Shown: in pieces, positions 1 through 64,000 of the stretch | Numbering within the stretch: position 1 is the first letter of the stretch | How the letters are laid out: each line of letters starts with the position of its first letter | IMG/VR virus record: IMGVR_UViG_3300032235_000467 | Source of the DNA: a virus | Reading direction: 5' to 3' (one strand) | DNA: 64,000 nt | Program-made: the position numbers and the translations under genes | Notes under the pieces: model-generated | Told to the model about the DNA's origin: nothing | The model's input: only the letters and a program-made list of their open reading frames with translations | The model's database searches: none

Positions 1-18
1 AACCTATAAACTAAGCTT

Positions 19-162
19 ATGTGTCCAGTTTGTTGGTCAGCTATGTTACTACAAGCCTTAGCCTGGGTAGCCGGGTCTTTTGGCCTTGTAGGGGTTTATG
101 CATGGCTTAAATCAAAGTTTAAGAGATGCAACTGCAAAGATTGTAAATGTAAAAATAACTAA
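19..162 (+). CDS. small Cys-rich membrane protein (47 aa; not in ORF track)
   Basis: Manual translation MCPVCWSAMLLQALAWVAGSFGLVGVYAWLKSKFKRCNCKDCKCKNN*; one hydrophobic segment; stop lies 1 nt before the next ATG (164). Confidence 0.6.
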   Translation: MCPVCWSAMLLQALAWVAGSFGLVGVYAWLKSKFKRCNCKDCKCKNN

Positions 163-163
163 T

Positions 164-388
164 ATGTCCCCACAAGGTATAGCACACAAGATCTCCGAAA
201 CAGAGTGGCGTATAGAGCTAGAGGATGGCTCAGAATTGCCTTTATTGCCTTCAGACGTAGTTACATATTACCAGGAGATGCGTACCTGCGGTAAGCCTCT
301 ATGTGGCTGCTGGATCCTCAAGGAGGGACTAAGGCTAGAGTATCAGGTTCTTGATGTTGATGGTGTTGCTTATGCTAGTATTATCTAA
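164..388 (+). CDS. hypothetical protein (start revised from 98 to 164)
   Basis: In-frame ATG at 164 directly follows the stop of 19..162; no recognisable motif. Confidence 0.55.
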   Translation: MSPQGIAHKISETEWRIELEDGSELPLLPSDVVTYYQEMRTCGKPLCGCWILKEGLRLEYQVLDVDGVAYASII

Positions 389-562
389 GGAATGCCCCTG
401 TGAGCTTTATACAGCCCCCTGAAGCCCTTTCCTTACTGTGGGCTAGTATTTGTATTCCCCGGCTCCTTTAGGGGCTGTTTGGGGCTTGTTTCTTACTGTT
501 CGTTGTTGTTGTATATATAAAATATATTAGGTGCGGTTCGCGCGACCTGGCGGTTTTTCCTA

Positions 563-570
563 TATTTATA
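563..570 (+). promoter_or_regulatory. putative late promoter TATTTATA
   Basis: Recurrent intergenic motif; 5 nt before ATG 576. Confidence 0.6.
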
Positions 571-575
571 TCTAT

Positions 576-1217
576 ATGATAAAGCTATTGAATTTGTTTA
601 AGGAATCTCTCAAGGAAGAGGCCCGGCTCTTAAAAGAAGTTGGGGAGAAGACTTACTCCTTTAGTGAGCCAGAGGTAGAAGTTAGCAAAAGCACTAATAA
701 GAACTATGTGACTTATGCCTTTAAGACTAAAAAGAAGAAGGATGAAGATGGAAAAGAGATAGAGGGTTCGGAAACAGAGTACGAGGTTACTTTTGAATCT
801 ACGTACTTTAAGAACAGCCCAGACTTTAAATGGGAAACAGAGATCACTTTTGATCCTATCTCTAAAGAAGATGATGAGGATGTTATGGCTTACTCCTTTG
901 ATAAGCCTGAGGTTGGGGAGACTAATGAGTTTGATGCTGCCGCTGTGTTGTTTACTGTTGCTAAGATTATTATTGATTTCATAAATAAGTTTAAGCCTGA
1001 GGCTTTATCCTACAGCGGTATTCTTTCCGGCAAGGAAACGCCAGGGGCCTCTGTGATGACTAAGAGGGACCGTATTTATGATATGATGGTTCAGTCTATG
1101 ATTAATAAGGCTCCAGGCTATACTTTCAAAAGACAATGGTTTAACATGACTATTTTTTATAAAGGAGATCTTCCTGTTCCAGGTCATGATAAAATCTTTG
1201 ATTACCCTAATTCTTAA
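576..1217 (+). CDS. hypothetical protein with capsid-targeting-like leader (start revised to 576)
   Basis: MIKLLNLFKESLKEE leader shared with other ORFs; ATG follows TATTTATA. Confidence 0.75.
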   Translation: MIKLLNLFKESLKEEARLLKEVGEKTYSFSEPEVEVSKSTNKNYVTYAFKTKKKKDEDGKEIEGSETEYEVTFESTYFKNSPDFKWETEITFDPISKEDDEDVMAYSFDKPEVGETNEFDAAAVLFTVAKIIIDFINKFKPEALSYSGILSGKETPGASVMTKRDRIYDMMVQSMINKAPGYTFKRQWFNMTIFYKGDLPVPGHDKIFDYPNS

Positions 1218-1225
1218 TATTTATA
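1218..1225 (+). promoter_or_regulatory. putative late promoter TATTTATA
   Basis: Motif between the stop at 1217 and ATG 1244. Confidence 0.6.
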
Positions 1226-1243
1226 CTATATAACAAATATAAA

Positions 1244-1747
1244 ATGAGAAGCGAAAAGAAATTTAAAGAAAAAATATCTAACCTTGCTGCTATGATCGCT
1301 GAAGGTAACTACGAGGAAAAGCCTGAAGATGATAAAGAAATGGAAGAAGCTAAGGATAAGTATACGGAACCTGCAACTAATCCTAATAAAACAACTCCTA
1401 TAGATGTTGATAAATTTAACGCTAAGTTAGATACATACGATCAAGCCCTTTCTTCTTTTTATAATGCTATTAATAGTGCACAAGAATTAGAACTTGCATT
1501 AGTACATATTATTGAGAAAATGCCAAATCTTACACCTGGTAATAGTATTACCGGCATGAGACGTGCTATTGATAGAATGGCTGGTGAAAAGGCTGATGCT
1601 AGTTCTAAATCCGTATCTAAGAAAGATCCTAATGCTATGTATGATAAAATGAAACTTCCTAAAGGTGTGAAACCGCCTAAGGATGATGCTAGCTCTTCTG
1701 AGCTCCCTGCTCTTCAGGAATCTTTTAATAGAATTAATAGAAAATAA
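1244..1747 (+). CDS. hypothetical protein, tandem paralog 1 (putative head-internal)
   Basis: Shares TP[IV]DV.KF..KLDTY.QAL..FYN.INSAQELELA and C-terminal LPALQE[SA]FNRINRK with the next ORF. Confidence 0.8.
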   Translation: MRSEKKFKEKISNLAAMIAEGNYEEKPEDDKEMEEAKDKYTEPATNPNKTTPIDVDKFNAKLDTYDQALSSFYNAINSAQELELALVHIIEKMPNLTPGNSITGMRRAIDRMAGEKADASSKSVSKKDPNAMYDKMKLPKGVKPPKDDASSSELPALQESFNRINRK

Positions 1748-1748
1748 G

Positions 1749-2135
1749 ATGAAAAACGAAAAAAAATTTAAACAAAAAATTGCAGAAGTTGCTGCTAAGA
1801 TTGCTGAAGAATCTAGAGAAGTAGAAACTGATGAAGCTTCTCCTAATCAACAAACACCTGTTGATGTAACTAAGTTTACTGAAAAGTTAGATACTTACAA
1901 TCAAGCATTAACTCCGTTCTATAATCTTATAAACAGTGCGCAAGAGTTAGAGCTTGCTGTTCTATATATCGTAGAGAAATTGCCTAACATTAATCCAGGT
2001 AATGCAGTTACCGGACTTAGAAGAGCTATAGATAGTTTGGCAAAAGAAAAAGCTAACGCTTCTGAAAAAGATCCTATTAGCACTGATGCCCTACCTGCAC
2101 TTCAGGAAGCGTTCAATCGCATTAACAGAAAGTAA
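1749..2135 (+). CDS. hypothetical protein, tandem paralog 2 (start revised to 1749)
   Basis: MKNEKKFKQKI aligns with MRSEKKFKEKI of the upstream paralog. Confidence 0.8.
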   Translation: MKNEKKFKQKIAEVAAKIAEESREVETDEASPNQQTPVDVTKFTEKLDTYNQALTPFYNLINSAQELELAVLYIVEKLPNINPGNAVTGLRRAIDSLAKEKANASEKDPISTDALPALQEAFNRINRK

Positions 2136-2150
2136 TAATTATTAAATAAG

Positions 2151-2192
2151 AGAAAGGCTTGCTATTCAATCTGGTAGGTCTTTCTTTTTTTT
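2151..2192 (+). terminator. putative intrinsic terminator
   Basis: AGAAAGGCTTGCTA / TGGTAGGTCTTTCT stem (with G-U pairs) followed by a T run. Confidence 0.55.
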
Positions 2193-2276
2193 ATAGTAGT
2201 CGTATAGTATAGATATCCCTGCTGCTATTGTAAGCAGTAAGAGGCCTCCGAATATCATAAGACCTACTATATCCAT
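2166..2276 (-). CDS. small membrane protein (36 aa; not in ORF track)
   Basis: MDIVGLMIFGGLLLLTIAAGISILYDYYKKKKDLPD*: one TM helix plus basic tail; downstream of 2289..2417. Confidence 0.55.
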   Translation of the reverse strand: MDIVGLMIFGGLLLLTIAAGISILYDYYKKKKDLPD

Positions 2277-2288
2277 TGGGTTGGTTTT

Positions 2289-2417
2289 CTACCGCCCTTG
2301 TCCTCTATACGCTTTTGGTCTTGGGCTGTGTTTGTTAAATGATTTTTTTGCTACTCCGAGTTTCCTCTTACCGAAAGTGATCTTAACGGAAGTACCGCCA
2401 CCTTTTGCTTTTGCCAT
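2289..2417 (-). CDS. small basic protein ending YRGQGR (42 aa; not in ORF track)
   Basis: MAKAKGGGTSVKITFGKRKLGVAKKSFNKHSPRPKAYRGQGR*; preceded by minus-strand TATTTATA; K.YRGQG[RK] termini are familiar from small proteins of T4-like phages. Confidence 0.75.
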   Translation of the reverse strand: MAKAKGGGTSVKITFGKRKLGVAKKSFNKHSPRPKAYRGQGR

Positions 2418-2431
2418 GACTAATTCTTTTA

Positions 2432-2471
2432 TATAAATATTTGGTATTTGATTGTTTTTTTAATATTTATA
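2432..2471. promoter_or_regulatory. divergent pair of putative late promoters (- strand 2432-2439; + strand 2464-2471)
   Basis: Back-to-back TATTTATA copies, each 14-15 nt from an ATG on its own strand. Confidence 0.65.
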
Positions 2472-2486
2472 TACAAATAAAATAAG

Positions 2487-3119
2487 ATGGCATTATCAGA
2501 TAAAAAAAGCGATTTAACGAAAGGAATTAAAAATGCACCTGTGTTTAAACCAGGGGGAGCTCTTAGTCAAAAAACTTCTTTTTATAAACCTTCTTTCTCA
2601 ACAAATACCGGAGTATCTTCTGGAGCTCCTCAAGGAGTAGCAGCCGAAGCTGCTTTACAAGCGCCTGCTTCTATAGATACTGGTGCATCTAACACTGCCA
2701 CAGTAGCTCCTTCTACATTTCAAATGGTTTTAGGAGTTGCAGTTCAAGCTTCTGTAACACAATCTATACAGACTGTATACAGCACGGATAGTGGTTCTAC
2801 ATGGAATATATTTGAATCAGACTTTGATCTACAATATGTACCAGTCGGATCAATATTTCAAAGATCAAATCAATTTAATAAAAAGTATGTCAATCCAGGA
2901 GATAACTTATGGATAGGTGTTTATAGCCTCTCTGGTAGTGTGTCTAGCAGTATTAAATTTGGTAGCTATCCTAATGGTTTTCCTGTAGTTAGTCAAAGCT
3001 ATGACACTTACTGCGGTATTACCAATCCATATAAAATAACTAACATATCTAGTAGTTTAGCTATTTATAACCCTACTATAGTAGTAGCTGTGTCCTCTTC
3101 AGCCGTAATTCCTTGTTAA
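2487..3119 (+). CDS. hypothetical, probably virion-surface protein
   Basis: Late motif upstream; several [ST]-[AGSQ]-S motifs in the C-terminal domain. Confidence 0.7.
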   Translation: MALSDKKSDLTKGIKNAPVFKPGGALSQKTSFYKPSFSTNTGVSSGAPQGVAAEAALQAPASIDTGASNTATVAPSTFQMVLGVAVQASVTQSIQTVYSTDSGSTWNIFESDFDLQYVPVGSIFQRSNQFNKKYVNPGDNLWIGVYSLSGSVSSSIKFGSYPNGFPVVSQSYDTYCGITNPYKITNISSSLAIYNPTIVVAVSSSAVIPC

Positions 3120-3121
3120 AA

Positions 3122-3397
3122 TTAGTTAATTTCTAGATAAAAATCTAGCTCTTTTAACACTTTTTCTAGCATTTCTATATCAATTTTGAGGTCAGGATTC
3201 ATTATTTCTAGTGAGTTTCTGACCTCATTTGCGTACCCTTCTATCAGTTCTTTTGATAATTCTTCGTCATCTTCGGATACAATATCACACCAAATGCAGT
3301 CTAATAGCTCAAAAGTGAACAAAGTAAGCTTAAAATTATCAGATTCTTCTATAATTTTGTTCAGATTTTCCTTAATTTCTCTGTATTTTTCTTCCAT
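3122..3397 (-). CDS. hypothetical acidic protein
   Basis: Co-oriented with 3412..3975; converges on the stop at 3119. Confidence 0.65.
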   Translation of the reverse strand: MEEKYREIKENLNKIIEESDNFKLTLFTFELLDCIWCDIVSEDDEELSKELIEGYANEVRNSLEIMNPDLKIDIEMLEKVLKELDFYLEIN

Positions 3398-3411
3398 ATT
3401 TTTGTTATTTT

Positions 3412-3975
3412 TTAGCCATTTTCAGCCTCTAAAATTAAATCTCTATACCTATTGTAGAATTTATCCAGTAAAACGTCCCTAAGGCCCTCTAATGAGTTCT
3501 CACGATGTAAAAAAGGTGCTTCCTTAACAACTGTTGCCATCTCATGTGGAGATGTTATCTCTATTAGCCCTGCATACTCAGGAATTTCAACTGTATTTAG
3601 TAATCCTTTGGGACAAGCATAGAAAAATTTGTTAGGTCTTTTTATATTCTGAGTAGAATCTTTACCTTCTGAAAGTAATAAATGTTTAGAAGTTTTATTG
3701 AAGTCGTCTTTATAGTCACCCCTGGTGACTTTTATTTCGACTTCGTATACATAACCACTCTCTGATACTGAGAAAAAATCACTTTCCCAGTCAAAAATAT
3801 AAGCATTATTAATTAAATATTTATGATTTATAAACCTGAGTCTCAATGATTTAACTATATCTTTAGAAGTTATATCAGTATTATTTAAACCTCCTACATT
3901 TTTAGCTGATTTTTTCTTTTTATAAGTAGGTTTTTTTATGTCTCCTTTATCTAATTTGGAAAAATCTATTAACAT
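3412..3975 (-). CDS. PD-(D/E)XK nuclease-fold protein, MmcB-like
   Basis: ESD...YEVEIKVTRGDYKDD...PNKFFYACP...EIPEYAGLI pattern. Confidence 0.7.
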   Translation of the reverse strand: MLIDFSKLDKGDIKKPTYKKKKSAKNVGGLNNTDITSKDIVKSLRLRFINHKYLINNAYIFDWESDFFSVSESGYVYEVEIKVTRGDYKDDFNKTSKHLLLSEGKDSTQNIKRPNKFFYACPKGLLNTVEIPEYAGLIEITSPHEMATVVKEAPFLHRENSLEGLRDVLLDKFYNRYRDLILEAENG

Positions 3976-3998
3976 GTGGATAAATTTTTATAAAAAAA

Positions 3999-4030
3999 TT
4001 TGGTTAGTATTTTTAAGCCGTTTACATTTG
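3999..4030 (+). promoter_or_regulatory. Bacteroidota primary-sigma-type promoter (-33/-7)
   Basis: TTTG(3999-4002)-N20-TACATTTG(4023-4030). Confidence 0.65.
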
Positions 4031-4053
4031 TATAGGGCTTTTGTATATAGTAT

Positions 4054-4164
4054 CCCCGTTGACGGGGCTAACTCAGTCGCGGTGCCCGCGCTACTAATAA
4101 ATATATAATATACTAATAGTATATATTTATATATAATATACTTACTTATAATTAATAATAAAAT
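4054..4164. other. two GC-rich inverted repeats followed by a ~73-nt, ~93% AT tract (origin or structured-leader candidate)
   Basis: CCCCGT-TG-ACGGGG (4054-4067), CGCGG-TGC-CCGCG (4078-4090), AT tract 4092-4164. Confidence 0.4.
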
Positions 4165-4165
4165 C

Positions 4166-4363
4166 ATGGTTAACAAAACTAACGCTTTAAATAAAATTGA
4201 ACAAATAAAAAACTACTTGAAGAATGTTCAAGCTTCTGCTTACAGGGGAGACAACTCTCTTACTGAAAAATTTGAAACACTGGATGAATTGATAGAAGAT
4301 CTAGAAAGTACAATCAGTAGTGAAAGCGAAGAGTATTTGAATCGTCCATACGGAACTTTATAA
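4166..4363 (+). CDS. hypothetical protein
   Basis: First ORF after the divergent intergenic region; helical, acidic C-terminus. Confidence 0.7.
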   Translation: MVNKTNALNKIEQIKNYLKNVQASAYRGDNSLTEKFETLDELIEDLESTISSESEEYLNRPYGTL

Positions 4364-4378
4364 AAATAAAAAAAGGTT

Positions 4379-5005
4379 ATGAAATTATCAGCTGCGGAAC
4401 TTAGCGACAATCTTAATGTATTACTAAAAGTTATTGATACTAAGATTACAGGAGAAAGGAAAGACAAGTTAATACAACTCCACGATGATTGGGGGGATAG
4501 AATAGCTGTTGCTCCAGCTTCTATGAAAACTAACTATCACAATGCTTTTGTTGGTGGTTATGTTTTGCATGTACTTAACGTAGTAAAGGCAGTAGGTCTG
4601 GTAGCAGACTCCTGGAAAAAGATGGGAGTCAACTTAGACTTCACTCAAGAGGAAATGTATTTTTCTGCTATATGCCATGATCTAGGAAAAATGGGTACAG
4701 AAGAGGAAGAATACTATTTGCCCTGCGAAGAGCAGTGGATGTTAAAGAAAGGGCAGCTGTATGTAATGAACCCTAGACTTCAGTATATGAAAGTTGCTGA
4801 GCGCTCCATTATGAATCTTCAGAGGAGAGGAATTGTAATGACAGAGAAAGAGTATTTGTCTATAAAGCTACATGACGGACTGTACGAAGACTCTAACAAG
4901 GCCTACTTAATATCATACAGTGAAGAGTACGCATTGAAAACATACCTACCTCATGTACTACATCAGGCTGATATGATAGCCGCTAAATCTGAAGAAAAGA
5001 AATAA
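4379..5005 (+). CDS. HD-domain phosphohydrolase (YhaM-like)
   Basis: YHNAFVGGYVLH...CHDLGK...KLHDG...LHQAD motifs. Confidence 0.85.
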   Translation: MKLSAAELSDNLNVLLKVIDTKITGERKDKLIQLHDDWGDRIAVAPASMKTNYHNAFVGGYVLHVLNVVKAVGLVADSWKKMGVNLDFTQEEMYFSAICHDLGKMGTEEEEYYLPCEEQWMLKKGQLYVMNPRLQYMKVAERSIMNLQRRGIVMTEKEYLSIKLHDGLYEDSNKAYLISYSEEYALKTYLPHVLHQADMIAAKSEEKK

Positions 5006-5008
5006 ATT

Positions 5009-5287
5009 ATGATTATTATAATATCTATACTATCTTTACTGTTAATAGCTTGTGGACTTATTATTAAAAACCTTCTTGATAAGGTTGAAAAATATGAAGA
5101 AGATATTCTATTAAAGGAAGAATATTTGGACAAGTTAAAGAGTATGGTTGATGAATCTTACAAAAAAATAAAAGATTTAGATACCCTGGAGGCTTTTGAA
5201 TCTGATGATGAGGTAGGTCATTTTTTTGTAAATCTGAAGAATATAATTATGACACTTAACACATATATGCAGAACTATACTAAATAG
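5009..5287 (+). CDS. membrane-anchored coiled-coil protein
   Basis: N-terminal TM helix followed by charged helix. Confidence 0.7.
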   Translation: MIIIISILSLLLIACGLIIKNLLDKVEKYEEDILLKEEYLDKLKSMVDESYKKIKDLDTLEAFESDDEVGHFFVNLKNIIMTLNTYMQNYTK

Positions 5288-5332
5288 AAATAAAGGTTAC
5301 GACATTAAATAACTAATTGATAAATTAATTTA

Positions 5333-6118
5333 ATGCCGAGGAAAAAGAAAGAAGTAGAAGTAAAAGAACTAGACCCAGAAACGTTTACTAAATCGGGAAA
5401 ACTAAGAAAAAGAAAACCTAAGAAATCTAGAGAATACTTCACTAAAGATACTGAGGACGCTATTGTAGCGTACTTAAAATCAGAAGATCCAGTAGAGAGG
5501 AATAAACTTTTCAACGAAAAAATAGACTATAGCTTTCATAAGCTAGCAGAATTCATAATACATACTTTTAAGTTCTACTACACAGAAATGACTAATGTAG
5601 AAGATCTTAAGCACGAAGTGGTGACATTCTTACTAGACAAGCTTCACCATTACAATCCAGAAAAAGGCAAAGCATTCTCCTACTTCGGTACTATTGCAAA
5701 AAGGTATCTCATAGTTTACAATGAGAACAACTATAAACAGATGAAGGTTAGGGGAGATATGGAAGAAGTAGATGAAGACAAAAAGGTATTCACTGCTATA
5801 TCTAGAGAAGGTGACAATCTGGAACTTTCTCAATTCTTAGACTCCTATGTAAAATACATGGATGAGAATATGGAGAAGTTGTTTACTTTAGAAATAGACA
5901 AATCCATAGCTTATGCTATACTTCAAATCTTTAGAAGAAGGGAAAATCTAGAAGTTTTCAATAAACAGCACTTTTATCTGTATGTACGGGAGATCACCGG
6001 ACAGAACACCGCCAACGTAACAAGGGTAATAAAGGTGATGAAATCGGTATATAAGAATCAATTAAATGTATTATATCTTGAGGGCGAACTAGAAACCGAT
6101 GAAAATCATATTTATTAA
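5333..6118 (+). CDS. phage late-transcription sigma factor, T4 gp55-like
   Basis: Sigma region-2-like EDLKHEVVTFLLDKLHHYNPEKGKAFSYFGTIAKRYLI; basic N-terminus followed by EYFT. Confidence 0.7.
   Translation: MPRKKKEVEVKELDPETFTKSGKLRKRKPKKSREYFTKDTEDAIVAYLKSEDPVERNKLFNEKIDYSFHKLAEFIIHTFKFYYTEMTNVEDLKHEVVTFLLDKLHHYNPEKGKAFSYFGTIAKRYLIVYNENNYKQMKVRGDMEEVDEDKKVFTAISREGDNLELSQFLDSYVKYMDENMEKLFTLEIDKSIAYAILQIFRRRENLEVFNKQHFYLYVREITGQNTANVTRVIKVMKSVYKNQLNVLYLEGELETDENHIY
6109..6116 (+). promoter_or_regulatory. putative late promoter TATTTATT opening the baseplate operon
   Basis: Motif variant overlapping the 3' end of the sigma gene, 13 nt before ATG 6130. Confidence 0.55.
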
Positions 6119-6129
6119 AAAGGATAAAC

Positions 6130-6498
6130 ATGTCAGATTTTGATCAAGTTGTGTTCGGTAAGAAAAAATTCTCCGATCTACTTAAAGAAGTGTACGATCG
6201 TTCTATAACTAAAGAGAAGCAGATTACAGACATGATTGAACAACTCAGGGATCTTATACAGAATACCGGAGATGCAGTCATGATGGTACCTCTAATAGCT
6301 TCCTACATGGATTTAAACCTAAAAAACGATGATGTACTAATAAAAATGGTCGCTATCGTACAAAAAGCCATGGCTAGAGGTAAGGAAACTGGAGATTTCA
6401 TGTTACCAGATAATGAAAAGGAAGAGCTTCTAAGACTTGCACAAGAGGGTGTTGCTGAGAAAAAAGCATTGACAAATCAAAATATGCCTACAGCATAG
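6130..6498 (+). CDS. hypothetical helical protein
   Basis: Coupled to next gene (TAG/GTG overlap); no firm family motif. Confidence 0.75.
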   Translation: MSDFDQVVFGKKKFSDLLKEVYDRSITKEKQITDMIEQLRDLIQNTGDAVMMVPLIASYMDLNLKNDDVLIKMVAIVQKAMARGKETGDFMLPDNEKEELLRLAQEGVAEKKALTNQNMPTA

Positions 6499-8123
6499 TG
6501 TCAGGTCCTAATACCATATCGTATAGTTTTGGTCAAATGGTAGGAGCCGCTGCTGCAGCCGGTGCCCCAGGACAATCTAGCTATTTTATAGCAAGAGTTA
6601 AGTTTGTTTTACTAGACGATAGTGATTTGCCAAAGTTTAATCGTCTAGGTGGGTGGAAGGCTATAGGATCTATAGAGTGTCTACCTTTTATAAATTTCAA
6701 CGATCCAAAAACGGAACCCATCATAGCAAGACCTCTAAGGAGTAACTATACTCAGTACCCATTGGTTAATGAGGCCGTACTAGTTAAAATATTAATAAGT
6801 AAAGAGGCTCAAGATAATGTAGGTAACTATAAACCAGAGTTTTACTACACAGATATTATATCCGTATGGAATGCACCTGAACACAATTCGGTACCAGATA
6901 AGTCTTACTTTTTATTAAATCCAAATGATAAAACCGGTACCGGTAAATTTGTACAAACAGGAGAAACAAAAAGACTTGTAAAAGCTCCTGGTGATGTAAC
7001 TCTAGAAGGTAGACGTGGAGGTAGCATTAGACTTGGATCCAATACTCCGGGGTTTAGAACACCTTGGACAGCAGCAACTTCTAAACCTATTTTTGTAATA
7101 TCTAATAATCCGGTAAAGGCAGAGGGACCAGCTAGGTTCGAAGATATAAACAAAGACGGATCAATAATGATGATGATGTCGGGACACAACCCAGGATTTG
7201 TACCAGCATCAGCAAATTTTGATTCATACGATACTATAGCTACTATAAATGAAAAGCAGAACGTAATAGTAACAGACCAAAAGCCACAATCAGAACCAAC
7301 TGCTTCATTAGTTCAACAGGATGCTAAACCTATTCCTGCTGATGTTCCTGTTACAGGGTCAATACCTGTAAGTAACCCTGTACCTCCTGCTGTTAAAAAT
7401 GATACACAGCTTGATGAAGAAGAGCTACCAGAAAGAGAAGATCTTGAAGAGATAGATGTACAAGTAGAAGATGTGCCTGTATATTCTTTGGGAACAGCAC
7501 AGGCGGCCAATGTAACTTATAAATTTAAAACCGATAACAGTCCACTAGGAACTTATTCAGAAAAAAGTTTTAAATCACAAGGTAAAACTATTAAACAGAT
7601 AATTGATGCCTATATAGCTAAGAATAACGAATTCTTAAAAGGAGTTGTAGCATTATCAATCAAATATTCTATACCTAATTACTATGATATTTTAAGGGTT
7701 ATGGAAAAAGAAACCATAGGAAATTTTGAAAAAGCTGCGTTAAGGGTAAACGGGTCTGTAGCTGCTGCAGGCCTAATACAGTTTACAAAAGTAACCTTGC
7801 CTTTATTAAAAAAATTCGGAATAACGTCTCTTGATCAAATTATAACAAAGTCAGCTGTACAACAGTTGCAATACGTAGAGGCTTATTTCGAAGCTAACAA
7901 ATCTAGACTAACAGGTGCTGATATTTATGCTATTTATGGAACTGTTTTTTATCCATATATAGTTGGTGGTGGAAAAATATCAAAAAGTGATGATTTTATT
8001 TTAGGGTCAGAGAGGAGTAATTCATGGGCTAGAAAGGTAGGGGCACAGAATCCAGGTATAAATGGAGGAAATCCAATAACTGTAAGAGTTTTCAAAAAGT
8101 ATGTAGATTCATTATTCAAATAA
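6498..8123 (+). CDS. baseplate hub/spike protein (gp5-like N-part) with C-terminal lysozyme-like/lytic transglycosylase domain
   Basis: OB-fold-like ARPL..NYTQYPLVNEAV; GDVTLEGRRGGSIRLGS; acidic/Pro linker; then VMEKET...AAGLIQFT...QQLQYVEAYF. Confidence 0.65.
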   Translation: MSGPNTISYSFGQMVGAAAAAGAPGQSSYFIARVKFVLLDDSDLPKFNRLGGWKAIGSIECLPFINFNDPKTEPIIARPLRSNYTQYPLVNEAVLVKILISKEAQDNVGNYKPEFYYTDIISVWNAPEHNSVPDKSYFLLNPNDKTGTGKFVQTGETKRLVKAPGDVTLEGRRGGSIRLGSNTPGFRTPWTAATSKPIFVISNNPVKAEGPARFEDINKDGSIMMMMSGHNPGFVPASANFDSYDTIATINEKQNVIVTDQKPQSEPTASLVQQDAKPIPADVPVTGSIPVSNPVPPAVKNDTQLDEEELPEREDLEEIDVQVEDVPVYSLGTAQAANVTYKFKTDNSPLGTYSEKSFKSQGKTIKQIIDAYIAKNNEFLKGVVALSIKYSIPNYYDILRVMEKETIGNFEKAALRVNGSVAAAGLIQFTKVTLPLLKKFGITSLDQIITKSAVQQLQYVEAYFEANKSRLTGADIYAIYGTVFYPYIVGGGKISKSDDFILGSERSNSWARKVGAQNPGINGGNPITVRVFKKYVDSLFK

Positions 8124-8124
8124 A

Positions 8125-8592
8125 ATGGCATTCACAGATTTCAATAGCTATGAGAAGGACACAGTAATCCTTAATTCTGACAGGGTAATCCTGAACAGTA
8201 AGGATGATTCTGTGTTCATACTGTCCAAAAAAACAGTAGGCATGTCAGCTGCTGATTCTGTGCATTTTGATGTCGGCCCTAGAGGGACTAAGGATAGCAA
8301 GTATGTATTCATTGTCAATGCTCCATCTATTCAACTTGGGCTACCTGAAAATGGTATAAATGAACCAATAGCCAAGGCCGACTCAGTTATTAAGTGTCTA
8401 AATGAAATAATGACAGCGCTAAATAACTTTTCGAACCTTATATCACCTGCTAAAGCTTTAGGAGTTGGAGTATCTAGCTTACCTGAAATTTCAACAGCAG
8501 CTTATAAATTACAATTAGATTTGAAAAAAATTGGAGAATTTTATACAAAATTAGACTCTCCTATAAAATCAAAAGTATCTAAAACTATATAA
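8125..8592 (+). CDS. spike beta-helix C-part (gp5/gp138-like)
   Basis: VILNSDRVILNSKDDSVFILSKK strand repeats; IQLG...EPIAKAD motif. Confidence 0.55.
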   Translation: MAFTDFNSYEKDTVILNSDRVILNSKDDSVFILSKKTVGMSAADSVHFDVGPRGTKDSKYVFIVNAPSIQLGLPENGINEPIAKADSVIKCLNEIMTALNNFSNLISPAKALGVGVSSLPEISTAAYKLQLDLKKIGEFYTKLDSPIKSKVSKTI

Positions 8593-9464
8593 TGGCATTA
8601 GATTTAAATAATGTGACGTCCCCTGATAGTGTTAACAATACTATAAATGCCATATCTGGTGCAGTAAGCGATCCGTTCGGGTCTGCTATTCAATTAACTT
8701 TGAATAAAGTAAACTCTCTTACTGTAAACATAGAAAAGAAAATAGATCAGCTAGTAAAAGAGGTTGTAGAAAAAACAGACAGTAAAGGAAGGATATCTTT
8801 ACAAGGTAATAATCTTGTCATAACCATTAGGAGAGAAGATCTTGCTAAGGCGCAGGAATTGCAGAAAAGAGTTCAAGATAAGATAACTTCCATAAATAAG
8901 ACCATAACTATTCTAAACACCGTAGTAAATTCTCTAATAGCTATACAAACAGCTATAACTGTATATAAATCTTTATTAGATATACAAGAAATAACATTGA
9001 CCGCCAACCCAGTAACTGGTCCTATATTCCAAGTAGTTAAGCAAGGAGTTAAGTTAATATTCCTAAAAGAAATAGTAAATCAGTACGTAAAAATACTCGG
9101 AAGGCAGTTATTACAAAATAGGCAGGTACTAAATAGATTGATCCAAAAGTTTAGATCTATCCAGGTATCTGTAAAAATACAGGATGAAGCCGATAAAGGA
9201 AACTATGTAAGCACCGATATAGCTGAACAACTATTGGCTGACGACATGCTTGGTGACGGAATATCGTCTGATTCTCAAGACTTTACAGATAATAAGTTCA
9301 ATCAATATACATTAAAGGTAGAAAAATACGACAGTAAGCAGCTAATAGCTAGAGCTATTGAGAAGCAATCTGGGATGATAAAAGCACAGACAGCTCCTAG
9401 TTATTTTGCAACTCCGGAAGAATTAATGGAAGAACTAAAGACAATATTAAATATAGGAATATAA
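8592..9464 (+). CDS. hypothetical helical protein in baseplate operon
   Basis: TAATG-coupled; long amphipathic helices. Confidence 0.75.
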   Translation: MALDLNNVTSPDSVNNTINAISGAVSDPFGSAIQLTLNKVNSLTVNIEKKIDQLVKEVVEKTDSKGRISLQGNNLVITIRREDLAKAQELQKRVQDKITSINKTITILNTVVNSLIAIQTAITVYKSLLDIQEITLTANPVTGPIFQVVKQGVKLIFLKEIVNQYVKILGRQLLQNRQVLNRLIQKFRSIQVSVKIQDEADKGNYVSTDIAEQLLADDMLGDGISSDSQDFTDNKFNQYTLKVEKYDSKQLIARAIEKQSGMIKAQTAPSYFATPEELMEELKTILNIGI

Positions 9465-9478
9465 AACGTGTAACTAAA

Positions 9479-9486
9479 TATTTATT
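9479..9486 (+). promoter_or_regulatory. putative late promoter TATTTATT
   Basis: 3 nt before ATG 9490. Confidence 0.5.
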
Positions 9487-9489
9487 AAT

Positions 9490-9915
9490 ATGACACAAGA
9501 TCAATTGATACTTTTTAAAGAACTGATCAAAGAAGTAGTTAACACAGCTGTAAAAACTGCTGTTAAAGAGGAATTAGAGACCTCCTTTAAAAAAGATTTG
9601 AAAGAAGTAAAGCAATTACTGGCCAAATCTATAAAAGAAGCTAGAGAGGCAAACTTACAACCAAGACCTCAGCAGTCTTACCAAAACCCTGAAGACTTTA
9701 AAACAAAGCTAAGGGAAGCAGTAGGTTCTGATTTTTCTAGGAGGCCAGCAAGTCCTTACACAAGCCAAGTACAACAGCCTATGATGCCTCAAATAAGCCA
9801 AGAGGCTGGTATGGCTATGTCTGTTGATGGGACCTTACCTAACGTAGATGCGCCAATCCCTTTTATAAACAAAGGATCTATCGCCTGGAAAGAGATGAAA
9901 GAAAAACTAGGATAA
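9490..9915 (+). CDS. hypothetical protein
   Basis: FKELIKEVV..AVKEE leader; Q/P-rich linker. Confidence 0.75.
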   Translation: MTQDQLILFKELIKEVVNTAVKTAVKEELETSFKKDLKEVKQLLAKSIKEAREANLQPRPQQSYQNPEDFKTKLREAVGSDFSRRPASPYTSQVQQPMMPQISQEAGMAMSVDGTLPNVDAPIPFINKGSIAWKEMKEKLG

Positions 9916-9916
9916 T

Positions 9917-10315
9917 ATGAGAAACCGTATTGAGTATACAGTAGACAGTAGCACCAGGAATCCAAATAGGGGTCTTGGAATAAAACTGCCATTTAATACT
10001 CATAACGTATTCACTATAAACTACACAACTAAAGATCAAGTAAAGAGTAACCTTACTAATTACATGCTAACCAATAAAGGAGAGAGGCCTTTCAATCCAG
10101 AGTTCGGTGCTGATTTAAGAAGGTTATTATTTGATCAAAACACTGATTTTACTATCGCAAAAGAAGTTCTTCTAGATAACTTAGGTTTATATTTTCCAAT
10201 GATAACTGTGAATAATTTAGATTTCACAGCTGATCTACAGAGAAGTTTGCTTAATATAAAGTTAGACTACTCTATAAAAAAAGACGCTGATACCATATTA
10301 ATACAAATAACCTAA
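9917..10315 (+). CDS. baseplate wedge subunit, gp25-like
   Basis: QVKSNLTNYMLTNKGERPFNPEFGADLRRLLFD signature. Confidence 0.9.
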   Translation: MRNRIEYTVDSSTRNPNRGLGIKLPFNTHNVFTINYTTKDQVKSNLTNYMLTNKGERPFNPEFGADLRRLLFDQNTDFTIAKEVLLDNLGLYFPMITVNNLDFTADLQRSLLNIKLDYSIKKDADTILIQIT

Positions 10316-12210
10316 TGACACAGAAGGATATAAAATACATAAACAAAGATTTTACTAGCTTCAAAGAAGCTTTAGTAGAGTATGCCAAAAGTTATTTCCC
10401 TACAGTATATAATGACTTCAGTGAGGCAACTCCTGGAAACATGTTTATTGAAATGGCCTCTTATGTAGGAGATGTATTGTCTTTTTATGTAGATAAACAG
10501 ACTCAGGAGAACTTCCTTCTTTTTGCACAGGATAAGCAAAATCTTATGTCAATGGCATATGCCTTAGGGTATAGGCCTAAAGTGGTTAGTACAGCAACTG
10601 TAGATCTTAGCATATATCAACAGATACCGGCAATTATAAACGGAAGCGTAGCATCCCCAGATTACTCCTATTCTCTAATAGTAGATAAGGAAGCAAAGGT
10701 AAAATCTTTTACCAACAGCGATGTAGTGTTTGTTACGCAAGATTCAGTAGACTTTAGCTTTTCTTCTTCTTTTGATACAACAGATGTAAGCGTTTATCAA
10801 ATTAATAATAGCACTAATCAACCTGAATACTATCTCCTTAAGAAGAAAGTTAAGGCCATTGCCGGTACAATAAAATCTCAAGACTTTACTTTTGGGTCAG
10901 CTATTAAGTTTGACAGTGTAACACTTCAAGATAATAATGTAATCCAGATACTGGACATTATAGATAGTGATGGAAACAAGTGGTATGAAGTGCCATACCT
11001 AGCACAGAATACTGTGTTCCAAGAAGTAAAAAACAATGAACTAAACGATCCGTTTTTATCTCAATATAGTAATACTACTCCCTACCTGCTTAGATTAAAA
11101 AAAGTTAGCAGGAGGTTTGTAACTAGATACACTGAGAACGATCAGATGATAATAGAGTTTGGATCAGGCATAACAGGAAATCCTGATGAAGAGATTGTAC
11201 CAAACCCAGATAACGTAGGTATGGGTCTTATAGATTCTATATCTAAGATATATGCAGCTTACGATCCGTCTAACTTTATATACACTAAAGACTACGGATT
11301 AGCTCCTAGCAACACAACACTTACCGTAAGGTATATTGCAGGTGGCGGAGCTCAGACAAACGTACCATCCAATGATATATCTCAGATATATGAAATAAAT
11401 ACAGCAACTGTATCTTTAAATCCTACTAACTTAAATCAAGGATTGCTAGGGTATATACAAAGATCAGTAACCTTTAACAATGAAGCTCCTTCTTCTGGTG
11501 GAGGTGATGGCGATACAGTTGAAGACATACGATTAAAAACAATAGCAAGCTTCCCTACCCAGCTCAGAAATGTTACCAAAGAAGATCATATTATAAGAGC
11601 TTTGAGTATGCCTCCTAAGTTTGGTACAGTAGCTAAAGCTTATATTACTCAAGATTTAGCTTTAGCAGAGGTTGATAGCATGCCTGATTATATTGATAAC
11701 AATCCTTTAGCGTTGAGCTTGTATGTTTTATCTTATGATGCCAATAAAAGGTTGACAGAAGCCTCTTTAGCGGTAAAAGAAAATCTGAGAAATTATATCT
11801 CCCAGTATAAGATAATGACAGATGCTATTACTATAAAAAATGCTTACTATATAAACATAGGAATAAATTTTGATATTGTAGTACTGCCCTCATATAATAG
11901 TAGAGAAGTGCTTAATCAATGTCTTAATGCAGTAAGAGATTATTTTGATATAGATAAGTGGCAGATAAACCAGCCGATTCTATTATCAGAACTAACTAAC
12001 GTTATAAGCTGTGGAAACATAAGAGGGGTTCAAAGTGTAACTAAGGTTGAAATAGTTAATAAATACGGAGAAGCAAATGGTTATTCAAAATATGGTTATG
12101 ATATCAAGGGTGCTACCAAAAGTAATATAATCTATCCAAGTTTAGATCCATCTATTTTTGAAGTTAGATACCCTAATACTGATATTTACGGAAGAGTAGT
12201 AACCTATTAA
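10315..12210 (+). CDS. baseplate wedge subunit, gp6-like
   Basis: KDFTSFKEALVEYAKSYFP..YNDF...GNMFIEMASYVGDVLSFY; IEFGSG; GGGDGDTVEDIR..QLRNVTKED. Confidence 0.9.
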   Translation: MTQKDIKYINKDFTSFKEALVEYAKSYFPTVYNDFSEATPGNMFIEMASYVGDVLSFYVDKQTQENFLLFAQDKQNLMSMAYALGYRPKVVSTATVDLSIYQQIPAIINGSVASPDYSYSLIVDKEAKVKSFTNSDVVFVTQDSVDFSFSSSFDTTDVSVYQINNSTNQPEYYLLKKKVKAIAGTIKSQDFTFGSAIKFDSVTLQDNNVIQILDIIDSDGNKWYEVPYLAQNTVFQEVKNNELNDPFLSQYSNTTPYLLRLKKVSRRFVTRYTENDQMIIEFGSGITGNPDEEIVPNPDNVGMGLIDSISKIYAAYDPSNFIYTKDYGLAPSNTTLTVRYIAGGGAQTNVPSNDISQIYEINTATVSLNPTNLNQGLLGYIQRSVTFNNEAPSSGGGDGDTVEDIRLKTIASFPTQLRNVTKEDHIIRALSMPPKFGTVAKAYITQDLALAEVDSMPDYIDNNPLALSLYVLSYDANKRLTEASLAVKENLRNYISQYKIMTDAITIKNAYYINIGINFDIVVLPSYNSREVLNQCLNAVRDYFDIDKWQINQPILLSELTNVISCGNIRGVQSVTKVEIVNKYGEANGYSKYGYDIKGATKSNIIYPSLDPSIFEVRYPNTDIYGRVVTY

Positions 12211-12219
12211 TAATCATAT

Positions 12220-12819
12220 ATGAATTTAGAAAAATTAAAGGGTCATATACCAGAAGCGGTAATAACCCAGCTACCAGACACTATCTCTAAGTTTGAATTA
12301 AACACACCACTAAGATTAGCACATTTCCTTGCCCAGGCAGGTCATGAGTCCGGTGGGTTTAAGTTAGTAAACGAAAATCTAAACTATGGAGCCAAAGGTT
12401 TATTGGGAATATTTAAAAAATATTTTCCAACTGAAGCAAAGGCTTTACAGTATGAAAGAAAGCCTGAAAAGATAGCCAATTTAGTATATGGAGGTAGAAT
12501 GGGAAATGGCCCAGAAGCAAGCGGAGAAGGGTTCAAATTTAAAGGAAGAGGTTATATCCAGCTTACCGGCAAGGACAACTATACTGCGTTTGCAAAAGCC
12601 ATAAACGAGGATGTAGTAGCTAATCCTGACTTGGTAGCAAGCAAATACCCATTAGCATCAGCTGCTTGGTTTTTCCATAAAAACGGATTACATAAAATAG
12701 CTGATAAGGGAGCAACAGATGCTGTTGTAACTGAAGTTACTAAAAGAGTTAATGGAGGTACAATAGGTTTGGCCGATAGACTTAAACATTTTAAAGAATA
12801 TTACAGTTTACTACAATAA
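12220..12819 (+). CDS. glycoside hydrolase family 19 endolysin
   Basis: RLAHFLAQAGHESGGF..ENLNY...FKGRGYIQLTGKDNY...SAAWFF...VTKRVNGGTIGLADR. Confidence 0.92.
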   Translation: MNLEKLKGHIPEAVITQLPDTISKFELNTPLRLAHFLAQAGHESGGFKLVNENLNYGAKGLLGIFKKYFPTEAKALQYERKPEKIANLVYGGRMGNGPEASGEGFKFKGRGYIQLTGKDNYTAFAKAINEDVVANPDLVASKYPLASAAWFFHKNGLHKIADKGATDAVVTEVTKRVNGGTIGLADRLKHFKEYYSLLQ

Positions 12820-12825
12820 TAAAAC

Positions 12826-13926
12826 ATGGCCGTATATAAAATATTTGCTGAAAAAGACACTACTCTATACTCTGACTACGGTACACTAAACTCTGGTATG
12901 GATCCTATTTTGGAACTATCCAAGAATACTAGCCTGTTGTATGCATCACAATCATCAGCAGCTAGATTTTTGATTAAGTTTGCGGATGGAGATATATCGG
13001 ATGTAGTGTCTAATTATATTGGTACGGCATCTTTTAGTAGCAGTTTAAAATTATATTTAGCAAATTCAACAGGTTTGCCTACAGATTACACCATACAGGC
13101 ATTTCCTGTTTCTGGTGCTTGGGATATGGGTACTGGTAGGTTTGGAGATAGTCCTATACCTACTGATGGAGCTTCTTGGTTGTATATGAAATCTGGAAAA
13201 ACATCCGCTTGGAAGCTTGCAAACTTTCCTACGGGTGTAACAGCTTCATATACAGTCTATAATTCTGGAGGAGGAACTTGGTATACTGCTTCTAAGGCAG
13301 AGCAAAATTTTGGAGTATATACTAACAAGGATGTTAATATAGATGTATCATCTGCTGTAAGAGCATTTGTATCAAGTTCTATACCAAATGAAGGGTTTAT
13401 AGTAAAATTATCTGGATCCTTGGAATTTGACGAAGCTTATAATTTTACTCTTAATTATTTTGGCAGAGATACCAATACAGTATATCCACCAGTATTAGAG
13501 TTTAAGTGGGATGACTCTAGATATTCTACAGCAGGATCTTCTGTAACAGGAGTTTCATCACAGGATGTGAGAGTGTCGCTTTCAAATAACAAAGGTGAAT
13601 TCAACCAAGATGAAATATACAGGTTTAGATTGAATGTAAGAGATCAGTTTCCTGTAAGGACATATGCAACATCTTCAATATATACAACTCAAAAGTATCT
13701 ACCTGCAACAACTTACTACTCTGTAAAAGATGTAAAATCGGATATCACTATAATAGATTTTGATAACAACTTTACAAAAGTAAGCGCAGATACACAAAGT
13801 AATTATTTTGATGTGTATATGTATGGATTAGAACCAGAAAGGTATTATAAGATACTTATAAAGACAGTAATTAGTGGATCTACTTTAATATTTGATGATC
13901 AATATTTCTTTAAAGTAACAGAGTAA
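12826..13926 (+). CDS. virion structural protein (beta-sandwich, DNRLRE-like)
   Basis: KDTTLYS...RFLIKF...NEGFIVK...YPPVLEFKWDD; baseplate context. Confidence 0.6.
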   Translation: MAVYKIFAEKDTTLYSDYGTLNSGMDPILELSKNTSLLYASQSSAARFLIKFADGDISDVVSNYIGTASFSSSLKLYLANSTGLPTDYTIQAFPVSGAWDMGTGRFGDSPIPTDGASWLYMKSGKTSAWKLANFPTGVTASYTVYNSGGGTWYTASKAEQNFGVYTNKDVNIDVSSAVRAFVSSSIPNEGFIVKLSGSLEFDEAYNFTLNYFGRDTNTVYPPVLEFKWDDSRYSTAGSSVTGVSSQDVRVSLSNNKGEFNQDEIYRFRLNVRDQFPVRTYATSSIYTTQKYLPATTYYSVKDVKSDITIIDFDNNFTKVSADTQSNYFDVYMYGLEPERYYKILIKTVISGSTLIFDDQYFFKVTE

Positions 13927-14258
13927 TGGGGGAGCAAGTAAACATAGTCAGAAAGATATATGGTAAAAATACATTTACAAATGTGGTAGATGTAGAGTTT
14001 AATCAATTAGTTCCAAAAGAAACTACTGATATAACACAAACTCCTGCGTCTGTAGACAGCTTCTTTAGTGATTACGATACTTTGTTTTACGATATTCCAC
14101 CTAGTGGATCTGAGAATTCTCATACCGAATTGGTAAGAAGAAGCGCAGAGTACATAGGTTTAAGTATAGATGATTTAAGAGAAGAGATATCAAATCTAAG
14201 AGATGAAAACGTGTCACTAAAGACACAGATAGTATCACTTACAAACCCGAATAAATAA
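13926..14258 (+). CDS. hypothetical protein with C-terminal coiled coil
   Basis: TAATG-coupled on both sides. Confidence 0.75.
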   Translation: MGEQVNIVRKIYGKNTFTNVVDVEFNQLVPKETTDITQTPASVDSFFSDYDTLFYDIPPSGSENSHTELVRRSAEYIGLSIDDLREEISNLRDENVSLKTQIVSLTNPNK

Positions 14259-17200
14259 TGGTAACGTCTGTAAATAAGATAAATGTTAATTTTGATAAGT
14301 ACGATACTATAGACTCATCTCTAATAGCTTCTAGAGACTATATTAGGCAGTTTGGTTTAAAAGAAGATTATGTAGAATATCATGTATATACTAAAAACGG
14401 TAATCTTCTTTACTCAAATTACAATTATACAGATTATAAAATACCAGGAACATTACAGGGATCTACTAATACATATACAGAAGAGTTAGAATTTTTTCCT
14501 GGTGATGTTGTTGAAAGTCTAGGGTTTACATATGGAACATACAATGTTCAATTTAATGTATATAGAAAGAAAGTTGTAGATATTAATCAAAAGGTATTTT
14601 TTATAAAAGAAATATCTAATGATAGAAAAGAACTTAGAATATCTTCTAATGATTTATCTAATTTAACCTTAGAAGAAGGTGTTATTAACTTTTTATATGA
14701 AATACAATCATCTTCATACTTTAAAGACTTTCTTTTAAATTTTGGAGATAATAAAATTATTAATGCTGTAAACATAGCATTAGATAAGAATACAGATCCT
14801 TATAGCATTTTAATAAAACTATACCAGCCTTTACCAAATGAGTTTGATCTAAAGTCTTCTTTTTGGTTTGTTGAAGAGCTATCTGAGGCTTCTGTTTTTG
14901 AAGTTAACTTGGCTCCACAACCTGTACAAGTATCAACTCCTTTTTTAAGATCTGCTAATTTTGATATAGAAGTTGATGAAAACTCTATAAAACCATCAGA
15001 CTATTTAAACATAAATGAACTTCTTTCAAACCAATCACTTGGTGCATATCAAGAGTTACTAAATGAGGTAAATAAAAAAGGCATACAAATAAATGTAGAC
15101 TATTCAGACTACAACAACTTTGTTCACTTTTCTTCCGCAAAAGAAAGATTGTTAAACTTTAGATATAAAGTAGAGTTAGTAGAATCCTATCAAGCAGATA
15201 TAGATGCCATAAAGAATACTACTAACTATCAAACTTCTTTTAACTCTAGTGCAAGCATAGTATCATTACAAGGTAAGATAGACAACATTGTAACTAAGTT
15301 TGATGGGTATGAAACTTATTTGTACTATACATCTGAATCATCTGCGTGGCCTAAATCAAATTCCAATAAACCATATATACTATATTCATCAACATCTAAT
15401 GAAGTAGAAAATTGGTTAGGTAGCGATGATTATGATTCACCAGTATATGGAGGGCAGATATACTCGGCGTCTATATATGATTTAGAAAATCAAGATAACT
15501 TATCTTATATTGTCCCAGAGTATATATCTATTGATCCTGTAAATGATGGATATACTCTATTCTTAAACATGGTAGGACAGCATTTTGATAATATCTGGAT
15601 CTACATGAATAGTATTACAGATCTCTATAAAAATAATAATAGCCTAAATAAAGGTATTTCAAAAGATCTTGTTTACTATGCTTTAAGGTCTCTTGGTGTA
15701 AAATTATATAATTCAAAAAGTAATGAGAACCTATTCCAGTATCTGATAGGAAGTTCAGTATCAGGAAGCTATTCACCTACAGGGTCATCTTTCGATACCC
15801 TAGTAACAGCCTCAGCGTATACTGTACCTGGACAAGATATACAAAAGGAAACTTTAAAAAGAATATACCACAATTTACCTCTTTTATTAAAGTCTAAGGG
15901 CACTGAAAGAGGTATAAAGGCCTTAATAACCTCGTTTGGCATACCTGATACTATATTGTCAGTTAATGAGTTTGGGGGCTCAGATAAGCTTAATAACACC
16001 GTAGAATACACATACGATAGGTTTTCATATGCATTAAACATGTCCGGATCGTATGTAAAGGCTTATTGGGGAGCTAAATATGACTATCCTACAGGGTCTG
16101 TCACTGAGTATGTGCCAAATTCAATAGAATTTAGGTTTAATCCAGACAAAGACTACTACTACTATACTTCTTCTTTGTTCGATGTCACATTAGACAGTAA
16201 TGGAAGGAGGACTATGTATGCGGATATATCCCCAGATTCTTCTAGCGGATACCCATATAGCATGGTAAGTTTTTACCTTAGTGGCAGTGCAGGGGTATCT
16301 AAAACATCTTTGTCTCTTCCTATATTCATGACCGCTTCTTCTGGAGAGTCTTTATGGTGGAATGTTATGGTCAAGAGAAGAAATGTGTACGATGTAACTA
16401 CAAATAATCAGGACCAATATTACGACCTCTATGTAAAGAATAAAATAGGATTAAGAATAGGACATGAAGCTTCTGCTAGCATATTTGCAACAGGAGCTGC
16501 ATCATCTTCTTACAACTATAGCTGGAACAGAGTATCACAGTCTCTTTATTTAGGAGGTACTGGATCTAAATTTGCAGGAAGTCTTCAAGAGCTTAGATAC
16601 TGGACAACTCCATTATCTGAAAGTGTTTTTGACTATCATACTTTAAATCCTGAGTCTATAAGAGGTAATTATAGCTCATCTGCATATGATGAATTATCTG
16701 CAAGGTTCCCATTAGGAAATGATCTATACATATACAATCATACTCTTACAGGATCTGTGTATTCAGTTCAACCAAATTATAAGGAAAGATCTGTAATAGC
16801 AGGAGCCACTATAAAATCAGCCAGTTTTGTAGGATTTCCTAATGAAATAAATTACTCATCAAATGATGAAGAGTATGTTACAGATTCCCCTAATATGGTA
16901 TACTCTAATCCAGTAAACCATAAAGTTAGAATAGTAGAAAATGTAATCACCGGTAGTGTATTATCACCTTTCATAAGGCTTGAGGATGAATCTCAAATAT
17001 ACACAACTAAAGACGTTCATTATATTGATGCATCTTTTTCACCTGCTAACGAATTAAATAAAGATATAATAGGTCAGTATGGAAACTCTATTGATATTGA
17101 TCAATATATAGGAGATCCTAGAGATGACTACAAGAAAGAGTATCCTAATCTTGTATCCTTTAATATAGAGTACTATGAAAAGTATTTTAGGGATTACAAT

Positions 17201-19699
17201 CTTGCAGACTATGTAAGACTTATAAAGTTCTTTGATAATTCTTTATTTAAGATGATAAAGGACTATGTCCCAGCAAGATCAAGCATTCAAACTGGATTAA
17301 CAATAAAGTCTACTATTCTTGAAAGACCTAAGTCAAAAAGAACAGAAGCTACTGTAATTGAAAACTATAACTCCCAAGAGGGTGAAATAGTAGCAGGTGA
17401 TATATCTGCTAATAGCATTTATTTAAGCGGTTACGGAAATGGTAGTGATTTTTATACAGGACAATTATCAGGATCTATAATTGACATCAATAATATATTT
17501 GATGAAAAAAATTACAATCCATATTTACAATTTACTTCTAGCATTGATTATAATTTTTTTGATAGAAGTGTGTATAACACAACTATAAACAACGTATCAG
17601 CTAGCCAAGTATCACTGTTATTTAAGAGGATAAATCCATATCAATTTGGTATGCTTGAGCCTGTTGAGATAATGGATGAAAAATACTCAGACCCAAGATA
17701 TACTAGACCAAGATATGATGGATCTAAAACAATTAGTTCAAAGTACAATTTCTACACCAAGGGGGATACTTCTTATGGTAAAACAGCTGCTGTAGATTTT
17801 AATGCAGAGAAGTTTGCCTTTGCAAACAGTATTAATAAAAAGAATCTTAATTTCTATGATAAAACTACTGTTAATATAAAGTATTTAATAGATGCTACAG
17901 GATCTGTTACTGAATTATCTAGGAGAAATTATCATTTATTTGAGGTTCAAAATATATACAAGAAAGGAGATCTTGTAAACGTGTCTTTGATGGATAAATT
18001 GAATCCAACAAATCAAGCATCTTTAGACGGAGATAAGGTTATATGGGAAGGAGGGTTCAGTTATTCTCCTATAATTTTTAGAGAAATTAATGAAAATCTT
18101 AATTTCACATATATAGAGCCTGCTGAAACAACTGAGAAAAAACTTGGGCTCAAGGCTATAAATATGAGTGGGTATCTGTTCCAGACATTAGGAGACGCGG
18201 ATGGACAATTACCAGGAGATTTCACAACAACTAACGCTATAAATCCAAAAGTTACTTTTAAAGTAAATGGAGTAGCAGATAATGCAAAATCTTTTTCACA
18301 GAGAAAAGTCCAAAGTACTAACTGGCCTTATTTAAAAATGCCGTTAACTGATTATGTAGCAAGTACAACTTTGTATAAAGATTATACAAATTCATTGAGA
18401 AACATAGGAAGTCATGATACAGCAGCTGATAATCCTAATTATTATTCTTTAGATTGGTTTATCCCAGGAAGTACTTCAGAGGCAGATGGTGGGTATATAA
18501 CAAATGATTTTACTGGAAAACTAACCGTAGTTCAATCAGGAACTGAGTATTATTCGTATGTAACAGCACCTAGGACATCCACTTATAGAGTAAACATAGA
18601 CTTACCAATAAAAGCCAAAGCAACAAATCCAGAGCCTACAGGATTCCTTGGTGTTGGGGTAAGGCAACAAGAAAATGGACCAGCTATTGTAAAAATTATA
18701 GGAATATTAGAAGTTCAAAAGGCAGGATCATCAACCTGGTCTTATTTAGATACCACCAACACAGCTGATCCAGTTCCTTATGGATATACTACTTTTACTG
18801 CAACTAATATACCAATAGCATCTGGAGGAAGACAAGCTACGGGTACAACCAGAGCGTTGGTTAACGAAAATAGAAGTTTTCTTTATTTTCCAGAAGACAC
18901 TGTAGGAGGTACGTATAACGGAAGAACAATAAGTCCATACTTTGAAGGAAGATGTCAATTGTTTGGAAAAGAAATCGCATTAAGTCAAAATGATAAATTG
19001 AGAGTTAGATTTTATTTTGCAGAGGTAACAACTTTCTTTAGAAGATGTGAAAACATATATTTTGAAATGAAAGTAGGTAATAAATCAGACGCCTTTTTTG
19101 AAGTATGGGATAAGGTTACAGCAAATACAACACAAGTAACAACTACCACTATAGTAGCAGATCCGTTAGACCCATTGATAGAACCATCATCAGATAATAA
19201 AACTATTATTTTTAATGATTCTGCCTCTTTACTATGGAACAAGGCATATTTTGAACCACCAGATTCAAGTAATCCAGCATCTATAAGCAATAATTATAGT
19301 GCCGTTGAATATCCTTTTTCTTTAAAAGTTTACGATGTAATAAGGTTTACACAGTTCAATGCCATAAAACCTGACTATTACTTAGTAATGGAAGTTATAG
19401 ATCCACAAATACAGACTATATCAACAGGAACAATAACATCCTATATAGTAAGTAGGCCTGCCGCTGTAGTTTTAGACAGGGAATACAACCCTAATCAAAT
19501 AAACGGGTCTAGCTTTGCAATTCTTAGAAAAGTTGAAGATGAGACTGTTATAATACTAGACTTTAAAAAGAAAGATGGGCTACCTTCAAATGCTTTTATG
19601 ATACCTTACAATGTTAAAGATGAGATTAAGAAAGACATCGGAAATATAGTAGCTCCATTGAAAGATACTATCCTTTCTAAAGTTCTGATTATAGGGTAA
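14258..19699 (+). CDS. large baseplate wedge protein (gp7-like, with LamG-like segment)
   Basis: 1813 aa; RIYHNLPLLLKSKGTERGIKALITSFGIP wedge motif; FAGSLQELRYWTTPLS. Confidence 0.7.
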   Translation: MVTSVNKINVNFDKYDTIDSSLIASRDYIRQFGLKEDYVEYHVYTKNGNLLYSNYNYTDYKIPGTLQGSTNTYTEELEFFPGDVVESLGFTYGTYNVQFNVYRKKVVDINQKVFFIKEISNDRKELRISSNDLSNLTLEEGVINFLYEIQSSSYFKDFLLNFGDNKIINAVNIALDKNTDPYSILIKLYQPLPNEFDLKSSFWFVEELSEASVFEVNLAPQPVQVSTPFLRSANFDIEVDENSIKPSDYLNINELLSNQSLGAYQELLNEVNKKGIQINVDYSDYNNFVHFSSAKERLLNFRYKVELVESYQADIDAIKNTTNYQTSFNSSASIVSLQGKIDNIVTKFDGYETYLYYTSESSAWPKSNSNKPYILYSSTSNEVENWLGSDDYDSPVYGGQIYSASIYDLENQDNLSYIVPEYISIDPVNDGYTLFLNMVGQHFDNIWIYMNSITDLYKNNNSLNKGISKDLVYYALRSLGVKLYNSKSNENLFQYLIGSSVSGSYSPTGSSFDTLVTASAYTVPGQDIQKETLKRIYHNLPLLLKSKGTERGIKALITSFGIPDTILSVNEFGGSDKLNNTVEYTYDRFSYALNMSGSYVKAYWGAKYDYPTGSVTEYVPNSIEFRFNPDKDYYYYTSSLFDVTLDSNGRRTMYADISPDSSSGYPYSMVSFYLSGSAGVSKTSLSLPIFMTASSGESLWWNVMVKRRNVYDVTTNNQDQYYDLYVKNKIGLRIGHEASASIFATGAASSSYNYSWNRVSQSLYLGGTGSKFAGSLQELRYWTTPLSESVFDYHTLNPESIRGNYSSSAYDELSARFPLGNDLYIYNHTLTGSVYSVQPNYKERSVIAGATIKSASFVGFPNEINYSSNDEEYVTDSPNMVYSNPVNHKVRIVENVITGSVLSPFIRLEDESQIYTTKDVHYIDASFSPANELNKDIIGQYGNSIDIDQYIGDPRDDYKKEYPNLVSFNIEYYEKYFRDYNLADYVRLIKFFDNSLFKMIKDYVPARSSIQTGLTIKSTILERPKSKRTEATVIENYNSQEGEIVAGDISANSIYLSGYGNGSDFYTGQLSGSIIDINNIFDEKNYNPYLQFTSSIDYNFFDRSVYNTTINNVSASQVSLLFKRINPYQFGMLEPVEIMDEKYSDPRYTRPRYDGSKTISSKYNFYTKGDTSYGKTAAVDFNAEKFAFANSINKKNLNFYDKTTVNIKYLIDATGSVTELSRRNYHLFEVQNIYKKGDLVNVSLMDKLNPTNQASLDGDKVIWEGGFSYSPIIFREINENLNFTYIEPAETTEKKLGLKAINMSGYLFQTLGDADGQLPGDFTTTNAINPKVTFKVNGVADNAKSFSQRKVQSTNWPYLKMPLTDYVASTTLYKDYTNSLRNIGSHDTAADNPNYYSLDWFIPGSTSEADGGYITNDFTGKLTVVQSGTEYYSYVTAPRTSTYRVNIDLPIKAKATNPEPTGFLGVGVRQQENGPAIVKIIGILEVQKAGSSTWSYLDTTNTADPVPYGYTTFTATNIPIASGGRQATGTTRALVNENRSFLYFPEDTVGGTYNGRTISPYFEGRCQLFGKEIALSQNDKLRVRFYFAEVTTFFRRCENIYFEMKVGNKSDAFFEVWDKVTANTTQVTTTTIVADPLDPLIEPSSDNKTIIFNDSASLLWNKAYFEPPDSSNPASISNNYSAVEYPFSLKVYDVIRFTQFNAIKPDYYLVMEVIDPQIQTISTGTITSYIVSRPAAVVLDREYNPNQINGSSFAILRKVEDETVIILDFKKKDGLPSNAFMIPYNVKDEIKKDIGNIVAPLKDTILSKVLIIG

Positions 19700-19719
19700 C
19701 CTAAAATGATAAACTTCAA

Positions 19720-19727
19720 TATTTATA
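19720..19727 (+). promoter_or_regulatory. putative late promoter TATTTATA
   Basis: Intergenic, 16 nt before ATG 19744. Confidence 0.6.
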
Positions 19728-19743
19728 TATACAAAATACAAAA

Positions 19744-20403
19744 ATGGGATATTTAAACAATACCGTAGTAACTGTCGATGCTATTTTGACTAAAAAAGGC
19801 CGGGAACTCCTAGCCAGGAACGACGGGTCTTTCAGAATTACACAATTTGCAATGGCTGACGATGAGATAGATTATACTCTGTACAATACAACTCACCCTT
19901 CAGGATCAGCTTTTTATGGCGAAGCCATAGAAAATATGCCTCTTTTAGAAGCATTCCCAGACGAGAATCAAATCATGAAATATAAACTGGTAACCCTTCC
20001 TAGAGGAACAAGTAAGCTGCCAGTTATCAATGTAGGGTACGCTAGCATAGTCCTTAAACAAGCTGCTTCCATAGTAATAACCCCACAGACTTTGAATTAT
20101 CTAGGTGCTACTTCTACATTTGAGCCTAGCGGATATGTAGTAACCGTTGGAGATGCTAGACTTTTGTCTACCTTTAGTGGGATAGGAATTGATACCACTA
20201 ATTTAGGTATATCTGATTTGAACAGCACTACAGGAACTCAGATAAGCAAAACCGCAATAGGAACGTCTTTTACTTTGGTAGGTACTACAATAGATACTCT
20301 ATTCGGAAGCACATTAACCAGCCTAAGCACAACTATAACTGTAGTTGGTAGGGATTCTGGTGCTAGAATCACCATTCCATTAACTGTAAAAAAGAATAAA
20401 TAA
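19744..20403 (+). CDS. baseplate/tail-fibre attachment protein
   Basis: DAILTKKGRELLA...FRITQFAMADDEIDY resembles fibre-proximal N-terminal domains. Confidence 0.65.
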   Translation: MGYLNNTVVTVDAILTKKGRELLARNDGSFRITQFAMADDEIDYTLYNTTHPSGSAFYGEAIENMPLLEAFPDENQIMKYKLVTLPRGTSKLPVINVGYASIVLKQAASIVITPQTLNYLGATSTFEPSGYVVTVGDARLLSTFSGIGIDTTNLGISDLNSTTGTQISKTAIGTSFTLVGTTIDTLFGSTLTSLSTTITVVGRDSGARITIPLTVKKNK

Positions 20404-21431
20404 TGTCCTTCATAACATTTCAAGATGATGATAGTGTAATAAGTTCGGAGGCCATAACGGCACCTCTATGGACTTCTAACGTCTATAACATAACCGCTTC
20501 ATTCACATCCAGTGTTCAACAGGGAGACAATACAGGAAAGTATTACTTAAATGTGTACAATCTACCAGTTGGAAGTGACGGATCAGAGACGCAATATTCA
20601 GTGGCCTACGGACATATATCAGGTAGCGGATCAGCTGTTTTTAATAGTCTGGTAGATGAAAAAAGTCCAACAAGAGACATATACGGACAGTACAGAAATT
20701 TAGTATACGGAGATGAAGGTAGCGTATTTAACTTTGGAGGAAGCAATGGAGTGTCCAGGGATATATTTGCAATCAATATAAACAGGTCTAGATATAAAGA
20801 AAAGATCAATACCGGAACTTGGAACTTGACTTTAAAGAATGGCAGTAGCTTCTTATATTTAACTGATAATAGCAAAGATACTTCTGTAAATAGCTTTATT
20901 GGAGGAAATAGGGTATACTACATCGTAAGCGGATCTAATGGTAATAGTTACAATACGTCTTCTGTACAGACTGCTAGCGGAAGCTATGGGTATTTCTTTC
21001 CAGATATGGGTATATATGTATTGAATCCAAGAGCGTTGTCACTTTCATATGCTAATGGTGGTATAGGTATGACTGTAGATGAGACAAGCGCATTGTCATA
21101 TACAGCCACTTATAATATAAATGCAGACAGATTATTTAGAGTAATAAACTCTGGATCGTCTTTTCAAGCAAAAAGTGAGGAGACTATATCATCTAGGTAT
21201 TTCTTTGTAAATGCAAAAAGTTCCCAGTTAAACTATACAACAAACCCGTCTATTATAGATGAAAACGGAAATGTACTGTACTCTGTATTGATAGATAATC
21301 CGCAGGTGTTTCCAACAACTATAGGATTGTATAACGATGCTAATGAGCTTTTGGCTGTTGCTAAATTAAGTAAACCTTTGCCAAAAGACTTCACTAAGCA
21401 GATAACATGTAGAGTCAAATTAGAATTTTAA
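20403..21431 (+). CDS. baseplate/tail-associated protein
   Basis: C-terminal TTIGLYNDANELLAVAKLSKPLPKDF motif. Confidence 0.65.
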   Translation: MSFITFQDDDSVISSEAITAPLWTSNVYNITASFTSSVQQGDNTGKYYLNVYNLPVGSDGSETQYSVAYGHISGSGSAVFNSLVDEKSPTRDIYGQYRNLVYGDEGSVFNFGGSNGVSRDIFAININRSRYKEKINTGTWNLTLKNGSSFLYLTDNSKDTSVNSFIGGNRVYYIVSGSNGNSYNTSSVQTASGSYGYFFPDMGIYVLNPRALSLSYANGGIGMTVDETSALSYTATYNINADRLFRVINSGSSFQAKSEETISSRYFFVNAKSSQLNYTTNPSIIDENGNVLYSVLIDNPQVFPTTIGLYNDANELLAVAKLSKPLPKDFTKQITCRVKLEF

Positions 21432-21448
21432 ATTCGAGATGACTACAT

Positions 21449-23509
21449 ATGTCGGCATACAAACGTTTATATAAGTCAGATATAGTTAATACTCCATATA
21501 TATCAAATAAAAATTGGAGTATTAGCGTATGTGATTTAGAGTCTTACGGAATCAGAGTATACAATGGTGTAAAAACCAGTAGTATATTCGATTATAATAA
21601 TGACATTAAGACCAATAATGAATACGATAGATTGGTTTTTGATTCAGTAAACCATTTGTATTATCAATCATTTTCTGGATCATATTTAGATGATTCTTCA
21701 AATTTATCATCTCTAAACTACGCTAGCGCATCTATATACAGACCTTCTGGATCTTATTATGATTATACACCTCAAGGGTATATGATAAAAGAGTTCCCTA
21801 CAGGATCAGATGCTACCATAAAAGTATTATCAATATCTAAAGACGTTTATAGTACATCTGTAAAGAAAATGTCTTTTAACATTTCTACATCCTTTATGAA
21901 TTTACAGGATGATGGAAAAGGTAATGTGTACGACACCTCAGGATCCGATATTTTAGTAGGCAATATATTCTATGAACATGGCCTAATAATAGTAACTCAC
22001 CCAGACTATCAAGAGATATTTCCAATACCCCCATATGCAAAAGATGATTATGTATCATTTTCATCTTCAACAACTCCTAAGCTGATAAGTCCTTTAGCAA
22101 ATGATAATACTAGAGGGTGGGTTTCTTTAACGGGATCGATAGAGTTATCAGGGTCAGATGCTGCCTATTTTACTAATAATGGAAACGGCACCTTAACGTT
22201 AAGCGCCAGTGTCGTTGGAACATATACAACACACTACAGATTTTCAACCAGTAGTTCTGATAGTAGTTGTATTCTTAAGTCAAATTATGCTAAAATTGAA
22301 GCTAAAGTCGGTAAACCTCTATGTAAGTTTATTGTATATGCTATATATTTGACCCCTACCCCTACTCCAACACCTACTGCAACTCCAACAGTTACTCCTA
22401 CTCCAACACCTACTGTAACACCTACTGCAACAGCAACACCAACTCCAACTGGAGCACCTACTAATACACCTACTCCAACTCCTACCCCAACTAACACAGC
22501 TACTCCTACAGCTACAGCTACGCCAGTACCTCCAACAGCAACACCTACTCCTACGCCAACTGGAGCACCTACTAATACACCAACTCCTACTCCAACGCCT
22601 ACTGCAACAGCAACAGCAACACCTACTCCTGAACCACCAACAGCAACGCCTACTCCAACTCCTACCCCGACAGGAGCTCCTACTAATACGCCTACCCCAA
22701 CTCCTACTCCTGAACCGCCAACGGCAACACCTACTCCTACTGCAACAGCTACGCCTACTCCTACTCCTGAACCACCAACAGCAACACCTACTCCTACTGC
22801 AACAGCTACGCCTACTCCTACTCCTACAACTGAACCGCCTACAGCTACACCAACTCCTACAGCTACACCAACGCCTACTCCTGAACCACCGACAGCAACA
22901 CCTACTCCTACTGCAACGCCTACTGCAACAGCTACTCCTACTAATACTCCTGTTCCACCAACAGCAACGCCTACTCCTACTGCAACGGCCACTCCAACGC
23001 CTACAGCTGAACCGCCTACAGCTACTCCTACACCTACACCAACGAACACTTCTGTACCTACTAATACTCCTACACCTACACCAACAAACACTCCAACACC
23101 TACTCCTACAGTAGTGTCCTTCTCTTATAGCTTTGACTACGCCTCTACTTGTGCGGTAGCTTGTGAGTACATGGAGCCTGTATCTGTATACAGTGCTGAC
23201 AGTCCTCTTGTCGTAGGATCTAGACTATTCTTTGATAGTGGATTAACTAATGAAGTGTTTTATAATTATTATTATAGTAATGGAACAACTTGCTATAGAT
23301 ATGAAGAAATTGATGGTTTTGGAGAAATAATATCAATATCTTCGTGTAATACTCCAACACCTACTCCAACACCTACAACTACTCCTGAGCCTACAGCAAC
23401 TCCTAGTACGTGCTATCAGTGTTCTCAAGATCTTAGCATATACACCACATTAATTGAGTGTGAGACTAGTTGTGATGGAGGAGTTTGTGCAGAAGCGGTT
23501 TGCCCTTAA
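21449..23509 (+). CDS. baseplate-type N-domain + Ig-like domain + mucin-like Pro/Thr stalk + Cys-rich tip
   Basis: LQDDGKGN...[14 protein letters not shown]; PYAKDD...PLAND (Ig/cadherin-like); ~250-aa PT tract; Cys-rich C-terminus. Confidence 0.75.
22352..23110 (+). repeat. Pro-Thr coding repeat ([20 protein letters not shown]), ~253 codons
   Basis: Degenerate CCN-ACN 6-nt periodicity. Confidence 0.95.
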
Positions 23510-23545
23510 TGTTTAAATTGTTATTTTTTTATGTAAAAAATATTC

Positions 23546-23553
23546 TATATTTG
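23546..23553 (+). promoter_or_regulatory. Bacteroidota-type -7 element TATATTTG upstream of the glyco-enzyme operon
   Basis: TAnnTTTG 13 nt before ATG 23567; -33 element is poor. Confidence 0.45.
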
Positions 23554-23566
23554 TAAAAAATAGTAT

Positions 23567-24832
23567 ATGAGTTTCGAAAATGATAAGATATTTGTACAGA
23601 TAGCTAGCTACAGAGATCCTCAGTTAATACTTACGATAGACGACATGATAACCAGGGCTAAATACCCTGAAAGATTGACATTCGGTATATGCTGGCAATA
23701 CGATGAAGATGAAGATACTGAAATATTTGACAAGAAGCCAAATTTTCGTATAAAAAAATATCATTATAGCGAAAGTGAAGGTTTAGGATGGGCAAGAAAT
23801 GTTACTAACAGTCTATATGAAGGAGAAAAGTACACATTACAAATAGATAGCCACCACAGATTTGTCGATGGGTGGGATGAGATATTAATGGAAGATTACC
23901 TCCAAGCTTTAGAAATATCGGAAAAACCGATTATTACTACCTATTGTACACCATTTGATCCGGAAGGATGTAGATGTAAATATGAAAAACTACCATCCTT
24001 GATGTCTCAGTATGAGTTCTCGGCAGATAAATTACTTATGAGTATGCCTTGGTATATTCAGGATTATCAGCAAAGAACTAAGGTAATAAGAGCTAGAACC
24101 ATAAGCGGACATTTTTATTTTGTAGATGGGAGTTTTATAGACGAAGTAAGGTATGACCCAGACATATATTTTGGTGGATACACTGAAGAGACGACTCTTA
24201 GTGTAAGAGCCTTTACAAAAGGGTATGATTTCTTTAGCCCATATAGAATGATTATGTGGCATGAATATACCCGTAATTATAGGCGCAAACACTGGGAAGA
24301 TCATGGTGCGGAAAGTGCTACAAAGAAGACTTCTGGAGAAAGGGATGTATACGCTAGGAACAAGACCAGGCAGTTATTTGGGCAAGAGGATCATGGTATT
24401 GATATGGGAATATATGGACTAGGAGATGTAAGATCATTACACGATTACGAGGTATATGGAGGATTTGATTTTAAGAATTGTAGAATACAAGACTATACTC
24501 TTAAGGTTAAAGAACCCCCAAACCCTATAGATTGGGAAGAACAGTTTAAGACATATAAACAGGATGTTACAGTTTATTGGGATGTAGAATTCTTTAAGAA
24601 GTTTGGATTTGAAAATCCTAAATTTTTAACACTAGGAATACAAACAAAATCCGGAATAGAAATATATCGCAAAGATTTTAAAATAGACACAGACCCAGAA
24701 TATGTTAATTTAATAAAAAACATTCACACAGTTAAAGTAGATTCTCAGGACAAGCCCTCTAAAATAGTAATGTACCTATTTGATGAAATTAAACAGTGGA
24801 GTGACAGATACGAAAAAGATATTAACATATGA
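23567..24832 (+). CDS. GT60-like polypeptide/hydroxyproline alpha-GlcNAc transferase
   Basis: IFVQIASYRDP, GLGWAR, YTLQIDSHHRF..GWD, EE..LSVRAFTKGYD, WHEY.R; no TM segment. Confidence 0.8.
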   Translation: MSFENDKIFVQIASYRDPQLILTIDDMITRAKYPERLTFGICWQYDEDEDTEIFDKKPNFRIKKYHYSESEGLGWARNVTNSLYEGEKYTLQIDSHHRFVDGWDEILMEDYLQALEISEKPIITTYCTPFDPEGCRCKYEKLPSLMSQYEFSADKLLMSMPWYIQDYQQRTKVIRARTISGHFYFVDGSFIDEVRYDPDIYFGGYTEETTLSVRAFTKGYDFFSPYRMIMWHEYTRNYRRKHWEDHGAESATKKTSGERDVYARNKTRQLFGQEDHGIDMGIYGLGDVRSLHDYEVYGGFDFKNCRIQDYTLKVKEPPNPIDWEEQFKTYKQDVTVYWDVEFFKKFGFENPKFLTLGIQTKSGIEIYRKDFKIDTDPEYVNLIKNIHTVKVDSQDKPSKIVMYLFDEIKQWSDRYEKDINI

Positions 24833-26004
24833 GAATAGCTTTCATAGTTATAGGGAATAGTCGCAGAAGCAACTATCTAAATGGAGATACTATAAGGTAT
24901 GGGGGCGGAGGAGGATCAGGAACAGACGGAAGCTCAATAATAGTAGCAGAACAGCTATCTTTGTTAGGACATGAGGTAGTTATAGCATCTGAAAAGCTAG
25001 AGCCTCAATTAGAAGTAGCATATTCTCAAAAAGGAATTAATTTTGATTCTGGGAAAATAGTTAGAGGAGTCCAATACTGCAATATGGACTTTGAAGGTGT
25101 TGAAAATAAAGAATTTGATATTTTAGTAAGTAGTCTGTGGTTTCATGGATATGATAAAATGCCTATAGTAGTAACAAAGGCATTGATATATTGGTGCCAT
25201 ATGCAATGGATTTATGGTATAGAAGAGGTTTTAAACTACGTAAACAGCAATAACTTAGCCCTAGGGTTTGTTAATATATCAGAATGGGAAAGAAACATGA
25301 ATCAAGGAGTGCTTAATTCGGTTAAAACTAGATTCCCATCAGTTAAAAATACTTTAATACCAAATCCAGTAATGGATGATATAATAGAGGAAGTACTATC
25401 ATTAAATCTGCAAAAAAAGAAACATAAGGTAGTGTTTCATGCAGCTTGGGCTAGAGGCGGAAATGTAGCAATAGAAGCTGTAAGAAAGTTAGGATGGGAA
25501 GATGTTGAATTTCATGCTTTTGATTATTTGATGGCAACTCATGCTCATAATGATTCATTTTTTAATATGCACAATGGCGTAGATAAGAAAACACTATTTA
25601 CACATATAGCAGAGAGTGAATATTTTATATACCCTCTATATACACCATACCAGGATGTACACAAGGATACTTTTAGCTGTGTAGTAGCTGAATCTATAGC
25701 ATTAGGGGCAATACCTGTAACATACCCATTAGGAGCCTTACCTGAGAATTTTCAAGATTATTGTGCGTGGCTAGAGCCGCCACCAGGAGCAGATCTAGAA
25801 AAAATGCAAAAAGAATCACTATCCAAAGATTTGGAAGGTATATTCAAATATAATGATAATATAGTAAATAAAATAAACTATTTAGAGTCAAATCCTAAAA
25901 TAAAAGAGGATTTAATAAAAACAGGAAAACAATACATATTAGATAAGTTTAACGCTAATAGGATAGGGAATATGTGGCAAAGTTTTATAAATGAAATAGT
26001 ATGA
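24829..26004 (+). CDS. GT-B fold glycosyltransferase (GT4-like)
   Basis: GGSGTD...LSLLGHEV; DTFSCVVAESIALGAIPVT..LGALPE (E/D-x7-E motif). Confidence 0.8.
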   Translation: MRIAFIVIGNSRRSNYLNGDTIRYGGGGGSGTDGSSIIVAEQLSLLGHEVVIASEKLEPQLEVAYSQKGINFDSGKIVRGVQYCNMDFEGVENKEFDILVSSLWFHGYDKMPIVVTKALIYWCHMQWIYGIEEVLNYVNSNNLALGFVNISEWERNMNQGVLNSVKTRFPSVKNTLIPNPVMDDIIEEVLSLNLQKKKHKVVFHAAWARGGNVAIEAVRKLGWEDVEFHAFDYLMATHAHNDSFFNMHNGVDKKTLFTHIAESEYFIYPLYTPYQDVHKDTFSCVVAESIALGAIPVTYPLGALPENFQDYCAWLEPPPGADLEKMQKESLSKDLEGIFKYNDNIVNKINYLESNPKIKEDLIKTGKQYILDKFNANRIGNMWQSFINEIV

Positions 26005-26687
26005 GTGAAGACTTTACAAATTATTATAAATTATTACATAATGATATAACAATTCCTATAGATCATATAAAATATCTTAACACTATTAACTATTATCCAA
26101 AAGTAGTTTTTGATATAGGAGCCGCAGTATTACACTGGACTAAAGAAGCTAAAAAAATATGGCCTAATGCAAAATACTATGCATTTGAAGGAATGACGCA
26201 AGTTAAAAAATTTTACGAGTATATGCAACAAGATCATACTATAGGATTATTATCCGATATAGTAGATAAAGAAGTTGTATACAACTGTAATCCTATTAAT
26301 TTAGGAGGAAATTCTTATTACAAAGAAAATGAAGAATATTCCTCAGCAGCAAAAAAAATATACACAAAAGAATTTGAAGAAGTTAGAACTACAACTACTT
26401 TAGATTACATAGTTAAAACCTATAAATACCCACAACCTGATTTTATTAAAATAGATGTACAGGGAGCTGAGATAGATGTATTAATTGGAGCTGAAGATAC
26501 TTTAAAAGGAGTCAATCATTTGATTATAGAATTACAGCATGTACAGTATAATATAGGAGCTAAGTTAGTAGAAGAATCTCTACCTTTTATAGAATCTTTG
26601 GGATTTCAATTAGTCCCCACAGGAAACGATAACAAGTATTTTTGTGGTAACGGGCCAGATGCTGATTATCATTTTATAAAAAAATAG
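26001..26687 (+). CDS. FkbM-family SAM-dependent methyltransferase
   Basis: VFDIGA, YAFE, TTLD, PDFIKIDVQGAEIDVLIGA. Confidence 0.88.
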   Translation: MSEDFTNYYKLLHNDITIPIDHIKYLNTINYYPKVVFDIGAAVLHWTKEAKKIWPNAKYYAFEGMTQVKKFYEYMQQDHTIGLLSDIVDKEVVYNCNPINLGGNSYYKENEEYSSAAKKIYTKEFEEVRTTTTLDYIVKTYKYPQPDFIKIDVQGAEIDVLIGAEDTLKGVNHLIIELQHVQYNIGAKLVEESLPFIESLGFQLVPTGNDNKYFCGNGPDADYHFIKK

Positions 26688-26690
26688 GTT

Positions 26691-27782
26691 ATGTACGATT
26701 ATACAATAGTAGGATCAGGATTGTTTGGATCTGTATGTGCTAGAGAGCTTACAGATAAGGGGTATAAATGTCTTGTAATAGACAAGCGTAATCACATAGG
26801 AGGCAATTGCTATACAGAAAATATAGATGATATAAATGTTCATAAATACGGGCCACACATATTCCACACATCTGATAAAAAAGTTTGGGAATATGTAAAT
26901 AGGTTTGCTACTTTTAATAACTTCAGCTATAGGCCAAAAGTAAACTACAAAGGAAAAATATACTCGTTCCCTATAAACCTAATGACTCTATACCAGGTTT
27001 ATGGAGTAACAACTCCAGATGAGGCTACTAGAAAACTAGAAGATGTTAAAATAGATATACCAAGTCCAAAAAATCTAGAAGAGTGGATTCTATCTCAAGT
27101 AGGCCCAGAATTGTACAACATATTTGTGAAGGGGTACACCAAAAAACAATGGAAGAAAGATCCAAAAGATCTACCATCAAGCATAATAAGAAGGTTACCA
27201 ATAAGAATGTCTTTTGAAGATAATTATTATGAAGACGTATACTCAGGAATACCAATAGGAGGATACACACAGATATTTGAAAACCTACTATCAGGTATAG
27301 AAGTACGCCTAAATACCGATTATTTTTACAATAGAGATTATTTTAATGATATTGCTAAAAAAGTAATATATACTGGTCCTATAGATAGATTTTATTCATA
27401 TATGCATGGAAAATTGGAGTACAGAAGCCTTAGATTTGAAACTGTAAAGTTAAATATGCCTGATTATCAAGGTGTTGCTGGTATGAATTATACTGATGAA
27501 GAAGTTCCTTTTACAAGGATAGTAGAACATAAGCACTTTGAATTTGGAAAACAAAAGAGTACGATAGTAACATTTGAGTATCCAGAATCTACTGGAGAGC
27601 CATATTACCCTATAAACGATGAAATAAATAACTCTGTGTATAAAAAATACAGAGAAATGATGGATAAAGAGACTAAATACCTATTTGGTGGTAGATTGAC
27701 GGACTATAAATATTATGATATGCACCAAGTTATAGCATCTGCCTTATCTAAAAGCCAGAAAGAAAATATTTATAATATATGA
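26691..27782 (+). CDS. glf: UDP-galactopyranose mutase
   Basis: [57 protein letters not shown]. Confidence 0.95.
27767..27774 (+). promoter_or_regulatory. putative late promoter TATTTATA
   Basis: Within the 3' end of glf, 4 nt before ATG 27779. Confidence 0.55.
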
Positions 27783-28438
27783 ACACGTATCAAGTCTTTA
27801 TTTCTGGGGACGCCGCAGGTCCATTTGATGTATACTATGATAGTATATCAGTTGGTACACAACTAGATACTGGCGTTTCTAGGAGTAATCTCTTGGCAGG
27901 TTATACTGTAACTGGTATACCTGATTCCGCATCTAGCATAATAGTTTTTAATACAGATTCAGGATGTAATAACTTTGTTACTTATTTTATAAAACCACCT
28001 ACCCCAACCCCTACACCTACACCTACACCAACACCAACACCAACTGTAGTAGTAGATTGTTCAATGTCTGGAGGTTCTATAATAGAGGCAACCCCTACTC
28101 CTACACCTACCCTAACTGTAACGCCGACACCAACAGCTACAGCAACGTCAACACCTACGCCAACAGCAACGTCAACACCTACGCCAACTCCTACATTAAC
28201 ATCATATGATCACTATATAGCAGATGAATACTACTGTCCTGGATGTACAATAAAAACATCTGGAGTAGTTGTAGCATTCCCAGCTGGTCAAACAGTTGTT
28301 GTAGGAAGATGGTATCCTGATGCAAGTGATACATCACACACATTCTTGATAGTAAGTACTACATCATCTGGTCCAGGGTACATACTAACGAATGAATTTG
28401 GATCGTTTACAGCTTGTAACATAGCTTGTTCAATATAA
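27779..28438 (+). CDS. Pro/Thr-repeat (mucin-like) protein, paralog A
   Basis: N-domain AGPF...[12 protein letters not shown]...C; two PT tracts; Cys-containing C-domain; no signal peptide. Confidence 0.8.
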
Positions 28439-28455
28439 TGAAAATATAATAGTAT

Positions 28456-29211
28456 ATGCCTACTAAATCAATAACAGTAACAATAGCAAGTATAGGATCT
28501 TCCGCAGGACCTTTTAACATATCTGATGATGTTTTGGGAGTTGTTGCTATGAATGTAAGTAGGTCTCAGCTATTATCAGGATATAGTGTAAACGTGGACA
28601 CTACTGCAACTGTAGTAACTGTCGCATCTGTTGGAGACTGTACAACATCATTAAACATACTTTTATCAACCCCTACACCAACTCCTACTCCTACTGTAAC
28701 TCCAACTCCTACCGTAACTCCAACTCCTACTCAAAACCCTATATACTTTGATAGTAACTTTACAAACACTGCAAATGTTTGTGGAGGTAATCCTACTAAT
28801 ACTGGAGGCAAGATATGGTCGAGACTGGTAGCTCCTTCAGGAAGTACAGTAGAATTTACGGTTACAGCTGAACAGTTCATAACTAGTATAAATGCTGTAA
28901 GCGCATCTATATCAGGAATATTATATAATACAACACTACCTTCTTCAAACCCAACAAAAGGAACAGTAGTTACGTCATCATACGCAAGTATCCTAAGTGC
29001 AGATGTTCCTAACTATATATCAGATACACAAGTAGTCACAGTAACAATACCATCACAAGGATATCAAGATTACTTGTTAATATATAATACTTATAATATA
29101 GCTTCAAACTTTACAAATGGAGAAGTTAGGGCCACAATAACAAAAGTAAATGGGGTAGCAGTAAGCAATGCAGGAAGCTTGGCAACATCTTATAACTGTT
29201 CCAATCCGTAA
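28456..29211 (+). CDS. Pro/Thr-repeat (mucin-like) protein, paralog B
   Basis: N-domain AGPF...VSRSQLLSGYSV...C; PT tract; beta-rich C-domain. Confidence 0.8.
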   Translation: MPTKSITVTIASIGSSAGPFNISDDVLGVVAMNVSRSQLLSGYSVNVDTTATVVTVASVGDCTTSLNILLSTPTPTPTPTVTPTPTVTPTPTQNPIYFDSNFTNTANVCGGNPTNTGGKIWSRLVAPSGSTVEFTVTAEQFITSINAVSASISGILYNTTLPSSNPTKGTVVTSSYASILSADVPNYISDTQVVTVTIPSQGYQDYLLIYNTYNIASNFTNGEVRATITKVNGVAVSNAGSLATSYNCSNP

Positions 29212-29223
29212 TAATATAAAAAT

Positions 29224-29523
29224 ATGGTAGAATATCAAGATTTTAAGCTTAACTTTACTAATAATCACATGATTATAGAACGTAATATAAAATGTACGAT
29301 CAAAGATCATGAGATGGGATATAGCTATAATCCATCATTACTGACATCAGGCAGCCAAGAAAATATGCTAGGGTTTGCTACAGGATCTGATTTTATGCCA
29401 TATGTTACCACTATAGGGTTTTACAATGATACTAATGATTTATTGATGGTAGCTAAATTTGCTCAACCAGTACCAATATCAGCAAATACAGATACAAATT
29501 TCTTAATTAGAATGGATATATAA
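29224..29523 (+). CDS. stand-alone C-terminal domain of baseplate protein (paralog of the 20403..21431 C-terminus)
   Basis: YSYNPS...PYVTTIGFYNDTNDLLMVAKFAQPVP..FLIRMDI vs NYTTNPS...VFPTTIGLYNDANELLAVAKLSKPLP..CRVKLEF. Confidence 0.75.
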   Translation: MVEYQDFKLNFTNNHMIIERNIKCTIKDHEMGYSYNPSLLTSGSQENMLGFATGSDFMPYVTTIGFYNDTNDLLMVAKFAQPVPISANTDTNFLIRMDI

Positions 29524-29524
29524 T

Positions 29525-29959
29525 ATGTGGTTTTACAAAGGACAGGTTATAACAGACATTTCCCAGTTTCCAGAAAATGCATATGGTTTTATATACAAGA
29601 TAAGAAAAATAGACGGAGGCAAATTCTATATAGGGAGAAAGAATTTAGTATCAGAAAGAAACAAACCTTTAACAAAAAAGGAGATATCAGAACATACCGG
29701 TAAGGGTAAGAAACCTACTAAAAAGAAAGTAGTATCTGAGAGCGATTGGAAGACTTATTACGGGTCTAATGCTGCGCTTAAGGCCGATATAAAGGAGCTA
29801 GGTAAAGAATCCTTTGTTAGGGAGATAATGCATATATGCACCCACAAGAAACAAATGACATATCAAGAGTTAAGACATCAGATTATAAATGGGTGTCTAG
29901 AGTCTACAAACTGCTATGTTGATAACATTCTTGGTAAGTTTTGGAGAAAAGATATTTAG
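29525..29959 (+). CDS. GIY-YIG-type endonuclease-like protein
   Basis: YGFIYKI...KFYIGRK...ESDWKTYYGS...FVREI. Confidence 0.7.
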   Translation: MWFYKGQVITDISQFPENAYGFIYKIRKIDGGKFYIGRKNLVSERNKPLTKKEISEHTGKGKKPTKKKVVSESDWKTYYGSNAALKADIKELGKESFVREIMHICTHKKQMTYQELRHQIINGCLESTNCYVDNILGKFWRKDI

Positions 29960-29970
29960 TCGTATCTTTG
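29940..29970 (+). promoter_or_regulatory. Bacteroidota primary-sigma-type promoter upstream of primase
   Basis: TTTG(29940-29943)-N19-TATCTTTG(29963-29970). Confidence 0.65.
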
Positions 29971-29974
29971 GTCA

Positions 29975-30916
29975 ATGGAGACCATTCTCTCAGGATTAAT
30001 AGACCAAGTATTAGGATACGGTGAAAAAGCCACCAAGACCAACAGGAAGTATCACTGCCCTTTCCCTGATTGTCCTACTCATGGAACATCCAAGAGAAAG
30101 CTTGAAATAGACGTTGTTACAGATTCGGAAGGCAATAACAGATGGGCTTGCTGGGTGTGTGGCAATAAAGGACGCACTATAAGGTCTTTATTCAGAAAGA
30201 TTGGAGCTACGGCTAGTCAGTTAAGAGATCTATCCACAATAATAGTAAGAACAGATAGGGAAGATCAAGATACCGCAGAGTTTGATGGAGTTCTTCCAGT
30301 AGAATATAAGTTCCTATTAGATGTTAAAAAGAGTGATATACTTGCTAAACATGCAATGTTATATCTCAAGAAAAGAGGAGTTACCGAACAAGATATTATT
30401 AAGTACCAAATGGGGTATTGCGAAGAAGGGCCATATGCAGAGAGGATTATAATGCCATCTTTCGACTCCTCTGGGAAGATAAACTTCTTTGTAGGTAGGT
30501 CATTTGATCCAGAGGTAAGATTAAAGTACAAGTATCCACAGGCTTCAAGAGATATTATACCATTTGAGATGTATATTAACTGGAATGTTCCTGTAGTTTT
30601 GTGTGAGGGAGGATTTGATATGCTGGCTATTAAACGCAATGCTATACCCCTCCTAGGTAAGTCCATAACTCCAAAGCTTATGAAAAAGCTAGTAGAATCT
30701 AAAATACAGAAAGTATACGTAGCTTTGGATAAGGATGCTATATCAATGGCTTTAAAGCATTGTGAATCCTTAATGTCCTTAGGAAAGAAAGTATTTTTGG
30801 TAGAAATGGATGATAAAGACCCATCTTCTATGGGGTTTGAGGCGTTTCTATCCTTAATTCAGCAGGTAGAACCTCTTACAACTAATAAACTTTTAAAATA
30901 TAAAATGTCACTATAA
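29975..30916 (+). CDS. DNA primase (DnaG/gp61-like)
   Basis: Zn-finger HCPFPDC...WACWVC; RIIMP..FFVGRS; TOPRIM CEGGFD, LDKDA, KDP. Confidence 0.9.
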   Translation: METILSGLIDQVLGYGEKATKTNRKYHCPFPDCPTHGTSKRKLEIDVVTDSEGNNRWACWVCGNKGRTIRSLFRKIGATASQLRDLSTIIVRTDREDQDTAEFDGVLPVEYKFLLDVKKSDILAKHAMLYLKKRGVTEQDIIKYQMGYCEEGPYAERIIMPSFDSSGKINFFVGRSFDPEVRLKYKYPQASRDIIPFEMYINWNVPVVLCEGGFDMLAIKRNAIPLLGKSITPKLMKKLVESKIQKVYVALDKDAISMALKHCESLMSLGKKVFLVEMDDKDPSSMGFEAFLSLIQQVEPLTTNKLLKYKMSL

Positions 30917-31464
30917 TGGAAAATAAAACAAACTTCCTCATTCAGTTGGATGAAACTCAGTATCAAACTCCAGATATCACCAAGAAAGGGGTTGCTAGGG
31001 CTGCTACAAACATATATACAGCTGTAATGGATGGAAATATGTCTGCTGTTGATGTAGCTGTTATGCTAAAGTTCGTAGAGGAGACAGGTAAAAGTCTCAA
31101 AGAGTTAGCTGACGATAACGGTAAAAATACTTTTGTAGACCTAGTAAGGGAAGAGATTGAAAGAAACTCAGACGATGGAAAGACTTTTAGTACTAAACAT
31201 GGTGTTAAGTTTGAATTGTACGAGGCGGCTACCAAGTTTGATTACGAATCTTGTGGAGATCCTATTTGGAATAAGCTTAGCAAGGAACTGGAGCTTACCA
31301 AGGCTAAGATGAAAGAAAGGGAGTCTTTCCTAAAGAGTCTTAAGGGTTCTACAACTATGAATATAATAGATCCAGATACCTCTGAATTACATGAGAATGT
31401 GGAATTATACCCTCCGGCTAAGACCTCAACTTCAACATATAAACAGACGATGATTAATGGATAA
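30916..31464 (+). CDS. hypothetical protein
   Basis: TAATG-coupled to primase. Confidence 0.75.
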   Translation: MENKTNFLIQLDETQYQTPDITKKGVARAATNIYTAVMDGNMSAVDVAVMLKFVEETGKSLKELADDNGKNTFVDLVREEIERNSDDGKTFSTKHGVKFELYEAATKFDYESCGDPIWNKLSKELELTKAKMKERESFLKSLKGSTTMNIIDPDTSELHENVELYPPAKTSTSTYKQTMING

Positions 31465-31470
31465 ATTCGA

Positions 31471-31478
31471 TATTTATA
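31471..31478 (+). promoter_or_regulatory. putative late promoter TATTTATA
   Basis: Intergenic, 16 nt before ATG 31495. Confidence 0.6.
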
Positions 31479-31494
31479 GTAGTATCGAATAAAT

Positions 31495-32124
31495 ATGCAA
31501 GAACAACATCCGTGCTACTATCCAGGAGAGTTCGCACCTCCTACTAAAATGCATTTGAATGCCCTTTACTGGTTGCTAAACATACCAGAGGTTAGTCATG
31601 TTCATATAGTAATAGGCAAAGACAATGGACCTATAAGTCAAGATCAGAAGGCTAAAATGTGGGAAATACTTTTAAAATCTGAGTTTTCCCCCCAGGCTAC
31701 TGTGATAAAATCAAAGGATAAGGGACCTCTTGGAGAGGTATATTCTATATTTGAGGAAAAAGGAAAACCAGCTTATATAGCCTTAAATGAAAAAGCTGCT
31801 AGGAATAAAGAACTGCAGAAAAAGTTTGCAAAATTCCCCAACTATGGAATGCAGCTTCTCCCTTCTCAATTTTCCAAATCTTCCCTAAAACTACACCAGG
31901 CCGCTATAGATGGAGATCGTACATCTGCAAAAGCAGAATTACCAGATGATTTTTCAGATTCTCAGATCGATGAGTATATGAGAATACTCAGTAAACCAGT
32001 TGTAACTGACGAGCCATTAGAAGATAAATCCCCTTTAATTAATTATAAAGAAGAGTACACTAAGAAATTCAGTGATGGATTTTGGAACAGTGTATTTCAG
32101 CCTCTTAAAGAAGATGACATATGA
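31495..32124 (+). CDS. HIGH-family nucleotidyltransferase-like protein (degenerate motif)
   Basis: YYPGEFAPPTKMH resembles G-x-F-x-P-x-[HT]-x-G-H. Confidence 0.55.
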   Translation: MQEQHPCYYPGEFAPPTKMHLNALYWLLNIPEVSHVHIVIGKDNGPISQDQKAKMWEILLKSEFSPQATVIKSKDKGPLGEVYSIFEEKGKPAYIALNEKAARNKELQKKFAKFPNYGMQLLPSQFSKSSLKLHQAAIDGDRTSAKAELPDDFSDSQIDEYMRILSKPVVTDEPLEDKSPLINYKEEYTKKFSDGFWNSVFQPLKEDDI

Positions 32125-32714
32125 AACTAAGAGAATTATTTTTAGAAGCATTTGACGATTGCGGATGTTCTGGAGAGCAACTATCCGAAGGTATGCGATA
32201 CCATGTAGACAATAATAGACCCCTTACAGAGAATATCTACAGACCATTCTCTAAAAAGTATTTTGAGCTTTTCAAAGAAGCTCGTGAACTTTATAAGCAA
32301 GGTCTATTAGTAATAACTGAAGAAGAGGAAAAAATTCTGGCTAATACCGATCTAGGAGAATATGGCTATTTTAATGGAGTAAAAGTTCCATTAGACTTCC
32401 CAATGAGTTTAGAACAAATACAAGAGGTAAAGCATCAAGGTAAAGAAGTGCAACTTAATAAGCCAAAGCGTGGTGGAAGTAAAAAGTTCTACGTATATGT
32501 ACGTAAACCAGGCGGAGGCATTAAGAAAGTATCTTTTGGAGATACTAGCGGTCTTAAAGCTAAGATAAATGACCCTAAGGCTCGTAAATCTTTTGCAGCT
32601 AGACACAAATGTGCACAAGCTAAAGATAAGACCATGGCACAATACTGGGCCTGTAGACTGCCTAGATATGCAAGTATGCTAGGAATTAAATCAAGTTTTT
32701 CAGGATATTGGTAG
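32121..32714 (+). CDS. two-module putative head-internal protein; basic C-domain
   Basis: MKLRELFLEA leader; KKFYVYV...KKVSFGD...RKSFAARHKC...YWACR. Confidence 0.75.
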   Translation: MKLRELFLEAFDDCGCSGEQLSEGMRYHVDNNRPLTENIYRPFSKKYFELFKEARELYKQGLLVITEEEEKILANTDLGEYGYFNGVKVPLDFPMSLEQIQEVKHQGKEVQLNKPKRGGSKKFYVYVRKPGGGIKKVSFGDTSGLKAKINDPKARKSFAARHKCAQAKDKTMAQYWACRLPRYASMLGIKSSFSGYW

Positions 32715-32722
32715 ACCTTAAA

Positions 32723-32730
32723 TATTTATA
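32723..32730 (+). promoter_or_regulatory. putative late promoter TATTTATA
   Basis: Intergenic, 20 nt before ATG 32751. Confidence 0.6.
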
Positions 32731-32750
32731 TACATAAATTCTATATAGAA

Positions 32751-35177
32751 ATGACAAATAATAAAGAAATACAAGATCTTATTAAAAGAATACTTAAAGA
32801 AGAGTTAAGTAATATAAAAGAGGCTGACGATGAATGGGAAAAAACAAATAAGCCGGAAACTGTTAAGACTTGGGAGAAGTTGAAATATGTAATGGGTAAG
32901 TTAGGTTCTTACAAGGTTAATGGTAAGTTTTTTGGCAAAAAGAAAGAATTAGCCGCAGCAGAAGCAAGAGTAGAAGATATTATTAATAAAGAAAGTAATA
33001 AGTTCATAAAAGACTTAGACACTCTTATCAAACAAACAAATAAAGAGTTTCCAAATAACTTAAGGTCTGCTGATTTTTTAAGCATTGTTTTAAGCATAGC
33101 TGCTTGCTATGATTCTATTGTTGACTCTACAAAAAAAGAAAATCTACCTATTGACGCTGCCAATGCTATAATTAACGATTTAAGAGAGTATGTTAAATAT
33201 TTCTTAGATGCAAAATTATCTGCATCATATTCTACAGTAGATGAAGAAAAAGAGAATGAAATTTCAGAAGAGGAGTTAAAACAATTAGACGAAGCTTTTG
33301 GACTAGATGAAGATGCAGAATCTGATGTAAGAGATAAGTTAAAAGCAGATAGAGCCGCTAGGAGTGGAGAAACTGATAAGGGAGACTTCCAGAGTACAAA
33401 GATTGATACTCTTAAGTCTAACAAATTACCAATGACTTTATTGGGAGTAGGTAGTGCATTAGGCGGATTTAGCTGGTTAGTAAATACAGAGTGGTTCAAA
33501 CACTTGTTTGATGTAGTAACCCCAGGAACTTGGACTAAAGAATTAGCAATAGAGTCAAAAGAGTTGACTGATATTAAACCTGGTGAAGGCGTTTACAAGT
33601 TATTGGGAAGGGTGACAAACCATAAACTAGACGGTAATTCAAGTCCTACTGAGTTTATGAACGCCTTAAAACAAATAGGAGGAGGAAACGCTGATAAGGG
33701 TGTAGATCTATTATGTCAAGATGGTGGAGTTATGATGAAGCCTGATGAAGCTGCAAAAGGTCTTCACGATTTTGTTGATAATCCAAACAAATTTAAAAAT
33801 ATGAACGACTTGTTCCACGGGAATGCTTCCGGAACAGGTAAATTAACTCCAACAGATACTACTTTATATGGCACCATATCAGGAAGGCAATTGACTTCAG
33901 TGCTAATGAAGGTTATACCAAAAGTATTTGTTAAAGGATCTATAAAGACTGGTGCAGGATATGCTATAGCAAAAGGATTGGGAGCTGTTTTAGGACCAAT
34001 TGGTGTTGGATTACTTGGAGCTGGCGCTTTAGTAAAGATCATGAGGGTTAAAGGTCAAAAGACATCTAGGGCAGCTACTTTAAATGCACTATATCAATCC
34101 TTAAGAAACATCCCTGGAGGCACTGTAGTAGAGCCAGAAGGAGAAGTAGATAGTAAAATACAAGTAGAACCGTCCCCAATAAACCCAGGTCCTATAGATA
34201 CCGGAACAGATAAAGGAGCAAAAGGAAAAGAAAAGACTAAAGGTAAAGGAGCTGGCGTGACTGCTAAAGAGCCTAAAGGAGAGAATGATGATTTGTATAA
34301 TACTTTAAAGAATGTATTTAAGTACATTGTAAATAGTAGAGATAAATTAGGTACAAGATCAGCAGATAATGTTGGAACTGGAGCAGCTACTATGAGATCT
34401 AAAAATAAAAAAGAAAAACCATCCGAAGAACCTACTACTAAACCAGGAGTAACAGTTCCAGAAGGGCCAACAATTAAAAAAGGAAGTGAGTTTAAAATTA
34501 CCGGACGTAATGGAAGAACAGCTAGTATTAAAGTAGTTAGTGTAAAAAAAGACGGAACAGTAGAAGTAGAGAGGACAGACGGAGGTAAAATTAAAAACCC
34601 TATGATAGCTAAAGATACATTAGTAAAAATGTATAATTTAGCACAAAAAAAAGCAGGTAATATAGCAGAAGGTAAATATATAGCGGATAATATAGTTTTA
34701 AATTATTTAGAAAAAAACCTATCATATGATAAGTTAAAATCTTTTGAAGATCTTATTAAAAAAGTAGAACAGCTTAGGAATAAGATTAGAAATGTAAAAC
34801 AATCAAAAGATAAAGATTTTAATAGGTTGGTTGATAAGTTTAAAGCTAATCCAATCATGTCTACTGATTTTGAAAATCTATTTAATGTATCATCAGCCAA
34901 TGAAAAAGACATGGCATCTTTAAAATCCTTGATTGATGACGTGTTTATAACAGTGTACTCAGGTAAATTTGGAAGAGGAAACTTGATAGATAAGATGGCA
35001 AGTACTGCCGGAGGAAGCATAAACGCTATAAAAGAAAAATATTATGGCGCAGATGACCCAAACAAAGCTTTTGAAAAAGATGCACAATCAAGAGATAGAT
35101 TTAAAGGCAATTTAATAAACTTCTTACAGGATTCTATAAGATTGTTCCAACACATGTACAGTAGAAAAAGACAATAG
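32751..35177 (+). CDS. large putative head-internal/ejected protein with hydrophobic segments
   Basis: IKRILKEELSNIKEA leader; two Gly-rich hydrophobic stretches; no signal peptide. Confidence 0.7.
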   Translation: MTNNKEIQDLIKRILKEELSNIKEADDEWEKTNKPETVKTWEKLKYVMGKLGSYKVNGKFFGKKKELAAAEARVEDIINKESNKFIKDLDTLIKQTNKEFPNNLRSADFLSIVLSIAACYDSIVDSTKKENLPIDAANAIINDLREYVKYFLDAKLSASYSTVDEEKENEISEEELKQLDEAFGLDEDAESDVRDKLKADRAARSGETDKGDFQSTKIDTLKSNKLPMTLLGVGSALGGFSWLVNTEWFKHLFDVVTPGTWTKELAIESKELTDIKPGEGVYKLLGRVTNHKLDGNSSPTEFMNALKQIGGGNADKGVDLLCQDGGVMMKPDEAAKGLHDFVDNPNKFKNMNDLFHGNASGTGKLTPTDTTLYGTISGRQLTSVLMKVIPKVFVKGSIKTGAGYAIAKGLGAVLGPIGVGLLGAGALVKIMRVKGQKTSRAATLNALYQSLRNIPGGTVVEPEGEVDSKIQVEPSPINPGPIDTGTDKGAKGKEKTKGKGAGVTAKEPKGENDDLYNTLKNVFKYIVNSRDKLGTRSADNVGTGAATMRSKNKKEKPSEEPTTKPGVTVPEGPTIKKGSEFKITGRNGRTASIKVVSVKKDGTVEVERTDGGKIKNPMIAKDTLVKMYNLAQKKAGNIAEGKYIADNIVLNYLEKNLSYDKLKSFEDLIKKVEQLRNKIRNVKQSKDKDFNRLVDKFKANPIMSTDFENLFNVSSANEKDMASLKSLIDDVFITVYSGKFGRGNLIDKMASTAGGSINAIKEKYYGADDPNKAFEKDAQSRDRFKGNLINFLQDSIRLFQHMYSRKRQ

Positions 35178-35180
35178 TAT

Positions 35181-35444
35181 ATGGAAGAAAGACCTTATAC
35201 AGAGTTATATAACGAAGGTTGGTACGAAAGGGTTTTTAAAGCTGATGTTGACTCTGGGGAATTAAGGTGGCATAGGGATAGAGAGGATCGTGTAATTGAA
35301 CCCATAGAACCAACCGATTGGTTTTTTCAGAAAGACGGAGGACTTCCTATGAAAATAGAAGGTCAGATCCATGTACCAATGGGAGAATGGCATAGGGCTA
35401 TAAAAGGTACAGGAGATTTAAAAATAAGAATTAAAAAACTATAG
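35181..35444 (+). CDS. small cupin-like protein
   Basis: WHRDREDR and HVPMGEWHRAIKG cupin-type motifs. Confidence 0.6.
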   Translation: MEERPYTELYNEGWYERVFKADVDSGELRWHRDREDRVIEPIEPTDWFFQKDGGLPMKIEGQIHVPMGEWHRAIKGTGDLKIRIKKL

Positions 35445-35446
35445 TT

Positions 35447-36025
35447 ATGTCAGATACAAAATTAAAGAAAGAGTTTAGAGAGAGGGATGTTCAAAGGCTG
35501 AGAAATATTATAACCAAAAAGTACGGTAACGCTACTGGTATTCAAGTTGGTTATGAAAAACAAACAGAGGAGAGGCTAGAAGGGGATGTGTGGGAAGATA
35601 ATGGAAAGACTTGGACTATAAAGGACGGTATTAAACAAACCGTTACTAAACTAGACGAGATAAAAAAGACAACTAGGATGCCTTTACTGTGTCCCAACTG
35701 TTCTCAACCTATGAAAACATCTTTAGATAAGAAGATGTACCCAATCCACAAGACATGCTTTAGTTGTGTAGTTAGTATGGAGACAAAGTTGAAGATGGAG
35801 GGTAAATACGAGGAATACTCTAGAAATATGGTTACAAAGAATATTGTAACCCATATAGAAGAGGCATCACAGTTCATAGAAGAGTTTGCTAGAAACACAG
35901 TAAAAGAGACCTATGTAACAGAACAAGGAGATGTAGAAGAGTGGGAAGGTGGGGTAGATAAACAAAAATTAGTAGAAAAATGGAAAGAAGGCCTACAAGA
36001 AATGAAAGAAAGGCTGGAAAACTAA
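35447..36025 (+). CDS. hypothetical Zn-finger protein
   Basis: CPNC...CFSC. Confidence 0.75.
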   Translation: MSDTKLKKEFRERDVQRLRNIITKKYGNATGIQVGYEKQTEERLEGDVWEDNGKTWTIKDGIKQTVTKLDEIKKTTRMPLLCPNCSQPMKTSLDKKMYPIHKTCFSCVVSMETKLKMEGKYEEYSRNMVTKNIVTHIEEASQFIEEFARNTVKETYVTEQGDVEEWEGGVDKQKLVEKWKEGLQEMKERLEN

Positions 36026-36026
36026 G

Positions 36027-36034
36027 TATTTATA
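36027..36034 (+). promoter_or_regulatory. putative late promoter TATTTATA
   Basis: Intergenic, 20 nt before ATG 36055. Confidence 0.6.
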
Positions 36035-36054
36035 TCTATAAATAAATAAATAAA

Positions 36055-36888
36055 ATGAAACTCTCTGAAATTTTTAAGGAAGCCTTATTAGAGGCAAAAA
36101 AGAAAAAGCCATCTGAAGGATTGTCTAAAAAAGAAAAATCTGACGTAGTTAAAAAGGCAAAAGCAGGTAAAGATATTGGTAAGAAAGGTAAAGGGTTTGA
36201 GAAACTGGCTAAAAAAGCTGGTGGAGGTGAAAAGGGAGAAAAAATAGCCGCTGCTGCTATGTGGAAGAATATTAAGAGAGTTAAAGAAGGATCTGATGGC
36301 ATGGATCACGAAGTATCCATGGCCCAAAATAGCCTAAAGTCTATTATGCAGTCTTGCGCAGATCTCATGAACAAGTTAGGAGATGATGAAAGAGACATTC
36401 CAGGATGGATTCAAGATCATATAACTAATGCAGAAAACTTTATAGATCAAGCAGCTCAAGGATTTCATGAATTAGGAGGACACGAGGAAGAAGAAGAGGA
36501 TGACGAAGAAGGATCTGAAATGATACAACCTATAGATGAGTATGACGCGTTTGATAAAATGGCTTCTAACGTTCATAAAAAACTAAATGTCAATTTACCA
36601 AATCAGCCATCTAAAACAGTACCTCGTATACCATTAGAGTTAGCTAAAAAATACACTCCTATAACCCCAACTGATATGCCCCTTGATAAGTATTTGGCTT
36701 CTAAAGGATTGGTTATAGTAGATAAAAAAGATGTTGAAGGTATAAATGAGAAAAAACTCACAAAAGCTGAGAGGGATAAGAAAGAAGATATAATAAATGC
36801 AATGGCCATGAAAGGTGGCGGTAAGGATAAAATGGGCCCAAAACAATATGCCATAGCAACTGCACAAGCTAAAAAATCTGCAGAATAA
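36055..36888 (+). CDS. modular putative head-internal protein
   Basis: MKLSEIFKEALLEA leader; alternating basic/acidic modules separated by VKE, IDE, INE. Confidence 0.75.
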   Translation: MKLSEIFKEALLEAKKKKPSEGLSKKEKSDVVKKAKAGKDIGKKGKGFEKLAKKAGGGEKGEKIAAAAMWKNIKRVKEGSDGMDHEVSMAQNSLKSIMQSCADLMNKLGDDERDIPGWIQDHITNAENFIDQAAQGFHELGGHEEEEEDDEEGSEMIQPIDEYDAFDKMASNVHKKLNVNLPNQPSKTVPRIPLELAKKYTPITPTDMPLDKYLASKGLVIVDKKDVEGINEKKLTKAERDKKEDIINAMAMKGGGKDKMGPKQYAIATAQAKKSAE

Positions 36889-37451
36889 TGAAGTTCCTAG
36901 ACATGCTAAAAGAAATAGCAGAGGAACAACAATCCTCCAAAGTCGTTTGCAAATGCGGATGGGGTTGGGAGATATCTAAAGGCGGAAAGGATCCGTATGT
37001 GTGTCATAAGTGTGGAGAGAATGTTATGTACCAAATGATAACCGAAAAGTTATGCCCTAAAGGAAGGGCATATGCTGAGCGTAGAAAAGCTGCTGGTGAA
37101 AAACATTCAGCATATTTGATGGGAAGAGCTGTTCAAGTATGTAAAGGGGGAATAGGAAAGAAGAAGAAAAAAGTAAAAGAAGACATAGAAGAAAGCCTTC
37201 ACAGCTGGTTTAACGAAGAAGATTGGGTTAGAATAGACACAGAAGGAAATATAGCTGGTCCTTGTGGCTCTATGAAAAAGGGTAAACCTACTACAAGATG
37301 TTTACCTAGAGCTAAGGCAGAAAGGTTATCAAAAGAAGAAAGGGCAGCTACATCAAAAAAGAAAGTAGCAGCATCCAAAAAAGGAAAGCAGTTTGTTTCA
37401 AATACAGATAAAGCAAAAGTATCTTTTAAATCAAGAACAAAGGATAAGTAA
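36888..37451 (+). CDS. modular Cys-rich basic putative head-internal protein
   Basis: MKFLDMLKEIAEE leader; CKC..CHKC, LCPKG..VCKG and WF..DWVRI..PCG..RCLP modules. Confidence 0.75.
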   Translation: MKFLDMLKEIAEEQQSSKVVCKCGWGWEISKGGKDPYVCHKCGENVMYQMITEKLCPKGRAYAERRKAAGEKHSAYLMGRAVQVCKGGIGKKKKKVKEDIEESLHSWFNEEDWVRIDTEGNIAGPCGSMKKGKPTTRCLPRAKAERLSKEERAATSKKKVAASKKGKQFVSNTDKAKVSFKSRTKDK

Positions 37452-38062
37452 TGAATACAGAATTAATAGTAGCTATAATAACTGCTGTAACAACTTCTGT
37501 AGTGGGGCCTGTAGTGGTCCACTACGTTCAATCAATGGTAGATAGAAGAAAGAAAGATACTCTTTTAGATGCAATAGAGGCAAACCAGATGATAAACGAT
37601 AAACTGAGCCAAATAAAAAAAGAAATACACAGTGATCGTATATGGTTAATTCAATTTCATAATGGAGCCCATTTTTACCCTACTGGAAAATCAATCCAAA
37701 AGTTTAGCATGGTTTATGAAATTGTAAGCTCAGGAATTATACCATGTCAAACCCAGTTTCAAAATATACCAGTAAGTCTATTTAGCAAATCAATACATAC
37801 CCTATATAAAGGATCGACAATAGCAATACCAGATACAACAGTATCGGAAAAACAATTTGAAGGATTCACCTCAGTAATCCATGGAGCTAATGTTAAGAGT
37901 ACATATATGTATCCTTTATACAATATAAAGAACGAATTTATAGGAATTGTTGGGATAGATTATGTAAGTAAAAAAAGAGAATTAAAAGAAAAAGAAATTA
38001 CTGATATAGATTTAGAATTATCCACAATAGGAGGAGTATTAAACAACTATTTAAAAGTATGA
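37451..38062 (+). CDS. TM + GAF-like domain protein (possible T4 T-like holin)
   Basis: N-terminal hydrophobic helix; DRIWLIQFHNG...KSTYMYPL...FIGIVGIDY GAF-like pattern. Confidence 0.55.
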   Translation: MNTELIVAIITAVTTSVVGPVVVHYVQSMVDRRKKDTLLDAIEANQMINDKLSQIKKEIHSDRIWLIQFHNGAHFYPTGKSIQKFSMVYEIVSSGIIPCQTQFQNIPVSLFSKSIHTLYKGSTIAIPDTTVSEKQFEGFTSVIHGANVKSTYMYPLYNIKNEFIGIVGIDYVSKKRELKEKEITDIDLELSTIGGVLNNYLKV

Positions 38063-38322
38063 TAAAGCTATTAAGTTTACTAGAAGAATACGGTGGCGGA
38101 GAGTACGTACTACCAGAAGACCATAAAGCAGGTATGAAAGTCCCAAAAGGAGGAGCATGCTGCGCTAATTGTAACTATTGGAATGAGGGTAAAGACGATA
38201 ATCCAGGACATTGCGGCAGTGATTTATATAAAAAATGGAAAGGTACGGATAGTATACCATACGATCCCTTAGAGTATTGTACTGACTGGTGGGAACCAAA
38301 AAAAGTAGAAAAGGCCAAGTAG
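38059..38322 (+). CDS. small Cys-rich protein (HiPIP-like Cys spacing) with capsid-targeting-like leader
   Basis: MIKLLSLLEE; CANC..W...C...YCTDWW. Confidence 0.65.
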   Translation: MIKLLSLLEEYGGGEYVLPEDHKAGMKVPKGGACCANCNYWNEGKDDNPGHCGSDLYKKWKGTDSIPYDPLEYCTDWWEPKKVEKAK

Positions 38323-38327
38323 GTCGA

Positions 38328-38335
38328 TATTTATA
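38328..38335 (+). promoter_or_regulatory. putative late promoter TATTTATA
   Basis: 3 nt before ATG 38339. Confidence 0.6.
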
Positions 38336-38338
38336 TAT

Positions 38339-38887
38339 ATGAAACCCAATTACTATCAAATATTTCAATATAAACTGTTAGAAGCTGCAGAGATTACCCC
38401 TGTGCAAACAGAGTCTAATTTAGAGAAGGTTCTATCCAAATCTCCTAAGGTAACATCTGTGCTGTTAAAACTACTTGCAAGTCAGAGTAAAAAGAATGAC
38501 AAATCAATAGAACAGATAAGGAATACCGTATCAGATATTAGGTGTATTTCGTATAAACCTACTACTTTTAGAGTAGTAATACCTAATGGAAATTATTTTG
38601 ATATAAAGTACGATCCAACTCCCCTTGAGTTAAACTACCCAGAAGATTTTAAGCCAGAAGATTCTTTTCAAGTATTAGTTAGCGGTAAAAAGTATAATAT
38701 ATCAAATAATTCAGAGTACGAACAAGCTATGGATTATATCAATACTCTATTGAAAACCAAGCCTATAACTAAAGAACCGGAACCAGGAGAAGAGCCTGCA
38801 GCTGCCGGAGGAGAAACACCTCCAGAAGGAGAAGCACCAGCCGGGGAAACACCACCAGAAGAAGAAACCCCAGAACCTGAAGCATAA
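38339..38887 (+). CDS. hypothetical protein with acidic Pro/Glu tail
   Basis: KLLEA leader; GETPPE repeats at C-terminus. Confidence 0.75.
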   Translation: MKPNYYQIFQYKLLEAAEITPVQTESNLEKVLSKSPKVTSVLLKLLASQSKKNDKSIEQIRNTVSDIRCISYKPTTFRVVIPNGNYFDIKYDPTPLELNYPEDFKPEDSFQVLVSGKKYNISNNSEYEQAMDYINTLLKTKPITKEPEPGEEPAAAGGETPPEGEAPAGETPPEEETPEPEA

Positions 38888-39318
38888 TGGATTTAAAATA
38901 TCAAAATATTAATCAAGACGTACAAGTATCTGGACACAATATTGTTCCATATCTGCTTAACTTGGCTGAGTATATGCAAAATTCAGGCATTAAAATAATG
39001 CCGTACCCTAAAGTAATTATAGCATCAACTACTGAAAATGCTAATAGTCCTTTTGGGAAGACTGCATACTATGACCCTATGCAAAAATCAGTAACTCTAT
39101 TTGTAGCCGGAAGGCATATAAAAGACGTACTCAGAAGCTATGCGCACGAACTAATACACCATAACCAGAACTTGTCTGGTATGTTTGACAATAATAATAT
39201 AAGTGCCTTATCAGATCCTAGATATGCAGAAAATAATAAACATCTTTTAAATATGGAAAAAGATGCGTATCTTCGAGGAAATATAGCATTTAGATTTTGG
39301 GAAGATTCAATGAAATAG
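38887..39318 (+). CDS. zincin-like metallopeptidase
   Basis: TAYYDP...DVLRSYAHELIHHNQ (HExxH)...MEKDAY. Confidence 0.75.
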   Translation: MDLKYQNINQDVQVSGHNIVPYLLNLAEYMQNSGIKIMPYPKVIIASTTENANSPFGKTAYYDPMQKSVTLFVAGRHIKDVLRSYAHELIHHNQNLSGMFDNNNISALSDPRYAENNKHLLNMEKDAYLRGNIAFRFWEDSMK

Positions 39319-39319
39319 C

Positions 39320-39655
39320 ATGAAAAAGTACATTATAGTAGCTTTAGTTCTGATAATAACTGCATTATTACTATATCCTGGATCATACAACGAATCTGAA
39401 TACGAGCAAGCTATAGATAGCTTAAACGTAGAAATACACCTTAAAGAAGATTCTATTAAAATATCTCAAGTAAAAATAGATACTCTTGAGCATAGGGTAG
39501 AGATAGCTGAGATTAAGCTGGAAGAAAATCAAGGTAAAGTCAGAAAAATATATGAAACATATGAAGTACAAATACAGTCTGTTGATAGCTATGATATTAA
39601 TCAGCTTGAGCAGTTTTTCTCAGACAGATATAAAGATACATCAAGTCCCGAATAA
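39320..39655 (+). CDS. membrane-anchored coiled-coil protein (i-spanin-like)
   Basis: MKK + TM helix + coiled coil; overlapped by the next gene. Confidence 0.6.
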   Translation: MKKYIIVALVLIITALLLYPGSYNESEYEQAIDSLNVEIHLKEDSIKISQVKIDTLEHRVEIAEIKLEENQGKVRKIYETYEVQIQSVDSYDINQLEQFFSDRYKDTSSPE

Positions 39656-39980
39656 TGATACTGTAAAGTTGCATAAAGATGTAGCTAAAAAAGTAGCAAA
39701 AGATTTGGTTTATTTAGATGCTTTAAAATCTGAGAAGGTAATACTAGTAGAAAATATAGATAGTTTAAAGTCAATAAAAAACTATAAAGATTCTATTATA
39801 GTATACAAAGACAAACAAATAAACGATTATATAGGTATTATAAAGATACAGGAGGATAAAGAAAAAGTTTATACTAATAATATCTCTAGTTTAAAGATTG
39901 AATTAAAAAAGCAAAAACTTGCCAATAAAATTATTTATGGATTTTTAGCATTATCGGTAGGTCTTCTTATTGTGAAATAG
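39561..39980 (+). CDS. secreted coiled-coil protein with C-terminal TM (spanin partner candidate; start 39552 or 39561)
   Basis: Signal peptide MKYKYSLLIAMILISLSSFS|Q; coiled coil; IIYGFLALSVGLLIVK. Confidence 0.6.
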   Translation: MKYKYSLLIAMILISLSSFSQTDIKIHQVPNNDTVKLHKDVAKKVAKDLVYLDALKSEKVILVENIDSLKSIKNYKDSIIVYKDKQINDYIGIIKIQEDKEKVYTNNISSLKIELKKQKLANKIIYGFLALSVGLLIVK

Positions 39981-39981
39981 T

Positions 39982-41565
39982 ATGACCGATCAACAAAAGT
40001 CTATAAAAGAAATAATTAGGGAGGAGTACCTAAAGTGTGCATCAGACCCTGTGTACTTTCTAAAGAAGTTTGTATATATACAGACCAGTGAAGGTCGAAT
40101 GTTATTTAATCCATATGTATTCCAAGAAAAGTTATTATTCCTACTTAACAAGCACGACAGAACTCTTATCCTTAAGTCAAGACAGCTTGGTATTACTACT
40201 CTTACTGCTGCGTATGCTCTGTGGTTAATGATCTTTAAAAAAGATCAATCTATCTTAGCACTGGCTCCTACACAAGAAAAAGCTAGAAATATAGTAGATA
40301 AAGTAAGATTTGCTTATGATAATTTACCTAGTTGGATAAAAGTTCCTTCCGTAGAAGATAATAAGTTAACTCTTATATTAAATAATGGATCAAAGATAAA
40401 AGCAGCATCTGGAGCATCTGAGAGTGCTAGGGGATATACTGCTAATGTATTAGTGTTAGATGAGGCTGCTTTTATTGAAAATGCTGAAGACTTATGGGGA
40501 TCTGCACAACAAACCCTTGCTACTGGAGGTAGGGCTATTGTTTTATCAACTCCTAATGGAGTAGGTCAGTGGTTCCATCAACAGTGGGTAGGGGCAGAAT
40601 CTGAAGACAATAACTTTATACCTGTAAGATTACCTTGGAGCGTGCATCCAGGTAGAAATCAAAAATGGAGAGAAGATCAAGACAAGGAACTTGGTAAAAG
40701 AATGGCAGCACAGGAGTGTGATTGCAATTTCATATCTTCTGGAGATACATATTTTGAATCTGAGGACCTTGAATATTACACAGAAAGAACCAGAGAGCCT
40801 ATAGAACAAAGAGGGCCCCATAAAGATTATTGGATATGGGAATACCCAGATCCTAGCAGAAACTATATGGTTATTATAGACACTGCTAAAGGAGATGGAT
40901 CAGACTCGTCAGTGATCCAAGTTATAGATGTGTTTACTGGGTCTCAAGTAGCTGAGTATAGAGGAGATATGGACACTAAGAGCTTATCTAAATTTGCTGT
41001 AGCCATAGCTACTGAATATAACAGTGCTTTATTGATTGTAGAGAATACAGGACTAGGTCATGCTACTATGTCGGATGTACTAGAACTAAATTACAACAAC
41101 ATATACTACTCTCCCAAAGGAGATACACTAAATGTGTCACAGTATATCACCCAGATGTACGACTACGATACTAGTAAAATGACACCAGGATTTACTACAT
41201 CAACTAAGACTAGACCTGAAGTATTATTGTCATTTAAACAATATATACGAGATCACAGTATTTCTGTAAATTCTAGAAGATTAGTATCAGAAATGTCTAC
41301 CTTTGTGTGGAAGAATAGTAAGCCACAAGCTCAAACTGGGTACCATGATGATTGCGTAATGTCATATGCAATAGGAATGTTTCTAAGGGATAGTGCTATT
41401 CATTACAAAAATAGAGGAATAGACATGCAAAGGGCTTTGCTAAAAAATATATCTAAAGGATCTGGCTTTGCTCAAAACAGTTTACCAAATCAAGCACAGT
41501 TTGCTAATCCTTATAATATGAACGTAAACGGACAACAGGAAGACATTACCTGGTTAATACGTTAA
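39982..41565 (+). CDS. terL: terminase large subunit (gp17-like)
   Basis: LKSRQLGITT Walker A, VLVLDEAAF Walker B, LSTPNG, QECDCNF, IDTAKGDGSD, HDDCVM. Confidence 0.96.
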   Translation: MTDQQKSIKEIIREEYLKCASDPVYFLKKFVYIQTSEGRMLFNPYVFQEKLLFLLNKHDRTLILKSRQLGITTLTAAYALWLMIFKKDQSILALAPTQEKARNIVDKVRFAYDNLPSWIKVPSVEDNKLTLILNNGSKIKAASGASESARGYTANVLVLDEAAFIENAEDLWGSAQQTLATGGRAIVLSTPNGVGQWFHQQWVGAESEDNNFIPVRLPWSVHPGRNQKWREDQDKELGKRMAAQECDCNFISSGDTYFESEDLEYYTERTREPIEQRGPHKDYWIWEYPDPSRNYMVIIDTAKGDGSDSSVIQVIDVFTGSQVAEYRGDMDTKSLSKFAVAIATEYNSALLIVENTGLGHATMSDVLELNYNNIYYSPKGDTLNVSQYITQMYDYDTSKMTPGFTTSTKTRPEVLLSFKQYIRDHSISVNSRRLVSEMSTFVWKNSKPQAQTGYHDDCVMSYAIGMFLRDSAIHYKNRGIDMQRALLKNISKGSGFAQNSLPNQAQFANPYNMNVNGQQEDITWLIR

Positions 41566-41572
41566 TATTTGA

Positions 41573-41580
41573 TATTTATA
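41573..41580 (+). promoter_or_regulatory. putative late promoter TATTTATA
   Basis: Intergenic, before portal. Confidence 0.6.
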
Positions 41581-41608
41581 TATAATAAAATGATAAATTC
41601 TTAATAAT

Positions 41609-43465
41609 ATGCCTGTTGATAAGTCACTTTTTCCTCGTTTAAAACGTTTATTTTCCACTGACGTTGTCGTAAGAAATGTTGGAGGTAAGCAACTGCGTGT
41701 AATGGACGTGGAGAGGATCCAATCTTTTGGCCAACTACAGACTAATTCACTGGTAGATAGGTTCACAAGGCTCCATAAAGCAGGCCAAAGGATGCAGTTT
41801 AACCCCACGTTAAACTACCAAACTCTTAGGTTGCAATTATATGCTGATTATGAGGCTATGGACACAGACGGATTGGTAGCCTCTGTATTAGATATTATAT
41901 GTGAAGAAGCTACTTTGAAGGGAGATACTAATGAAGTCCTTAAGATTAGAAGTTCCAATGAGAATATACAGAAAATTCTATACAACCTGTTTTATCAGGT
42001 ATTGAATATAGAATTTAATCTACCTATGTGGATTAGATCAATGTGTAAATACGGGGACTTCTTTTTAAAACTGGATATTGCTGAAAAGTTTGGAGTATAT
42101 GGAGTACGACCATTGTCAGTTTATGACATGATCCGTGAAGAAGGGCAGGATCCTAATAACCCTTCTTACATTAAATTCATATATGATCCAGTAGCTGTAG
42201 CTGGTGGCACCACTGCTACTAAAAATAAAGAGTCTTTTGAGAACTTTGAGATAGCCCACTTTAGGCTATTAACTGATACAAACTATCTTCCTTTTGGTAG
42301 GTCTTATATAGAGCCTGCAAGAAAGTATTTTAAGCAATATACCCTTATGATGGATGCTATGCTTTTGCATAGAATTATGAGGGCTCCTGAGAAGCGTGTA
42401 TTCTACATCAACGTAGGTAACATACCTCCTAACGAGGTAAATGCGTTTGTGCAACAAACTATTAATGGAATGAAAAAAACTCCATTTGTAGATAATCAGA
42501 CAGGAGACTACAACCTGAAGTTCAACGTACAGAACATGATGGAGGATTTCTATATCCCTGTAAGACCTGGAGATAATACCACAAAGATAGACACTACAAA
42601 AGGTTTGGAGTATGCCGGTATAGAAGACGTTGAGTTCCTTAGAGATCTCATGCTGGGATCTATGAAGGTACCAAAATCCTTCCTGAACTACTCAGACGAA
42701 CTTAATGGTAAATCAACTATCAGTGCGCTGGATGTAAGGTTTAGCCGTACAGTAGAAAGAATACAAAGAATTATTATTAGCGAATTAGAAAAGATAGCAA
42801 TTGTACATCTATATGTTCAAGGGTTTGAAGATGCAGATCTTTTGAATTTTGCCTTAGAATTAAACAATCCTTCTATAATATATGAACAAGAGAAGATAGC
42901 CTTGTTGAAAGAGAAGGTAGATCTTGCTGGTAATATTATGGATAAAAAGCTATTCTCATCCGATTGGATTGGAGATAAGATATTCCAAATGTCAGAAGAT
43001 CAGATTAACGAACAAAGGGATCTTATTGCTGAAGACGTTAAGAGAACATTTAGGTATAACCAGATTGAGAACGAAGGAAATGATCCATCAATATCTGGAG
43101 AATCATATGGTACTCCTCATGATCTTGCATCCGTATATTCAGACGGAGGTAAGGAAGATCCTAATTTGGACGTACCAGATCCATACAATGAGTTTGAAAA
43201 GACTCCTGTCGGAAGACCAAAAGAGAAAGCGTCTATTTACAAGACAGATAAGTCAGCTTTTGGTAGGGATCCTATGGGTTCTAAGGGAATGAAACCGAGC
43301 ACTCCTCTGGATAAAACTAGAGTAGATAAGGTTAAACCATTTGCGATGGAATCGGCTCTAAAAGGTCTGGAAGGTAAGAGGAAAAAGAAAATTGTTCTGT
43401 ATGAACAAAAAGATCAAGAATCTGGACTTTTAGATGAAAGTAACCTTATTAATCACGATATTTAG
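41609..43465 (+). CDS. portal protein (gp20-like)
   Basis: MDAMLLHRIMRAPEKRVFYINVGNIP, MMEDFYIPVR, IEDVEF, DVRFSRTVERIQ. Confidence 0.95.
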   Translation: MPVDKSLFPRLKRLFSTDVVVRNVGGKQLRVMDVERIQSFGQLQTNSLVDRFTRLHKAGQRMQFNPTLNYQTLRLQLYADYEAMDTDGLVASVLDIICEEATLKGDTNEVLKIRSSNENIQKILYNLFYQVLNIEFNLPMWIRSMCKYGDFFLKLDIAEKFGVYGVRPLSVYDMIREEGQDPNNPSYIKFIYDPVAVAGGTTATKNKESFENFEIAHFRLLTDTNYLPFGRSYIEPARKYFKQYTLMMDAMLLHRIMRAPEKRVFYINVGNIPPNEVNAFVQQTINGMKKTPFVDNQTGDYNLKFNVQNMMEDFYIPVRPGDNTTKIDTTKGLEYAGIEDVEFLRDLMLGSMKVPKSFLNYSDELNGKSTISALDVRFSRTVERIQRIIISELEKIAIVHLYVQGFEDADLLNFALELNNPSIIYEQEKIALLKEKVDLAGNIMDKKLFSSDWIGDKIFQMSEDQINEQRDLIAEDVKRTFRYNQIENEGNDPSISGESYGTPHDLASVYSDGGKEDPNLDVPDPYNEFEKTPVGRPKEKASIYKTDKSAFGRDPMGSKGMKPSTPLDKTRVDKVKPFAMESALKGLEGKRKKKIVLYEQKDQESGLLDESNLINHDI

Positions 43466-43468
43466 TCA

Positions 43469-43476
43469 TATTTATA
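43469..43476 (+). promoter_or_regulatory. putative late promoter TATTTATA
   Basis: 15 nt before ATG 43492. Confidence 0.6.
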
Positions 43477-43491
43477 GAAGATCAATATACA

Positions 43492-44334
43492 ATGAAGCTT
43501 AAACATAATAAACTTCGGAATACCGGCCTTTTATTTGAATTGCTTGTTAGGCAAATCACTAGTGATACGCTTAATAACAGGGAATCCAAAGCTGTGGATA
43601 TTCTGAAAAACAACTTTAACAATAATGCTATTGCTAAAGAATATAAGATATACAAGGCCTTATTGACAAATAAGAACCTATCTGAAGCCAAGGCTAATAT
43701 TGTCATTGAATCCGCTATAGAAGCGCATAAGAAGCTGAATAAGAGCCTCCTAAGTAGCCAGAAGTATAAGTTAATATCTCAGATTAAAGAGAACTACGAC
43801 ATAGAAGAGTTTTTTAAATCTAAGATTGATAACTATAAGACATTAGCATCTGTGTATATGCTGTTTGAGATGTACCAATCTGACAGTATTGACCCTCAAA
43901 ATGAGGTTAAATTTAAGTTTTCCATTATGGAAGACATTTGTGCTGGCATAAGAGAGGCTAAAAAAGACCCTGTATTGGAAGAATATGAGTCTTTTGATAA
44001 AGGAACTAAGGCTTTGGTATACAAATTGATGGTACAGAAGTTTAACGAGAAGTACAGCGAATTTAATACGAACCAAAAAAGACTGTTAAAAGAGTATATA
44101 AACAGCATAACAACTCCTGAGACTTTTAAGGAGTACGTAAACGAAGAGTTAGAAAAACTCAAAACAAAACTGACTACTTTATCTAAAAAAGTAAATGATG
44201 AAGTAAGAAAGATAAAAATACAAGAAGTTATAAATATAATTAAGCCGGTATCTCAGCATAAACAAGTTTGTGATTTGGATTTAGAAAACCTCCTCCACTA
44301 CTACGAACTGGAAAAAGAATTAGAAAATGTCTAA
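43492..44334 (+). CDS. hypothetical head-module protein (possible prohead core component)
   Basis: Helical; lies between portal and protease. Confidence 0.7.
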   Translation: MKLKHNKLRNTGLLFELLVRQITSDTLNNRESKAVDILKNNFNNNAIAKEYKIYKALLTNKNLSEAKANIVIESAIEAHKKLNKSLLSSQKYKLISQIKENYDIEEFFKSKIDNYKTLASVYMLFEMYQSDSIDPQNEVKFKFSIMEDICAGIREAKKDPVLEEYESFDKGTKALVYKLMVQKFNEKYSEFNTNQKRLLKEYINSITTPETFKEYVNEELEKLKTKLTTLSKKVNDEVRKIKIQEVINIIKPVSQHKQVCDLDLENLLHYYELEKELENV

Positions 44335-44560
44335 GAAGACTGTAAAAGAGATGTCCTCTACAGGAGGAGGAGCTCCTGCAGCTGATCAAGGACATGCTAA
44401 TCCAGGAGAAGGTGAAGGAATGGCTATGAAGTACGGATTTGGAGGTGCTGGTGGAACAAAAGCTAAAAGAAAAAAAGGAATAATAAAGAAAAAGTTTGCT
44501 GAGTCTAAAGACATTGACTTGGCTTTAGAGTATAAAAGACTATTTAAAAAGGAACTATAA
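44327..44560 (+). CDS. small Gly/Lys-rich protein
   Basis: Overlap-coupled on both sides; VKE|M leader. Confidence 0.65.
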   Translation: MSKKTVKEMSSTGGGAPAADQGHANPGEGEGMAMKYGFGGAGGTKAKRKKGIIKKKFAESKDIDLALEYKRLFKKEL

Positions 44561-45114
44561 TGACAACACAGCAATTATACCACAAAGTATTGAATGAGCA
44601 AATGACTGAATCAGAATTTCTTTGGCACGTTAGGAGAAACCCTGTGTACAATGAGATGTTGACTAATACTATGTCATACAAAGATACTGTATCCAAATTG
44701 AAAGGAAGAGGACATATATCTGACCCAAATCCTAAATCAGAAATAAAGACTGGGTATAACTTCTTTAGCACATTCAAAGCACTGCAAGAGTCTCTTACTG
44801 AAGGTAAGAAGCAAAAACTTAAAGGCGGAAAAGGCGACAAGCTTACCGCTGATCAAGTTAATTATTACGAGTTTACCAAAGGATGGAAGCATGAGCTTGA
44901 ACATACTGATGACATTGATAAAGCAAAAGAAATTGCTATAGATCATCTTGCTGAAGATCCAAACTATTATACCCGCCTTGAAATGATTGAGTTTAAAGCG
45001 AAGAAAAAAAATCGTACTGATCTTCCTATTGAACTTAAAAAAAGTAATTTCAAAGATCCGGGAAATCAAATGAAAAACGTCCCAAAGAAAAAATCTCCTA
45101 AAAAAGACAAATAA
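44560..45114 (+). CDS. hypothetical protein with DUF5661-like domain
   Basis: GWKHELEHTDDIDKAKEIAIDHLAEDPNYYTRL following SLTEG. Confidence 0.65.
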   Translation: MTTQQLYHKVLNEQMTESEFLWHVRRNPVYNEMLTNTMSYKDTVSKLKGRGHISDPNPKSEIKTGYNFFSTFKALQESLTEGKKQKLKGGKGDKLTADQVNYYEFTKGWKHELEHTDDIDKAKEIAIDHLAEDPNYYTRLEMIEFKAKKKNRTDLPIELKKSNFKDPGNQMKNVPKKKSPKKDK

Positions 45115-45116
45115 AA

Positions 45117-48100
45117 ATGAGTCTTTACACAGAAATATATAATTTTTTTAATGAAGCACGTCCTAGTGGAACACGGACTGTTAATAAGGATGTTGAGGAT
45201 ATTGTAAAAGGAAGGTATGTTATGAAGGGAGAAGATCCCAAAGATGTAAGTAACATAGATAGTCCTAGAAGAGCCCAAAGAACTGCTCCTGCCAAACAAA
45301 ACGTAGCACAACTACCTACAGATAAACAAGGCAGGTCGTCTTTTGAAAAAGGTAAAGTACACGAAATTATCTTTAAAAATAAATTTAGAGGGCAAGCAAG
45401 AAAGTTTTTTACATTATATAGAAAAATATCAGAGGAAGACTATAAGAAAATAAGTAGAGAATTTGATATAAGTCCAAAAATATTCCCTTCTGACAAGGAA
45501 GAACATTTTGAAGACATATACTACCTTACCCCAGAAATGGGAATAAGTATTGAAAAAGAAGGTTTTTTTCCTTTAAGTAAAAAACAGCTAAAAGACGTAC
45601 AAGATAACTATCCAGAGTATGCAACAGACTTAAAACCTGTGTCTATGGAGGATGTGTTAAAAGGAGTAAATCTTAGATATTATTCCATTGATGAAATAAA
45701 AAAACAATGGGATATTAAAAAATCATATAGAGAAAAAAGAAAAGAAAAAGGTGATGAAAAATCACAAAAAGATGTAGAAAAAGATGAAAAAGTAAAAGAC
45801 GAAATAGGATCATTTTTAGCTAATAATGATGGTATTATAGCAAATATGATAAGCTCATTTAATAAAATGAGAGCTATAGGGGCAAAAAAAGATGCCATAG
45901 AGGAATACAAAGGGTTTTTAGATAAATTAGCTGATAGATTTGTAGAAAGGATTAGAAAAGAAAAAGTACCTGTACAAAATGGTGTATTTCAAAGATTAGG
46001 TGAAAAGCTAAAAGATAAACCACAAGTTTATGATATTATAAGAGATAAGTACGATGGAAAAACTTCTGCTGTAGCTCCTGGAACTAAAAAAGATAAGGTT
46101 GAACCAACAACTCAAAAAGACAAGAAAGATCCTTCTGCAAAAGAAAAACCTGAAAAAGGAGGAGCTTTAAGTGCCGAAGCTAAAGCAAAAAAATATATGC
46201 TAGATGGTACACATCAGTTTACCATAAACAATTTTATAAAAGCGTATGCCGCATCAGAAGAAAGGGATGAAAAAGGGGTGTATGTGAATGATAGAGAAGA
46301 GAGGCAATACCAAAGAAATAAAATGTTTGAGTTTATCCCAAAAATTATAAAACAAATATCTGATTATAGTGAGGCAGATGATGTGAGAGAGGAAATAATT
46401 AATAGCATAAAAGACAGGGTAGTGGCTATAGTAGGAAAAGGACCAGAGAGTGAGGAGTTAAATAATATATTAAGTAAAGCATACGATAATATGAAAAAGA
46501 AACAGGTAAAAGAAGCAAATATAACAGAAGCATCAAAAAAATATCTTGTAAAAACAAAACCAGGAAGTAGAGCTGATTCTGTTTATAAAAAAGACAAGAA
46601 AGATCAAAACAAAGATGCCGAAGGTAAGCCTATTCCTGGAGAATATATAGTTAATTTAGATGATGATCAAATACCAAAATTAAATGCCAAAGGCATGAAA
46701 GATATGGGTGTCATATCAACAAATCCATATGTACCAGAACCAAAAACAGCAACTGAAAAAACTCCGGACGAAATGTCTTATAAAGTTTCTACAAAGGTAG
46801 GAACCGGAAGAGAACAAGACGGGAACATGACAGGAAAAAATATAGTTAAATATTTAAAAACAAATCCAGAATATAGTAATATATCTTTTAAAGACTTAAA
46901 AGAAAAAGAGCCTTACAAAATAAAAGGAAAAGAAGGACAAGATATTGTTATTACTATAAAAAGTTTAACTCCTTTTGCACAATTTGGAAAAAGAACTGTT
47001 TTTGGTACAAAAGATACAAAAGAAGACGAACCAGAAACTAGAAAAGTAAGCGTTAGGATTCCATACCAAACTCCACAGACAATAACATATGCTGTAAATA
47101 AAGGAGTTAAAATGGCTAAACAAAATACTTCTGGACTTTCCTTAAAGTATTATGTAGTAAATACTGAAAAGAAAGAGATAGTAAAAGGGTTTGATAACTG
47201 GGGGGAGGCAAAAAAAGCAGCCCAAAGTATGGGACCTAAGTTTAAAGCTATGCAAAGAGGAGAAATTACTTCAGCAGGTATAAACGAAGCACTCTCTAAA
47301 GAAGACATAGCTAAATTAAAAAGTACTAGAGTGTCTTTTACTATCCAAAGTGATTTAGATCCAAATAAACAATTTAATATATCAGACAACGTAAGAGAAG
47401 TAAAAGAAGAAGAAGGAAAAGTAGTATTAGTTCTTTCTGAAGCCGGTGTTGTAACTTTTGATAAAGAAGGAACTGGTGTATTTAAATACAGTAAAGACAA
47501 TAAAGAGTATCAAGCTCTTAATGTACCATCTGATTTAAATTCTATAGTTAAAAAAGCTTTAGCTCCAAAAGAAGACAAAAAAGAACCTGAGTCTCAATTA
47601 GAAGCCTACATACGTAAACGTATCCGTCAAGCTATTAAAGAAGCAGAAGTAAGTCAGTATTGGGGATACCAAGGTAAAGATGTAAAAAAAAAGCGTCTTG
47701 AAGAGTATCTAAAGAGGTATGAGTGGGGATTCCAAGATAGTGAAAACCCTTATACACACTCTAACGGAAGCGCTATACATGCTATAGTTTCTAAACTTGT
47801 ACATGAATTAGCAGCAATGGGCGTAGACGCAATAGCAATATTCAATTCCTACGCACCTAAAGGATACCAAGTATCAGATCTAAATCAATTAGATTATGCT
47901 TCTGACTCTCCATTAGGGTCTCAGCTTACTCAGCCATATAACCCAGACTCTTTAACTGCTAGAGGCGGTAGGATAGCTGAGGCTAACGAAAAAGAAATAG
48001 ACTCTATGTTTGCTGACAATGTCCCAATGGACCAGCAGCTTAAAAATGCTGAAGAGTTAGCTACTGATTACATGAGAGATAGAACATTGTCTCAAGGAAT

Positions 48101-48257
48101 ACAAAAAAATCCTAATTTAGGTCACGTAGAAAAAACAATAGTAAAGTTTATACAAAAAGCCTCAGAAGAAGGAACTAGAAAAGATATAGATCCTAAAAGT
48201 AAAATACTACAAGCACTACGGGTAATATCCGATAGACAAATGAACAAATATAGATAA
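45117..48257 (+). CDS. large Lys/Glu-rich modular protein (putative head-internal polyprotein)
   Basis: 1046 aa; repeated [FIV]-x-E|A sites; directly upstream of the prohead protease. Confidence 0.75.
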   Translation: MSLYTEIYNFFNEARPSGTRTVNKDVEDIVKGRYVMKGEDPKDVSNIDSPRRAQRTAPAKQNVAQLPTDKQGRSSFEKGKVHEIIFKNKFRGQARKFFTLYRKISEEDYKKISREFDISPKIFPSDKEEHFEDIYYLTPEMGISIEKEGFFPLSKKQLKDVQDNYPEYATDLKPVSMEDVLKGVNLRYYSIDEIKKQWDIKKSYREKRKEKGDEKSQKDVEKDEKVKDEIGSFLANNDGIIANMISSFNKMRAIGAKKDAIEEYKGFLDKLADRFVERIRKEKVPVQNGVFQRLGEKLKDKPQVYDIIRDKYDGKTSAVAPGTKKDKVEPTTQKDKKDPSAKEKPEKGGALSAEAKAKKYMLDGTHQFTINNFIKAYAASEERDEKGVYVNDREERQYQRNKMFEFIPKIIKQISDYSEADDVREEIINSIKDRVVAIVGKGPESEELNNILSKAYDNMKKKQVKEANITEASKKYLVKTKPGSRADSVYKKDKKDQNKDAEGKPIPGEYIVNLDDDQIPKLNAKGMKDMGVISTNPYVPEPKTATEKTPDEMSYKVSTKVGTGREQDGNMTGKNIVKYLKTNPEYSNISFKDLKEKEPYKIKGKEGQDIVITIKSLTPFAQFGKRTVFGTKDTKEDEPETRKVSVRIPYQTPQTITYAVNKGVKMAKQNTSGLSLKYYVVNTEKKEIVKGFDNWGEAKKAAQSMGPKFKAMQRGEITSAGINEALSKEDIAKLKSTRVSFTIQSDLDPNKQFNISDNVREVKEEEGKVVLVLSEAGVVTFDKEGTGVFKYSKDNKEYQALNVPSDLNSIVKKALAPKEDKKEPESQLEAYIRKRIRQAIKEAEVSQYWGYQGKDVKKKRLEEYLKRYEWGFQDSENPYTHSNGSAIHAIVSKLVHELAAMGVDAIAIFNSYAPKGYQVSDLNQLDYASDSPLGSQLTQPYNPDSLTARGGRIAEANEKEIDSMFADNVPMDQQLKNAEELATDYMRDRTLSQGIQKNPNLGHVEKTIVKFIQKASEEGTRKDIDPKSKILQALRVISDRQMNKYR

Positions 48258-48268
48258 TTATAAATAAC

Positions 48269-48877
48269 ATGCAAGTACTTACAGAATACCATCAGATACA
48301 ACTACCAAACCAGCTCCTAGAAGCATATCAGCCAGGTAAACCTATGATAATCCCAGGAGTGGTTATACAGCGTTCTAATGCTAAGAACAGGAACGGTAGA
48401 GTATACCCTGCAGACGTATTGAAAAGGGAGATAGATAAGTACAATGATACTATGGTTAAGACCAATCGTGCTTTAGGAGAACTAGATCACAGTGATTCTA
48501 ACGTAGTTAATCTAAAGAATGTATCACACAATATAAAGAAGATATACTGGAAAGGAGATGATGTATGTGGAGATATTGAAATACTTGATGGGGATGAGTT
48601 CCCAGCAGGCCGTATAGCCGCAGGATTGCTTCGTAGAGGCATTCCAGTAGGAATTAGCTCAAGAGGTATGGGTAGTGTACACGAGGGAAATGATGGTACT
48701 GTTACTGTTAATGACGATTTTAACCTTCTTACGTTTGATTTAGTATCCTTTGAGTCAACTCAAGGAGCTAATTTAAGTCTAAAAGAAGGGTATGAAGCAG
48801 CTAAAGCTTCTTATAATAATATTGATCGTATAGTTAAAGATTTAATTTGCAACAATACTGGCGTCTGCCATTGCTAA
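48269..48877 (+). CDS. prohead core protease (gp21-like)
   Basis: KNRNGRVYP, ALGELDH, VSHNI, VGISSRGMGS, FDLVS. Confidence 0.95.
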   Translation: MQVLTEYHQIQLPNQLLEAYQPGKPMIIPGVVIQRSNAKNRNGRVYPADVLKREIDKYNDTMVKTNRALGELDHSDSNVVNLKNVSHNIKKIYWKGDDVCGDIEILDGDEFPAGRIAAGLLRRGIPVGISSRGMGSVHEGNDGTVTVNDDFNLLTFDLVSFESTQGANLSLKEGYEAAKASYNNIDRIVKDLICNNTGVCHC

Positions 48878-48920
48878 TTAAAAAATATTTACAAAAAGAT
48901 TGGTTTTTATAATTTCTATA

Positions 48921-48928
48921 TATTTATT
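48921..48928 (+). promoter_or_regulatory. putative late promoter TATTTATT for scaffold-capsid operon
   Basis: Motif variant in the only long intergenic gap of the head module. Confidence 0.55.
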
Positions 48929-49030
48929 ATAGAAATATTCGCCTAATACTCTTTTTTTTATAAAGAGTTGAAATATAACAATTCTATTGCACCTCTAATA
49001 GGCGTAAATCCAAAAAAAAATTTTAAGGAA

Positions 49031-50053
49031 ATGAACACAAACTTGCTTAAAGAAGCAATCGCAGAAGCGGATGCTATCAAAAAAATGGCTATTGAAAACG
49101 CAAAGTCTAGTCTGAACGAAGCTTTTGACTCTAAAATCAAATCTATGATGGCAGCACGTCTTGAAGAAGAAGCTGAAGATTTTGATCTTGAAGAAGAGTA
49201 CGAAGAAGGATATGAAGACGATCAAGACGAAGCTAAACATGCTGAACCAGATGGTGACGAACCAGATGGCGATGAAGAGCCAATGAAAGAAAAGTATGAT
49301 GATGAAGAAGAAGAAGGAGCTGATGAAGCTTTTAATCTTGAGGCTATTCTAGCAGAACTCGAAGCCGGAGATGATAAAGATAAAGTGATGGAAAAGAAAG
49401 GTGAAGACGATGATGATGCTGAAGAAGAAGAAGATGACGAGCCTGCTAAAGAAGAAGAGCCTATGGATGAAGAAATCGATATTGCTGCACTTCTTGCTGA
49501 AATGGAAGATGGTGAAGATGATATGGATCCTGAAATAAAAGAAGAAAAAGATCCTGAAGAAGATGACAAAGACGAAGTTGCAACTCTTGAAGAAGAGATG
49601 ATGAGTCTTCTGGAAAAAATGAAGGAAAAGAAAATGGCTAAAATGAAGAAAAAAGAAGAAGACGAAAAGCCTGAATCTAAAGAACTTCAAGAAATCAAGC
49701 GTCAAGCTGCTGAGTTAGCTCAAAAGGTTAACGAAACCAATTTGATCAACGCCAAACTTCTTTATCTGAATAAAATTCTTCGCAAGTACAACTTGTCAGA
49801 ACAACAAAAGATTAAGGTTATCGGTGCTTTTGACAAAGCTCAAACTGTTAATGAATCAAAGATCGTTCACGAATCATTGGATCAAGCATTCAGTGTTAAA
49901 AACGATAACGTTAAATCCGGTCTTAAAGAATCTATCGGTTTCGCTTCTAGCGCAGCTGGTACTTCAACAAAGCGTGTTATAAATGAAGGCGTAGTTAGCG
50001 ATGTTGACAAACAAGTGTCAAGGTGGCAAAAACTTGCTGGTATAATCAAGTAA
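49031..50053 (+). CDS. prohead scaffold protein (gp22-like; start revised from 48968 to 49031)
   Basis: Highly acidic coiled coil between protease and capsid; LLKEAIAEA start; C-terminal RWQKLAGIIK. Confidence 0.88.
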   Translation: MNTNLLKEAIAEADAIKKMAIENAKSSLNEAFDSKIKSMMAARLEEEAEDFDLEEEYEEGYEDDQDEAKHAEPDGDEPDGDEEPMKEKYDDEEEEGADEAFNLEAILAELEAGDDKDKVMEKKGEDDDDAEEEEDDEPAKEEEPMDEEIDIAALLAEMEDGEDDMDPEIKEEKDPEEDDKDEVATLEEEMMSLLEKMKEKKMAKMKKKEEDEKPESKELQEIKRQAAELAQKVNETNLINAKLLYLNKILRKYNLSEQQKIKVIGAFDKAQTVNESKIVHESLDQAFSVKNDNVKSGLKESIGFASSAAGTSTKRVINEGVVSDVDKQVSRWQKLAGIIK

Positions 50054-50081
50054 TTTAAAAAACAAAAATAAAAATTAGAAA

Positions 50082-51713
50082 ATGAACGTACAATCTCTCT
50101 TAGAAAGTTCTAACCCCTACGCTTCCCAAATGACGGAAGCCCAAAGGTTGGTTAAGAAGTGGGGTGAAACTGGCCTTTTGGAAGGTAATGACCTTGCAAA
50201 GCAAGCATACGGTAAAGAGCGTATGGCTATCATCCTTGAAAACCAAGCTAAACAGCTTATGGTTGAGCAATCTCAAACTGGTACTGGTGGTACTTTTACC
50301 GTAGGTGCTGGTGAACAATGGGCTGGTGTAGCTCTTCCGCTCGTGCGTAAGATCTTCGCTGACATTTCTGCTAAAGAATTTGTTAGTGTACAGCCTATGA
50401 CCCTCCCTGCTGGTCTTGTATTCTTCCTTGAATTCAAGTATGGCAAAAACATCCCAGGTACTCCACAGCAAAATCGTTTTAGCGTTGGTGACAGCATGTA
50501 TGGAACAACCAATGTGAAAGATGTTGATCCTTCTGGTGGTTTGTATGGTGCTGGTCGCTTTGGTTATTCAATTAACGAAGCTTCTGCATCTATTACTTAC
50601 ACTATTACTAGTGCATCTGCTGCTGACGTGAATTTTAATTCACTATATAGTGCATCTGCTGCTGCTGGTCAATTGCGTAAGTTGTCTTTTGTTAATGCAT
50701 CTGTTACTGCATCTGGCATGGATACTAATGGTGTTCGTGGATTTATTGTAACTGGTAGCGGTGTTAACGAGTCTAACTTGTTTGCTGAGTTTACTTCTTA
50801 CAATGCTTCTTCAAATATCCTTTCTTTTGTAGTTAGTGGTTCTGCTGGACAGCTTGCTCTTGGAAGTGGTTCTGCTTTCCTTTTCTATCAAAAGCAACCT
50901 GCTGATAACAGCCGTGGTGACTTTGAAGATGCAGCATCTACTCCATTGACTGGTTCTAACTCAATCCCTGAGATCAACGTAGAAATGCGTTCTGAGGCAG
51001 TTGTTGCTAAAACTAGGAAATTAAAAGCTAAGTGGACTCCAGAATTTAGTCAAGATTTGAATGCATACCAATCTTTGGATGCTGAAGCTGAATTGACTTC
51101 AACTCTGTCTGAGTACATTTCTCTTGAAATCGACCTTGAGATCATCGACATGTTGATCCAAAATGCAAACACTACTGAATACTGGTCTGCTGCGAACAAT
51201 ACGTTCTACAATAAGGCAACTGGTGTTTGGAGCGCTCCTACAACTGGATTCTACAATACACAAGGTGGCTGGTTTGCTACATTGGGTACTAAGATCCAAA
51301 GCGTAGCTCGTACTATTCACAAGAAAACTCTCCGTGGTCAAGCTAACGTAATCATGTGCGGACCTTCTATCGCTACAATCATCGAATCTATCCCTGGCTA
51401 TGCCGCTGATACCGATGGTAGCAAAGAAGAATTTGCAATGGGTTCACACAAAGCTGGTCAGTTGAACAGTCGTTACAAAGTGTATGTTAACCCATACATG
51501 AATGAGAACACTCTTCTTTTGGCTTATAAAGGTAGCCAGTTCCTTGAAACAGGTGCTGTGTTTGCTCCTTATATTCCATTGATCATGACTCCTTTGTTGT
51601 ACGATCCAGAAACTTTCACTCCAAGGAAAGGTCTGATGACTAGGTATGCTAAGAAAATGTTGCGTGCTGAATTCTTCGGAAAGATAGCCGTAGCTGATTT
51701 GAACACTATCTAA
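50082..51713 (+). CDS. major capsid protein (gp23-like)
   Basis: VSVQPMTLPAGLVF, KTRKLKAKWTPEFSQDL, SLEIDLEII, AVFAPYIPL, FTPRKGLMTRYA. Confidence 0.97.
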   Translation: MNVQSLLESSNPYASQMTEAQRLVKKWGETGLLEGNDLAKQAYGKERMAIILENQAKQLMVEQSQTGTGGTFTVGAGEQWAGVALPLVRKIFADISAKEFVSVQPMTLPAGLVFFLEFKYGKNIPGTPQQNRFSVGDSMYGTTNVKDVDPSGGLYGAGRFGYSINEASASITYTITSASAADVNFNSLYSASAAAGQLRKLSFVNASVTASGMDTNGVRGFIVTGSGVNESNLFAEFTSYNASSNILSFVVSGSAGQLALGSGSAFLFYQKQPADNSRGDFEDAASTPLTGSNSIPEINVEMRSEAVVAKTRKLKAKWTPEFSQDLNAYQSLDAEAELTSTLSEYISLEIDLEIIDMLIQNANTTEYWSAANNTFYNKATGVWSAPTTGFYNTQGGWFATLGTKIQSVARTIHKKTLRGQANVIMCGPSIATIIESIPGYAADTDGSKEEFAMGSHKAGQLNSRYKVYVNPYMNENTLLLAYKGSQFLETGAVFAPYIPLIMTPLLYDPETFTPRKGLMTRYAKKMLRAEFFGKIAVADLNTI

Positions 51714-51733
51714 TCAGATGAGGAAATAAAATG

Positions 51734-51761
51734 AAAGAGCCGGGTTTATCCCGGCTTTTTT
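51734..51761 (+). terminator. intrinsic terminator after major capsid gene
   Basis: AGCCGGG-TTTAT-CCCGGCT followed by a T run. Confidence 0.88.
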
Positions 51762-51773
51762 ATTATTACAATC

Positions 51774-51781
51774 TATTTATA
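51774..51781 (+). promoter_or_regulatory. putative late promoter TATTTATA
   Basis: Immediately after the terminator, 12 nt before ATG 51794. Confidence 0.65.
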
Positions 51782-51793
51782 TAAAACTAGTTT

Positions 51794-52483
51794 ATGTCAT
51801 CAAATCATCACAAAGATCCCGTGTTTCAACAAAAAAAAATTCCTAAAAACCCAATCAAGTTTCAATTATCATTAAATGATGAACAGAAGGTTGCAAAAGA
51901 AAAGATAATAAACAGTGATATAGCTGTTATTAGAGGTAAAGCAGGTAGCGGTAAGTCGCTATTAGCAGCTCAAATAGCACTAGATATGTTGTTTAAAAAG
52001 GAAGTAGAGAAGATAATAATAGCCAGGCCTGCTATCACAGCTGGTGAACAGATTGGATTCTTACCTGGTACGAAAGATGAAAAGATGGCACCCTTTACTG
52101 CACCGGTATATGATAACATGTACAGGCTTACAGGTAAAGAAAAGATAGAAAAACTAGTAATGGAGGGAGAGATTGAGATTATCCCAGTAGGATTTCTTAG
52201 AGGATTCAACTTTAGTAACTGTATAGTTATTATTGATGAGGCACAAAACTGTTCTGAGAATCAATTAGAGTTGATTATGGGACGTTTGTGCATAGGATCT
52301 AAGATTATCATATGCGGAGATAGCGCACAGATAGATCTTAAGAGTAAGAAAGACTCAGGGTTTGACTTTATATGCAAACATATGAAAGACATCCCAGGAT
52401 TTAATATAATAACCCTACAAACCAACCATAGGCACCCTATAGTAGAGCCTATGCTGGCCGTATTTGAACAATACAGGAGTTAG
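51794..52483 (+). CDS. phoH: PhoH-family ATPase
   Basis: GKAGSGKS, IIIARP, GFLPG, FLRG, IIDEAQN, CGDSAQID, HRHP. Confidence 0.92.
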   Translation: MSSNHHKDPVFQQKKIPKNPIKFQLSLNDEQKVAKEKIINSDIAVIRGKAGSGKSLLAAQIALDMLFKKEVEKIIIARPAITAGEQIGFLPGTKDEKMAPFTAPVYDNMYRLTGKEKIEKLVMEGEIEIIPVGFLRGFNFSNCIVIIDEAQNCSENQLELIMGRLCIGSKIIICGDSAQIDLKSKKDSGFDFICKHMKDIPGFNIITLQTNHRHPIVEPMLAVFEQYRS

Positions 52484-52486
52484 CGA

Positions 52487-52500
52487 TATTTATATTTATA
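52487..52500 (+). promoter_or_regulatory. tandem putative late promoter (TATTTATA x2, overlapping)
   Basis: TATTTATATTTATA before ATG 52512. Confidence 0.6.
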
Positions 52501-52511
52501 AAGAATCATAA

Positions 52512-53735
52512 ATGGCAGGCCAAGTAGAAATACAGTATTACGACGCATCTATACCATTATTGCCAGTATCTGGTAATACACCTTTTGGGTACTATGATAG
52601 TGACCCACAATTTCAAGCAGATGGTCCAAAATTTGTAAAATTTGCATCTAGGAGATTAGGGTATCCTATCATGGAGATAGAGTTGCAGGATATTAACTTC
52701 TATTCTGCATTAGAGGATGCTGTATCTGCTTATGGTAAAGAGCTTTATGAATATAAGATTAGAGAAAACTACCTATCAATGGAGGGAAATCCTACCGGTA
52801 GTAATCTTAATAATGCTTTAATTCAACCGAACTTTACAAACGTAATGAGAATAGCTGCCGACTATGGCAGTGAAGTCGGTAGCGGAGGTAATGTACCTTA
52901 CTACACAGGTTCCATAAAATTGAGTGCAGGAGAACAGAAATATGACCTTAATGCATGGGCTAGCTCATCAGGAGTAGTACTTCCAGGGGATCAAATAGAC
53001 ATAAAAAGAATATTTTATGAAGCCCCACCAGCTATTGTAAGGTATTTTGACCCTTATGCAGGAACTGGAACTGGTCTTCAATCATTAATGGAAACTTTTG
53101 GGTTTGGTCAATTTTCACCTGGTATTAATTTTATGTTGATGCCTGTTTATTTTGATGTTCTTAAAATCCAAGCGATTGAATTTAATGATCAAATTAGAAA
53201 ATCAGCGTACACATTTGAAATACAAAACAATCAATTAAAAATATTTCCAATACCTACTTTTGATAAGAATCTCTATTTTACCTATGTGAAAAAATCTGAG
53301 ATGGGATCTTTGATTAGAGGAGGAGTTGCTGTCTCTGGATCCTCTAGTACAACAGTTACTACTATAGGTACAGGTCCTGGAAGCACAAATGTTATTACAA
53401 ATGTTAGCAACGTTCCATTTCGTAATATTGTATATAGTCAAATTAACGATATATTCAAAAAATGGATATTTGATTACGCTCTGGCAATAACTAAAGAAAC
53501 ATTAGGAAATATCAGAGGAGTATATAGTCAGATACCTGTTCCTGGAGCTGAAGTTACTATAAATGGACAGACTCTCATAGATCAAGCAAACAGTGAAAAA
53601 ACTGCTTTGGTTGAACAACTAAGAGGTACTTTAGATGATACATCACGTCAAAAGCAAATGGAGAAAAAATCCCAAGAAGCTGCTATGATGCGTGATACAT
53701 TTATTAATTTCCCAATGCCAATATACATAGCATAA
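52512..53735 (+). CDS. neck/head-tail adaptor protein (gp13-like)
   Basis: RRLGYPIMEIEL; WIFDYALAITKETLGNIRG..IPVPGAEVTING. Confidence 0.85.
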   Translation: MAGQVEIQYYDASIPLLPVSGNTPFGYYDSDPQFQADGPKFVKFASRRLGYPIMEIELQDINFYSALEDAVSAYGKELYEYKIRENYLSMEGNPTGSNLNNALIQPNFTNVMRIAADYGSEVGSGGNVPYYTGSIKLSAGEQKYDLNAWASSSGVVLPGDQIDIKRIFYEAPPAIVRYFDPYAGTGTGLQSLMETFGFGQFSPGINFMLMPVYFDVLKIQAIEFNDQIRKSAYTFEIQNNQLKIFPIPTFDKNLYFTYVKKSEMGSLIRGGVAVSGSSSTTVTTIGTGPGSTNVITNVSNVPFRNIVYSQINDIFKKWIFDYALAITKETLGNIRGVYSQIPVPGAEVTINGQTLIDQANSEKTALVEQLRGTLDDTSRQKQMEKKSQEAAMMRDTFINFPMPIYIA

Positions 53736-54124
53736 TGGTAAAATTAATCGACATATTAATTGAGGCTAGGTTTGATAAAAAAGAATCTATAAAGAAAACC
53801 TATCACACTTATTCTTGTGTATTTCTAGTAAAGTTTAAAAAGAAATTTAATAGAGTACAAGCAGTAGAAAGAGTAAGGGGTATTAAAACTGTAACTATTG
53901 TAGATCTAAGAGGTGACGAAAGATTAGATAAAATTAATAGGACTCTCACAGACTATGAATATAGTACAATAGAAGTTAAATTTATCACCAATAAAGATCC
54001 TAAAAACCATTTAGAATATATTAAAAAAGCTATGGTTGGTTCTGATAAAAAACAAGGTATTGATAATATTGTTGGAATAGTTGCGGCTAAACCTAAGTTA
54101 GATACTTTAATACAACTAGATTAA
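53735..54124 (+). CDS. hypothetical protein with capsid-targeting-like leader
   Basis: MVKLIDILIEA; TAATG-coupled between the neck genes. Confidence 0.7.
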   Translation: MVKLIDILIEARFDKKESIKKTYHTYSCVFLVKFKKKFNRVQAVERVRGIKTVTIVDLRGDERLDKINRTLTDYEYSTIEVKFITNKDPKNHLEYIKKAMVGSDKKQGIDNIVGIVAAKPKLDTLIQLD

Positions 54125-54612
54125 TGGCACTATACGGCGGCATACGAGCAAGATCCTTTTTCAGACATCACAGCAGACAAATCGTAAATAGGATTGTTGC
54201 TGAGGAGGTACTTTATTATAAGCTGTCTTTGTCCGAAACAAGGTATAATATATACGGGGAATCTAAAAATAAAATGTATGAACAACCTATTTTAATAGCT
54301 TGTTTTTACGCAGTAGATGATCAAGTATCAGAAGACCAAACTTTTGGTAAATCTATAGCACAAACAGCAGAATTTAGATTTTTAAGAGAGGATTTAATAG
54401 ACATAAATCTAATTATGGAGCCAGGGGATATAGTATGTCTCAAAGAATCTTACTACGAAGTAGATCTTGTAGTAGAAAATCAATTTATTATGGGCAAGAA
54501 CCCAGAATATTCTCTTGAATCTGATTTGGAAAAGTACGGTGAGTCTTGGTCTATAAAATGTAAATCTCATCTTACCGGTGTAAATAAATTAAATCTTATA
54601 AAAACTACATAA
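54124..54612 (+). CDS. neck/head-closure protein (gp14-like)
   Basis: VLYYKL...NIYGES..K...EPGDIV...YYEV; position after gp13-like gene. Confidence 0.75.
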   Translation: MALYGGIRARSFFRHHSRQIVNRIVAEEVLYYKLSLSETRYNIYGESKNKMYEQPILIACFYAVDDQVSEDQTFGKSIAQTAEFRFLREDLIDINLIMEPGDIVCLKESYYEVDLVVENQFIMGKNPEYSLESDLEKYGESWSIKCKSHLTGVNKLNLIKTT

Positions 54613-54614
54613 AA

Positions 54615-55874
54615 GTGCCTCTACAAAAACGCGTCATAAAGAATAGACCAAAAACTGAGGCTGAGATACTCAATTCTCAGATAGATCCTTATATAGAAAC
54701 TAGCAGTAAGCCATCTATACAGGATTATAAGAGAGGTGAGGATAATTCTTTACGTGGTGAAGAGATAAAAAACATATCTGTAGGTCTTGAAGATATTGAT
54801 AGTGCTATATTATACTACTTTGATGAAGTAATAAAGCCATATGTAATAAACGAAGGATCTAAGCAAAATATTCCTGTGATATTTGCCGATGCTGAGAGAT
54901 GGAAAACAGCTCAAAAAGATGGCGTTTACAGGGATAAAGACGGTAAGATTATGTTACCTATAATAACTGTAAAAAGAGACAATCTAGAGCGCAATAGATC
55001 TCTTACAACAAAGCTTGATGGCAACAAAGTAAACATATATCAGAATTACGAGAAGAGGTATACTAGAAAAAATCAATATGATAATTTCTCAGTGCTAACA
55101 AACAGAGCCCCAGTAAGAGAATTTTATAATGTAGTGGTTCCAGACTACTATACACTGACGTATAGCTGTAACATATATGTATCTTTCTATGAAGATTTGA
55201 ATAAAATAATAGAAGCTATAGGATTTAGATCAGATGCTTATTGGGGATATCCTGGTAAATTTTTATTCAAAGCAAGAATTGATAACTTCCCTATCACAAA
55301 TGAGATAACAGAGGGGGCAGATAGGCGCTTTTTAAGTACCTTTACTCTTGTAATGAATGGGTACCTCACTCCAAACAATATAGACAAGTTTTTAGCCTCT
55401 GATGCGTTTAAATATAGATCTAAAACGCAGATATTATTTACCATGGAAGCATCAGGACAGAACGTAGAAGACGTAAGATACTCTACAGGAACTTCCAAAC
55501 CTTCAGTTGCTAAAACATCGTACATACCAGAGGGAGTAAATGTGACAAATACAAATCAAATAAATGTATTAGATATAGCTACAATAGCATATTTAAATGC
55601 ATCTACAACAATTAAAGGAAGTGATTCTTTAGTTACTTCAAATACTGTAACATTCTTAAATACTACAATATTACAACCGCCTGCATCATCTCAACTACCT
55701 CCTACATCCGTTAATGACTTTAAATTTTTTGTCAATGGAGTATTTGTAGATGCTACAAACATAATATCGTTCGTTCAATCAGGAGCAAATACAGTACTTA
55801 CAGTAAATACGGCAACTTTAGGATATACATTTGATAGTGCAGATGAAATAATAGCAGTAGGTAAATTTGAATAA
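54615..55874 (+). CDS. tail terminator/sheath stabiliser (gp15-like) with C-terminal extension
   Basis: IPVIFADAERW...IMLPIITVKR...VPDYYTLTY...NKIIEAI. Confidence 0.7.
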   Translation: MPLQKRVIKNRPKTEAEILNSQIDPYIETSSKPSIQDYKRGEDNSLRGEEIKNISVGLEDIDSAILYYFDEVIKPYVINEGSKQNIPVIFADAERWKTAQKDGVYRDKDGKIMLPIITVKRDNLERNRSLTTKLDGNKVNIYQNYEKRYTRKNQYDNFSVLTNRAPVREFYNVVVPDYYTLTYSCNIYVSFYEDLNKIIEAIGFRSDAYWGYPGKFLFKARIDNFPITNEITEGADRRFLSTFTLVMNGYLTPNNIDKFLASDAFKYRSKTQILFTMEASGQNVEDVRYSTGTSKPSVAKTSYIPEGVNVTNTNQINVLDIATIAYLNASTTIKGSDSLVTSNTVTFLNTTILQPPASSQLPPTSVNDFKFFVNGVFVDATNIISFVQSGANTVLTVNTATLGYTFDSADEIIAVGKFE

Positions 55875-55876
55875 CT

Positions 55877-56110
55877 ATGTCATTAATTAGATCAAAGCAG
55901 CTTAGTAAAAATATGACTGGAGACTTTACGTTTTCCGGTAAAACAACCTTTGTACAAACTTCTTCTACACAACCTGCAGTAGTTATAAGCGGTTCTCAAG
56001 AAGTGGTTCCAACATCTATATACTCTGGATCTATATACATAGCAGGACTAGGAACCTTTGCTGATACAGGAAGCAATGAAGTTATTGATCTTGGAGATAA
56101 TTCTTTTTAG
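55877..56110 (+). CDS. small virion-associated protein
   Basis: MSLIRSKQL start; SGS/TGS motifs; IDLG near C-terminus. Confidence 0.65.
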   Translation: MSLIRSKQLSKNMTGDFTFSGKTTFVQTSSTQPAVVISGSQEVVPTSIYSGSIYIAGLGTFADTGSNEVIDLGDNSF

Positions 56111-56120
56111 GTATAATTGA

Positions 56121-56128
56121 TATTTATA
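56121..56128 (+). promoter_or_regulatory. putative late promoter TATTTATA
   Basis: Intergenic, before ATG 56165. Confidence 0.6.
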
Positions 56129-56164
56129 TCTAACAGAGATTACAACAAAAAATTAAAAGCATAA

Positions 56165-59100
56165 ATGGCTACTTGGCTCCAGATAAATCCTCAGGATGGA
56201 AATGCTACATATAATAATGTTACGGTATACAATACGATCGTAGCTAACTCTATTAGTGGTTCTTTTACTGGGTCTTTTAATGAAAATGATCCTATATTTA
56301 CTGAAAAGTCTGCATCATTAGCCACCACAGGCTCTAATATTTTTATCGGTAATCAAACTATCACTGGATCTTTAATATCATCTGGAGCTGTATATTTCCC
56401 AGCAATAACTAATGCCTCTCAATCCGGAATAGTAGTAGTTGACCCAGCAACAGGACAGTTATATTATACTACAGGATCAATTACAGGAGGTGCTTCAGGA
56501 TCAATGGGACCTTCAGGATCTTCTGGTACTAGTGGTACTGCAGGTAGCAGTGGCACATCAGGAACATCTGGTATTACCGGTGATAGGTATTTAACCAGTT
56601 CTACAAGTTCTATAACATTAGGATTAAGTGGTAGTATTACTGTAGGTACAAATTTAGCTTATTCAACGGCCCAGACTGCAATAATAGCATACGATCTCAC
56701 CAATTACCAGGAAGTACCTGTAATATCATATAATCCTTCTACCGGAGTGTTAGTATATGGCACACCAATTACTGTCGTAGGAAGTGGAACATACTCAACT
56801 TGGCAAGTAAACCTATCGGGAGCTAGTGGAGGAGATGGATCCTCTGGAACTTCTGGATCATCAGGTAACAGCGGTACTTCAGGATCCTCAGGAAGTAGTG
56901 GATCTACAGGAACTTCTGGATCTACAGGTACTAGCGGTTCATCTGGCTCTACTGGATCTTCAGGATCTAGCGGTACTTCAGGTACCTCTGGAACTAGTGG
57001 ATCAACTGGTACTTCAGGTTCTACTGGAACTAGCGGAAGTTCAGGTTCTACTGGAACGTCAGGCACTTCTGGGTCAAGCGGTACATCAGGAACAACTGGA
57101 TCATCGGGCAGCGCAGGATCCTCTGGTACTAGCGGTACTGCTGGATCAAGTGGAAGTTCAGGTTCTTCCGGATCTACAGGATCTTCAGGATCTACAGGAA
57201 CAAGTGGCTCTTCAGGTACATCAGGTACTAGTGGCACCTCAGGAACTTCAGGATCTAGTGGATCCTCTGGAAGTGCTGGAACTAGTGGTACAAGCGGATC
57301 TTCTGGATCTACAGGTAGTAGTGGATCTACGGGCACATCTGGATCAACTGGTACATCTGGTAGTACAGGAACTAGCGGAACAGCAGGGTCTTCTGGATCA
57401 ACCGGTTCATCCGGTAGTAGTGGGTCATCCGGTAGTAGCGGTTCTTCGGGTTCTACTGGATCTTCTGGATCAAGTGGTACTGGGTTCAATACTATCAACA
57501 GTCCAGCTATAGGGAGAATTTTATTAGCAGACAACTCAACTAATGCAGCTACTGCATCTGTGAGTATGAGTTTTAATAATGGAATTCTTTTATTAACTGG
57601 AAGTATTATCGCTACAGGTAATATCCAAGCTAATACTCTTATAGTACAGACCATAACTTCTTCAGTAGTATACTCTAGCGGATCTAATATATTTGGTAAT
57701 GCATTAACAAATACCCACCAGTTTACTGGTTCAGTATTAGTAACGGGTTCTTTATCCATAAGAGATTTAGCCTTAAGTAGTAGCGCTACTAGATATGTAG
57801 TATCAGATCTTGATGGTAGATTATTTTATACTACTGCAAGCGCAGCAGGATCCTCAGGAACTGCTGGTACTAGCGGTACTTCTGGCTCCTCAGGTTCTTC
57901 AGGGTCTAGCGGCAGTGCTGGGTCTAGCGGATCCTCAGGAACTGCTGGTACTAGCGGTACTTCTGGTTCAACAGGTTCTTCAGGATCTACAGGTTCATCA
58001 GGTAGTAGCGGTTCTTCCGGTTCAACTGGCTCCTCTGGTTCTAGTGGAACTTCCGGAACAAGTGGCACAGCAGGATCAACTGGCTCATCAGGTAGTTCTG
58101 GTTCTACAGGTACTTCTGGATCAGCTGGTTCATCTGGTAGTAGCGGCTCTTCCGGTAGTAGTGGGTCCTCAGGTAGTACTGGTTCATCTGGTAGTACAGG
58201 AACTAGTGGATCGTCTGGTTCTACAGGATCAAGTGGATCTTCTGGTACAGCTGGTACATCCGGTTCTACAGGTTCATCAGGTTCTAGTGGAACTTCCGGC
58301 ACAGCTGGCACTAGCGGTACAACTGGTACTTCAGGTTCAACAGGAACTAGTGGTTCTACAGGAACTTCAGGATCATCAGGTAGTTCCGGCTCTTCAGGAT
58401 CTTCTGGAAGCACAGGATCATCAGGCACTAGCGGTACAACTGGATCATCTGGTTCATCTGGTTCGACAGGAACTAGTGGCTCGTCAGGTTCTTCAGGTAG
58501 TGCTGGCTCTTCAGGTTCTACAGGAACAAGCGGAACATCTGGTACTGGATTCAATACTATCAATAGCCCAGCTATAGGAAGGATATTATTAGCTGATAAT
58601 AGTACTAATGCTGCAACAGCATCAGTTAGTATGAGCTTTAATAATGGTACTTTATTGATTACAGGAAGTATTACTGCTACAGGTAATATCCAAGCTAATA
58701 CACTAATAGTACAGACTGTATCATCCTCAGTAGTATATTCTAGCGGCTCTAATATATTTGGTAATAACTTATCAAACACCCATCAATTTACCGGAAGTGT
58801 TCAAGTTACAGGTTCAGTATCTATAAAAAACTTAAGCCTTAATTCTGGCTTATCTCAATTTGTAGTGGTAGACCCTGTTACCGGTCAATTGTATTATAAT
58901 AATTCAGGAGCAGCTGGTTCATCAGGCTCTAGCGGATCTTCCGGTACTTCAGGTTCTACAGGAACATCTGGCAGCTCAGGTTCAACTGGTACTTCTGGTT
59001 CTACTGGTACATCCGGTACGTCAGGTTCAACAGGATCTTCTGGATCAACCGGATCCTCCGGCTCATCTGGATCAACTGGCTCTTCTGGTAGCACTGGTAC

Positions 59101-62100
59101 TAGTGGATCATCAGGTACAACCGGATCCTCAGGAACTTCAGGATCTAGCGGTTCTGCAGGATCCTCTGGTTCTACTGGTACATCTGGATCTAGTGGTTCA
59201 ACTGGCTCAAGTGGTAGTACTGGTACAAGTGGTAGCGCAGGATCAAGTGGAAGCAGCGGATCGTCTGGTACATCTGGGTCCTCTGGTTCAACTGGCTCAA
59301 GTGGGTCTTCAGGATCAACAGGAACTAGCGGCTCCTCCGGCTCTTCAGGAAGCTCAGGTACGTCAGGTAGTACAGGTACTAGTGGATCATCAGGTAGCAG
59401 TGGTTCATCTGGATCTAGCGGTAGTACCGGTACAAGTGGTACTGCAGGTACATCAGGTAGTGCAGGTTCAACTGGTACAAGCGGATCTACAGGTACTTCT
59501 GGTTCATCTGGATCAACTGGTACCTCTGGAAGTACAGGGTCCTCTGGTTCAGCTGGTACATCAGGTAGTAGCGGTACAACTGGAACATCCGGATCCTCTG
59601 GTTCAACAGGTACATCAGGTAGTACAGGTACTAGTGGGTCATCAGGTAGTACAGGATCTAGCGGATCTACTGGTTCATCAGGATCAAGCGGATCTTCAGG
59701 TACCACTGGATCTTCTGGAACATCAGGATCTGCAGGTAGATCTGGTGATAGATATTTAACAAGTTCCACAGGATCGGTAACTTTAGGATTAAGTGGATCT
59801 ATTACTGTAGAACCAGGATTGGCGTATTCTACTGCACAGACAGCAATAATATCTTACAATATAAGCAATTATCAGGAAGTACCTGTAGTATCATATAATC
59901 CTTCTACAGGGGTATTAACATACGGTACACCTATTACTGTTGTGGGTTCTGGTACTTATTCAAGCTGGCAAGTAAACTTAGCTGGAGCTAGTGGAGGAGA
60001 TGGATCTTCCGGAACATCTGGTTCATCTGGTTCATCAGGACAGAACGGAAGCTCAGGCACTTCTGGACAGAATGGTTCATCTGGCTCATCAGGATCTACA
60101 GGGACTAGTGGTACATCAGGCACATCTGGTTCTACAGGGACTAGTGGTTCCTCCGGTTCTTCCGGATCAAGCGGCTCTTCTGGAAGTGCAGGCTCTTCAG
60201 GTACTACTGGATCATCCGGCACATCTGGGTCAACTGGTACCTCAGGATCAACAGGAACTAGCGGATCATCTGGCTCTACTGGAACATCAGGTAGTACAGG
60301 TACTAGTGGCACCTCAGGAACTTCAGGTTCTTCAGGCAGTAGCGGATCAAGAGGTAGCTCCGGATCCTCAGGATCAACAGGCACTTCTGGTACATCAGGA
60401 ACAACAGGTACTAGCGGTTCTACTGGTAGCTCAGGTAGTTCAGGATCCACAGGTTCAAGCGGTTCCACAGGAACTTCTGGCAGCTCAGGAAGCACAGGTA
60501 CTAGTGGATCTACTGGAACATCTGGTTCCTCAGGCTCAGCAGGATCCTCTGGTTCGTCTGGTACATCAGGTAGTACAGGAACATCCGGCACTTCTGGTAC
60601 ATCCGGCTCATCAGGATCTACTGGTACATCTGGCTCTACCGGGACATCAGGTAGTACAGGTACATCCGGCTCATCAGGATCTACTGGATCCTCTGGATCT
60701 ACTGGTTCATCTGGGTCAACTGGTACTTCTGGCTCTACTGGTACAAGTGGCAGCAGTGGTTCATCTGGTTCATCAGGGTCTAGTGGCTCATCTGGCTCTA
60801 CTGGTACAAGCGGATCAACAGGAACTTCCGGATCAACAGGAACATCAGGTTCTAGTGGAAGTACGGGTACATCAGGTTCTAGCGGTACTGGATTCAATAC
60901 TATACATACTCCTGCTATAGGAAGAATACTGTTAGCAGATAATAGTACTAACGCAGCTACTGCTTCTGTAAGTATGAGCTTCAATAATGGCGTATTATTG
61001 ATTACAGGTAGCATTACTGCCACTGGAAACATTCAAGCTAATACACTGATAGTACAAACAGTAAGTTCATCAGTAGTATACTCTAGCGGATCTAATATAT
61101 TTGGCAATAGCTTGTCCAATACTCATCAATTTACTGGATCTATACTAGTTACAGGATCTTTATCTATAAAAGATTTAGCCTTAAGTAGTAGCGCTACTAG
61201 ATATGTAGTATCAGACCTTGCTGGTAAATTATTTTATACCACTGCTAGTGCAGCAGGAACTTCAGGTACAACAGGAACTTCAGGAAGTTCTGGATCTTCT
61301 GGAAGCAGTGGCTCAACAGGAACCTCAGGCACCTCTGGTTCTACTGGTACTTCTGGATCTTCTGGTTCAGCAGGTTCATCTGGAAGCAGTGGTTCAACTG
61401 GAACTTCTGGTTCAACAGGCACTAGTGGTTCAACTGGAACTTCTGGAAGCACCGGAACTAGTGGTTCAACAGGATCTTCTGGATCCTCTGGATCAGCAGG
61501 TTCTAGCGGAAGCACGGGTACTAGTGGAACATCAGGTACCTCTGGTTCTTCAGGTAGTGCCGGCTCAAGTGGTTCTACTGGTACATCAGGAAGTACTGGT
61601 ACATCAGGATCTGCAGGATCTTCTGGCTCTTCTGGTTCTACTGGTACATCAGGAAGTACAGGAACTAGCGGTAGTTCTGGTTCAACTGGTACCTCAGGTA
61701 CTTCTGGATCTACCGGTACATCTGGAAGTACGGGAACTTCCGGATCAACAGGAACTTCAGGTACTAGCGGAAGTACTGGTACCTCTGGATCAAGTGGAAC
61801 AGGGTTTAACACTATACATACTCCTGCTATAGGAAGGATATTGTTAGCTGATAACAGCACAAATGCAGCTACTGCATCTGTGAGTATGAGTTTTAATAAT
61901 GGTATTTTGCTTATAACAGGTAGCATTACTGCTACTGGCAATATTCAGGCTAACACCTTAATAGTACAAACAGTAAGTTCTTCAGTCGTATACAGTAGTG
62001 GTAGTAATAGATTTGGAGATGCTTCAAATGATACACATGAATTTACAGGTAGTGTAAAAATAACTGGCTCAATAGCTGTTAGAGACTTAGCTGTAAATGC

Positions 62101-64000
62101 AGGATTAACTAGATTTGTAGTAGTTGATCCAACAACAGGTCAATTATATTATAGAACAAGTGGTGCAGACGGGTCATCAGGCTCTTCAGGAAGCTCAGGT
62201 TCAAGTGGCTCATCAGGCTCTACTGGTACATCTGGTTCTACAGGAACATCAGGTAGTACTGGTACATCTGGAAGTACTGGAACATCAGGTACATCTGGAA
62301 CTAGTGGATCAGCAGGATCCTCTGGATCAGCAGGTTCTAGCGGAAGTACAGGAACTTCAGGTAGTACAGGTACTAGTGGTTCCGCAGGAACTTCAGGTTC
62401 GTCTGGATCAACTGGTACTTCTGGCACTTCTGGTAGTACTGGTTCATCAGGATCTACTGGAACAAGTGGAACTTCAGGATCATCAGGATCAAGAGGATCT
62501 TCTGGTTCCTCCGGTTCTTCCGGATCAAGTGGCTCTTCCGGATCTACAGGATCTTCAGGAAGCACTGGAACTAGCGGTAGTTCTGGATCAACAGGAACTT
62601 CTGGTTCCTCCGGCTCTACTGGTACATCAGGAACCTCCGGTAGCACTGGTTCATCAGGCTCTAGCGGAAGCACTGGTACAAGTGGATCAACCGGTACTTC
62701 AGGTTCATCTGGAAGCACAGGCACTTCAGGAAGTACAGGAACTTCTGGTACATCCGGCTCATCAGGTAGTGCTGGCTCAAGTGGTTCTTCCGGTTCTACT
62801 GGTACCTCTGGATCTACTGGTTCATCAGGTAGTACAGGTACTTCAGGGTCAAGTGGCTCAACAGGTACTAGTGGTTCTACTGGTACATCAGGTAGCACAG
62901 GATCATCTGGTTCAACAGGTACTAGTGGTTCTACAGGAACGTCTGGAAGTACTGGTACTTCTGGATCTACTGGTACTTCTGGTTCAAGTGGTACTGGATT
63001 TAATACTATACATACTCCTGCTATAGGAAGGATATTGTTAGCTGATAACTCAACTAACGCTGCAACAGCGTCAGTTAGTATGAGCTTTAATAATGGAATT
63101 CTATTAGTAACTGGAAGTATTACAGCTACTGGAAACATTCAAGCAAATACTTTAATTGTACAAACAGTAAGCTCATCAGTAATATACAGCAGCGGTAGCA
63201 ATAGATTTGGAGATGCTATAAACGATAGCCATGAATTTACAGGCAGCGTTAAAATATCAGGGTCAATAGCAGTTAAAGATATAACATTAAGTGCCGGATT
63301 AACTAGGTTTTTAGTAGTAGATTCAACAACAGGACAATTTTATTATAGGACAAGTGGTGCAGATGGTTCAGCAGGAAGCAGCGGTTCATCAGGATCTTCT
63401 GGGTCAACTGGCACTTCTGGGTCTAGCGGCTCTACTGGTTCCTCAGGTTCTACAGGTACTAGCGGATCAACAGGTACTTCAGGTAGTACAGGTACTTCAG
63501 GCTCTACTGGTACCTCTGGCTCAAGTGGATCTTCTGGCAGTGCAGGATCTAGCGGCAGTACTGGTACTTCAGGTACAAGTGGATCAACAGGATCTTCTGG
63601 ATCTACTGGAACATCAGGTTCTTCAGGCAGCACAGGTACTTCTGGTTCAACTGGTACTTCAGGTAGTACCGGTACATCAGGAAGCAGTGGGTCAACAGGC
63701 TCCTCCGGTTCTACAGGTACTTCTGGATCTACAGGTACATCAGGTAGCACAGGAACATCTGGCTCAACAGGAACATCAGGTTCCACAGGTACTTCAGGCA
63801 GCACTGGTACCTCTGGCTCCACAGGAACTTCTGGTAGTACAGGAACTTCTGGTAGTACAGGAACTTCCGGCTCAACTGGTACCTCTGGGTCTAGTGGACA
63901 AACTGGAGCAGCAGGATCATCTGGAACTAGCGGAACAGGGTTTAACACCGTTGTAAACTGGACTAATAATAGAGTACTTACATCATATACATCCGCTAAT
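56165..64000 (+). CDS. giant Ser/Thr Gly-X-Y (collagen-like) fibre protein, >2612 aa, truncated by window end (not in ORF track)
   Basis: ATG 56165 MATWLQINPQDG...; same frame at 63998; eight G-[ST]-[STA] tracts alternating with repeated globular domains; absent from track because no stop is in the window. Confidence 0.9.
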   Translation, partial: MATWLQINPQDGNATYNNVTVYNTIVANSISGSFTGSFNENDPIFTEKSASLATTGSNIFIGNQTITGSLISSGAVYFPAITNASQSGIVVVDPATGQLYYTTGSITGGASGSMGPSGSSGTSGTAGSSGTSGTSGITGDRYLTSSTSSITLGLSGSITVGTNLAYSTAQTAIIAYDLTNYQEVPVISYNPSTGVLVYGTPITVVGSGTYSTWQVNLSGASGGDGSSGTSGSSGNSGTSGSSGSSGSTGTSGSTGTSGSSGSTGSSGSSGTSGTSGTSGSTGTSGSTGTSGSSGSTGTSGTSGSSGTSGTTGSSGSAGSSGTSGTAGSSGSSGSSGSTGSSGSTGTSGSSGTSGTSGTSGTSGSSGSSGSAGTSGTSGSSGSTGSSGSTGTSGSTGTSGSTGTSGTAGSSGSTGSSGSSGSSGSSGSSGSTGSSGSSGTGFNTINSPAIGRILLADNSTNAATASVSMSFNNGILLLTGSIIATGNIQANTLIVQTITSSVVYSSGSNIFGNALTNTHQFTGSVLVTGSLSIRDLALSSSATRYVVSDLDGRLFYTTASAAGSSGTAGTSGTSGSSGSSGSSGSAGSSGSSGTAGTSGTSGSTGSSGSTGSSGSSGSSGSTGSSGSSGTSGTSGTAGSTGSSGSSGSTGTSGSAGSSGSSGSSGSSGSSGSTGSSGSTGTSGSSGSTGSSGSSGTAGTSGSTGSSGSSGTSGTAGTSGTTGTSGSTGTSGSTGTSGSSGSSGSSGSSGSTGSSGTSGTTGSSGSSGSTGTSGSSGSSGSAGSSGSTGTSGTSGTGFNTINSPAIGRILLADNSTNAATASVSMSFNNGTLLITGSITATGNIQANTLIVQTVSSSVVYSSGSNIFGNNLSNTHQFTGSVQVTGSVSIKNLSLNSGLSQFVVVDPVTGQLYYNNSGAAGSSGSSGSSGTSGSTGTSGSSGSTGTSGSTGTSGTSGSTGSSGSTGSSGSSGSTGSSGSTGTSGSSGTTGSSGTSGSSGSAGSSGSTGTSGSSGSTGSSGSTGTSGSAGSSGSSGSSGTSGSSGSTGSSGSSGSTGTSGSSGSSGSSGTSGSTGTSGSSGSSGSSGSSGSTGTSGTAGTSGSAGSTGTSGSTGTSGSSGSTGTSGSTGSSGSAGTSGSSGTTGTSGSSGSTGTSGSTGTSGSSGSTGSSGSTGSSGSSGSSGTTGSSGTSGSAGRSGDRYLTSSTGSVTLGLSGSITVEPGLAYSTAQTAIISYNISNYQEVPVVSYNPSTGVLTYGTPITVVGSGTYSSWQVNLAGASGGDGSSGTSGSSGSSGQNGSSGTSGQNGSSGSSGSTGTSGTSGTSGSTGTSGSSGSSGSSGSSGSAGSSGTTGSSGTSGSTGTSGSTGTSGSSGSTGTSGSTGTSGTSGTSGSSGSSGSRGSSGSSGSTGTSGTSGTTGTSGSTGSSGSSGSTGSSGSTGTSGSSGSTGTSGSTGTSGSSGSAGSSGSSGTSGSTGTSGTSGTSGSSGSTGTSGSTGTSGSTGTSGSSGSTGSSGSTGSSGSTGTSGSTGTSGSSGSSGSSGSSGSSGSTGTSGSTGTSGSTGTSGSSGSTGTSGSSGTGFNTIHTPAIGRILLADNSTNAATASVSMSFNNGVLLITGSITATGNIQANTLIVQTVSSSVVYSSGSNIFGNSLSNTHQFTGSILVTGSLSIKDLALSSSATRYVVSDLAGKLFYTTASAAGTSGTTGTSGSSGSSGSSGSTGTSGTSGSTGTSGSSGSAGSSGSSGSTGTSGSTGTSGSTGTSGSTGTSGSTGSSGSSGSAGSSGSTGTSGTSGTSGSSGSAGSSGSTGTSGSTGTSGSAGSSGSSGSTGTSGSTGTSGSSGSTGTSGTSGSTGTSGSTGTSGSTGTSGTSGSTGTSGSSGTGFNTIHTPAIGRILLADNSTNAATASVSMSFNNGILLITGSITATGNIQANTLIVQTVSSSVVYSSGSNRFGDASNDTHEFTGSVKITGSIAVRDLAVNAGLTRFVVVDPTTGQLYYRTSGADGSSGSSGSSGSSGSSGSTGTSGSTGTSGSTGTSGSTGTSGTSGTSGSAGSSGSAGSSGSTGTSGSTGTSGSAGTSGSSGSTGTSGTSGSTGSSGSTGTSGTSGSSGSRGSSGSSGSSGSSGSSGSTGSSGSTGTSGSSGSTGTSGSSGSTGTSGTSGSTGSSGSSGSTGTSGSTGTSGSSGSTGTSGSTGTSGTSGSSGSAGSSGSSGSTGTSGSTGSSGSTGTSGSSGSTGTSGSTGTSGSTGSSGSTGTSGSTGTSGSTGTSGSTGTSGSSGTGFNTIHTPAIGRILLADNSTNAATASVSMSFNNGILLVTGSITATGNIQANTLIVQTVSSSVIYSSGSNRFGDAINDSHEFTGSVKISGSIAVKDITLSAGLTRFLVVDSTTGQFYYRTSGADGSAGSSGSSGSSGSTGTSGSSGSTGSSGSTGTSGSTGTSGSTGTSGSTGTSGSSGSSGSAGSSGSTGTSGTSGSTGSSGSTGTSGSSGSTGTSGSTGTSGSTGTSGSSGSTGSSGSTGTSGSTGTSGSTGTSGSTGTSGSTGTSGSTGTSGSTGTSGSTGTSGSTGTSGSTGTSGSSGQTGAAGSSGTSGTGFNTVVNWTNNRVLTSYTSAN
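56498..63937 (+). repeat. 9-nt-period Gly-X-Y tracts interleaved with domain A (x2, ~80 aa) and domain B (x5, ~120 aa)
   Basis: A at ~56581 and ~59746 (DRYLTSST...WQVNL); B at ~57482, 58547, 60890, 61802, 62996 (GFNTI..PAIGRILLADNSTNAATASVSMSFNNG). Confidence 0.92.

Follow-up and report, generated by a model that had tools for sequence, protein, structure and literature searches.

A conserved tail-module gene appears, judging from its relatives, to have been cut in two at a flexible interdomain linker in the window, the 64,000-nucleotide stretch of viral DNA analysed here. The relatives form the gp105-type family, whose members are single polypeptides of ~320 aa in which a Gly/Tyr/Ser-rich linker joins an N-part to a C-domain; this viral family comprises 3562 clusters at 50% identity. 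Because the window encodes the two parts on two ORFs, here called B and C, with six genes between them, it carries a split derivative of the gp105-type family and not a canonical member. Our preferred explanation, which we consider probable, is that a gp105-type tail-module gene was split at the linker, the N-half becoming the anchor of a new projecting protein, the C-half being kept as C, the gap turning into a hypervariable bay and the two halves rejoining in trans.

All genes of the locus lie on the plus strand, and ORFs A, B and C were found as the sequence-only reading of this DNA had described them. A conserved 219-aa gene (19744..20403; 70% identity to L001:11335-11982), a homologue of gp107 of Flavobacterium phage immuto, delimits the shared gene order on the left and adjoins the A-like gene on its 5′ side in split and unsplit relatives. 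It is followed by A (20403..21431, 342 aa, C-domain ~255-342), an intact A-type paralogue orthologous to immuto gp106, and by B (21449-23509, 686 aa in the ORF list). Residues 1 to ~187 of B (21449..22009) correspond to the N-part of the ancestral gp105-type gene and are termed the B N-half. The remainder of B is made up of a junction domain (residues ~188-301, 22010..22351), a Pro/Thr-rich (PT) stalk recognized as a composition run with dense short repeats (residues 302-554, 22352..23110), and a distal end (23111..23509) with a Cys-containing domain, a second PT run (634-654) and a Cys-rich terminal segment, in which no Pfam family was found. This agrees with the earlier description of B as turning to Ig-like and PT sequence, the junction domain being probably Ig-like from a weak Big_9-like match (E = 0.016, under the Pfam cutoff). 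Its opening 'FPxPPxAxxDY' was present in every split-type B protein examined, and the junction sequence recurs in five relatives (L021, L022, L064, L065 and L067). The PT stalk varies in length and sequence between close relatives, and just a portion of the distal end recurs in some of them (L017/L007).

Between the B stop at 23509 and the C start at 29224 lies a 5.7-kb gap holding the six genes. Pfam searches revealed a cargo of four sugar-related enzymes (23567..27782): a GlcNAc-type glycosyltransferase (23567-24832; PF11397, 8e-60), a second putative glycosyltransferase that is only a weak GT1-like match (24829-26004; PF00534, 0.009, under the Pfam cutoff), an FkbM-type methyltransferase (26001-26687; PF05050, 4e-16) and a UDP-galactopyranose mutase (26691-27782; PF03275, 3e-74). 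Two PT-linker proteins complete the cargo (27779-28438 and 28456-29211; block 27779..29211); neither has a Pfam family, and their N-domains are weakly alike (E = 0.036). C itself (29224..29523) is a stand-alone ORF of 99 aa encoding an 11-kDa protein that corresponds to the C-domain of the ancestral gp105-type gene. With no open frame before 29215, the ATG at 29224 is the only start available to it. A SegE-like GIY-YIG gene (29525..29959; PHROG 447, 314 and 7363) forms the right edge of the shared order and lies directly 3′ of C or of the unsplit gene; PF19835 (SegE_GIY-YIG) was found on its orthologues in L064, L065 and L067.

Using a profile of single-chain 281-324-aa proteins from related phages (A2/A4) as the unsplit reference, B residues 1-213 matched positions 1-226 (E = 1.6e-23) and C matched positions 223-322 (E = 2.9e-32). 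The two products thus tile the profile with an overlap of ~4 positions, the first ~187-213 residues of B being the part that matches; B supplies the family's N-part (profile 1 to ~196) and C its C-domain (~228-322), including the TTVGLYN...LLAVxKL...P motif. In immuto gp105 (357 aa), B 1-75, B 154-183 and C 1-99 are matched in order, with C showing 37% identity to residues 241-357 (E = 2e-23). In ~38 IMG/VR proteins of 281-324 aa, residues 1-196 match B 1-184 and residues ~235-323 match C 10-98. The sequence-only reading had proposed that one ancestral gene was split into these two pieces, and contiguous homologues covering both (immuto gp105 and the ~38 unsplit IMG/VR proteins) do exist, the pieces aligning colinearly to successive parts of the unsplit homologue and of A. 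The break falls in the 25-35-residue low-complexity linker of the unsplit family: the B N-half ends with a strand just 5′ of the ancestral linker, and C opens ~7 residues ahead of the conserved first strand of the C-domain. A split intein with protein trans-splicing, with Hint halves at the end of B and the start of C, was considered and rejected, as B and C match no Pfam family at E ≤ 0.1, B terminates in a Cys-rich domain beyond a long stalk, and C has only the short lead just described before its first strand.

The relationship of B and C to the intact paralogue A was also assessed. A shares 43% identity with immuto gp106 and 35% with Mel-JY01, has the two-part layout of the unsplit family, and its profile matches that family with a probability of 99% (E = 2.7e-18). 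The proposed correspondence of C to the C-part of A is borne out by pairwise alignment (C 15-84 with A 260-327, 34% identity, E = 8e-10) and by profile–profile comparison (probability 99%, E = 1.6e-18). For the N-parts of A and B, the claimed likeness is weak both in BLASTP (E = 2) and in N-part-only profile comparisons (E = 3-4e-4, probability 35-39%, 29-49 columns), yet the full-length profile alignment is colinear and pairs the motifs named earlier. In the C-domain tree, C falls in the gp105-type clade and not in the A-type clade that holds the C-domain of A, with a support of 100/99 for the split between them. The A-gene tree groups six split loci in one clade (support 100/99), and the placement of L022 in both trees fits one or two fission events.

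We compared the gene order with that of relatives lacking the cassette. All seven unsplit loci examined run from a 218-aa gene through an A-like gene, the unsplit gene and the GIY-YIG gene to a primase; the GIY-YIG gene comes immediately after the unsplit gene. In the window B comes after A and C before the GIY-YIG gene, so that the flanking genes of split and unsplit loci are identical. Because ~38 unsplit relatives keep an intact gene directly between the A orthologue and the GIY-YIG gene, the ~7.2 kb at 22010-29223 would represent a net insertion at the interdomain linker. Immuto gp105 (YP_010114578, annotated 'hypothetical protein') has the homologous colinear N-part and C-domain and the same gp107-like, gp106-like and GIY-YIG neighbours; unlike the window, it is one cargo-free polypeptide, and the fibre and spike genes of immuto come after its intact gene. 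This last arrangement, with fibre genes separating the unsplit gene from the GIY-YIG gene, raises a different origin for the two ORFs, in which duplicated gp105-type genes, tandem or flanking, bracketed the fibre genes and the upstream copy lost its C-domain while the downstream copy lost its N-part. The family duplicates readily, with five paralogues in Mel-JY01, where the last fibre before the GIY-YIG gene carries a gp105-type C-domain, and the flanks of the cargo show no target-site repeats or mobile-element marks. However, the seven unsplit loci are single-copy. When all six frames of the window were searched with the profile of the unsplit family, no ORFs matched beyond B, C and A and no leftover of a lost N-part or C-part was found, and two independent truncations sit poorly with halves that share so few profile positions. 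We regard this origin as quite unlikely, although reciprocal truncation of duplicates would leave much the same arrangement as insertion into a single gene.

The DNA between the halves differs among members, holding three different glycosyltransferase sets or fibre-like proteins only. Because the cargo of the slot varies in this way, the split must be older than the present glyco-cassette. The earlier suggestion that the cassette sits inside a split gene thus holds as far as the nesting between the halves is concerned, but the split predates it and the slot elsewhere holds other glycosyltransferases or none. The cassette is also mosaic among relatives, the homologue of the 24829 glycosyltransferase being only 43% identical in L010-L012, where no homologue of the FkbM-type methyltransferase was detected. 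Insertion is not confined to split genes. In-frame inserts, most of ~70-270 aa, occur in 42 of the 150 best family representatives, and about one third of the 42 have them at or adjoining the linker, the rest elsewhere. The 591-aa protein p5 of the Microcystis phage Mel-JY01 (WWT39517) is such a case, with a gp105-type N-part (13-171) and C-part (451-590) separated by foreign sequence near the linker. Like C in the window, it lies directly 5′ of the GIY-YIG gene, in the same position before GIY-YIG and primase genes; unlike the window, its ~280-aa insert is in frame in one chain without nested genes. The linker therefore appears to be a preferred site of in-frame domain insertion in this family.

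We next consider whether both halves have been retained. Each of the 11 contigs spanning both regions carries both. The C ORF is exactly 99 aa long in 13 IMG/VR loci with 53-89% identity, stand-alone C proteins form 104 clusters, mostly of 95-104 aa, and C is tightly packed in an operon in every case. The dN/dS of C is 0.03-0.12 at dS ≥ 0.46, most pairs being saturated or nearly so at synonymous sites, and that of the B N-half is 0.08-0.13 among close relatives, whose distal parts differ in domains and length. The view that both halves stayed intact is thus upheld, with strong purifying selection on each, and the split is both old and maintained. ORF 29224 is a short frame that matches no Pfam or PHROG family and lacks a Shine-Dalgarno-like sequence on its 5′ side, which would suit a decaying, non-functional leftover of a deleted gene, with only B mattering. 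Such a reading is highly improbable and is already contradicted by the selection data; the constant length down to 53% identity, the many stand-alone clusters and the operon packing also speak against it.

The AlphaFold model of unsplit L038 has a pLDDT of 87.1 and a pTM of 0.77, and its sole low-confidence stretch is the linker (residues 196-220). This linker is long and flexible, and the two parts could in principle occupy separate sites. Foldseek with the unsplit model returned nothing at E ≤ 1e-3, the best VIA score (Z = 4.4, a phi812 baseplate chain) was within background, and profile searches of PDB sequences gave no matches. The structural matches cover model residues ~18-240 or 1-322, and therefore point to discontinuous lobes. 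Mutual information over 156 related sequences, a noisy measure affected by shared ancestry, placed 8 of the 50 top N-by-C pairs between an N strand (10-28) and a C strand (229-251), where 1.16 were expected, the box having been picked after the model was seen; the ladder 22-236 and 23-237 is among the eight. Minimal family members retain only profile 1-90, 1-130 or 1-163 plus the C-part. Based on the unsplit model, the covariation and these minimal variants, we infer that the B N-half and C re-associate in trans and rebuild the ancestral fold.

The gene may instead have been split into halves that no longer touch, each an independent module with its own tail site and a covalent link that was always dispensable. 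The low-complexity linker is predicted to be disordered, and the C-domain alone is common to A-type paralogues and long Mel-JY01 proteins, as expected of a portable module. We consider this unlikely in view of the whole-chain pTM, the discontinuous lobes, the constant pairing of an N-terminal segment with the C-part in minimal variants, the enriched covariation of the N-terminal strand with the first C-strand, and the co-occurrence of both halves in every contig spanning both regions. In the preferred reading, by which the halves rejoin, an ancestral gp105-type gene would have been split between its N-part and C-domain. The N-half would have stayed at the ancestral position as the anchor of a projecting protein that gained an Ig-like domain, a PT stalk of ~250 residues and Cys-rich distal domains, and the C-half would have survived just 5′ of the SegE-like gene while the DNA between them became the hypervariable bay. 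The first long β-strand of C would pack on the N-part sandwich beside the N-terminal strand of B, and the stalk would project from the site that holds inserted domains in relatives. The PT stalks may be glycosylated by the enzymes of the cassette.

The sequence-only reading had assigned these genes to the baseplate. Upstream of the locus, in a single block with it and on the same strand, are a hub-like gene (6498), a gp25-like gene (9917, PF04965) and a gp6-like gene (10315), which puts the locus in the position of a baseplate module. This gene order, with the locus after the gp25-like and gp6-like genes, suggests that the rebuilt unit sits at the tail or baseplate periphery; known baseplate proteins, such as the T4-type periphery proteins gp9, gp10, gp11 and gp12, however, show no convincing sequence or fold match, so the assignment stands on gene order and not on homology.

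Receptor-binding proteins can combine a conserved N-terminal anchor with an exchangeable distal part, and siphophage 'evolved Dit' proteins carry binding modules inserted in loops. B resembles the former in its conserved N-terminal and variable distal parts, and single-chain gp105-type relatives resemble the latter in their loop insertions. In contrast to both, the anchor in the window makes up one half of a fold, the other half being encoded kilobases further along, and Pfam, PHROG, Foldseek and VIA detected no sequence or fold relation to either. A close parallel is offered by the 'genes in pieces' of T4-like phages, such as nrdA of Aeromonas phage Aeh1, T4 39/60 and gene 43 of phages 25 and 44RR. 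These encode enzymes of replication or nucleotide metabolism, are divided either by one homing-endonuclease gene or by a short untranslated spacer and, in the cases studied, yield pieces that re-assemble into a working protein (PMC2988022). As in those genes, a coding region contiguous in relatives is divided into two colinear ORFs by inserted DNA, both pieces appear to be kept at conserved length under selection (dN/dS 0.03-0.13), and the genome is T4-like with seg/mob-type nucleases. The differences are that the gene is a structural one of the tail module, that its N-half has gained new domains, that its re-assembly is proposed from modelling, covariation and minimal variants, and that the gap is 3-10 kb long and filled with variable cargo for adsorption and glycosylation. 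The halves are separated by sugar-enzyme and PT-linker genes, not by a homing-endonuclease gene or a short spacer; the GIY-YIG gene is 3′ of C, in the same place as in unsplit relatives. The split gene of the window thus adds a further variant to the phage 'genes in pieces'. A further idea, conceivable though doubtful, is that the halves form an obligate trans-complementing pair and, with the SegE-like nuclease gene, serve as fixed arms flanking a dedicated exchange bay in a structural gene, through which phages swap host-recognition and virion-glycosylation modules tethered to the tail via the B N-half.

Among T4-like phages, split but working genes have been described that encode replication enzymes; here the gene would be one for a virion structural protein, with a split conserved over more than 100 protein clusters and a gap grown into a multi-gene variable region. 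For annotation, the 99-aa ORF should be paired with the N-part of the long PT protein. The two ORFs would allow fragment complementation in phage assembly to be tested on a pair of pieces that occurs in nature, and the large viral family to which they belong, unannotated and with no solved relative, is a candidate display scaffold. The locus illustrates how a loop-insertion hot spot of a tail protein can develop into a genomic slot that carries cargo for host range and glycosylation.

The split gene is part of a single block of structural genes, all on one strand, in a T4-like phage. It is preceded by genes for a hub-like protein (6498), a gp25-like protein (9917, PF04965), a gp6-like wedge protein (10315), a GH19 lysin (12220) and a giant protein of 1813 aa (14258-19699). 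A 219-aa gene (19744) precedes the intact paralogue, A (20403-21431, 342 aa), which is followed by B (21449-23509, 686 aa), an N-half with added domains. Then come genes for a GlcNAc-type glycosyltransferase, a weak GT1-like protein, an FkbM-type methyltransferase and UDP-galactopyranose mutase, two PT-linker proteins (27779-29211), the stand-alone C-half, C (29224-29523, 99 aa), a GIY-YIG gene (29525-29959) and the primase gene. A scan for promoters and terminators gave signals at or below chance. The closest cultured relative is Flavobacterium phage immuto, with Microcystis phage Mel-JY01 and Rhodothermus phage RM378 farther away. The first ~1050 residues of the giant protein are common to immuto gp109 (39% and 37% in two blocks) and to a Mel-JY01 protein (28%), and neither has anything matching its C-terminal ~760 residues.

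The finding that B and C are one gene in two pieces is real, and the interpretation given in the sequence-only reading is essentially right. C does match the C-terminal part of A, as had been proposed: residues 15-84 of C align with 260-327 of A at 34% identity (pairwise E = 8e-10), and the profile–profile comparison gives a probability of 99% and E = 1.6e-18. The N-parts of A and B, also proposed to be alike, resemble each other only weakly: BLASTP finds no significant match, and N-part-only profile comparisons give E = 3-4e-4 (probability 35-39%). The full-length profile alignment is colinear, however, and pairs the motifs quoted in the proposal. Single contiguous homologues covering both pieces exist and are colinear with them. 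Immuto gp105, a 357-aa protein with the annotation 'hypothetical', matches, in order, B 1-75 (37%), B 154-183 (55%) and C 1-99 (37%, E = 2e-23). Scanning IMG/VR with C yielded ~38 loci in which one ORF of 281-324 aa covers both pieces, B 1-184 falling at residues 1-196 and C 10-98 at residues ~235-323. When a profile of 27 such single-chain proteins was run over the window in six-frame translation, its sole matches were B (profile 1-226), C (profile 223-322) and the paralogue A; thus, the two pieces tile the family profile almost exactly once. In a tree of C-domains, C groups with the gp105-type domains, apart from the A-type domains (support 100/99).

Gene order in relatives lacking the cassette tells the same story. 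The seven unsplit loci examined carry a 218-aa gene, an A-like gene, the unsplit gene, the GIY-YIG gene and the primase gene; the flanking genes are the same and an intact gene takes the place of the gap. As the unsplit gene directly adjoins the GIY-YIG gene with no gene between, 22010-29223 of the window represents a net insertion inside the gene. At the cargo borders, no direct or inverted repeats or mobile-element marks were found, only PT-coding repeats. The GIY-YIG gene is SegE-like (window 29525-29959; L064:10324-10779, L065:10305-10751 and L067:10275-10721 in three other split loci; PF19835 on orthologues), and it stands directly 3' of C in split phages or of the intact gene in unsplit ones. 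The primase gene always follows it, with one opposite-strand epimerase/dehydratase gene intervening in L067/L068. The PHROG 447 label for this GIY-YIG family, 'NAD synthetase', seems to be misapplied.

Selection maintains the split, which is old and widespread. A stand-alone C ORF of exactly 99 aa occurs at 13 IMG/VR loci (53-89% identity), always directly 5' of the GIY-YIG gene, and a collection of 5.8 billion proteins holds 104 clusters of stand-alone C proteins, mostly of 95-104 aa. The split form is absent from the cultured phages of the INPHARED set. That both halves stayed intact, as first supposed, is confirmed: both are present in every one of the 11 contigs spanning the two regions (the window, five contigs from IMG/VR, L021, L022, L064, L065 and L067), and dN/dS is 0.08-0.13 for the B N-half and 0.03-0.12 for C among closer relatives, where dS is at least 0.46 and mostly near saturation. 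In a tree of the neighbouring A gene, six split loci form one clade (support 100/99); depending on the position of L022, there may have been one or two fission events. Stop-codon read-through joining the ORF at 28456 to C was rejected: the two share a frame, but two TAA codons lie between them, and the gene upstream of C differs among relatives.

B tracks the family through the strand at which unsplit proteins pass into a Gly/Tyr/Ser-rich linker of 25-35 residues, and C starts about seven residues ahead of the first conserved strand of the C-domain. An AlphaFold model of the unsplit L038 protein, built on an 87-sequence alignment, has a pLDDT of 87.1 and a pTM of 0.77, with the linker (residues 196-220) as its sole low-confidence stretch. 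A run on 27 close homologues (pLDDT 46) was set aside, the deeper alignment having given the confident model. The gp105-type family comprises 3562 representatives at 50% identity (E <= 1e-3). Among the 150 best (P0001-P0150; family of L038:9305-10270, alignments A2 and A4), 42 carry in-frame inserts, most of ~70-270 aa, and in about one-third of these the insert sits at or beside the linker, the others elsewhere. The inserts recur at profile positions ~30-40, ~135, ~160-230 and ~265, a pattern like that of a display scaffold; Pfam gave no match on ten insert-bearing relatives. In Mel-JY01, the 591-aa protein encoded just 5' of the GIY-YIG gene is one continuous chain, with ~280 aa inserted in the linker region. 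The simplest history of the split is one in which in-frame insertion of a domain at the permissive linker would have been followed by a later stop codon, the gain of more genes and a start codon for the second piece. Alternatively, the gene may have been duplicated and the two copies reciprocally truncated.

Other variants of the family were seen. Five consecutive Mel-JY01 genes (L002:10907-19853; 357, 352, 954, 718 and 591 aa) each carry this C-domain at the end; it is A-type in four, two of which are greatly extended at the N-terminus, and gp105-type in the last. L010:386-1600, from a close relative and on a contig shared with L008, has an extra ~190-aa in-frame insert within the B N-half, directly ahead of the GNIFYEHG strand and at the spot of the Mel-JY01 p5 insert. 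P0114 (L063:904-1545) is a 213-aa N-part-only ORF with a real stop in the linker ('...ITNGTENTSN*'), 12 nt from the end of a 1.6-kb contig, and possibly reflects an independent split or a truncation. P0138 was rejected as a stand-alone half: on its 1.1-kb contig it is a fragment that gene calling wrongly cut out of an unsplit ORF.

Searches of Pfam and PHROGs assigned no family to A, C or the B N-part; the sole PHROG match of B, phrog_15511 (unknown function), lies within its Pro/Thr run. Sequence-profile searches of the PDB found no relative, Foldseek against the PDB gave no match at E <= 1e-3, and a VIA-wide fold comparison reached Z = 4.4 at best. BFVD returned only uncharacterised viral proteins and the ESM Atlas only unnamed viral clusters, and we found no description of the gp105-type family or of this split in the literature. 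From the operon position, we infer a baseplate role for the split protein. The closest precedent for the split is the 'genes in pieces' of T4-like phages, namely Aeh1 nrdA, T4 39/60 and gene 43 of phages 25 and 44RR, in which the split halves re-assemble (PMC2988022). In contrast to these, the gene split here is structural, its gap is multi-kilobase and variable, its N-half has gained new domains, and the GIY-YIG gene is not within the gap and adjoins the unsplit gene just as well.

Whether B and C re-assemble in trans, as the sequence-only reading had raised, can be approached from the unsplit chain. The whole L038 chain has its pTM of 0.77 although the linker is disordered. Structural alignments of the model span either residues ~18-240 or 1-322, implying that both lobes are crossed by the long strand at the N-terminus (12-26) as well as by the first strand of the C-part (231-249). 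The natural minimal variants P0070, P0104 and P0120 have lost the middle and kept the N-terminal segment and C-part together. Mutual information over 156 sequences places 8 of the top 50 N-by-C pairs, including the ladder 22-236 and 23-237, in the box 10-28 x 229-251 against 1.16 expected, a noisy result for a box picked after the model was seen. Together, these indirect data suggest that the N-part and C-part form one interlocked unit and not beads on a string, and on balance we lean slightly towards trans-complementation of the B N-half by C.

The cargo between the halves varies. In close relatives, the window's cassette occurs in mosaic form, with extra genes; the second glycosyltransferase is 43% identical in some of their loci and 64-65% in others, and no homologue of the window's methyltransferase was detected in their cassettes. 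In a more distant split-type phage (L021:6146-10004), the B stalk is poly-Thr, not Pro/Thr, and a different set of three genes, including a GT2 (PF00535, E = 4.7e-7), lies between the halves, the last overlapping the C start in an ATGA. In L067 (L067:5030-9988) and L068, the bay is filled by PF11397, GT25, GT11 and Glf, which brings the versions of the sugar cassette to three. The bays of L022, L064 and L065 contain only large fibre-like proteins, with no glycosyltransferase detected. The distal part of B ranges from 307 to 1203 aa with differing end domains, the N-half and the junction Ig-like segment being shared. As the cargo differs among split phages, the split predates this particular glyco-cassette.

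The long B proteins of two glycosyltransferase-free bays (L022:4609-8220 and L064:6061-9192) show weak SprB-repeat matches (E = 0.003, short of the Pfam cutoff). As this repeat is that of a gliding adhesin of Flavobacterium, the matches may be a faint hint of host or target. The N-domains of the window's two PT-linker proteins are weakly alike (34% over 70 aa, E = 0.036), and the domain that follows the B PT stalk (23111-23347) finds a weak match in the C-domain of 27779 (E = 0.005), hinting that the PT stalks may carry shared modules. The cassette enzymes would glycosylate these stalks. The gap acts as a bay in which adsorption-related genes vary, and the SegE-like GIY-YIG gene beside it may be a boundary of genetic exchange.

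Follow-up and report, generated by a model that had tools for sequence, protein, structure and literature searches.

Why would an uncultured T4-like phage wedge four soluble sugar enzymes between three Pro-Thr (PT) proteins of its tail-fiber region? The arrangement suggests that the enzymes probably coat the phage's own fiber linkers. On sequence and structure-model evidence, we assign a probability of roughly 0.6 to the reading that the cassette performs cytoplasmic, mucin-type O-glycosylation of these linkers. The analysis shows directly which enzymes are encoded, how they fold, how the genes are ordered and conserved, and with what they co-occur; from this we infer the acceptor, the donor sugars, the order of steps, and the physical effect.

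The locus and its fiber-module setting

The window, the whole 64-kb stretch of DNA that was analyzed, carries the seven ORFs of the locus at the coordinates given below, all on the + strand. Nucleotides 23567-27782 encode, in this order, a GT60/PF11397 transferase, a GT4-fold transferase, an FkbM methyltransferase, and a UDP-galactopyranose mutase (Glf). Starts and stops overlap at 24829/24832, 26001/26004, and 27779/27782. In the last case the glf stop is overlapped by the start of the PT gene at 27779, and translational coupling therefore reaches the first downstream PT gene. A preliminary description had recognized four coupled enzyme genes flanked by three PT proteins without signal peptides; coordinates, overlaps, and tracts agree with it, and in a sequence scan all seven proteins lacked both a hydrophobic N-terminus and membrane-spanning segments. 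A TATATTTG box (23546..23553, + strand), 14 nt before the GT60 start, fits TAnnTTTG, which we take to be the consensus of the Bacteroidota-type -7 element. A box fitting this pattern is also retained 5' of GT60 in the relatives L001, L002, L003, L005, and L020, and the sequence suggests that the enzyme genes may have a promoter of their own. The reverse-strand ORF at 22285-23091 (268 aa) is a Gly/Val mirror image of a PT tract and was rejected as a gene.

The baseplate location proposed earlier is supported by wedge and hub PHROG families 5' of the locus and by similarity to Flavobacterium phage immuto. The fiber module opens with two conserved structural genes (19744..21431, + strand; 219 and 342 aa) with 68% identity to immuto gp107, after which come tail-fiber and tail-spike genes. 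These two genes, with at least 590 related viral contigs, served as anchors for the clade-wide module comparison. The module closes with a small protein of 99 aa (29224..29523, + strand) that shows similarity to the C-terminal end of the 20403 protein (33-34% identity to the C-terminal part of 20403 homologues by tblastn). It is conserved across the clade with the cassette present or absent and was rejected as a glycosylation component.

The four enzymes

The product of 23567..24832 (+ strand, 421 aa) is a soluble GT-A glycosyltransferase of the GT60 family, matching Pfam PF11397, "Glycosyltransferase (GlcNAc)" (E 8e-60; 203 bits against a cut-off of 21), and phrog_24687 (E 3e-90). With its structure model (pLDDT 93.4), the top 29 PDB entries were without exception polypeptide GalNAc-transferases (Z 19.1-22.8, with an rmsd of 3.3-3.9 across 263-287 residues), and the next different fold scored Z 17.4. 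An alignment of 40 sequences shows no variation at D94 and H96, which belong to a D-S-H motif, or at H232. Residues ∼325-421 form an additional beta-rich domain. On the basis of the model and of family analogy, we propose that this protein is an initiating polypeptide O-HexNAc transferase; GT60 enzymes are polypeptide alpha-GlcNAc transferases (PMC3769586, PMC8724618).

The next gene (24829..26004, + strand, 391 aa) has a weak match to PF00534 (E 0.009, below cut-off), and its model (pLDDT 92.2) is a complete GT-B fold that most resembles GT4 enzymes (MshA, Z 29.1; PimA, Z 27.9; BshA, Z 27.2), with sucrose-phosphate synthase also among the matches (Z 28.8). This GT4-like gene lies directly 3' of GT60 in 44 of 47 loci and is missing only in those ending within or just after GT60. 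None of its 560 homologues has a cellular name, and the family, as judged from its sequences, is divergent and so far known only from metagenome and phage-like contigs. We propose it as the extending enzyme.

The SAM-dependent FkbM-family methyltransferase (26001..26687, + strand, 228 aa; PF05050, E 4e-16; TIGR01444, 60.4 bits against a cut-off of 37.7) is proposed to be a sugar O-methyltransferase; relatives keep it or have other methyltransferases in its place. Glf (26691..27782, + strand, 363 aa) matches PF03275 (E 3e-74), PF13450, and TIGR00031 (362.7 bits, above the equivalog cut-off of 303.75) and, by these profiles, supplies UDP-galactofuranose (UDP-Galf). All four preliminary assignments are thus correct by domain profiles plus the GT4 fold match, and the accompanying caveat stands, as no Galf transferase was recognized in the cassette. 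The GT4-like enzyme is a candidate user of UDP-Galf.

Pro-Thr tracts and their association with GT60

Thr/Pro tracts occur in only 3 of the 68 + strand ORFs of at least 80 aa in the window, and all three abut the cassette. The fiber-module protein at 21449..23509 (+ strand, 686 aa) consists of an N-terminal region (∼1-300), a main tract (residues 302-557, nt 22352-23119; T112 P87 A31 S2), a Cys-rich domain, a short second PT tract (residues 634-654, nt 23348-23410), and a Cys-rich tip. Its main tract, rich in Thr and poor in Ser (112:2), is built of degenerate tandem arrays with mixed codons, which indicates conservation of amino-acid composition rather than of a DNA repeat. The N-terminal 300 residues recur at the same position across the clade, and there are weak Ig-like/Big_9 and phage-cluster leads. 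We propose this protein as the main acceptor.

In the 219-aa protein at 27779..28438 (+ strand), a conserved 70-aa N-terminal domain precedes PT tract 1 (residues 73-92, nt 27995-28054), a conserved VVDCxxSGGS mini-module, PT tract 2 (residues 115-141, nt 28121-28201), and a C-terminal domain. The alignment contains invariant Thr and Pro columns, and the C-terminal domain is swapped among close relatives, being unrelated in the window, L001, and L020. The third protein (28456..29211, + strand, 251 aa) begins with a domain that bears weak similarity to the N-terminal domain of 27779 (E 0.036, pairwise BLASTP), followed by a PT tract (residues 71-92, nt 28666-28731), and a 160-aa C-terminal domain; homologues lie 3' of the cassette in L001-L006 and L020.

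The order GT60-GT4-variable slot-Glf is conserved in 47 viral contigs, and homologues of the three PT proteins flank the cassette in the window's relatives. The variable slot of these relatives holds GT25, GT11, a second GT4, or other methyltransferases, and this exchange suggests that the glycan, like surface glycans, diversifies. Another GT60 subfamily (33-36% identity) is found at the cassette's position in the fiber module with a different cassette (GT34/GT77-like, FkbM-HtrL fusion, GT25, and CmcI methyltransferase) and is likewise flanked by Thr/Pro/Ser-rich proteins, e.g., (TPAS)n. In a tree, the two phage GT60 groups form separate clades among bacterial sequences.

The co-occurrence of GT60 with PT-repeat genes, which the preliminary description had proposed to examine, came out favorably. 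A (PT)4 DNA pattern was present in this window and in all nine other GT60-positive phage genomes tested (G001, G002, G004, G005, G007, XacN1, Xoo-sp13, CM1, and RAS14) and in none of 13 GT60-negative large phage genomes, with 0-1 hits for a reversed-pattern control. Three complete close relatives without tracts are also without GT60. Among complete fiber modules, tracts were found in 12 of 13 with GT60 vs. 9 of 44 without it; these nine count against the reading, and a search for GT60 elsewhere in five of the tract-bearing, GT60-less contigs (20-54% complete) found none. An independent-pairs test within the clade was not significant, with only four independent GT60 changes in the module on the tree (Thr/Pro changed in the same direction in two, in the opposite direction in ∼1, and not at all in ∼1). 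Our literature search found no paper on the pairing of a GT60 cassette with Pro-Thr fiber proteins.

A proposed pathway and its alternatives

We suggest the following pathway. The GT60 enzyme, a GT-A transferase of the retaining type, would place the first HexNAc on Thr of the (Thr-Pro)n tracts in 21449, 27779, and 28456; by family analogy, this sugar would be alpha-GlcNAc from UDP-GlcNAc. Each Thr of such a tract has Pro at -1, +1, and +3, the context that initiating enzymes of the mucin type (GT27) prefer. The GT4-like GT-B enzyme would extend the first sugar, Glf would provide UDP-Galf for one transfer, and the FkbM enzyme would O-methylate the glycan. Unless the host provides the enzyme, UDP-Galf in the minimal four-gene version can be used only by GT60 or by the GT4-like protein. 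The result would be an extended, protease-resistant linker with a dense glycan coat, placed between a conserved domain for virion attachment and a distal domain that varies.

The main rival, which we consider rather unlikely, is that the cassette remodels a host envelope glycan (LPS/LOS core, O-antigen, or capsule) during infection, which could block superinfection or keep progeny from sticking to debris; the fiber-module site would then be an accessory-gene hot spot and the PT tracts ordinary flexible linkers. PF11397 homologues are known from at least 585 bacterial species, few of 80 bacterial loci have long Thr/Pro tracts nearby, and three of four loci scanned have LPS-core-type neighbors (GT9 heptosyltransferase with DUF4254, GT32 with GT25, or carbamoyltransferase with HtrL_YibB), so that family membership alone is no proof of a protein acceptor. 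Phage XacN1 has the same GT60-carbamoyltransferase pairing, with GT9 nearby. The accessory transferases belong to families characteristic of LPS/O-antigen enzymes (GT4, GT25, and GT11), which counts against a protein acceptor; Glf and FkbM are also standard gene types of such loci. Soluble transferases acting on lipid A-core require no flippase or polymerase. A domain and membrane-segment scan found neither of these nor a priming phosphoglycosyl transferase, an absence that argues against the rival. Independence of the cassette from PT genes, named earlier as a refutation, was partly seen at the local level, at ∼12 loci where no PT gene is adjacent, but the two complete genomes among them encode PT proteins elsewhere. 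Remodeling of host glycans leaves unexplained the (PT)4 association across genomes and the finding that two independent GT60 clades, each with its own accessory genes, both lie amid Thr/Pro-rich fiber genes. It also sits poorly with the protein-directed best fold matches of GT60, with the coupling of glf to a PT gene, and with a phage that looks lytic and T4-like (no integrase-like family among ten window proteins scanned).

It is more doubtful still that the cassette glycosylates other phage proteins, the PT tracts being bystander linkers that travel with fiber genes. Candidate acceptors would be a giant Gly-Ser/Thr collagen-like fiber of at least 2612 aa in the window (56165 onward; 33% Ser, 25% Gly, 18% Thr), or capsid or tail-tube termini as in mycobacteriophages; glycans on capsid and tail-tube C-termini are, according to PMC12619734, the only experimentally shown phage case. 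The lineage of L074, L077, and L084 has GT60 and no Thr/Pro tract by the filter used, and in L074-type loci GT60 lies beside Ser/Thr-rich, Pro-lacking proteins. Against this, the genome-level link is specific to (PT)4 tracts, and the immediate GT60 neighbors are Thr/Pro-rich in both clades.

For Rhizobium phage RL38J1 and related Pootjesviridae, which also encode the mutase, it has been proposed that phage DNA is glycosylated, a hypermodified base bearing the Galf; the mutase is linked there to DNA glycosylation clusters (PMC13326640), and 90 phage records of various types have a Glf homologue. Such a role is very improbable here. A search for PF00303 (thymidylate-synthase/hydroxymethylase) found no member in the complete G001 or in G005, G006, and G007 (51-80% complete), although G002 has one. 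The cassette lies in a fiber module rather than amid nucleotide-metabolism genes, GT60 has its nearest fold matches among protein-directed enzymes, and the link with PT tracts would go unexplained.

The overall interpretation given in the preliminary description is therefore partly supported; its chemistry, with GlcNAc on Thr, Galf extension, O-methylation, and stiff stalks, is what we infer from sequence, fold, and gene context. Among known systems, XacN1, which encodes a GT60 homologue, has at least two periodate-Schiff-stained glycoproteins in its virions (PMC5852040, Fig. S4), and one of its PT proteins (3313 aa) is encoded beside baseplate wedge genes, ∼9 kb from the GT60 gene. In phage immuto, the slot matching the cassette locus holds annotated tail-fiber and tail-spike genes. 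Beyond phages, the GT60 and Trypanosoma cruzi Galf background cited earlier holds, T. cruzi mucin core 2 having beta-Galf on GlcNAc (PMC3769586, PMC8724618), and the nearest solved folds to the GT60 model are the mucin-type polypeptide GalNAc-transferases.

Enzymes of the cassette

The region from 21449 to 29523 comprises eight genes in one orientation, of which the four central ones encode enzymes: a GT60 transferase (23567-24832), a GT4-like transferase (24829-26004), an FkbM methyltransferase (26001-26687), and Glf (26691-27782), all on the + strand. Start and stop codons overlap at the GT60/GT4-like, GT4-like/FkbM, and glf/27779 junctions; the last overlap indicates translational coupling of the enzymes to 27779, the nearest Pro-Thr gene downstream. 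Coordinates, codon overlaps, and a tract scan therefore bear out the preliminary description, in which coupled enzyme genes lie between three Pro-Thr proteins (21449, 27779, and 28456, named by gene start). Its domain identities also hold, by Pfam and NCBIfam profile matches or, for the GT4-like enzyme, by model fold, as does its claim that signal peptides are absent: none of seven proteins has a signal peptide or membrane segment.

The product of 23567-24832 matches PF11397, the Pfam GlcNAc glycosyltransferase family that corresponds to GT60, with an E value of 8e-60 (203.5 bits, against a cut-off of 21) over residues 59-303 and an N-terminal stretch, and matches phrog_24687 with an E value of 3e-90. 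Its model (pLDDT 93.4) has the GT27-related GT-A fold with a D-x-H motif and a distal His. Among PDB entries, polypeptide GalNAc-transferases from animals and Toxoplasma, the initiators of mucin-type O-glycosylation, take all of the first 29 places (Z 19.1-22.8, rmsd 3.3-3.9 over 263-287 residues), and the next other fold scores 17.4; the best GT27 match of the catalytic domain has a Z score of 22.8 and an rmsd of 3.5 over 275 residues. A D-S-H motif (D94 and H96) and H232 are invariant in 40 GT60 sequences. Comparison with PDB chains by single sequence and by profile gave nothing usable and, because no residue-level alignment to GalNAc-transferases was obtained, we infer from their GalNAc-transferase-like spacing that these three residues may be the metal ligands. 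Residues ∼325-421 form a confidently modeled, beta-rich domain of ∼100 aa, for which an Atlas search returned no usable match; a ricin lectin domain, present in the animal enzymes, is absent from GT60 enzymes as described in the literature (PMC8724618). The literature supports the background invoked in the preliminary description, in that Thr residues of protist mucins receive alpha-GlcNAc from GT60 enzymes (PMC3769586, PMC8724618) and that, in Trypanosoma cruzi mucin core 2, beta-Galf is added to GlcNAc-Thr (PMC3769586).

The product of 24829-26004 scores 16 bits against PF00534 (Glycos_transf_1), below the cut-off of 26.4, and has no NCBIfam match, so it is named GT4-like only. Its model (pLDDT 92.2) is a complete two-Rossmann GT-B fold nearest to GT4 enzymes (MshA, Z 29.1, rmsd 3.1 over 324 aligned residues; PimA, 27.9; HepE, 27.4; BshA, 27.2). 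The 26001-26687 product is an FkbM methyltransferase by both Pfam and NCBIfam profiles. Glf scores 362.7 bits against the UDP-galactopyranose mutase equivalog TIGR00031 (cut-off, 303.75), also matches PF03275 and PF13450, and carries VGSGLFGS, an FAD-binding Rossmann motif, at its N terminus. In the four-gene version of the cassette, the user of UDP-Galf would be the GT60 enzyme, the GT4-like enzyme, or a host enzyme only.

Genomic setting and probable host

The window comes from a metagenomic scaffold of 158 kb and encodes baseplate hub and wedge proteins, terminase, portal, and a T4-type major head protein, the last closest to those of Flavobacterium phage immuto (55% identity) and Microcystis phage Mel-JY01 (50%); a search for near-identical DNA in cultured phages found none. 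In immuto, homologues of the 19744 and 20403 genes are followed by genes annotated as tail fiber and tail spike, which places the cassette inside a fiber module. The hub and wedge genes and this comparison agree with the baseplate-region setting described previously. The module is closed by 29224-29523 (99 aa), whose product resembles the C-terminal part of the 20403-21431 product (342 aa) with 33-34% identity over ∼70 residues, and these two proteins frame the variable fiber slot in every relative, whether or not a cassette is present. A small GIY-YIG-like protein (29525-29959), directly before the primase gene, is kept across the clade, and its Mel-JY01 homologue is annotated as GIY-YIG superfamily.

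Transcription signals were sought in the same region. A box at 23546-23553 (+ strand), 14 nt before the GT60 start, fits TAnnTTTG, which we take to be the Bacteroidota −7 promoter element, and such a box is kept 14-35 nt before the GT60 start in the window and five related loci (L001, L002, L003, L005, and L020). The box hints that the enzyme genes have their own promoter, of host-sigma type, and, together with a GC content of ∼34%, suggests a Bacteroidota host. The only nominally bacterial member of the window's phage GT60 clade is a 16-kb contig of a Cryomorphaceae metagenome-assembled genome (L153; 57% identity); this contig probably belongs to a phage and was binned together with a Flavobacteriales genome, which would be consistent with the host suggested here. 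A scan of sigma-70 promoters and terminators gave no signal above shuffled background. The motif TATTTATA occurs on the + strand of the window at 19720, 27767, 31471, 32723, 36027, 38328, 41573, 43469, 51774, 52487, and 56121, and TATAAATA with its complement occurs 24 times against 12 expected. Since + strand copies of TATTTATA precede many structural genes by 4-37 nt, this is probably the late-promoter motif of the clade. One copy lies within the end of glf, 5 nt before the 27779 start.

Association of GT60 with Thr/Pro tracts

Thr/Pro tracts occur in only 3 of the 68 + strand open reading frames of the window, those of 21449, 27779, and 28456, so that three proteins carrying dense Thr/Pro tracts flank, and are encoded together with, the putative initiating enzyme. 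In the 21449 protein, a 256-residue tract (112 Thr, 87 Pro, 31 Ala, and 2 Ser) is accompanied by a shorter one of 21 residues; there are two tracts in the 27779 protein and one in the 28456 protein. By our own tract filter, the longest tract among relatives reaches 626-675 Thr/Pro-rich residues. The tract DNA uses mixed codons and contains tandem arrays in degenerate form only, which indicates that composition, rather than a DNA repeat, is the feature kept. Within the 27779 family, the N-terminal domain and the Thr and Pro columns are kept and the C-terminal domain is exchanged even among close relatives, a habit of receptor-binding tips. For the first 300 residues of the 21449 protein, the only leads from an Atlas search were weak, Ig-like ones, each <0.8.

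GT60 homologues number at least 5,725 in a large protein collection, the best 120 all being ≥69% identical, and were found in 47 viral contigs. In all 44 contigs that extend past GT60, a GT4-like gene follows it directly, and in most of these, glf lies two to five genes beyond this pair. The intervening genes vary (GT25, GT11, a second GT4-like gene, FkbM, and other methyltransferases); fixed ends around a variable middle are the usual mode of variation of surface-glycan loci. In the nearer relatives of the window, homologues of the same three Pro-Thr proteins flank the cassette. The dependence of the cassette on such genes, which the preliminary description had made a test of its proposal, breaks down locally in ∼12 loci, where the cassette does not adjoin a Pro-Thr gene, but persists at the genome level in that the complete genomes among them encode Pro-Thr proteins elsewhere. 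Three proteins of 1641-2461 aa (P0121, P0122, and P0123) each contain four GT60-matched stretches.

A second phage GT60, 33-36% identical to that of the window (PF11397, E value of 1e-71), occupies the same slot in other members of the clade (locus L075, 12260-17569; L092, 14087-19898; L063, 15451-18317). Its cassette lacks glf and encodes a GT34/GT77-like enzyme, an FkbM-HtrL_YibB fusion, GT25, and a CmcI-type methyltransferase. Directly before this GT60 gene lies a 21449 homologue whose product has a long Thr/Pro/Ser tract, e.g., (TPAS)n, and the cassette is followed by the gene of a further protein rich in Thr (20-22%) and Pro (10-12%). When placed in a tree together with bacterial homologues, the phage GT60 sequences form two separate, well-supported clades, which indicates that two GT60 lineages came to occupy one position next to proteins of one kind. 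In one divergent lineage (L038, 14693-17284), the gene after the cassette encodes 863 aa with matches to FG-GAP repeats and dockerin-like domains.

Co-occurrence was assessed in whole genomes with a DNA pattern for (Pro-Thr)4, for which the same pattern read backwards gave 0-1 matches; the positive control for the GT60 search worked. The pattern was present in all nine other GT60-positive phage genomes (two complete jumbo relatives, three partial relatives, and the cultured XacN1, Xoo-sp13, CM1, and RAS14; 3-24 matches each) and in none of 13 GT60-negative large phage genomes (immuto, Mel-JY01, three complete close relatives, RsoM2USA, Atu_ph07, two huge uncultured phages, and four others), a link that is suggestive rather than decisive because the positives represent about three or four independent lineages. 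Among complete fiber modules, tracts were present in 12 of 13 with GT60 versus 9 of 44 without it, proportions that are inflated by relatedness and were rejected as independent statistics, since only four GT60 changes are needed on the tree and an independent-pairs test on these four contrasts was not significant. The co-occurrence that the preliminary description proposed to test is thus suggested between genomes but does not reach significance within the clade. The data read best as GT60 occurring almost only where Thr/Pro tracts exist, with tracts also present in modules lacking GT60.

Interpretation and comparison with known systems

We propose, with a probability of roughly 0.6 and on the basis of gene content and structural models, that the cassette encodes a soluble, phage-encoded mucin-type O-glycosylation system that would act on the Pro-Thr linkers of fiber-module proteins. 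Such initiation, whether by GT60 or by GT27 enzymes, is considered to belong to the eukaryotic secretory pathway. More tentatively, and as a joint claim to which we give somewhat less than even odds, (i) a mucin-type pathway starting with Thr-O-HexNAc in the bacterial cytoplasm, directed by the phage, would yield diversifying, Galf-containing, O-methylated glycans on the Pro-Thr linkers of tail appendages; (ii) this pathway would be widespread, given thousands of metagenomic GT60 homologues with ≥70% identity, at least two independent phage GT60 lineages, and the Xanthomonas jumbo phages; and (iii) in the four-gene form, either the GT4-like enzyme, known from (phage-like) metagenome sequences only, or GT60 would be a new kind of galactofuranosyltransferase.

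The cassette might instead remodel glycans of the host envelope, which we consider unlikely although it fares best among the alternatives. PF11397 homologues occur in at least 585 bacterial species, mainly Acidobacteriaceae, Verrucomicrobiota, and Alphaproteobacteria. Of four bacterial loci with scanned neighbors, one has a GT9 heptosyltransferase and DUF4254, another GT32 and GT25, and a third a carbamoyltransferase and HtrL_YibB, the fourth being uninformative; the three settings look like lipopolysaccharide (LPS)-core or other glycan assembly. XacN1 GT60 likewise has carbamoyltransferase and GT9 neighbors, and family membership therefore does not settle the acceptor. Tracts of ≥60 residues lie nearby in only a handful of 80 bacterial loci, so a pairing of GT60 with Thr/Pro tracts is not claimed for bacteria; many of the short Thr/Pro hits are probably wrong-frame open reading frames in GC-rich DNA. 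Envelope remodeling, however, leaves unexplained both the link to Pro-Thr tracts and the convergent placement of two GT60 lineages. The window encodes no priming transferase, flippase, polymerase, or core transferases.

Still less probable is that other virion proteins are the acceptors, although the window does encode a candidate. An open frame at 56165-64000, which runs off the window end, specifies a protein of at least 2612 aa that consists of 33% Ser, 25% Gly, and 18% Thr and is almost free of Pro, in which Gly-Ser/Thr-Ser collagen-like triplets are broken by globular repeats; its DNA has ∼46% GC compared to ∼34% elsewhere. This fiber is a possible further glycosylation target. Glycosylation of hydroxymethyl-pyrimidines in phage DNA ranks lowest and is very improbable: phage Glf has a precedent there, but the hydroxymethylase family PF00303 is absent from four of five related genomes and the location of the cassette is wrong.

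Glycosylation of the Pro-Thr linkers, if confirmed, would show that protist mucins and bacterial viruses follow a common logic, and could explain the unusual length of the linkers. It would add a new layer of particle-surface variation bearing on host range, protease resistance, stickiness, and antibody recognition, and the compact, soluble enzymes of the cassette would offer a means to glycosylate PT-tagged proteins in bacteria. The proposal joins two known things, virion glycosylation by mycobacteriophages and GT60-initiated glycosylation of protist mucins; a literature search found no publication linking GT60 or PF11397 to phages.

T. cruzi TcOGNT-2 and Dictyostelium Gnt2 belong to the same family, PF11397, and act on Thr-rich, mucin-like acceptors such as those proposed here, and the beta-Galf of T. 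cruzi core 2 (PMC3769586) matches the presence of Glf. The protist enzymes, however, are membrane-bound Golgi proteins, whereas the phage GT60 is soluble, would act in the bacterial cytoplasm on fiber-module proteins rather than mucins, and has the extra C-terminal beta domain of ∼100 aa. In the cytoplasmic hydroxyproline glycosylation of Skp1 (Dictyostelium and Toxoplasma), the prolyl hydroxylase PhyA and the GT60 enzyme Gnt1 are followed by soluble extending transferases, building the order GlcNAc-Gal-Fuc-Gal. Judged from its genes, the phage cassette similarly combines a soluble cytoplasmic GT60 with soluble stepwise transferases, and the GT25 and GT11 (galactosyl- and alpha-1,2-fucosyltransferase families) of its relatives and the GT34/GT77-like enzyme of the second type recall the Skp1 order. 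Unlike the Skp1 system, which modifies a single residue, the phage cassette is proposed to act on a long repeat tract, and it is not accompanied by a prolyl 4-hydroxylase gene: PF13640, the prolyl hydroxylase family, occurs in one of five related genomes, far from the cassette. The hydroxyproline route was therefore dropped as the default and kept as a less likely one. Animal GT27 enzymes are the best structural match of the catalytic domain and share D-x-H and the distal His, but neither the single-sequence nor the profile search detected sequence similarity to any PDB chain, and the phage enzyme has neither a transmembrane anchor nor a secretory pathway.

Among viruses, chlorovirus PBCV-1 has a pathway of soluble, cytoplasmic enzymes that includes sugar methyltransferases. 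It differs in its eukaryotic host, atypical N-linked capsid glycans, and other transferase families; according to the summary in PMC5852040, its virion protein is glycosylated at least in part by virus-encoded enzymes. Mycobacteriophage glycosyltransferases O-glycosylate the phages' own virion proteins, at the C termini of capsid and tail-tube subunits (Freeman et al. 2023, as quoted in PMC12619734), and the quoting passage presents mycobacteriophages as the only case in which virion glycosylation by phage enzymes is experimentally shown. In contrast to that system, the window cassette is known from genes and models, its lead enzyme belongs to GT60, its proposed targets are internal Pro-Thr linkers of fiber-module proteins, and its host is probably from the Bacteroidota rather than the Actinobacteria; in both, phage-encoded transferases lie near structural genes. 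The cultured phages XacN1 and Xoo-sp13 (Xanthomonas) and CM1 and RAS14 (Stenotrophomonas) encode GT60 homologues (34-37% identity over the full length) and carry (PT)4 tracts in giant and fiber-like proteins. In XacN1, GT60 adjoins the carbamoyltransferase gene in a replication-gene region, with GT9 nearby and no GT4-like or glf partner, and a 3313-aa Pro-Thr protein adjoins the baseplate wedge genes, ∼9 kb from the GT60 gene. As an experimental hint, XacN1 virions are reported to show at least two periodate-Schiff-stained glycoprotein bands, which the authors credit to the phage's own transferases (PMC5852040), and these four cultured phages make the proposed glycosylation of Pro-Thr tracts directly testable.

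Follow-up and report, generated by a model that had tools for sequence, protein, structure and literature searches.

Positions 56165..64000 (+ strand) of the window, the whole 64,000-nt stretch of viral DNA analysed here, hold the 5' part of a giant fibre gene. The reading we favour, as reasonably probable, is that these are the initial 7.8 kb of a gene whose product is a modular, homotrimeric virion fibre serving host capture, in which collagen-like helices would be clamped at their ends and probably be O-glycosylated. The frame opens with an ATG and continues for 2,612 codons to base 64000, its 3' end lying past the window; the ORF track lacked it because the default listing leaves out frames that run off the end of the source, and it appears once open ends are listed. 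The initial annotation had described a giant Ser/Thr Gly-X-Y fibre of more than 2,612 codons, and that observation is confirmed: the translation contains no in-frame stop and the frame is open across all junctions. The 2,612 residues include 868 Ser (33%), 659 Gly (25%), 468 Thr (18%), 19 Pro (0.7%) and 65 Asp, Glu, Lys or Arg (2.5%). In a Pfam scan at E ≤ 0.1 the visible residues match Collagen (PF01391) alone, with no Peptidase_S74 (PF13884); the Collagen score of 723.6 bits (E = 1.2e-223, cut-off 27.2, 26 stretches) is inflated by compositional bias. The assignment as a fibre gene also draws on syntenic homologues, namely P0002 (1,978 aa) at locus L004 and the pair P0003 and P0004 at locus L003.

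We define a tract as a maximal (G-nonG-nonG)n run of at least five triplets. Eight such tracts together hold 567 triplets, or 65% of the residues, in agreement with the earlier rough tally of 570 in eight tracts, and the ORF thus carries uninterrupted Gly-X-Y above the Pfam gathering threshold. All lie on the + strand and were placed by triplet-run count: tract 1 (56489..56587, 11 triplets) is the sole one containing proline; tract 2 (56837..57475, 71 triplets) has only Ser, Thr and Ala beside its glycines, plus one Asn; tracts 3 (57848..58540, 77 triplets) and 4 (58907..59752, 94 triplets) are followed by the longest, tract 5 (60002..60883, 98 triplets), and by tracts 6 (61256..61795, 60 triplets), 7 (62162..62989, 92 triplets) and 8 (63356..63931, 64 triplets). 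The triplets are mainly GSS (194), GTS (174) and GST (142), with GSA (22), GTA (9) and GTT (9) behind them, and 95% of the X and Y positions are Ser or Thr. As first noticed, there is almost no proline or charge: the tracts as a whole contain one Pro, about 0.8% charged residues and neither K-G-D nor K-G-E. All known sequence-encoded stabilisers of a triple helix (Pro/Hyp at X or Y, KGD/KGE) are thus absent here, which counts against such a fold.

The arrangement of the triplets is nevertheless highly regular. The seven long tracts run from one flanking domain to the next with no register break. G-T-T is rarer than chance (9 observed vs 51.8 expected, with none of 2,000 shuffles as low) and T-G-T is commoner (112 vs 51.1), and the same depletion and enrichment recur in P0002, P0004 and P0156. 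Both indels found within the ORF in a sister sample (run X2) are whole triplets, a 9-nt in-frame deletion at 59654 in tract 4 and an 18-nt in-frame deletion at 63821 in tract 8. From the perfect Gly periodicity, the Thr-Gly-Thr grammar and the whole-triplet length variants we infer that the tracts form a triple helix.

Exact DNA repeats of 50 nt or more are absent from the ORF, the 108 GSTGTS hexapeptides use 99 distinct 18-mers, only 3 of 4,756 distinct 36-mers recur across the tracts, and every domain copy has its own DNA sequence. These observations speak against an assembly artefact, in which short reads through low-complexity DNA would have given repeats of inflated length or order, or a chimera. 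A second assembler points the same way: the eight listed pieces of the Logan contigs from run X1 reproduce the sequence with 0–2 differences, two in the piece over 55000-56346 and none in the remaining seven, including one (57937-60305) that crosses tract 3, the second C domain, tract 4, the second B domain and the start of tract 5. Run X1 is not independent, because it may be the source sample. Its listed Logan contigs also leave gaps, including 57571-57937 and 61840-62443; they break within several tracts and none covers the entire ORF, and because no listed contig bridges every tract, single tract lengths rest on the original assembly. An artefact would be compatible with these breaks, with the two related contigs (G001 and G002) that terminate within collagen-type frames, and with the thousands of foreign contigs that match the tracts at 90–95% identity. 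However, the frame is open at every junction and the same order of modules is seen elsewhere in homologues of 1,231–1,978 aa, and we consider an artefact very improbable. In the freshwater runs X3 and X6 the tracts have a very high summed depth, which was set aside, since it comes from many foreign contigs at 90–95% likeness and not from this phage.

The segments that interrupt the tracts are ordered domains, not spacers: an N-terminal domain A, two copies of a domain B (83 aa) and five copies of a domain C (122–124 aa). Domain A (56488 being its last base: 56165..56488, residues 1-108) is the presumed virion anchor and ends in the motif GIVVVDPATGQLYY, directly before tract 1. It matches the N-terminus of P0003, a 520-aa protein (phmmer 4.8e-56) whose distal part differs from the window fibre in having a PKD domain, and its first ~40 residues line up by eye with P0002; tblastn of domain A found no match in the phages collection. 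The two copies of domain B (56588..56836 and 59753..60001) are 84% identical in protein and 79.5% in nucleotides. Domain C, a fibre-shaft module delimited by alignment, occurs at 57476..57847 (124 aa), 58541..58906 (122 aa, reproduced without a difference within the 2,369-nt Logan contig mentioned above), 60884..61255 (124 aa), 61796..62161 (122 aa) and 62990..63355 (122 aa). A sixth, divergent C-type domain starts at residue 2590 and is cut by the window edge after 23 residues (GTGFNTVVNW..., 63932..64000); the visible part is similar to the beginning of the C-domain variants in P0042 and P0032.

The five C copies are 70–90% identical in protein over their full length. Over their first 300 nt the DNA is 73–81% identical, as against 77–91% for the protein over those 100 codons, and per 100 codons the copies differ by 35–46 synonymous and 9–23 non-synonymous codon differences. 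The differences between domain copies are thus mostly synonymous, the fibre gene is under purifying selection, and the ORF is a real, selected gene.

The domains had been called beta-rich at first sight, which is upheld, as a prediction, for domain B alone. The AF2 model of domain B is all-beta (pLDDT 82.8, pTM 0.70) and suggests a small beta-barrel, whereas the monomer model of domain C with its tract flanks, from a 28-row alignment, is poor (pLDDT 63.9, pTM 0.28). Foldseek found no structure at E ≤ 0.001 for the domain B model. By VIA-align it comes closest in structure to domains from phage baseplate and tailspike proteins, at borderline scores (Z 7–8.4), the best being a JBD30 baseplate protein domain; because Z 8.4 is within the common range, a phage-tail beta-barrel is a hint only. 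Scanned singly against Pfam and PHROGs, domains A, B and C gave no match, and a PDB sequence search with the domain C and B profiles returned nothing significant. A search of 1.84 billion representatives with the domain C profile gave 5,215 proteins at E ≤ 1e-3, and Peptidase_S74 terminates 8 of the 24 top matches that were scanned; many further homologue matches end in the same domain. In the ESM Atlas the matches were confined to unnamed viral clusters and Collagen/Peptidase_S74 clusters, and tblastn of domain C in the phages collection gave one weak match only, a 'structural protein' of Mel-JY01.

The genes upstream place the fibre in a virion module. They encode a terminase, a T4-type portal, a prohead protease, a Gp23 capsid protein, PhoH, a head-tail adaptor and a weak gp15-like match. 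The capsid protein shares 54.8% identity with its counterpart in Flavobacterium phage immuto (Immutovirus) and 49.9% with the one in Microcystis phage Mel-JY01. Both phages are relatives of the source, itself a T4-type myovirus of freshwater that is uncultured; megablast of 48000-57000 against the phages collection gave no match. L003 and L004 share the order of the window (capsid, PhoH, adaptor, a 162-aa gene, a 418-aa gene, then the fibre), and a 77-aa ORF just before the fibre is conserved between the window and L004, the two compared for it. The T4 late-promoter motif TATAAATA was also considered: it occurs 24 times in the window, where 12.2 are expected, and not once just upstream of the ORF on the + strand.

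At these loci P0002 and P0004 (1,231 aa) carry the same Ser/Thr tracts together with B and C domains, and both end in Peptidase_S74 (8.3e-15 and 3.8e-13 respectively). The upstream structural genes, the conserved neighbours and the N-terminal 108 residues shared with P0003, whose distal part differs, put the window fibre in a virion structural module of a tailed phage, with an N-terminal anchor that is conserved and distal parts that vary. Peptidase_S74 is an intramolecular chaperone that sets three chains in register and is then probably cleaved. Its presence at the C-termini of the homologues implies a parallel homotrimer folded from the C-terminus. The gene is thus best read as encoding a virion fibre of an Immutovirus-like myovirus, homotrimeric and of beads-on-a-string form; for the window fibre itself the domain is taken solely from its relatives, because the C-terminus lies beyond base 64000. 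Going by the complete syntenic homologues, the missing end would carry GIGTTSP-type repeats and a Peptidase_S74 domain, which would set the three chains in register and then probably be cleaved off.

In the fibre we propose, each tract of 60–98 triplets (~17–28 nm) would be a collagen-like triple helix with trimeric domains clamping both its ends. The rise of a collagen triple helix is about 0.29 nm per residue, and the length of about 0.5 micrometre first estimated for the fibre is arithmetically right (1,701 residues x ~0.29 nm) provided that the tracts are triple-helical; the whole would then be a beaded filament of that length. Because the tracts offer neither Pro/Hyp nor Lys-Asp/Glu pairs, we propose that three things would stabilise them: the end clamps, a hydration network of Ser and Thr in which Thr pairs across Gly (S-T-G-T-S), and, probably, phage enzymes that O-glycosylate Ser and Thr. 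Such a fibre, anchored via its N-terminus to a conserved part of the virion, would serve as a long-reach adsorption device whose distal modules are swapped among related phages.

The missing imino acids would also suit two other folds, and the missing charge pairs the first of them. The tracts could be flexible, heavily O-glycosylated, mucin-like spacers that tether the folded domains into a loose glycoprotein 'brush'. O-glycans are classically carried by low-complexity Ser/Thr sequence, this phage also encodes a genuinely mucin-like Thr-Pro protein beside its glycosylation cassette, and AF2 confidence is low for the tract flanks. Disorder, though, needs no Gly at an exact three-residue period over 60–98 unbroken triplets; it needs no avoidance of G-T-T or pairing of T-G-T, which are kept in four proteins of three phages, and it would not favour length variants of whole triplets. 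The tracts are, moreover, bordered on either side by domains whose family has a trimerising chaperone domain at its end, and we regard mucin-like spacers as rather unlikely. Alternatively, the tracts could fold as antiparallel polyglycine-II bundles, of the sort known from the snow-flea antifreeze protein and some phage adhesin tips, or as a beta-solenoid. Polyglycine-II too is marked by Gly in every third position and by small side chains, but it requires short segments joined by turns; here 60–98 triplets pass without a turn-like break or a Gly-Gly pair, Pfam Collagen matches all along the tracts, and a parallel helix of three chains accords with the trimerising chaperone at the C-terminus on which the family is built. 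We give these folds only a slim chance.

Gene order slightly favours a position of the fibre at the neck or upper tail over the baseplate. A collar fits its place after the homologues of neck and tail-terminator genes, while the C-terminal repeats and Peptidase_S74 of the homologues are typical of receptor-binding fibres and spikes. The initial annotation went further and suggested a fibre of the collar or head that may need the glycosylation cassette at 23.5-27.8 kb in order to fold. This cassette begins with a PF11397 GlcNAc-type transferase (8.3e-60) and includes a weak GT4-like ORF, an FkbM methyltransferase and a UDP-galactopyranose mutase (Glf). It is consistent with that proposal that G001, which bears Ser/Thr fibres, also has PF11397, and that the complete immuto genome has neither PF11397 nor Pfam Collagen matches; Mel-JY01, however, has collagen-type matches yet no PF11397. 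The cassette lies directly downstream of a 686-aa protein bearing a Thr-Pro tract of ~300 residues, and in G001 a PT-rich protein likewise adjoins the PF11397 gene; the Thr-Pro-rich protein is therefore a nearer candidate substrate than the fibre. A different enzyme set flanks the fibre genes of both relatives, and the complete homologues resemble receptor-binding fibres (Peptidase_S74 at the end, ConA-like lectin genes downstream in L004). The link to the cassette is thus not borne out, and we think the proposal as a whole improbable.

Glycosylation of the fibre by other phage enzymes is plausible, and the idea is reasonable because glycosyltransferases adjoin the homologous fibre genes in both syntenic relatives. 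In G001 and G002 a GT4+FkbM fusion and a fusion of GT4 with a TibC/Aah-like O-heptosyltransferase lie between this fibre gene and further Ser/Thr-collagen fibre genes, the TibC/Aah-like fusions scoring 271 and 275 bits against TIGR04414 (cut-off 200). This GT4/FkbM and TibC/Aah-like set would be the candidate for O-glycosylating the fibre. Within the DNA present, 12 of 54 TibC-like loci in IMG/VR have Ser/Thr-only tracts, 7 more have other Gly-X-Y tracts and 35 have no Gly-X-Y tract at all. Conversely, among 66 domain-C fibre loci a TibC-like gene was found in 4 of 15 with Ser/Thr tracts vs 3 of 51 without (Fisher p 0.04, which overstates the link because the loci are non-independent and many flanks are cut), leaving 11 of the 15 without such a gene in the DNA present. 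Since TibC/Aah enzymes are named for strand-loop-strand beta-helix substrates, the target here could be the Ser-rich shaft domains and not the tracts. Exact-word searching of the open-access literature found no description of TibC-type enzymes in phages.

Several known systems share parts of this design. In gene position alone the fibre is like T4 fibritin (Wac), which has a coiled-coil shaft with a C-terminal foldon and whose gene wac lies beside genes 13-15; no similarity to fibritin appeared among the Pfam (E ≤ 0.1, Collagen only) or PHROGs matches of the visible part, the C-terminus being beyond the window. Fibres and spikes with Peptidase_S74 ('Chaperone of endosialidase') include the K1F endosialidase, the T5 L-shaped fibre and the GA-1 neck appendage. 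The complete syntenic homologues have the same C-terminal domain, and the window's own C-terminus is past base 64000; the classical members, however, have triple beta-helix or beta-solenoid shafts in place of half a micrometre of collagen-type tracts. TibC-TibA and Aah-AIDA-I O-heptosylation of E. coli (TIGR04414, 'autotransporter strand-loop-strand O-heptosyltransferase') has relatives of its enzyme, above the equivalog cut-off, beside Ser/Thr-rich fibre genes in G001 and G002, but there the putative substrates are phage fibres and not autotransporter passengers, the enzyme is fused to GT4, and it is located in the relatives and not in the window. EPclA-type proteins of E. coli O157:H7 prophages likewise have Gly-X-Y tracts between trimerising non-collagen domains in phage fibres and no hydroxyproline (PMC3368898 and PMC11923368, in the parts available). 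They are stabilised by Pro at X and ~22% charged residues according to the accessible text of PMC11923368, whereas the window fibre has one Pro and 0.8% charge in 567 triplets, far more of them and in many clamped segments.

The same text presents Thr glycosylation as an alternative stabiliser, (Gly-Pro-Thr)10 going from coil to triple helix, and names Riftia and BclA as natural precedents (PMC11923368, citing Bann 2000, Mann 1996 and Daubenspeck 2004). In the Riftia cuticle collagen and BclA, as far as the available parts of PMC11923368 and PMC8968730 go, Thr replaces Hyp, a Thr-linked sugar is proposed or shown to stabilise the helix, and glycosyltransferase genes lie nearby; their repeats keep Pro (e.g. 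Gly-Pro-Thr), whereas in the window fibre X and Y are both Ser/Thr, Ser is dominant and the candidate enzyme is of TibC/Aah type. For virion proteins, O-glycosylation in mycobacteriophages (Freeman et al. 2023, as relayed in the accessible part of PMC12619734) shows phage glycosyltransferases modifying their own structural proteins. Those glycans sit on the C-terminal tails of capsid and tail-tube subunits as an immune shield (PMC12619734, same part); in the present case a fibre of collagen type would be modified, and the glycans could have a structural role.

Ser/Thr collagens of this class are found repeatedly in uncultured phages: of 74 large homologues, 19 contain 50 or more Ser/Thr-only triplets, and one IMG/VR frame reaches 877 triplets. 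Exact-word searching of the open-access literature found no description of Ser/Thr-only or proline-free collagen-like repeats in phages. Three explanations are current for the stability of collagen: Pro/Hyp, charge pairs and, for a small number of proteins, Thr that is glycosylated inside repeats containing Pro. In this fibre and its relatives long natural helices would lack all three, which makes the fibre a natural test case for how a collagen-type helix free of proline and charge pairs is stabilised. A bolder proposal, possible in our view though distinctly doubtful, is that a Thr-Gly-Thr code, O-glycans from the phage TibC-like/GT4/FkbM set and trimeric clamps every 60–98 triplets together hold imino-acid-free, salt-bridge-free triple helices, in filaments of at least 0.5 micrometre, as a third solution to collagen stability in many uncultured phages. 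Lys-Asp/Glu salt-bridge clamps have been argued to be general, viruses included (PMC11923368, in the part available), and a helix stabilised by sugars or clamps, if true, would be a natural exception to that proposed universal folding code.

The tracts follow a simple grammar, GSS, GST and GTS, in which Thr residues pair across Gly. Should the tracts fold, they would offer a minimal, hydroxylation-free collagen scaffold together with a candidate enzyme set for its 'sweet' stabilisation; if they do not, strict Gly-X-Y periodicity would be selectable for another reason. Glycosylation of the fibre would be a second case of phages glycosylating their own virion proteins, and a modular capture fibre of ~0.5 micrometre in freshwater myoviruses of the Bacteroidota or cyanobacteria type would widen the range of known adsorption devices.

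The open reading frame at 56165..64000 on the plus strand begins with ATG and, both in an ORF listing with open ends allowed and in translation, runs free of stops to the end of the window, giving 2,612 aa. By scripted count this sequence is 33% Ser, 25% Gly and 18% Thr, with 19 Pro (0.7%) and 65 Asp, Glu, Lys and Arg residues together. Eight maximal Gly-X-Y tracts of 11, 71, 77, 94, 98, 60, 92 and 64 triplets, 567 in all, occupy 65% of the protein. Their X and Y positions are 95% Ser or Thr; one Pro and approximately 0.8% charged residues are found in the tracts, none of which contains K-G-D/E. Among the triplets GSS occurs 194 times, GTS 174, GST 142, GSA 22, and GTA and GTT 9 times each. 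The initial annotation, which had described a giant, essentially proline-free Ser/Thr fibre of the collagen type with about 570 triplets in eight tracts, was accurate in length, triplet number and composition, and the collagen-type assignment holds, with a Pfam Collagen score of 723.6 bits that is raised by compositional bias. GC content is 0.42–0.47 across the frame compared with about 0.33 elsewhere, because of the codons used.

The five copies of the 122–124 aa domain C, one of the folded modules between the tracts, are 73–81% alike in DNA over their first 300 nt and 77–91% alike in protein over the same 100 codons, with 35–46 synonymous against 9–23 non-synonymous codon differences per 100 codons. 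There are no exact DNA repeats of 50 nt or more within the frame, only 3 of 4,756 distinct 36-mers recur across tracts, and the 108 GSTGTS hexapeptides are encoded by 99 different 18-mers. The repeats are thus of long standing and conserved as protein sequence, and do not stem from a recent amplification of DNA.

The assembly can be compared with Logan contigs from metagenome runs. Those of run X1, which may be the source sample, contain 92% of the sampled words, and among the contigs listed at least eight pieces are reproduced, with two differences in the piece at 55000–56346 and none in the other seven; one matching piece spans 57937–60305. None of the contigs listed bridges all of the tracts, and the individual tract lengths therefore rest on the original assembly. 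The sister sample X2 carries a variant strain with two indels inside the fibre frame, of 9 and 18 nt, both of which are whole Gly-X-Y triplets. Two freshwater runs from other studies contain short pieces of the non-tract parts, some with 0–5 differences and others with 10–38.

The protein alternates seven long tracts with seven folded domains. Domain A covers residues 1–108, the 83-aa domain B is present twice (residues 142–224 and 1197–1279, 84% identical), the five copies of domain C are 70–90% identical, and a sixth C-type domain is cut off by the window edge after its first 23 residues. At the junctions a VVVDPxTGQLYY-like motif closes domain A and each C copy immediately ahead of the next tract, and every long tract stops either at GTGFNT, where C begins, or at G-D/R-R-YLTSS, where B begins. 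Domain B is predicted to be compact and all-beta (pLDDT 82.8, pTM 0.70), and the structures closest to it, with Z of 7–8.4, belong to baseplate, tail-tip and tailspike proteins of phages, a level that the method rates as common. The monomer model of domain C is poor (pLDDT 63.9); a trimeric domain with intertwined chains should behave in this way, but this is no proof of one.

Within the tracts Gly stands at each third residue, uninterrupted for as many as 98 triplets, and is absent from X and Y. The remaining positions are also biased. G-T-T is depleted five-fold (9 observed, 51.8 expected; none of 2,000 shuffles was as low), whereas a Thr at Y with another Thr at the following X is two-fold enriched (112 observed, 51.1 expected); T-G-S and S-G-T, like G-T-T, are rarer than expected. 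Three proteins of related phages (P0002, P0004 and P0156) show this bias too. The unbroken periodicity, the position-specific grammar and the whole-triplet length variants together favour a structure that is defined and depends on register over a loose spacer, though a triple helix itself is not thereby demonstrated. A passage of PMC11923368 places inter-chain Lys–Asp/Glu contacts at the Y-Gly-X position.

Complete homologues were reached through the domain C profile, which located two IMG/VR contigs, L003 and L004, sharing the gene order of the window. The L004 protein P0002 (1,978 aa) has an N-terminal start that looks similar by eye, Ser/Thr tracts of 260 triplets, one B domain, one C domain and an unrelated insert; GIGTTSP-type repeats come next, and the C-terminus is a Peptidase_S74 domain (8.3e-15). 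In L003 the locus is divided into two proteins, one of 520 aa whose first 108 residues are the same as those of the window and whose distal part contains PKD, and one of 1,231 aa in which Ser/Thr tracts occur with B, C and Peptidase_S74 (3.8e-13). Beside the fibre gene, the 418-aa gene and a 77-aa ORF show strong conservation, while the fibre itself is rebuilt between phages, which is the usual pattern of a host-recognition fibre. The original reading of the gene as a fibre gene is right. Among 1.84 billion representatives the profile matches 5,215 proteins at E ≤ 1e-3, often in multiple copies per protein, and of the best 24 of these, 8 contain Peptidase_S74 and 1 contains Collagen. C-terminal chaperone domains of the Peptidase_S74 type align three chains with one another. 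From these homologies we infer that the window's protein would be a homotrimer of parallel chains, its folding set off by a C-terminal chaperone domain lying beyond the window. Immediately downstream of the complete homologue, L004 carries three successive Laminin_G_3 (ConA-like lectin) genes (12655–16076, plus strand), candidates for distal adhesins or fibre accessories.

Upstream of the fibre gene lie genes for a large terminase, T4-type portal, prohead protease, Gp23-type capsid protein and PhoH, as well as a head-tail adaptor and a 419-aa protein with a weak match to gp15, the tail sheath stabiliser; a baseplate block (gp25-like, wedge) is at 9.9–12.2 kb. Its capsid protein shares 54.8% identity with the one in Flavobacterium phage immuto and 49.9% with the one in Microcystis phage Mel-JY01, and bases 48000–57000 have no close DNA match in the phage collection. 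In immuto the stretch that separates the homologue of the 419-aa gene from the tail sheath gene includes several genes annotated as fibre-like. The 77-aa ORF (55877–56110, plus strand), located after the gp15-like gene and before the fibre gene, has no assigned family. An ORF of this size at the corresponding place in L004 (6428–6661) looks near-identical by eye, and the product may be an adaptor or a protein associated with the fibre. Downstream of the wedge genes of the baseplate is a 1,813-aa ORF (14258–19699, plus strand) that matches neither Pfam nor PHROGs and may encode another large fibre or baseplate protein. No obvious Shine–Dalgarno sequence precedes the fibre ATG (56130–56167, AAAATTAAAAGCATAAATG). 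This absence would suit a host of the Bacteroidota type, in agreement with the nearest cultured relative growing on Flavobacterium.

The initial annotation had further suggested that the fibre may need phage glycosylation to fold, and had linked it to the sugar-enzyme cassette at 23.5–27.8 kb. The cassette encodes a PF11397 ‘GlcNAc’ transferase (8.3e-60), a weak GT4-like ORF, an FkbM methyltransferase and a UDP-galactopyranose mutase. It directly follows a 686-aa ORF (21449–23509, plus strand), which lies immediately upstream of the PF11397 gene and has a mucin-like Thr-Pro tract of about 300 residues between globular N-terminal and Cys-rich C-terminal parts. In the related contig G001 a PT-rich protein is also found ahead of a PF11397 gene (L006 1–1428). 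The Thr-Pro-rich protein is a nearer candidate substrate of the cassette than the fibre. A different enzyme set adjoins the fibre genes of relatives: a GT4+FkbM fusion (L003 13482–15443; L004 18000–20366) and a GT4 fused to an O-heptosyltransferase domain of the ‘Aah/TibC’ family TIGR04414 (271 and 275 bits against a cut-off of 200). This set is followed by further Ser/Thr-collagen fibre genes, namely P0156 (1,467 aa) and frames of 1,467 and 2,080 aa still open where the contigs end. Glycosylation of the fibre thus remains plausible, but probably by this other set.

Within the available flanking DNA, 12 of 54 IMG/VR loci with a TibC-like gene have Ser/Thr-only tracts, 7 have other Gly-X-Y tracts and 35 have none. 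Conversely, among 66 loci of domain C fibres the TibC-like gene is present in 4 of 15 with Ser/Thr tracts and 3 of 51 without (odds ratio 5.8, Fisher p 0.04), a co-occurrence that is suggestive only, the loci being related and many flanks cut. Another neighbourhood of fibre and sugar enzymes is seen in Mel-JY01 (L002 3065–8430), where a ‘structural protein’ that weakly matches domain C stands ahead of a 1,226-aa protein with an FkbM methyltransferase annotation, and a cytidylyltransferase-like gene comes later. The same record has Pfam Collagen matches on the plus strand at 29–2170, where minus-strand genes are annotated.

A word-based search with P0001, which scored the 8,000 candidates of 1,436–4,571 aa sharing most words, gave at least 74 matches at E ≤ 1e-10, almost all of them metagenome proteins without a name. 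In 19 of these 74 there are 50 or more triplets, with Ser plus Thr at 85% or more and Pro below 1%, the largest having 100 triplets. Among the IMG/VR loci found through their TibC-like gene, L037 and L040 have open frames in which 877 and 726 triplets consist of Ser, Thr and Asn beside Gly. The window's protein therefore belongs to a recurrent, unnamed class, of which it is not the largest member, though with seven long tracts and seven folded domains in alternation it is the most elaborate among the cases examined. The L037 and L040 frames, on the minus strand, are at least 3,086 and 2,455 aa long, both within 10 kb of the TibC-like gene, and many of their GTN, GTS and GSS triplets form N-G-T/S sequon-like strings. 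G001 and a second related contig, G002, both terminate within collagen-type open frames (L008 713–5113; L007 12647–18886), which suggests that assemblies of such phages tend to break in these genes, leaving fibre repertoires under-recorded.

An exact-word search of the open-access literature found no paper on Ser/Thr-only, Pro-free collagen tracts and none on TibC-type enzymes of phages. Passages in several papers describe collagen-like repeats in phage fibre proteins (PMC3368898, PMC7029224, PMC10202952), and reviews (PMC8968730) describe bacterial collagens as typically carrying Pro at X and Thr at Y, with BclA glycosylated. PMC11923368 puts KGD at 13% of viral triplets and names Thr glycosylation as an alternative stabiliser, and O-glycosylation of mycobacteriophage virions is documented (Freeman 2023, as cited in PMC12619734). 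The protein is a variant of the collagen-like fibres known from phages, probably ending in a domain of the chaperone type, and its interest lies in the chemistry of its tracts.
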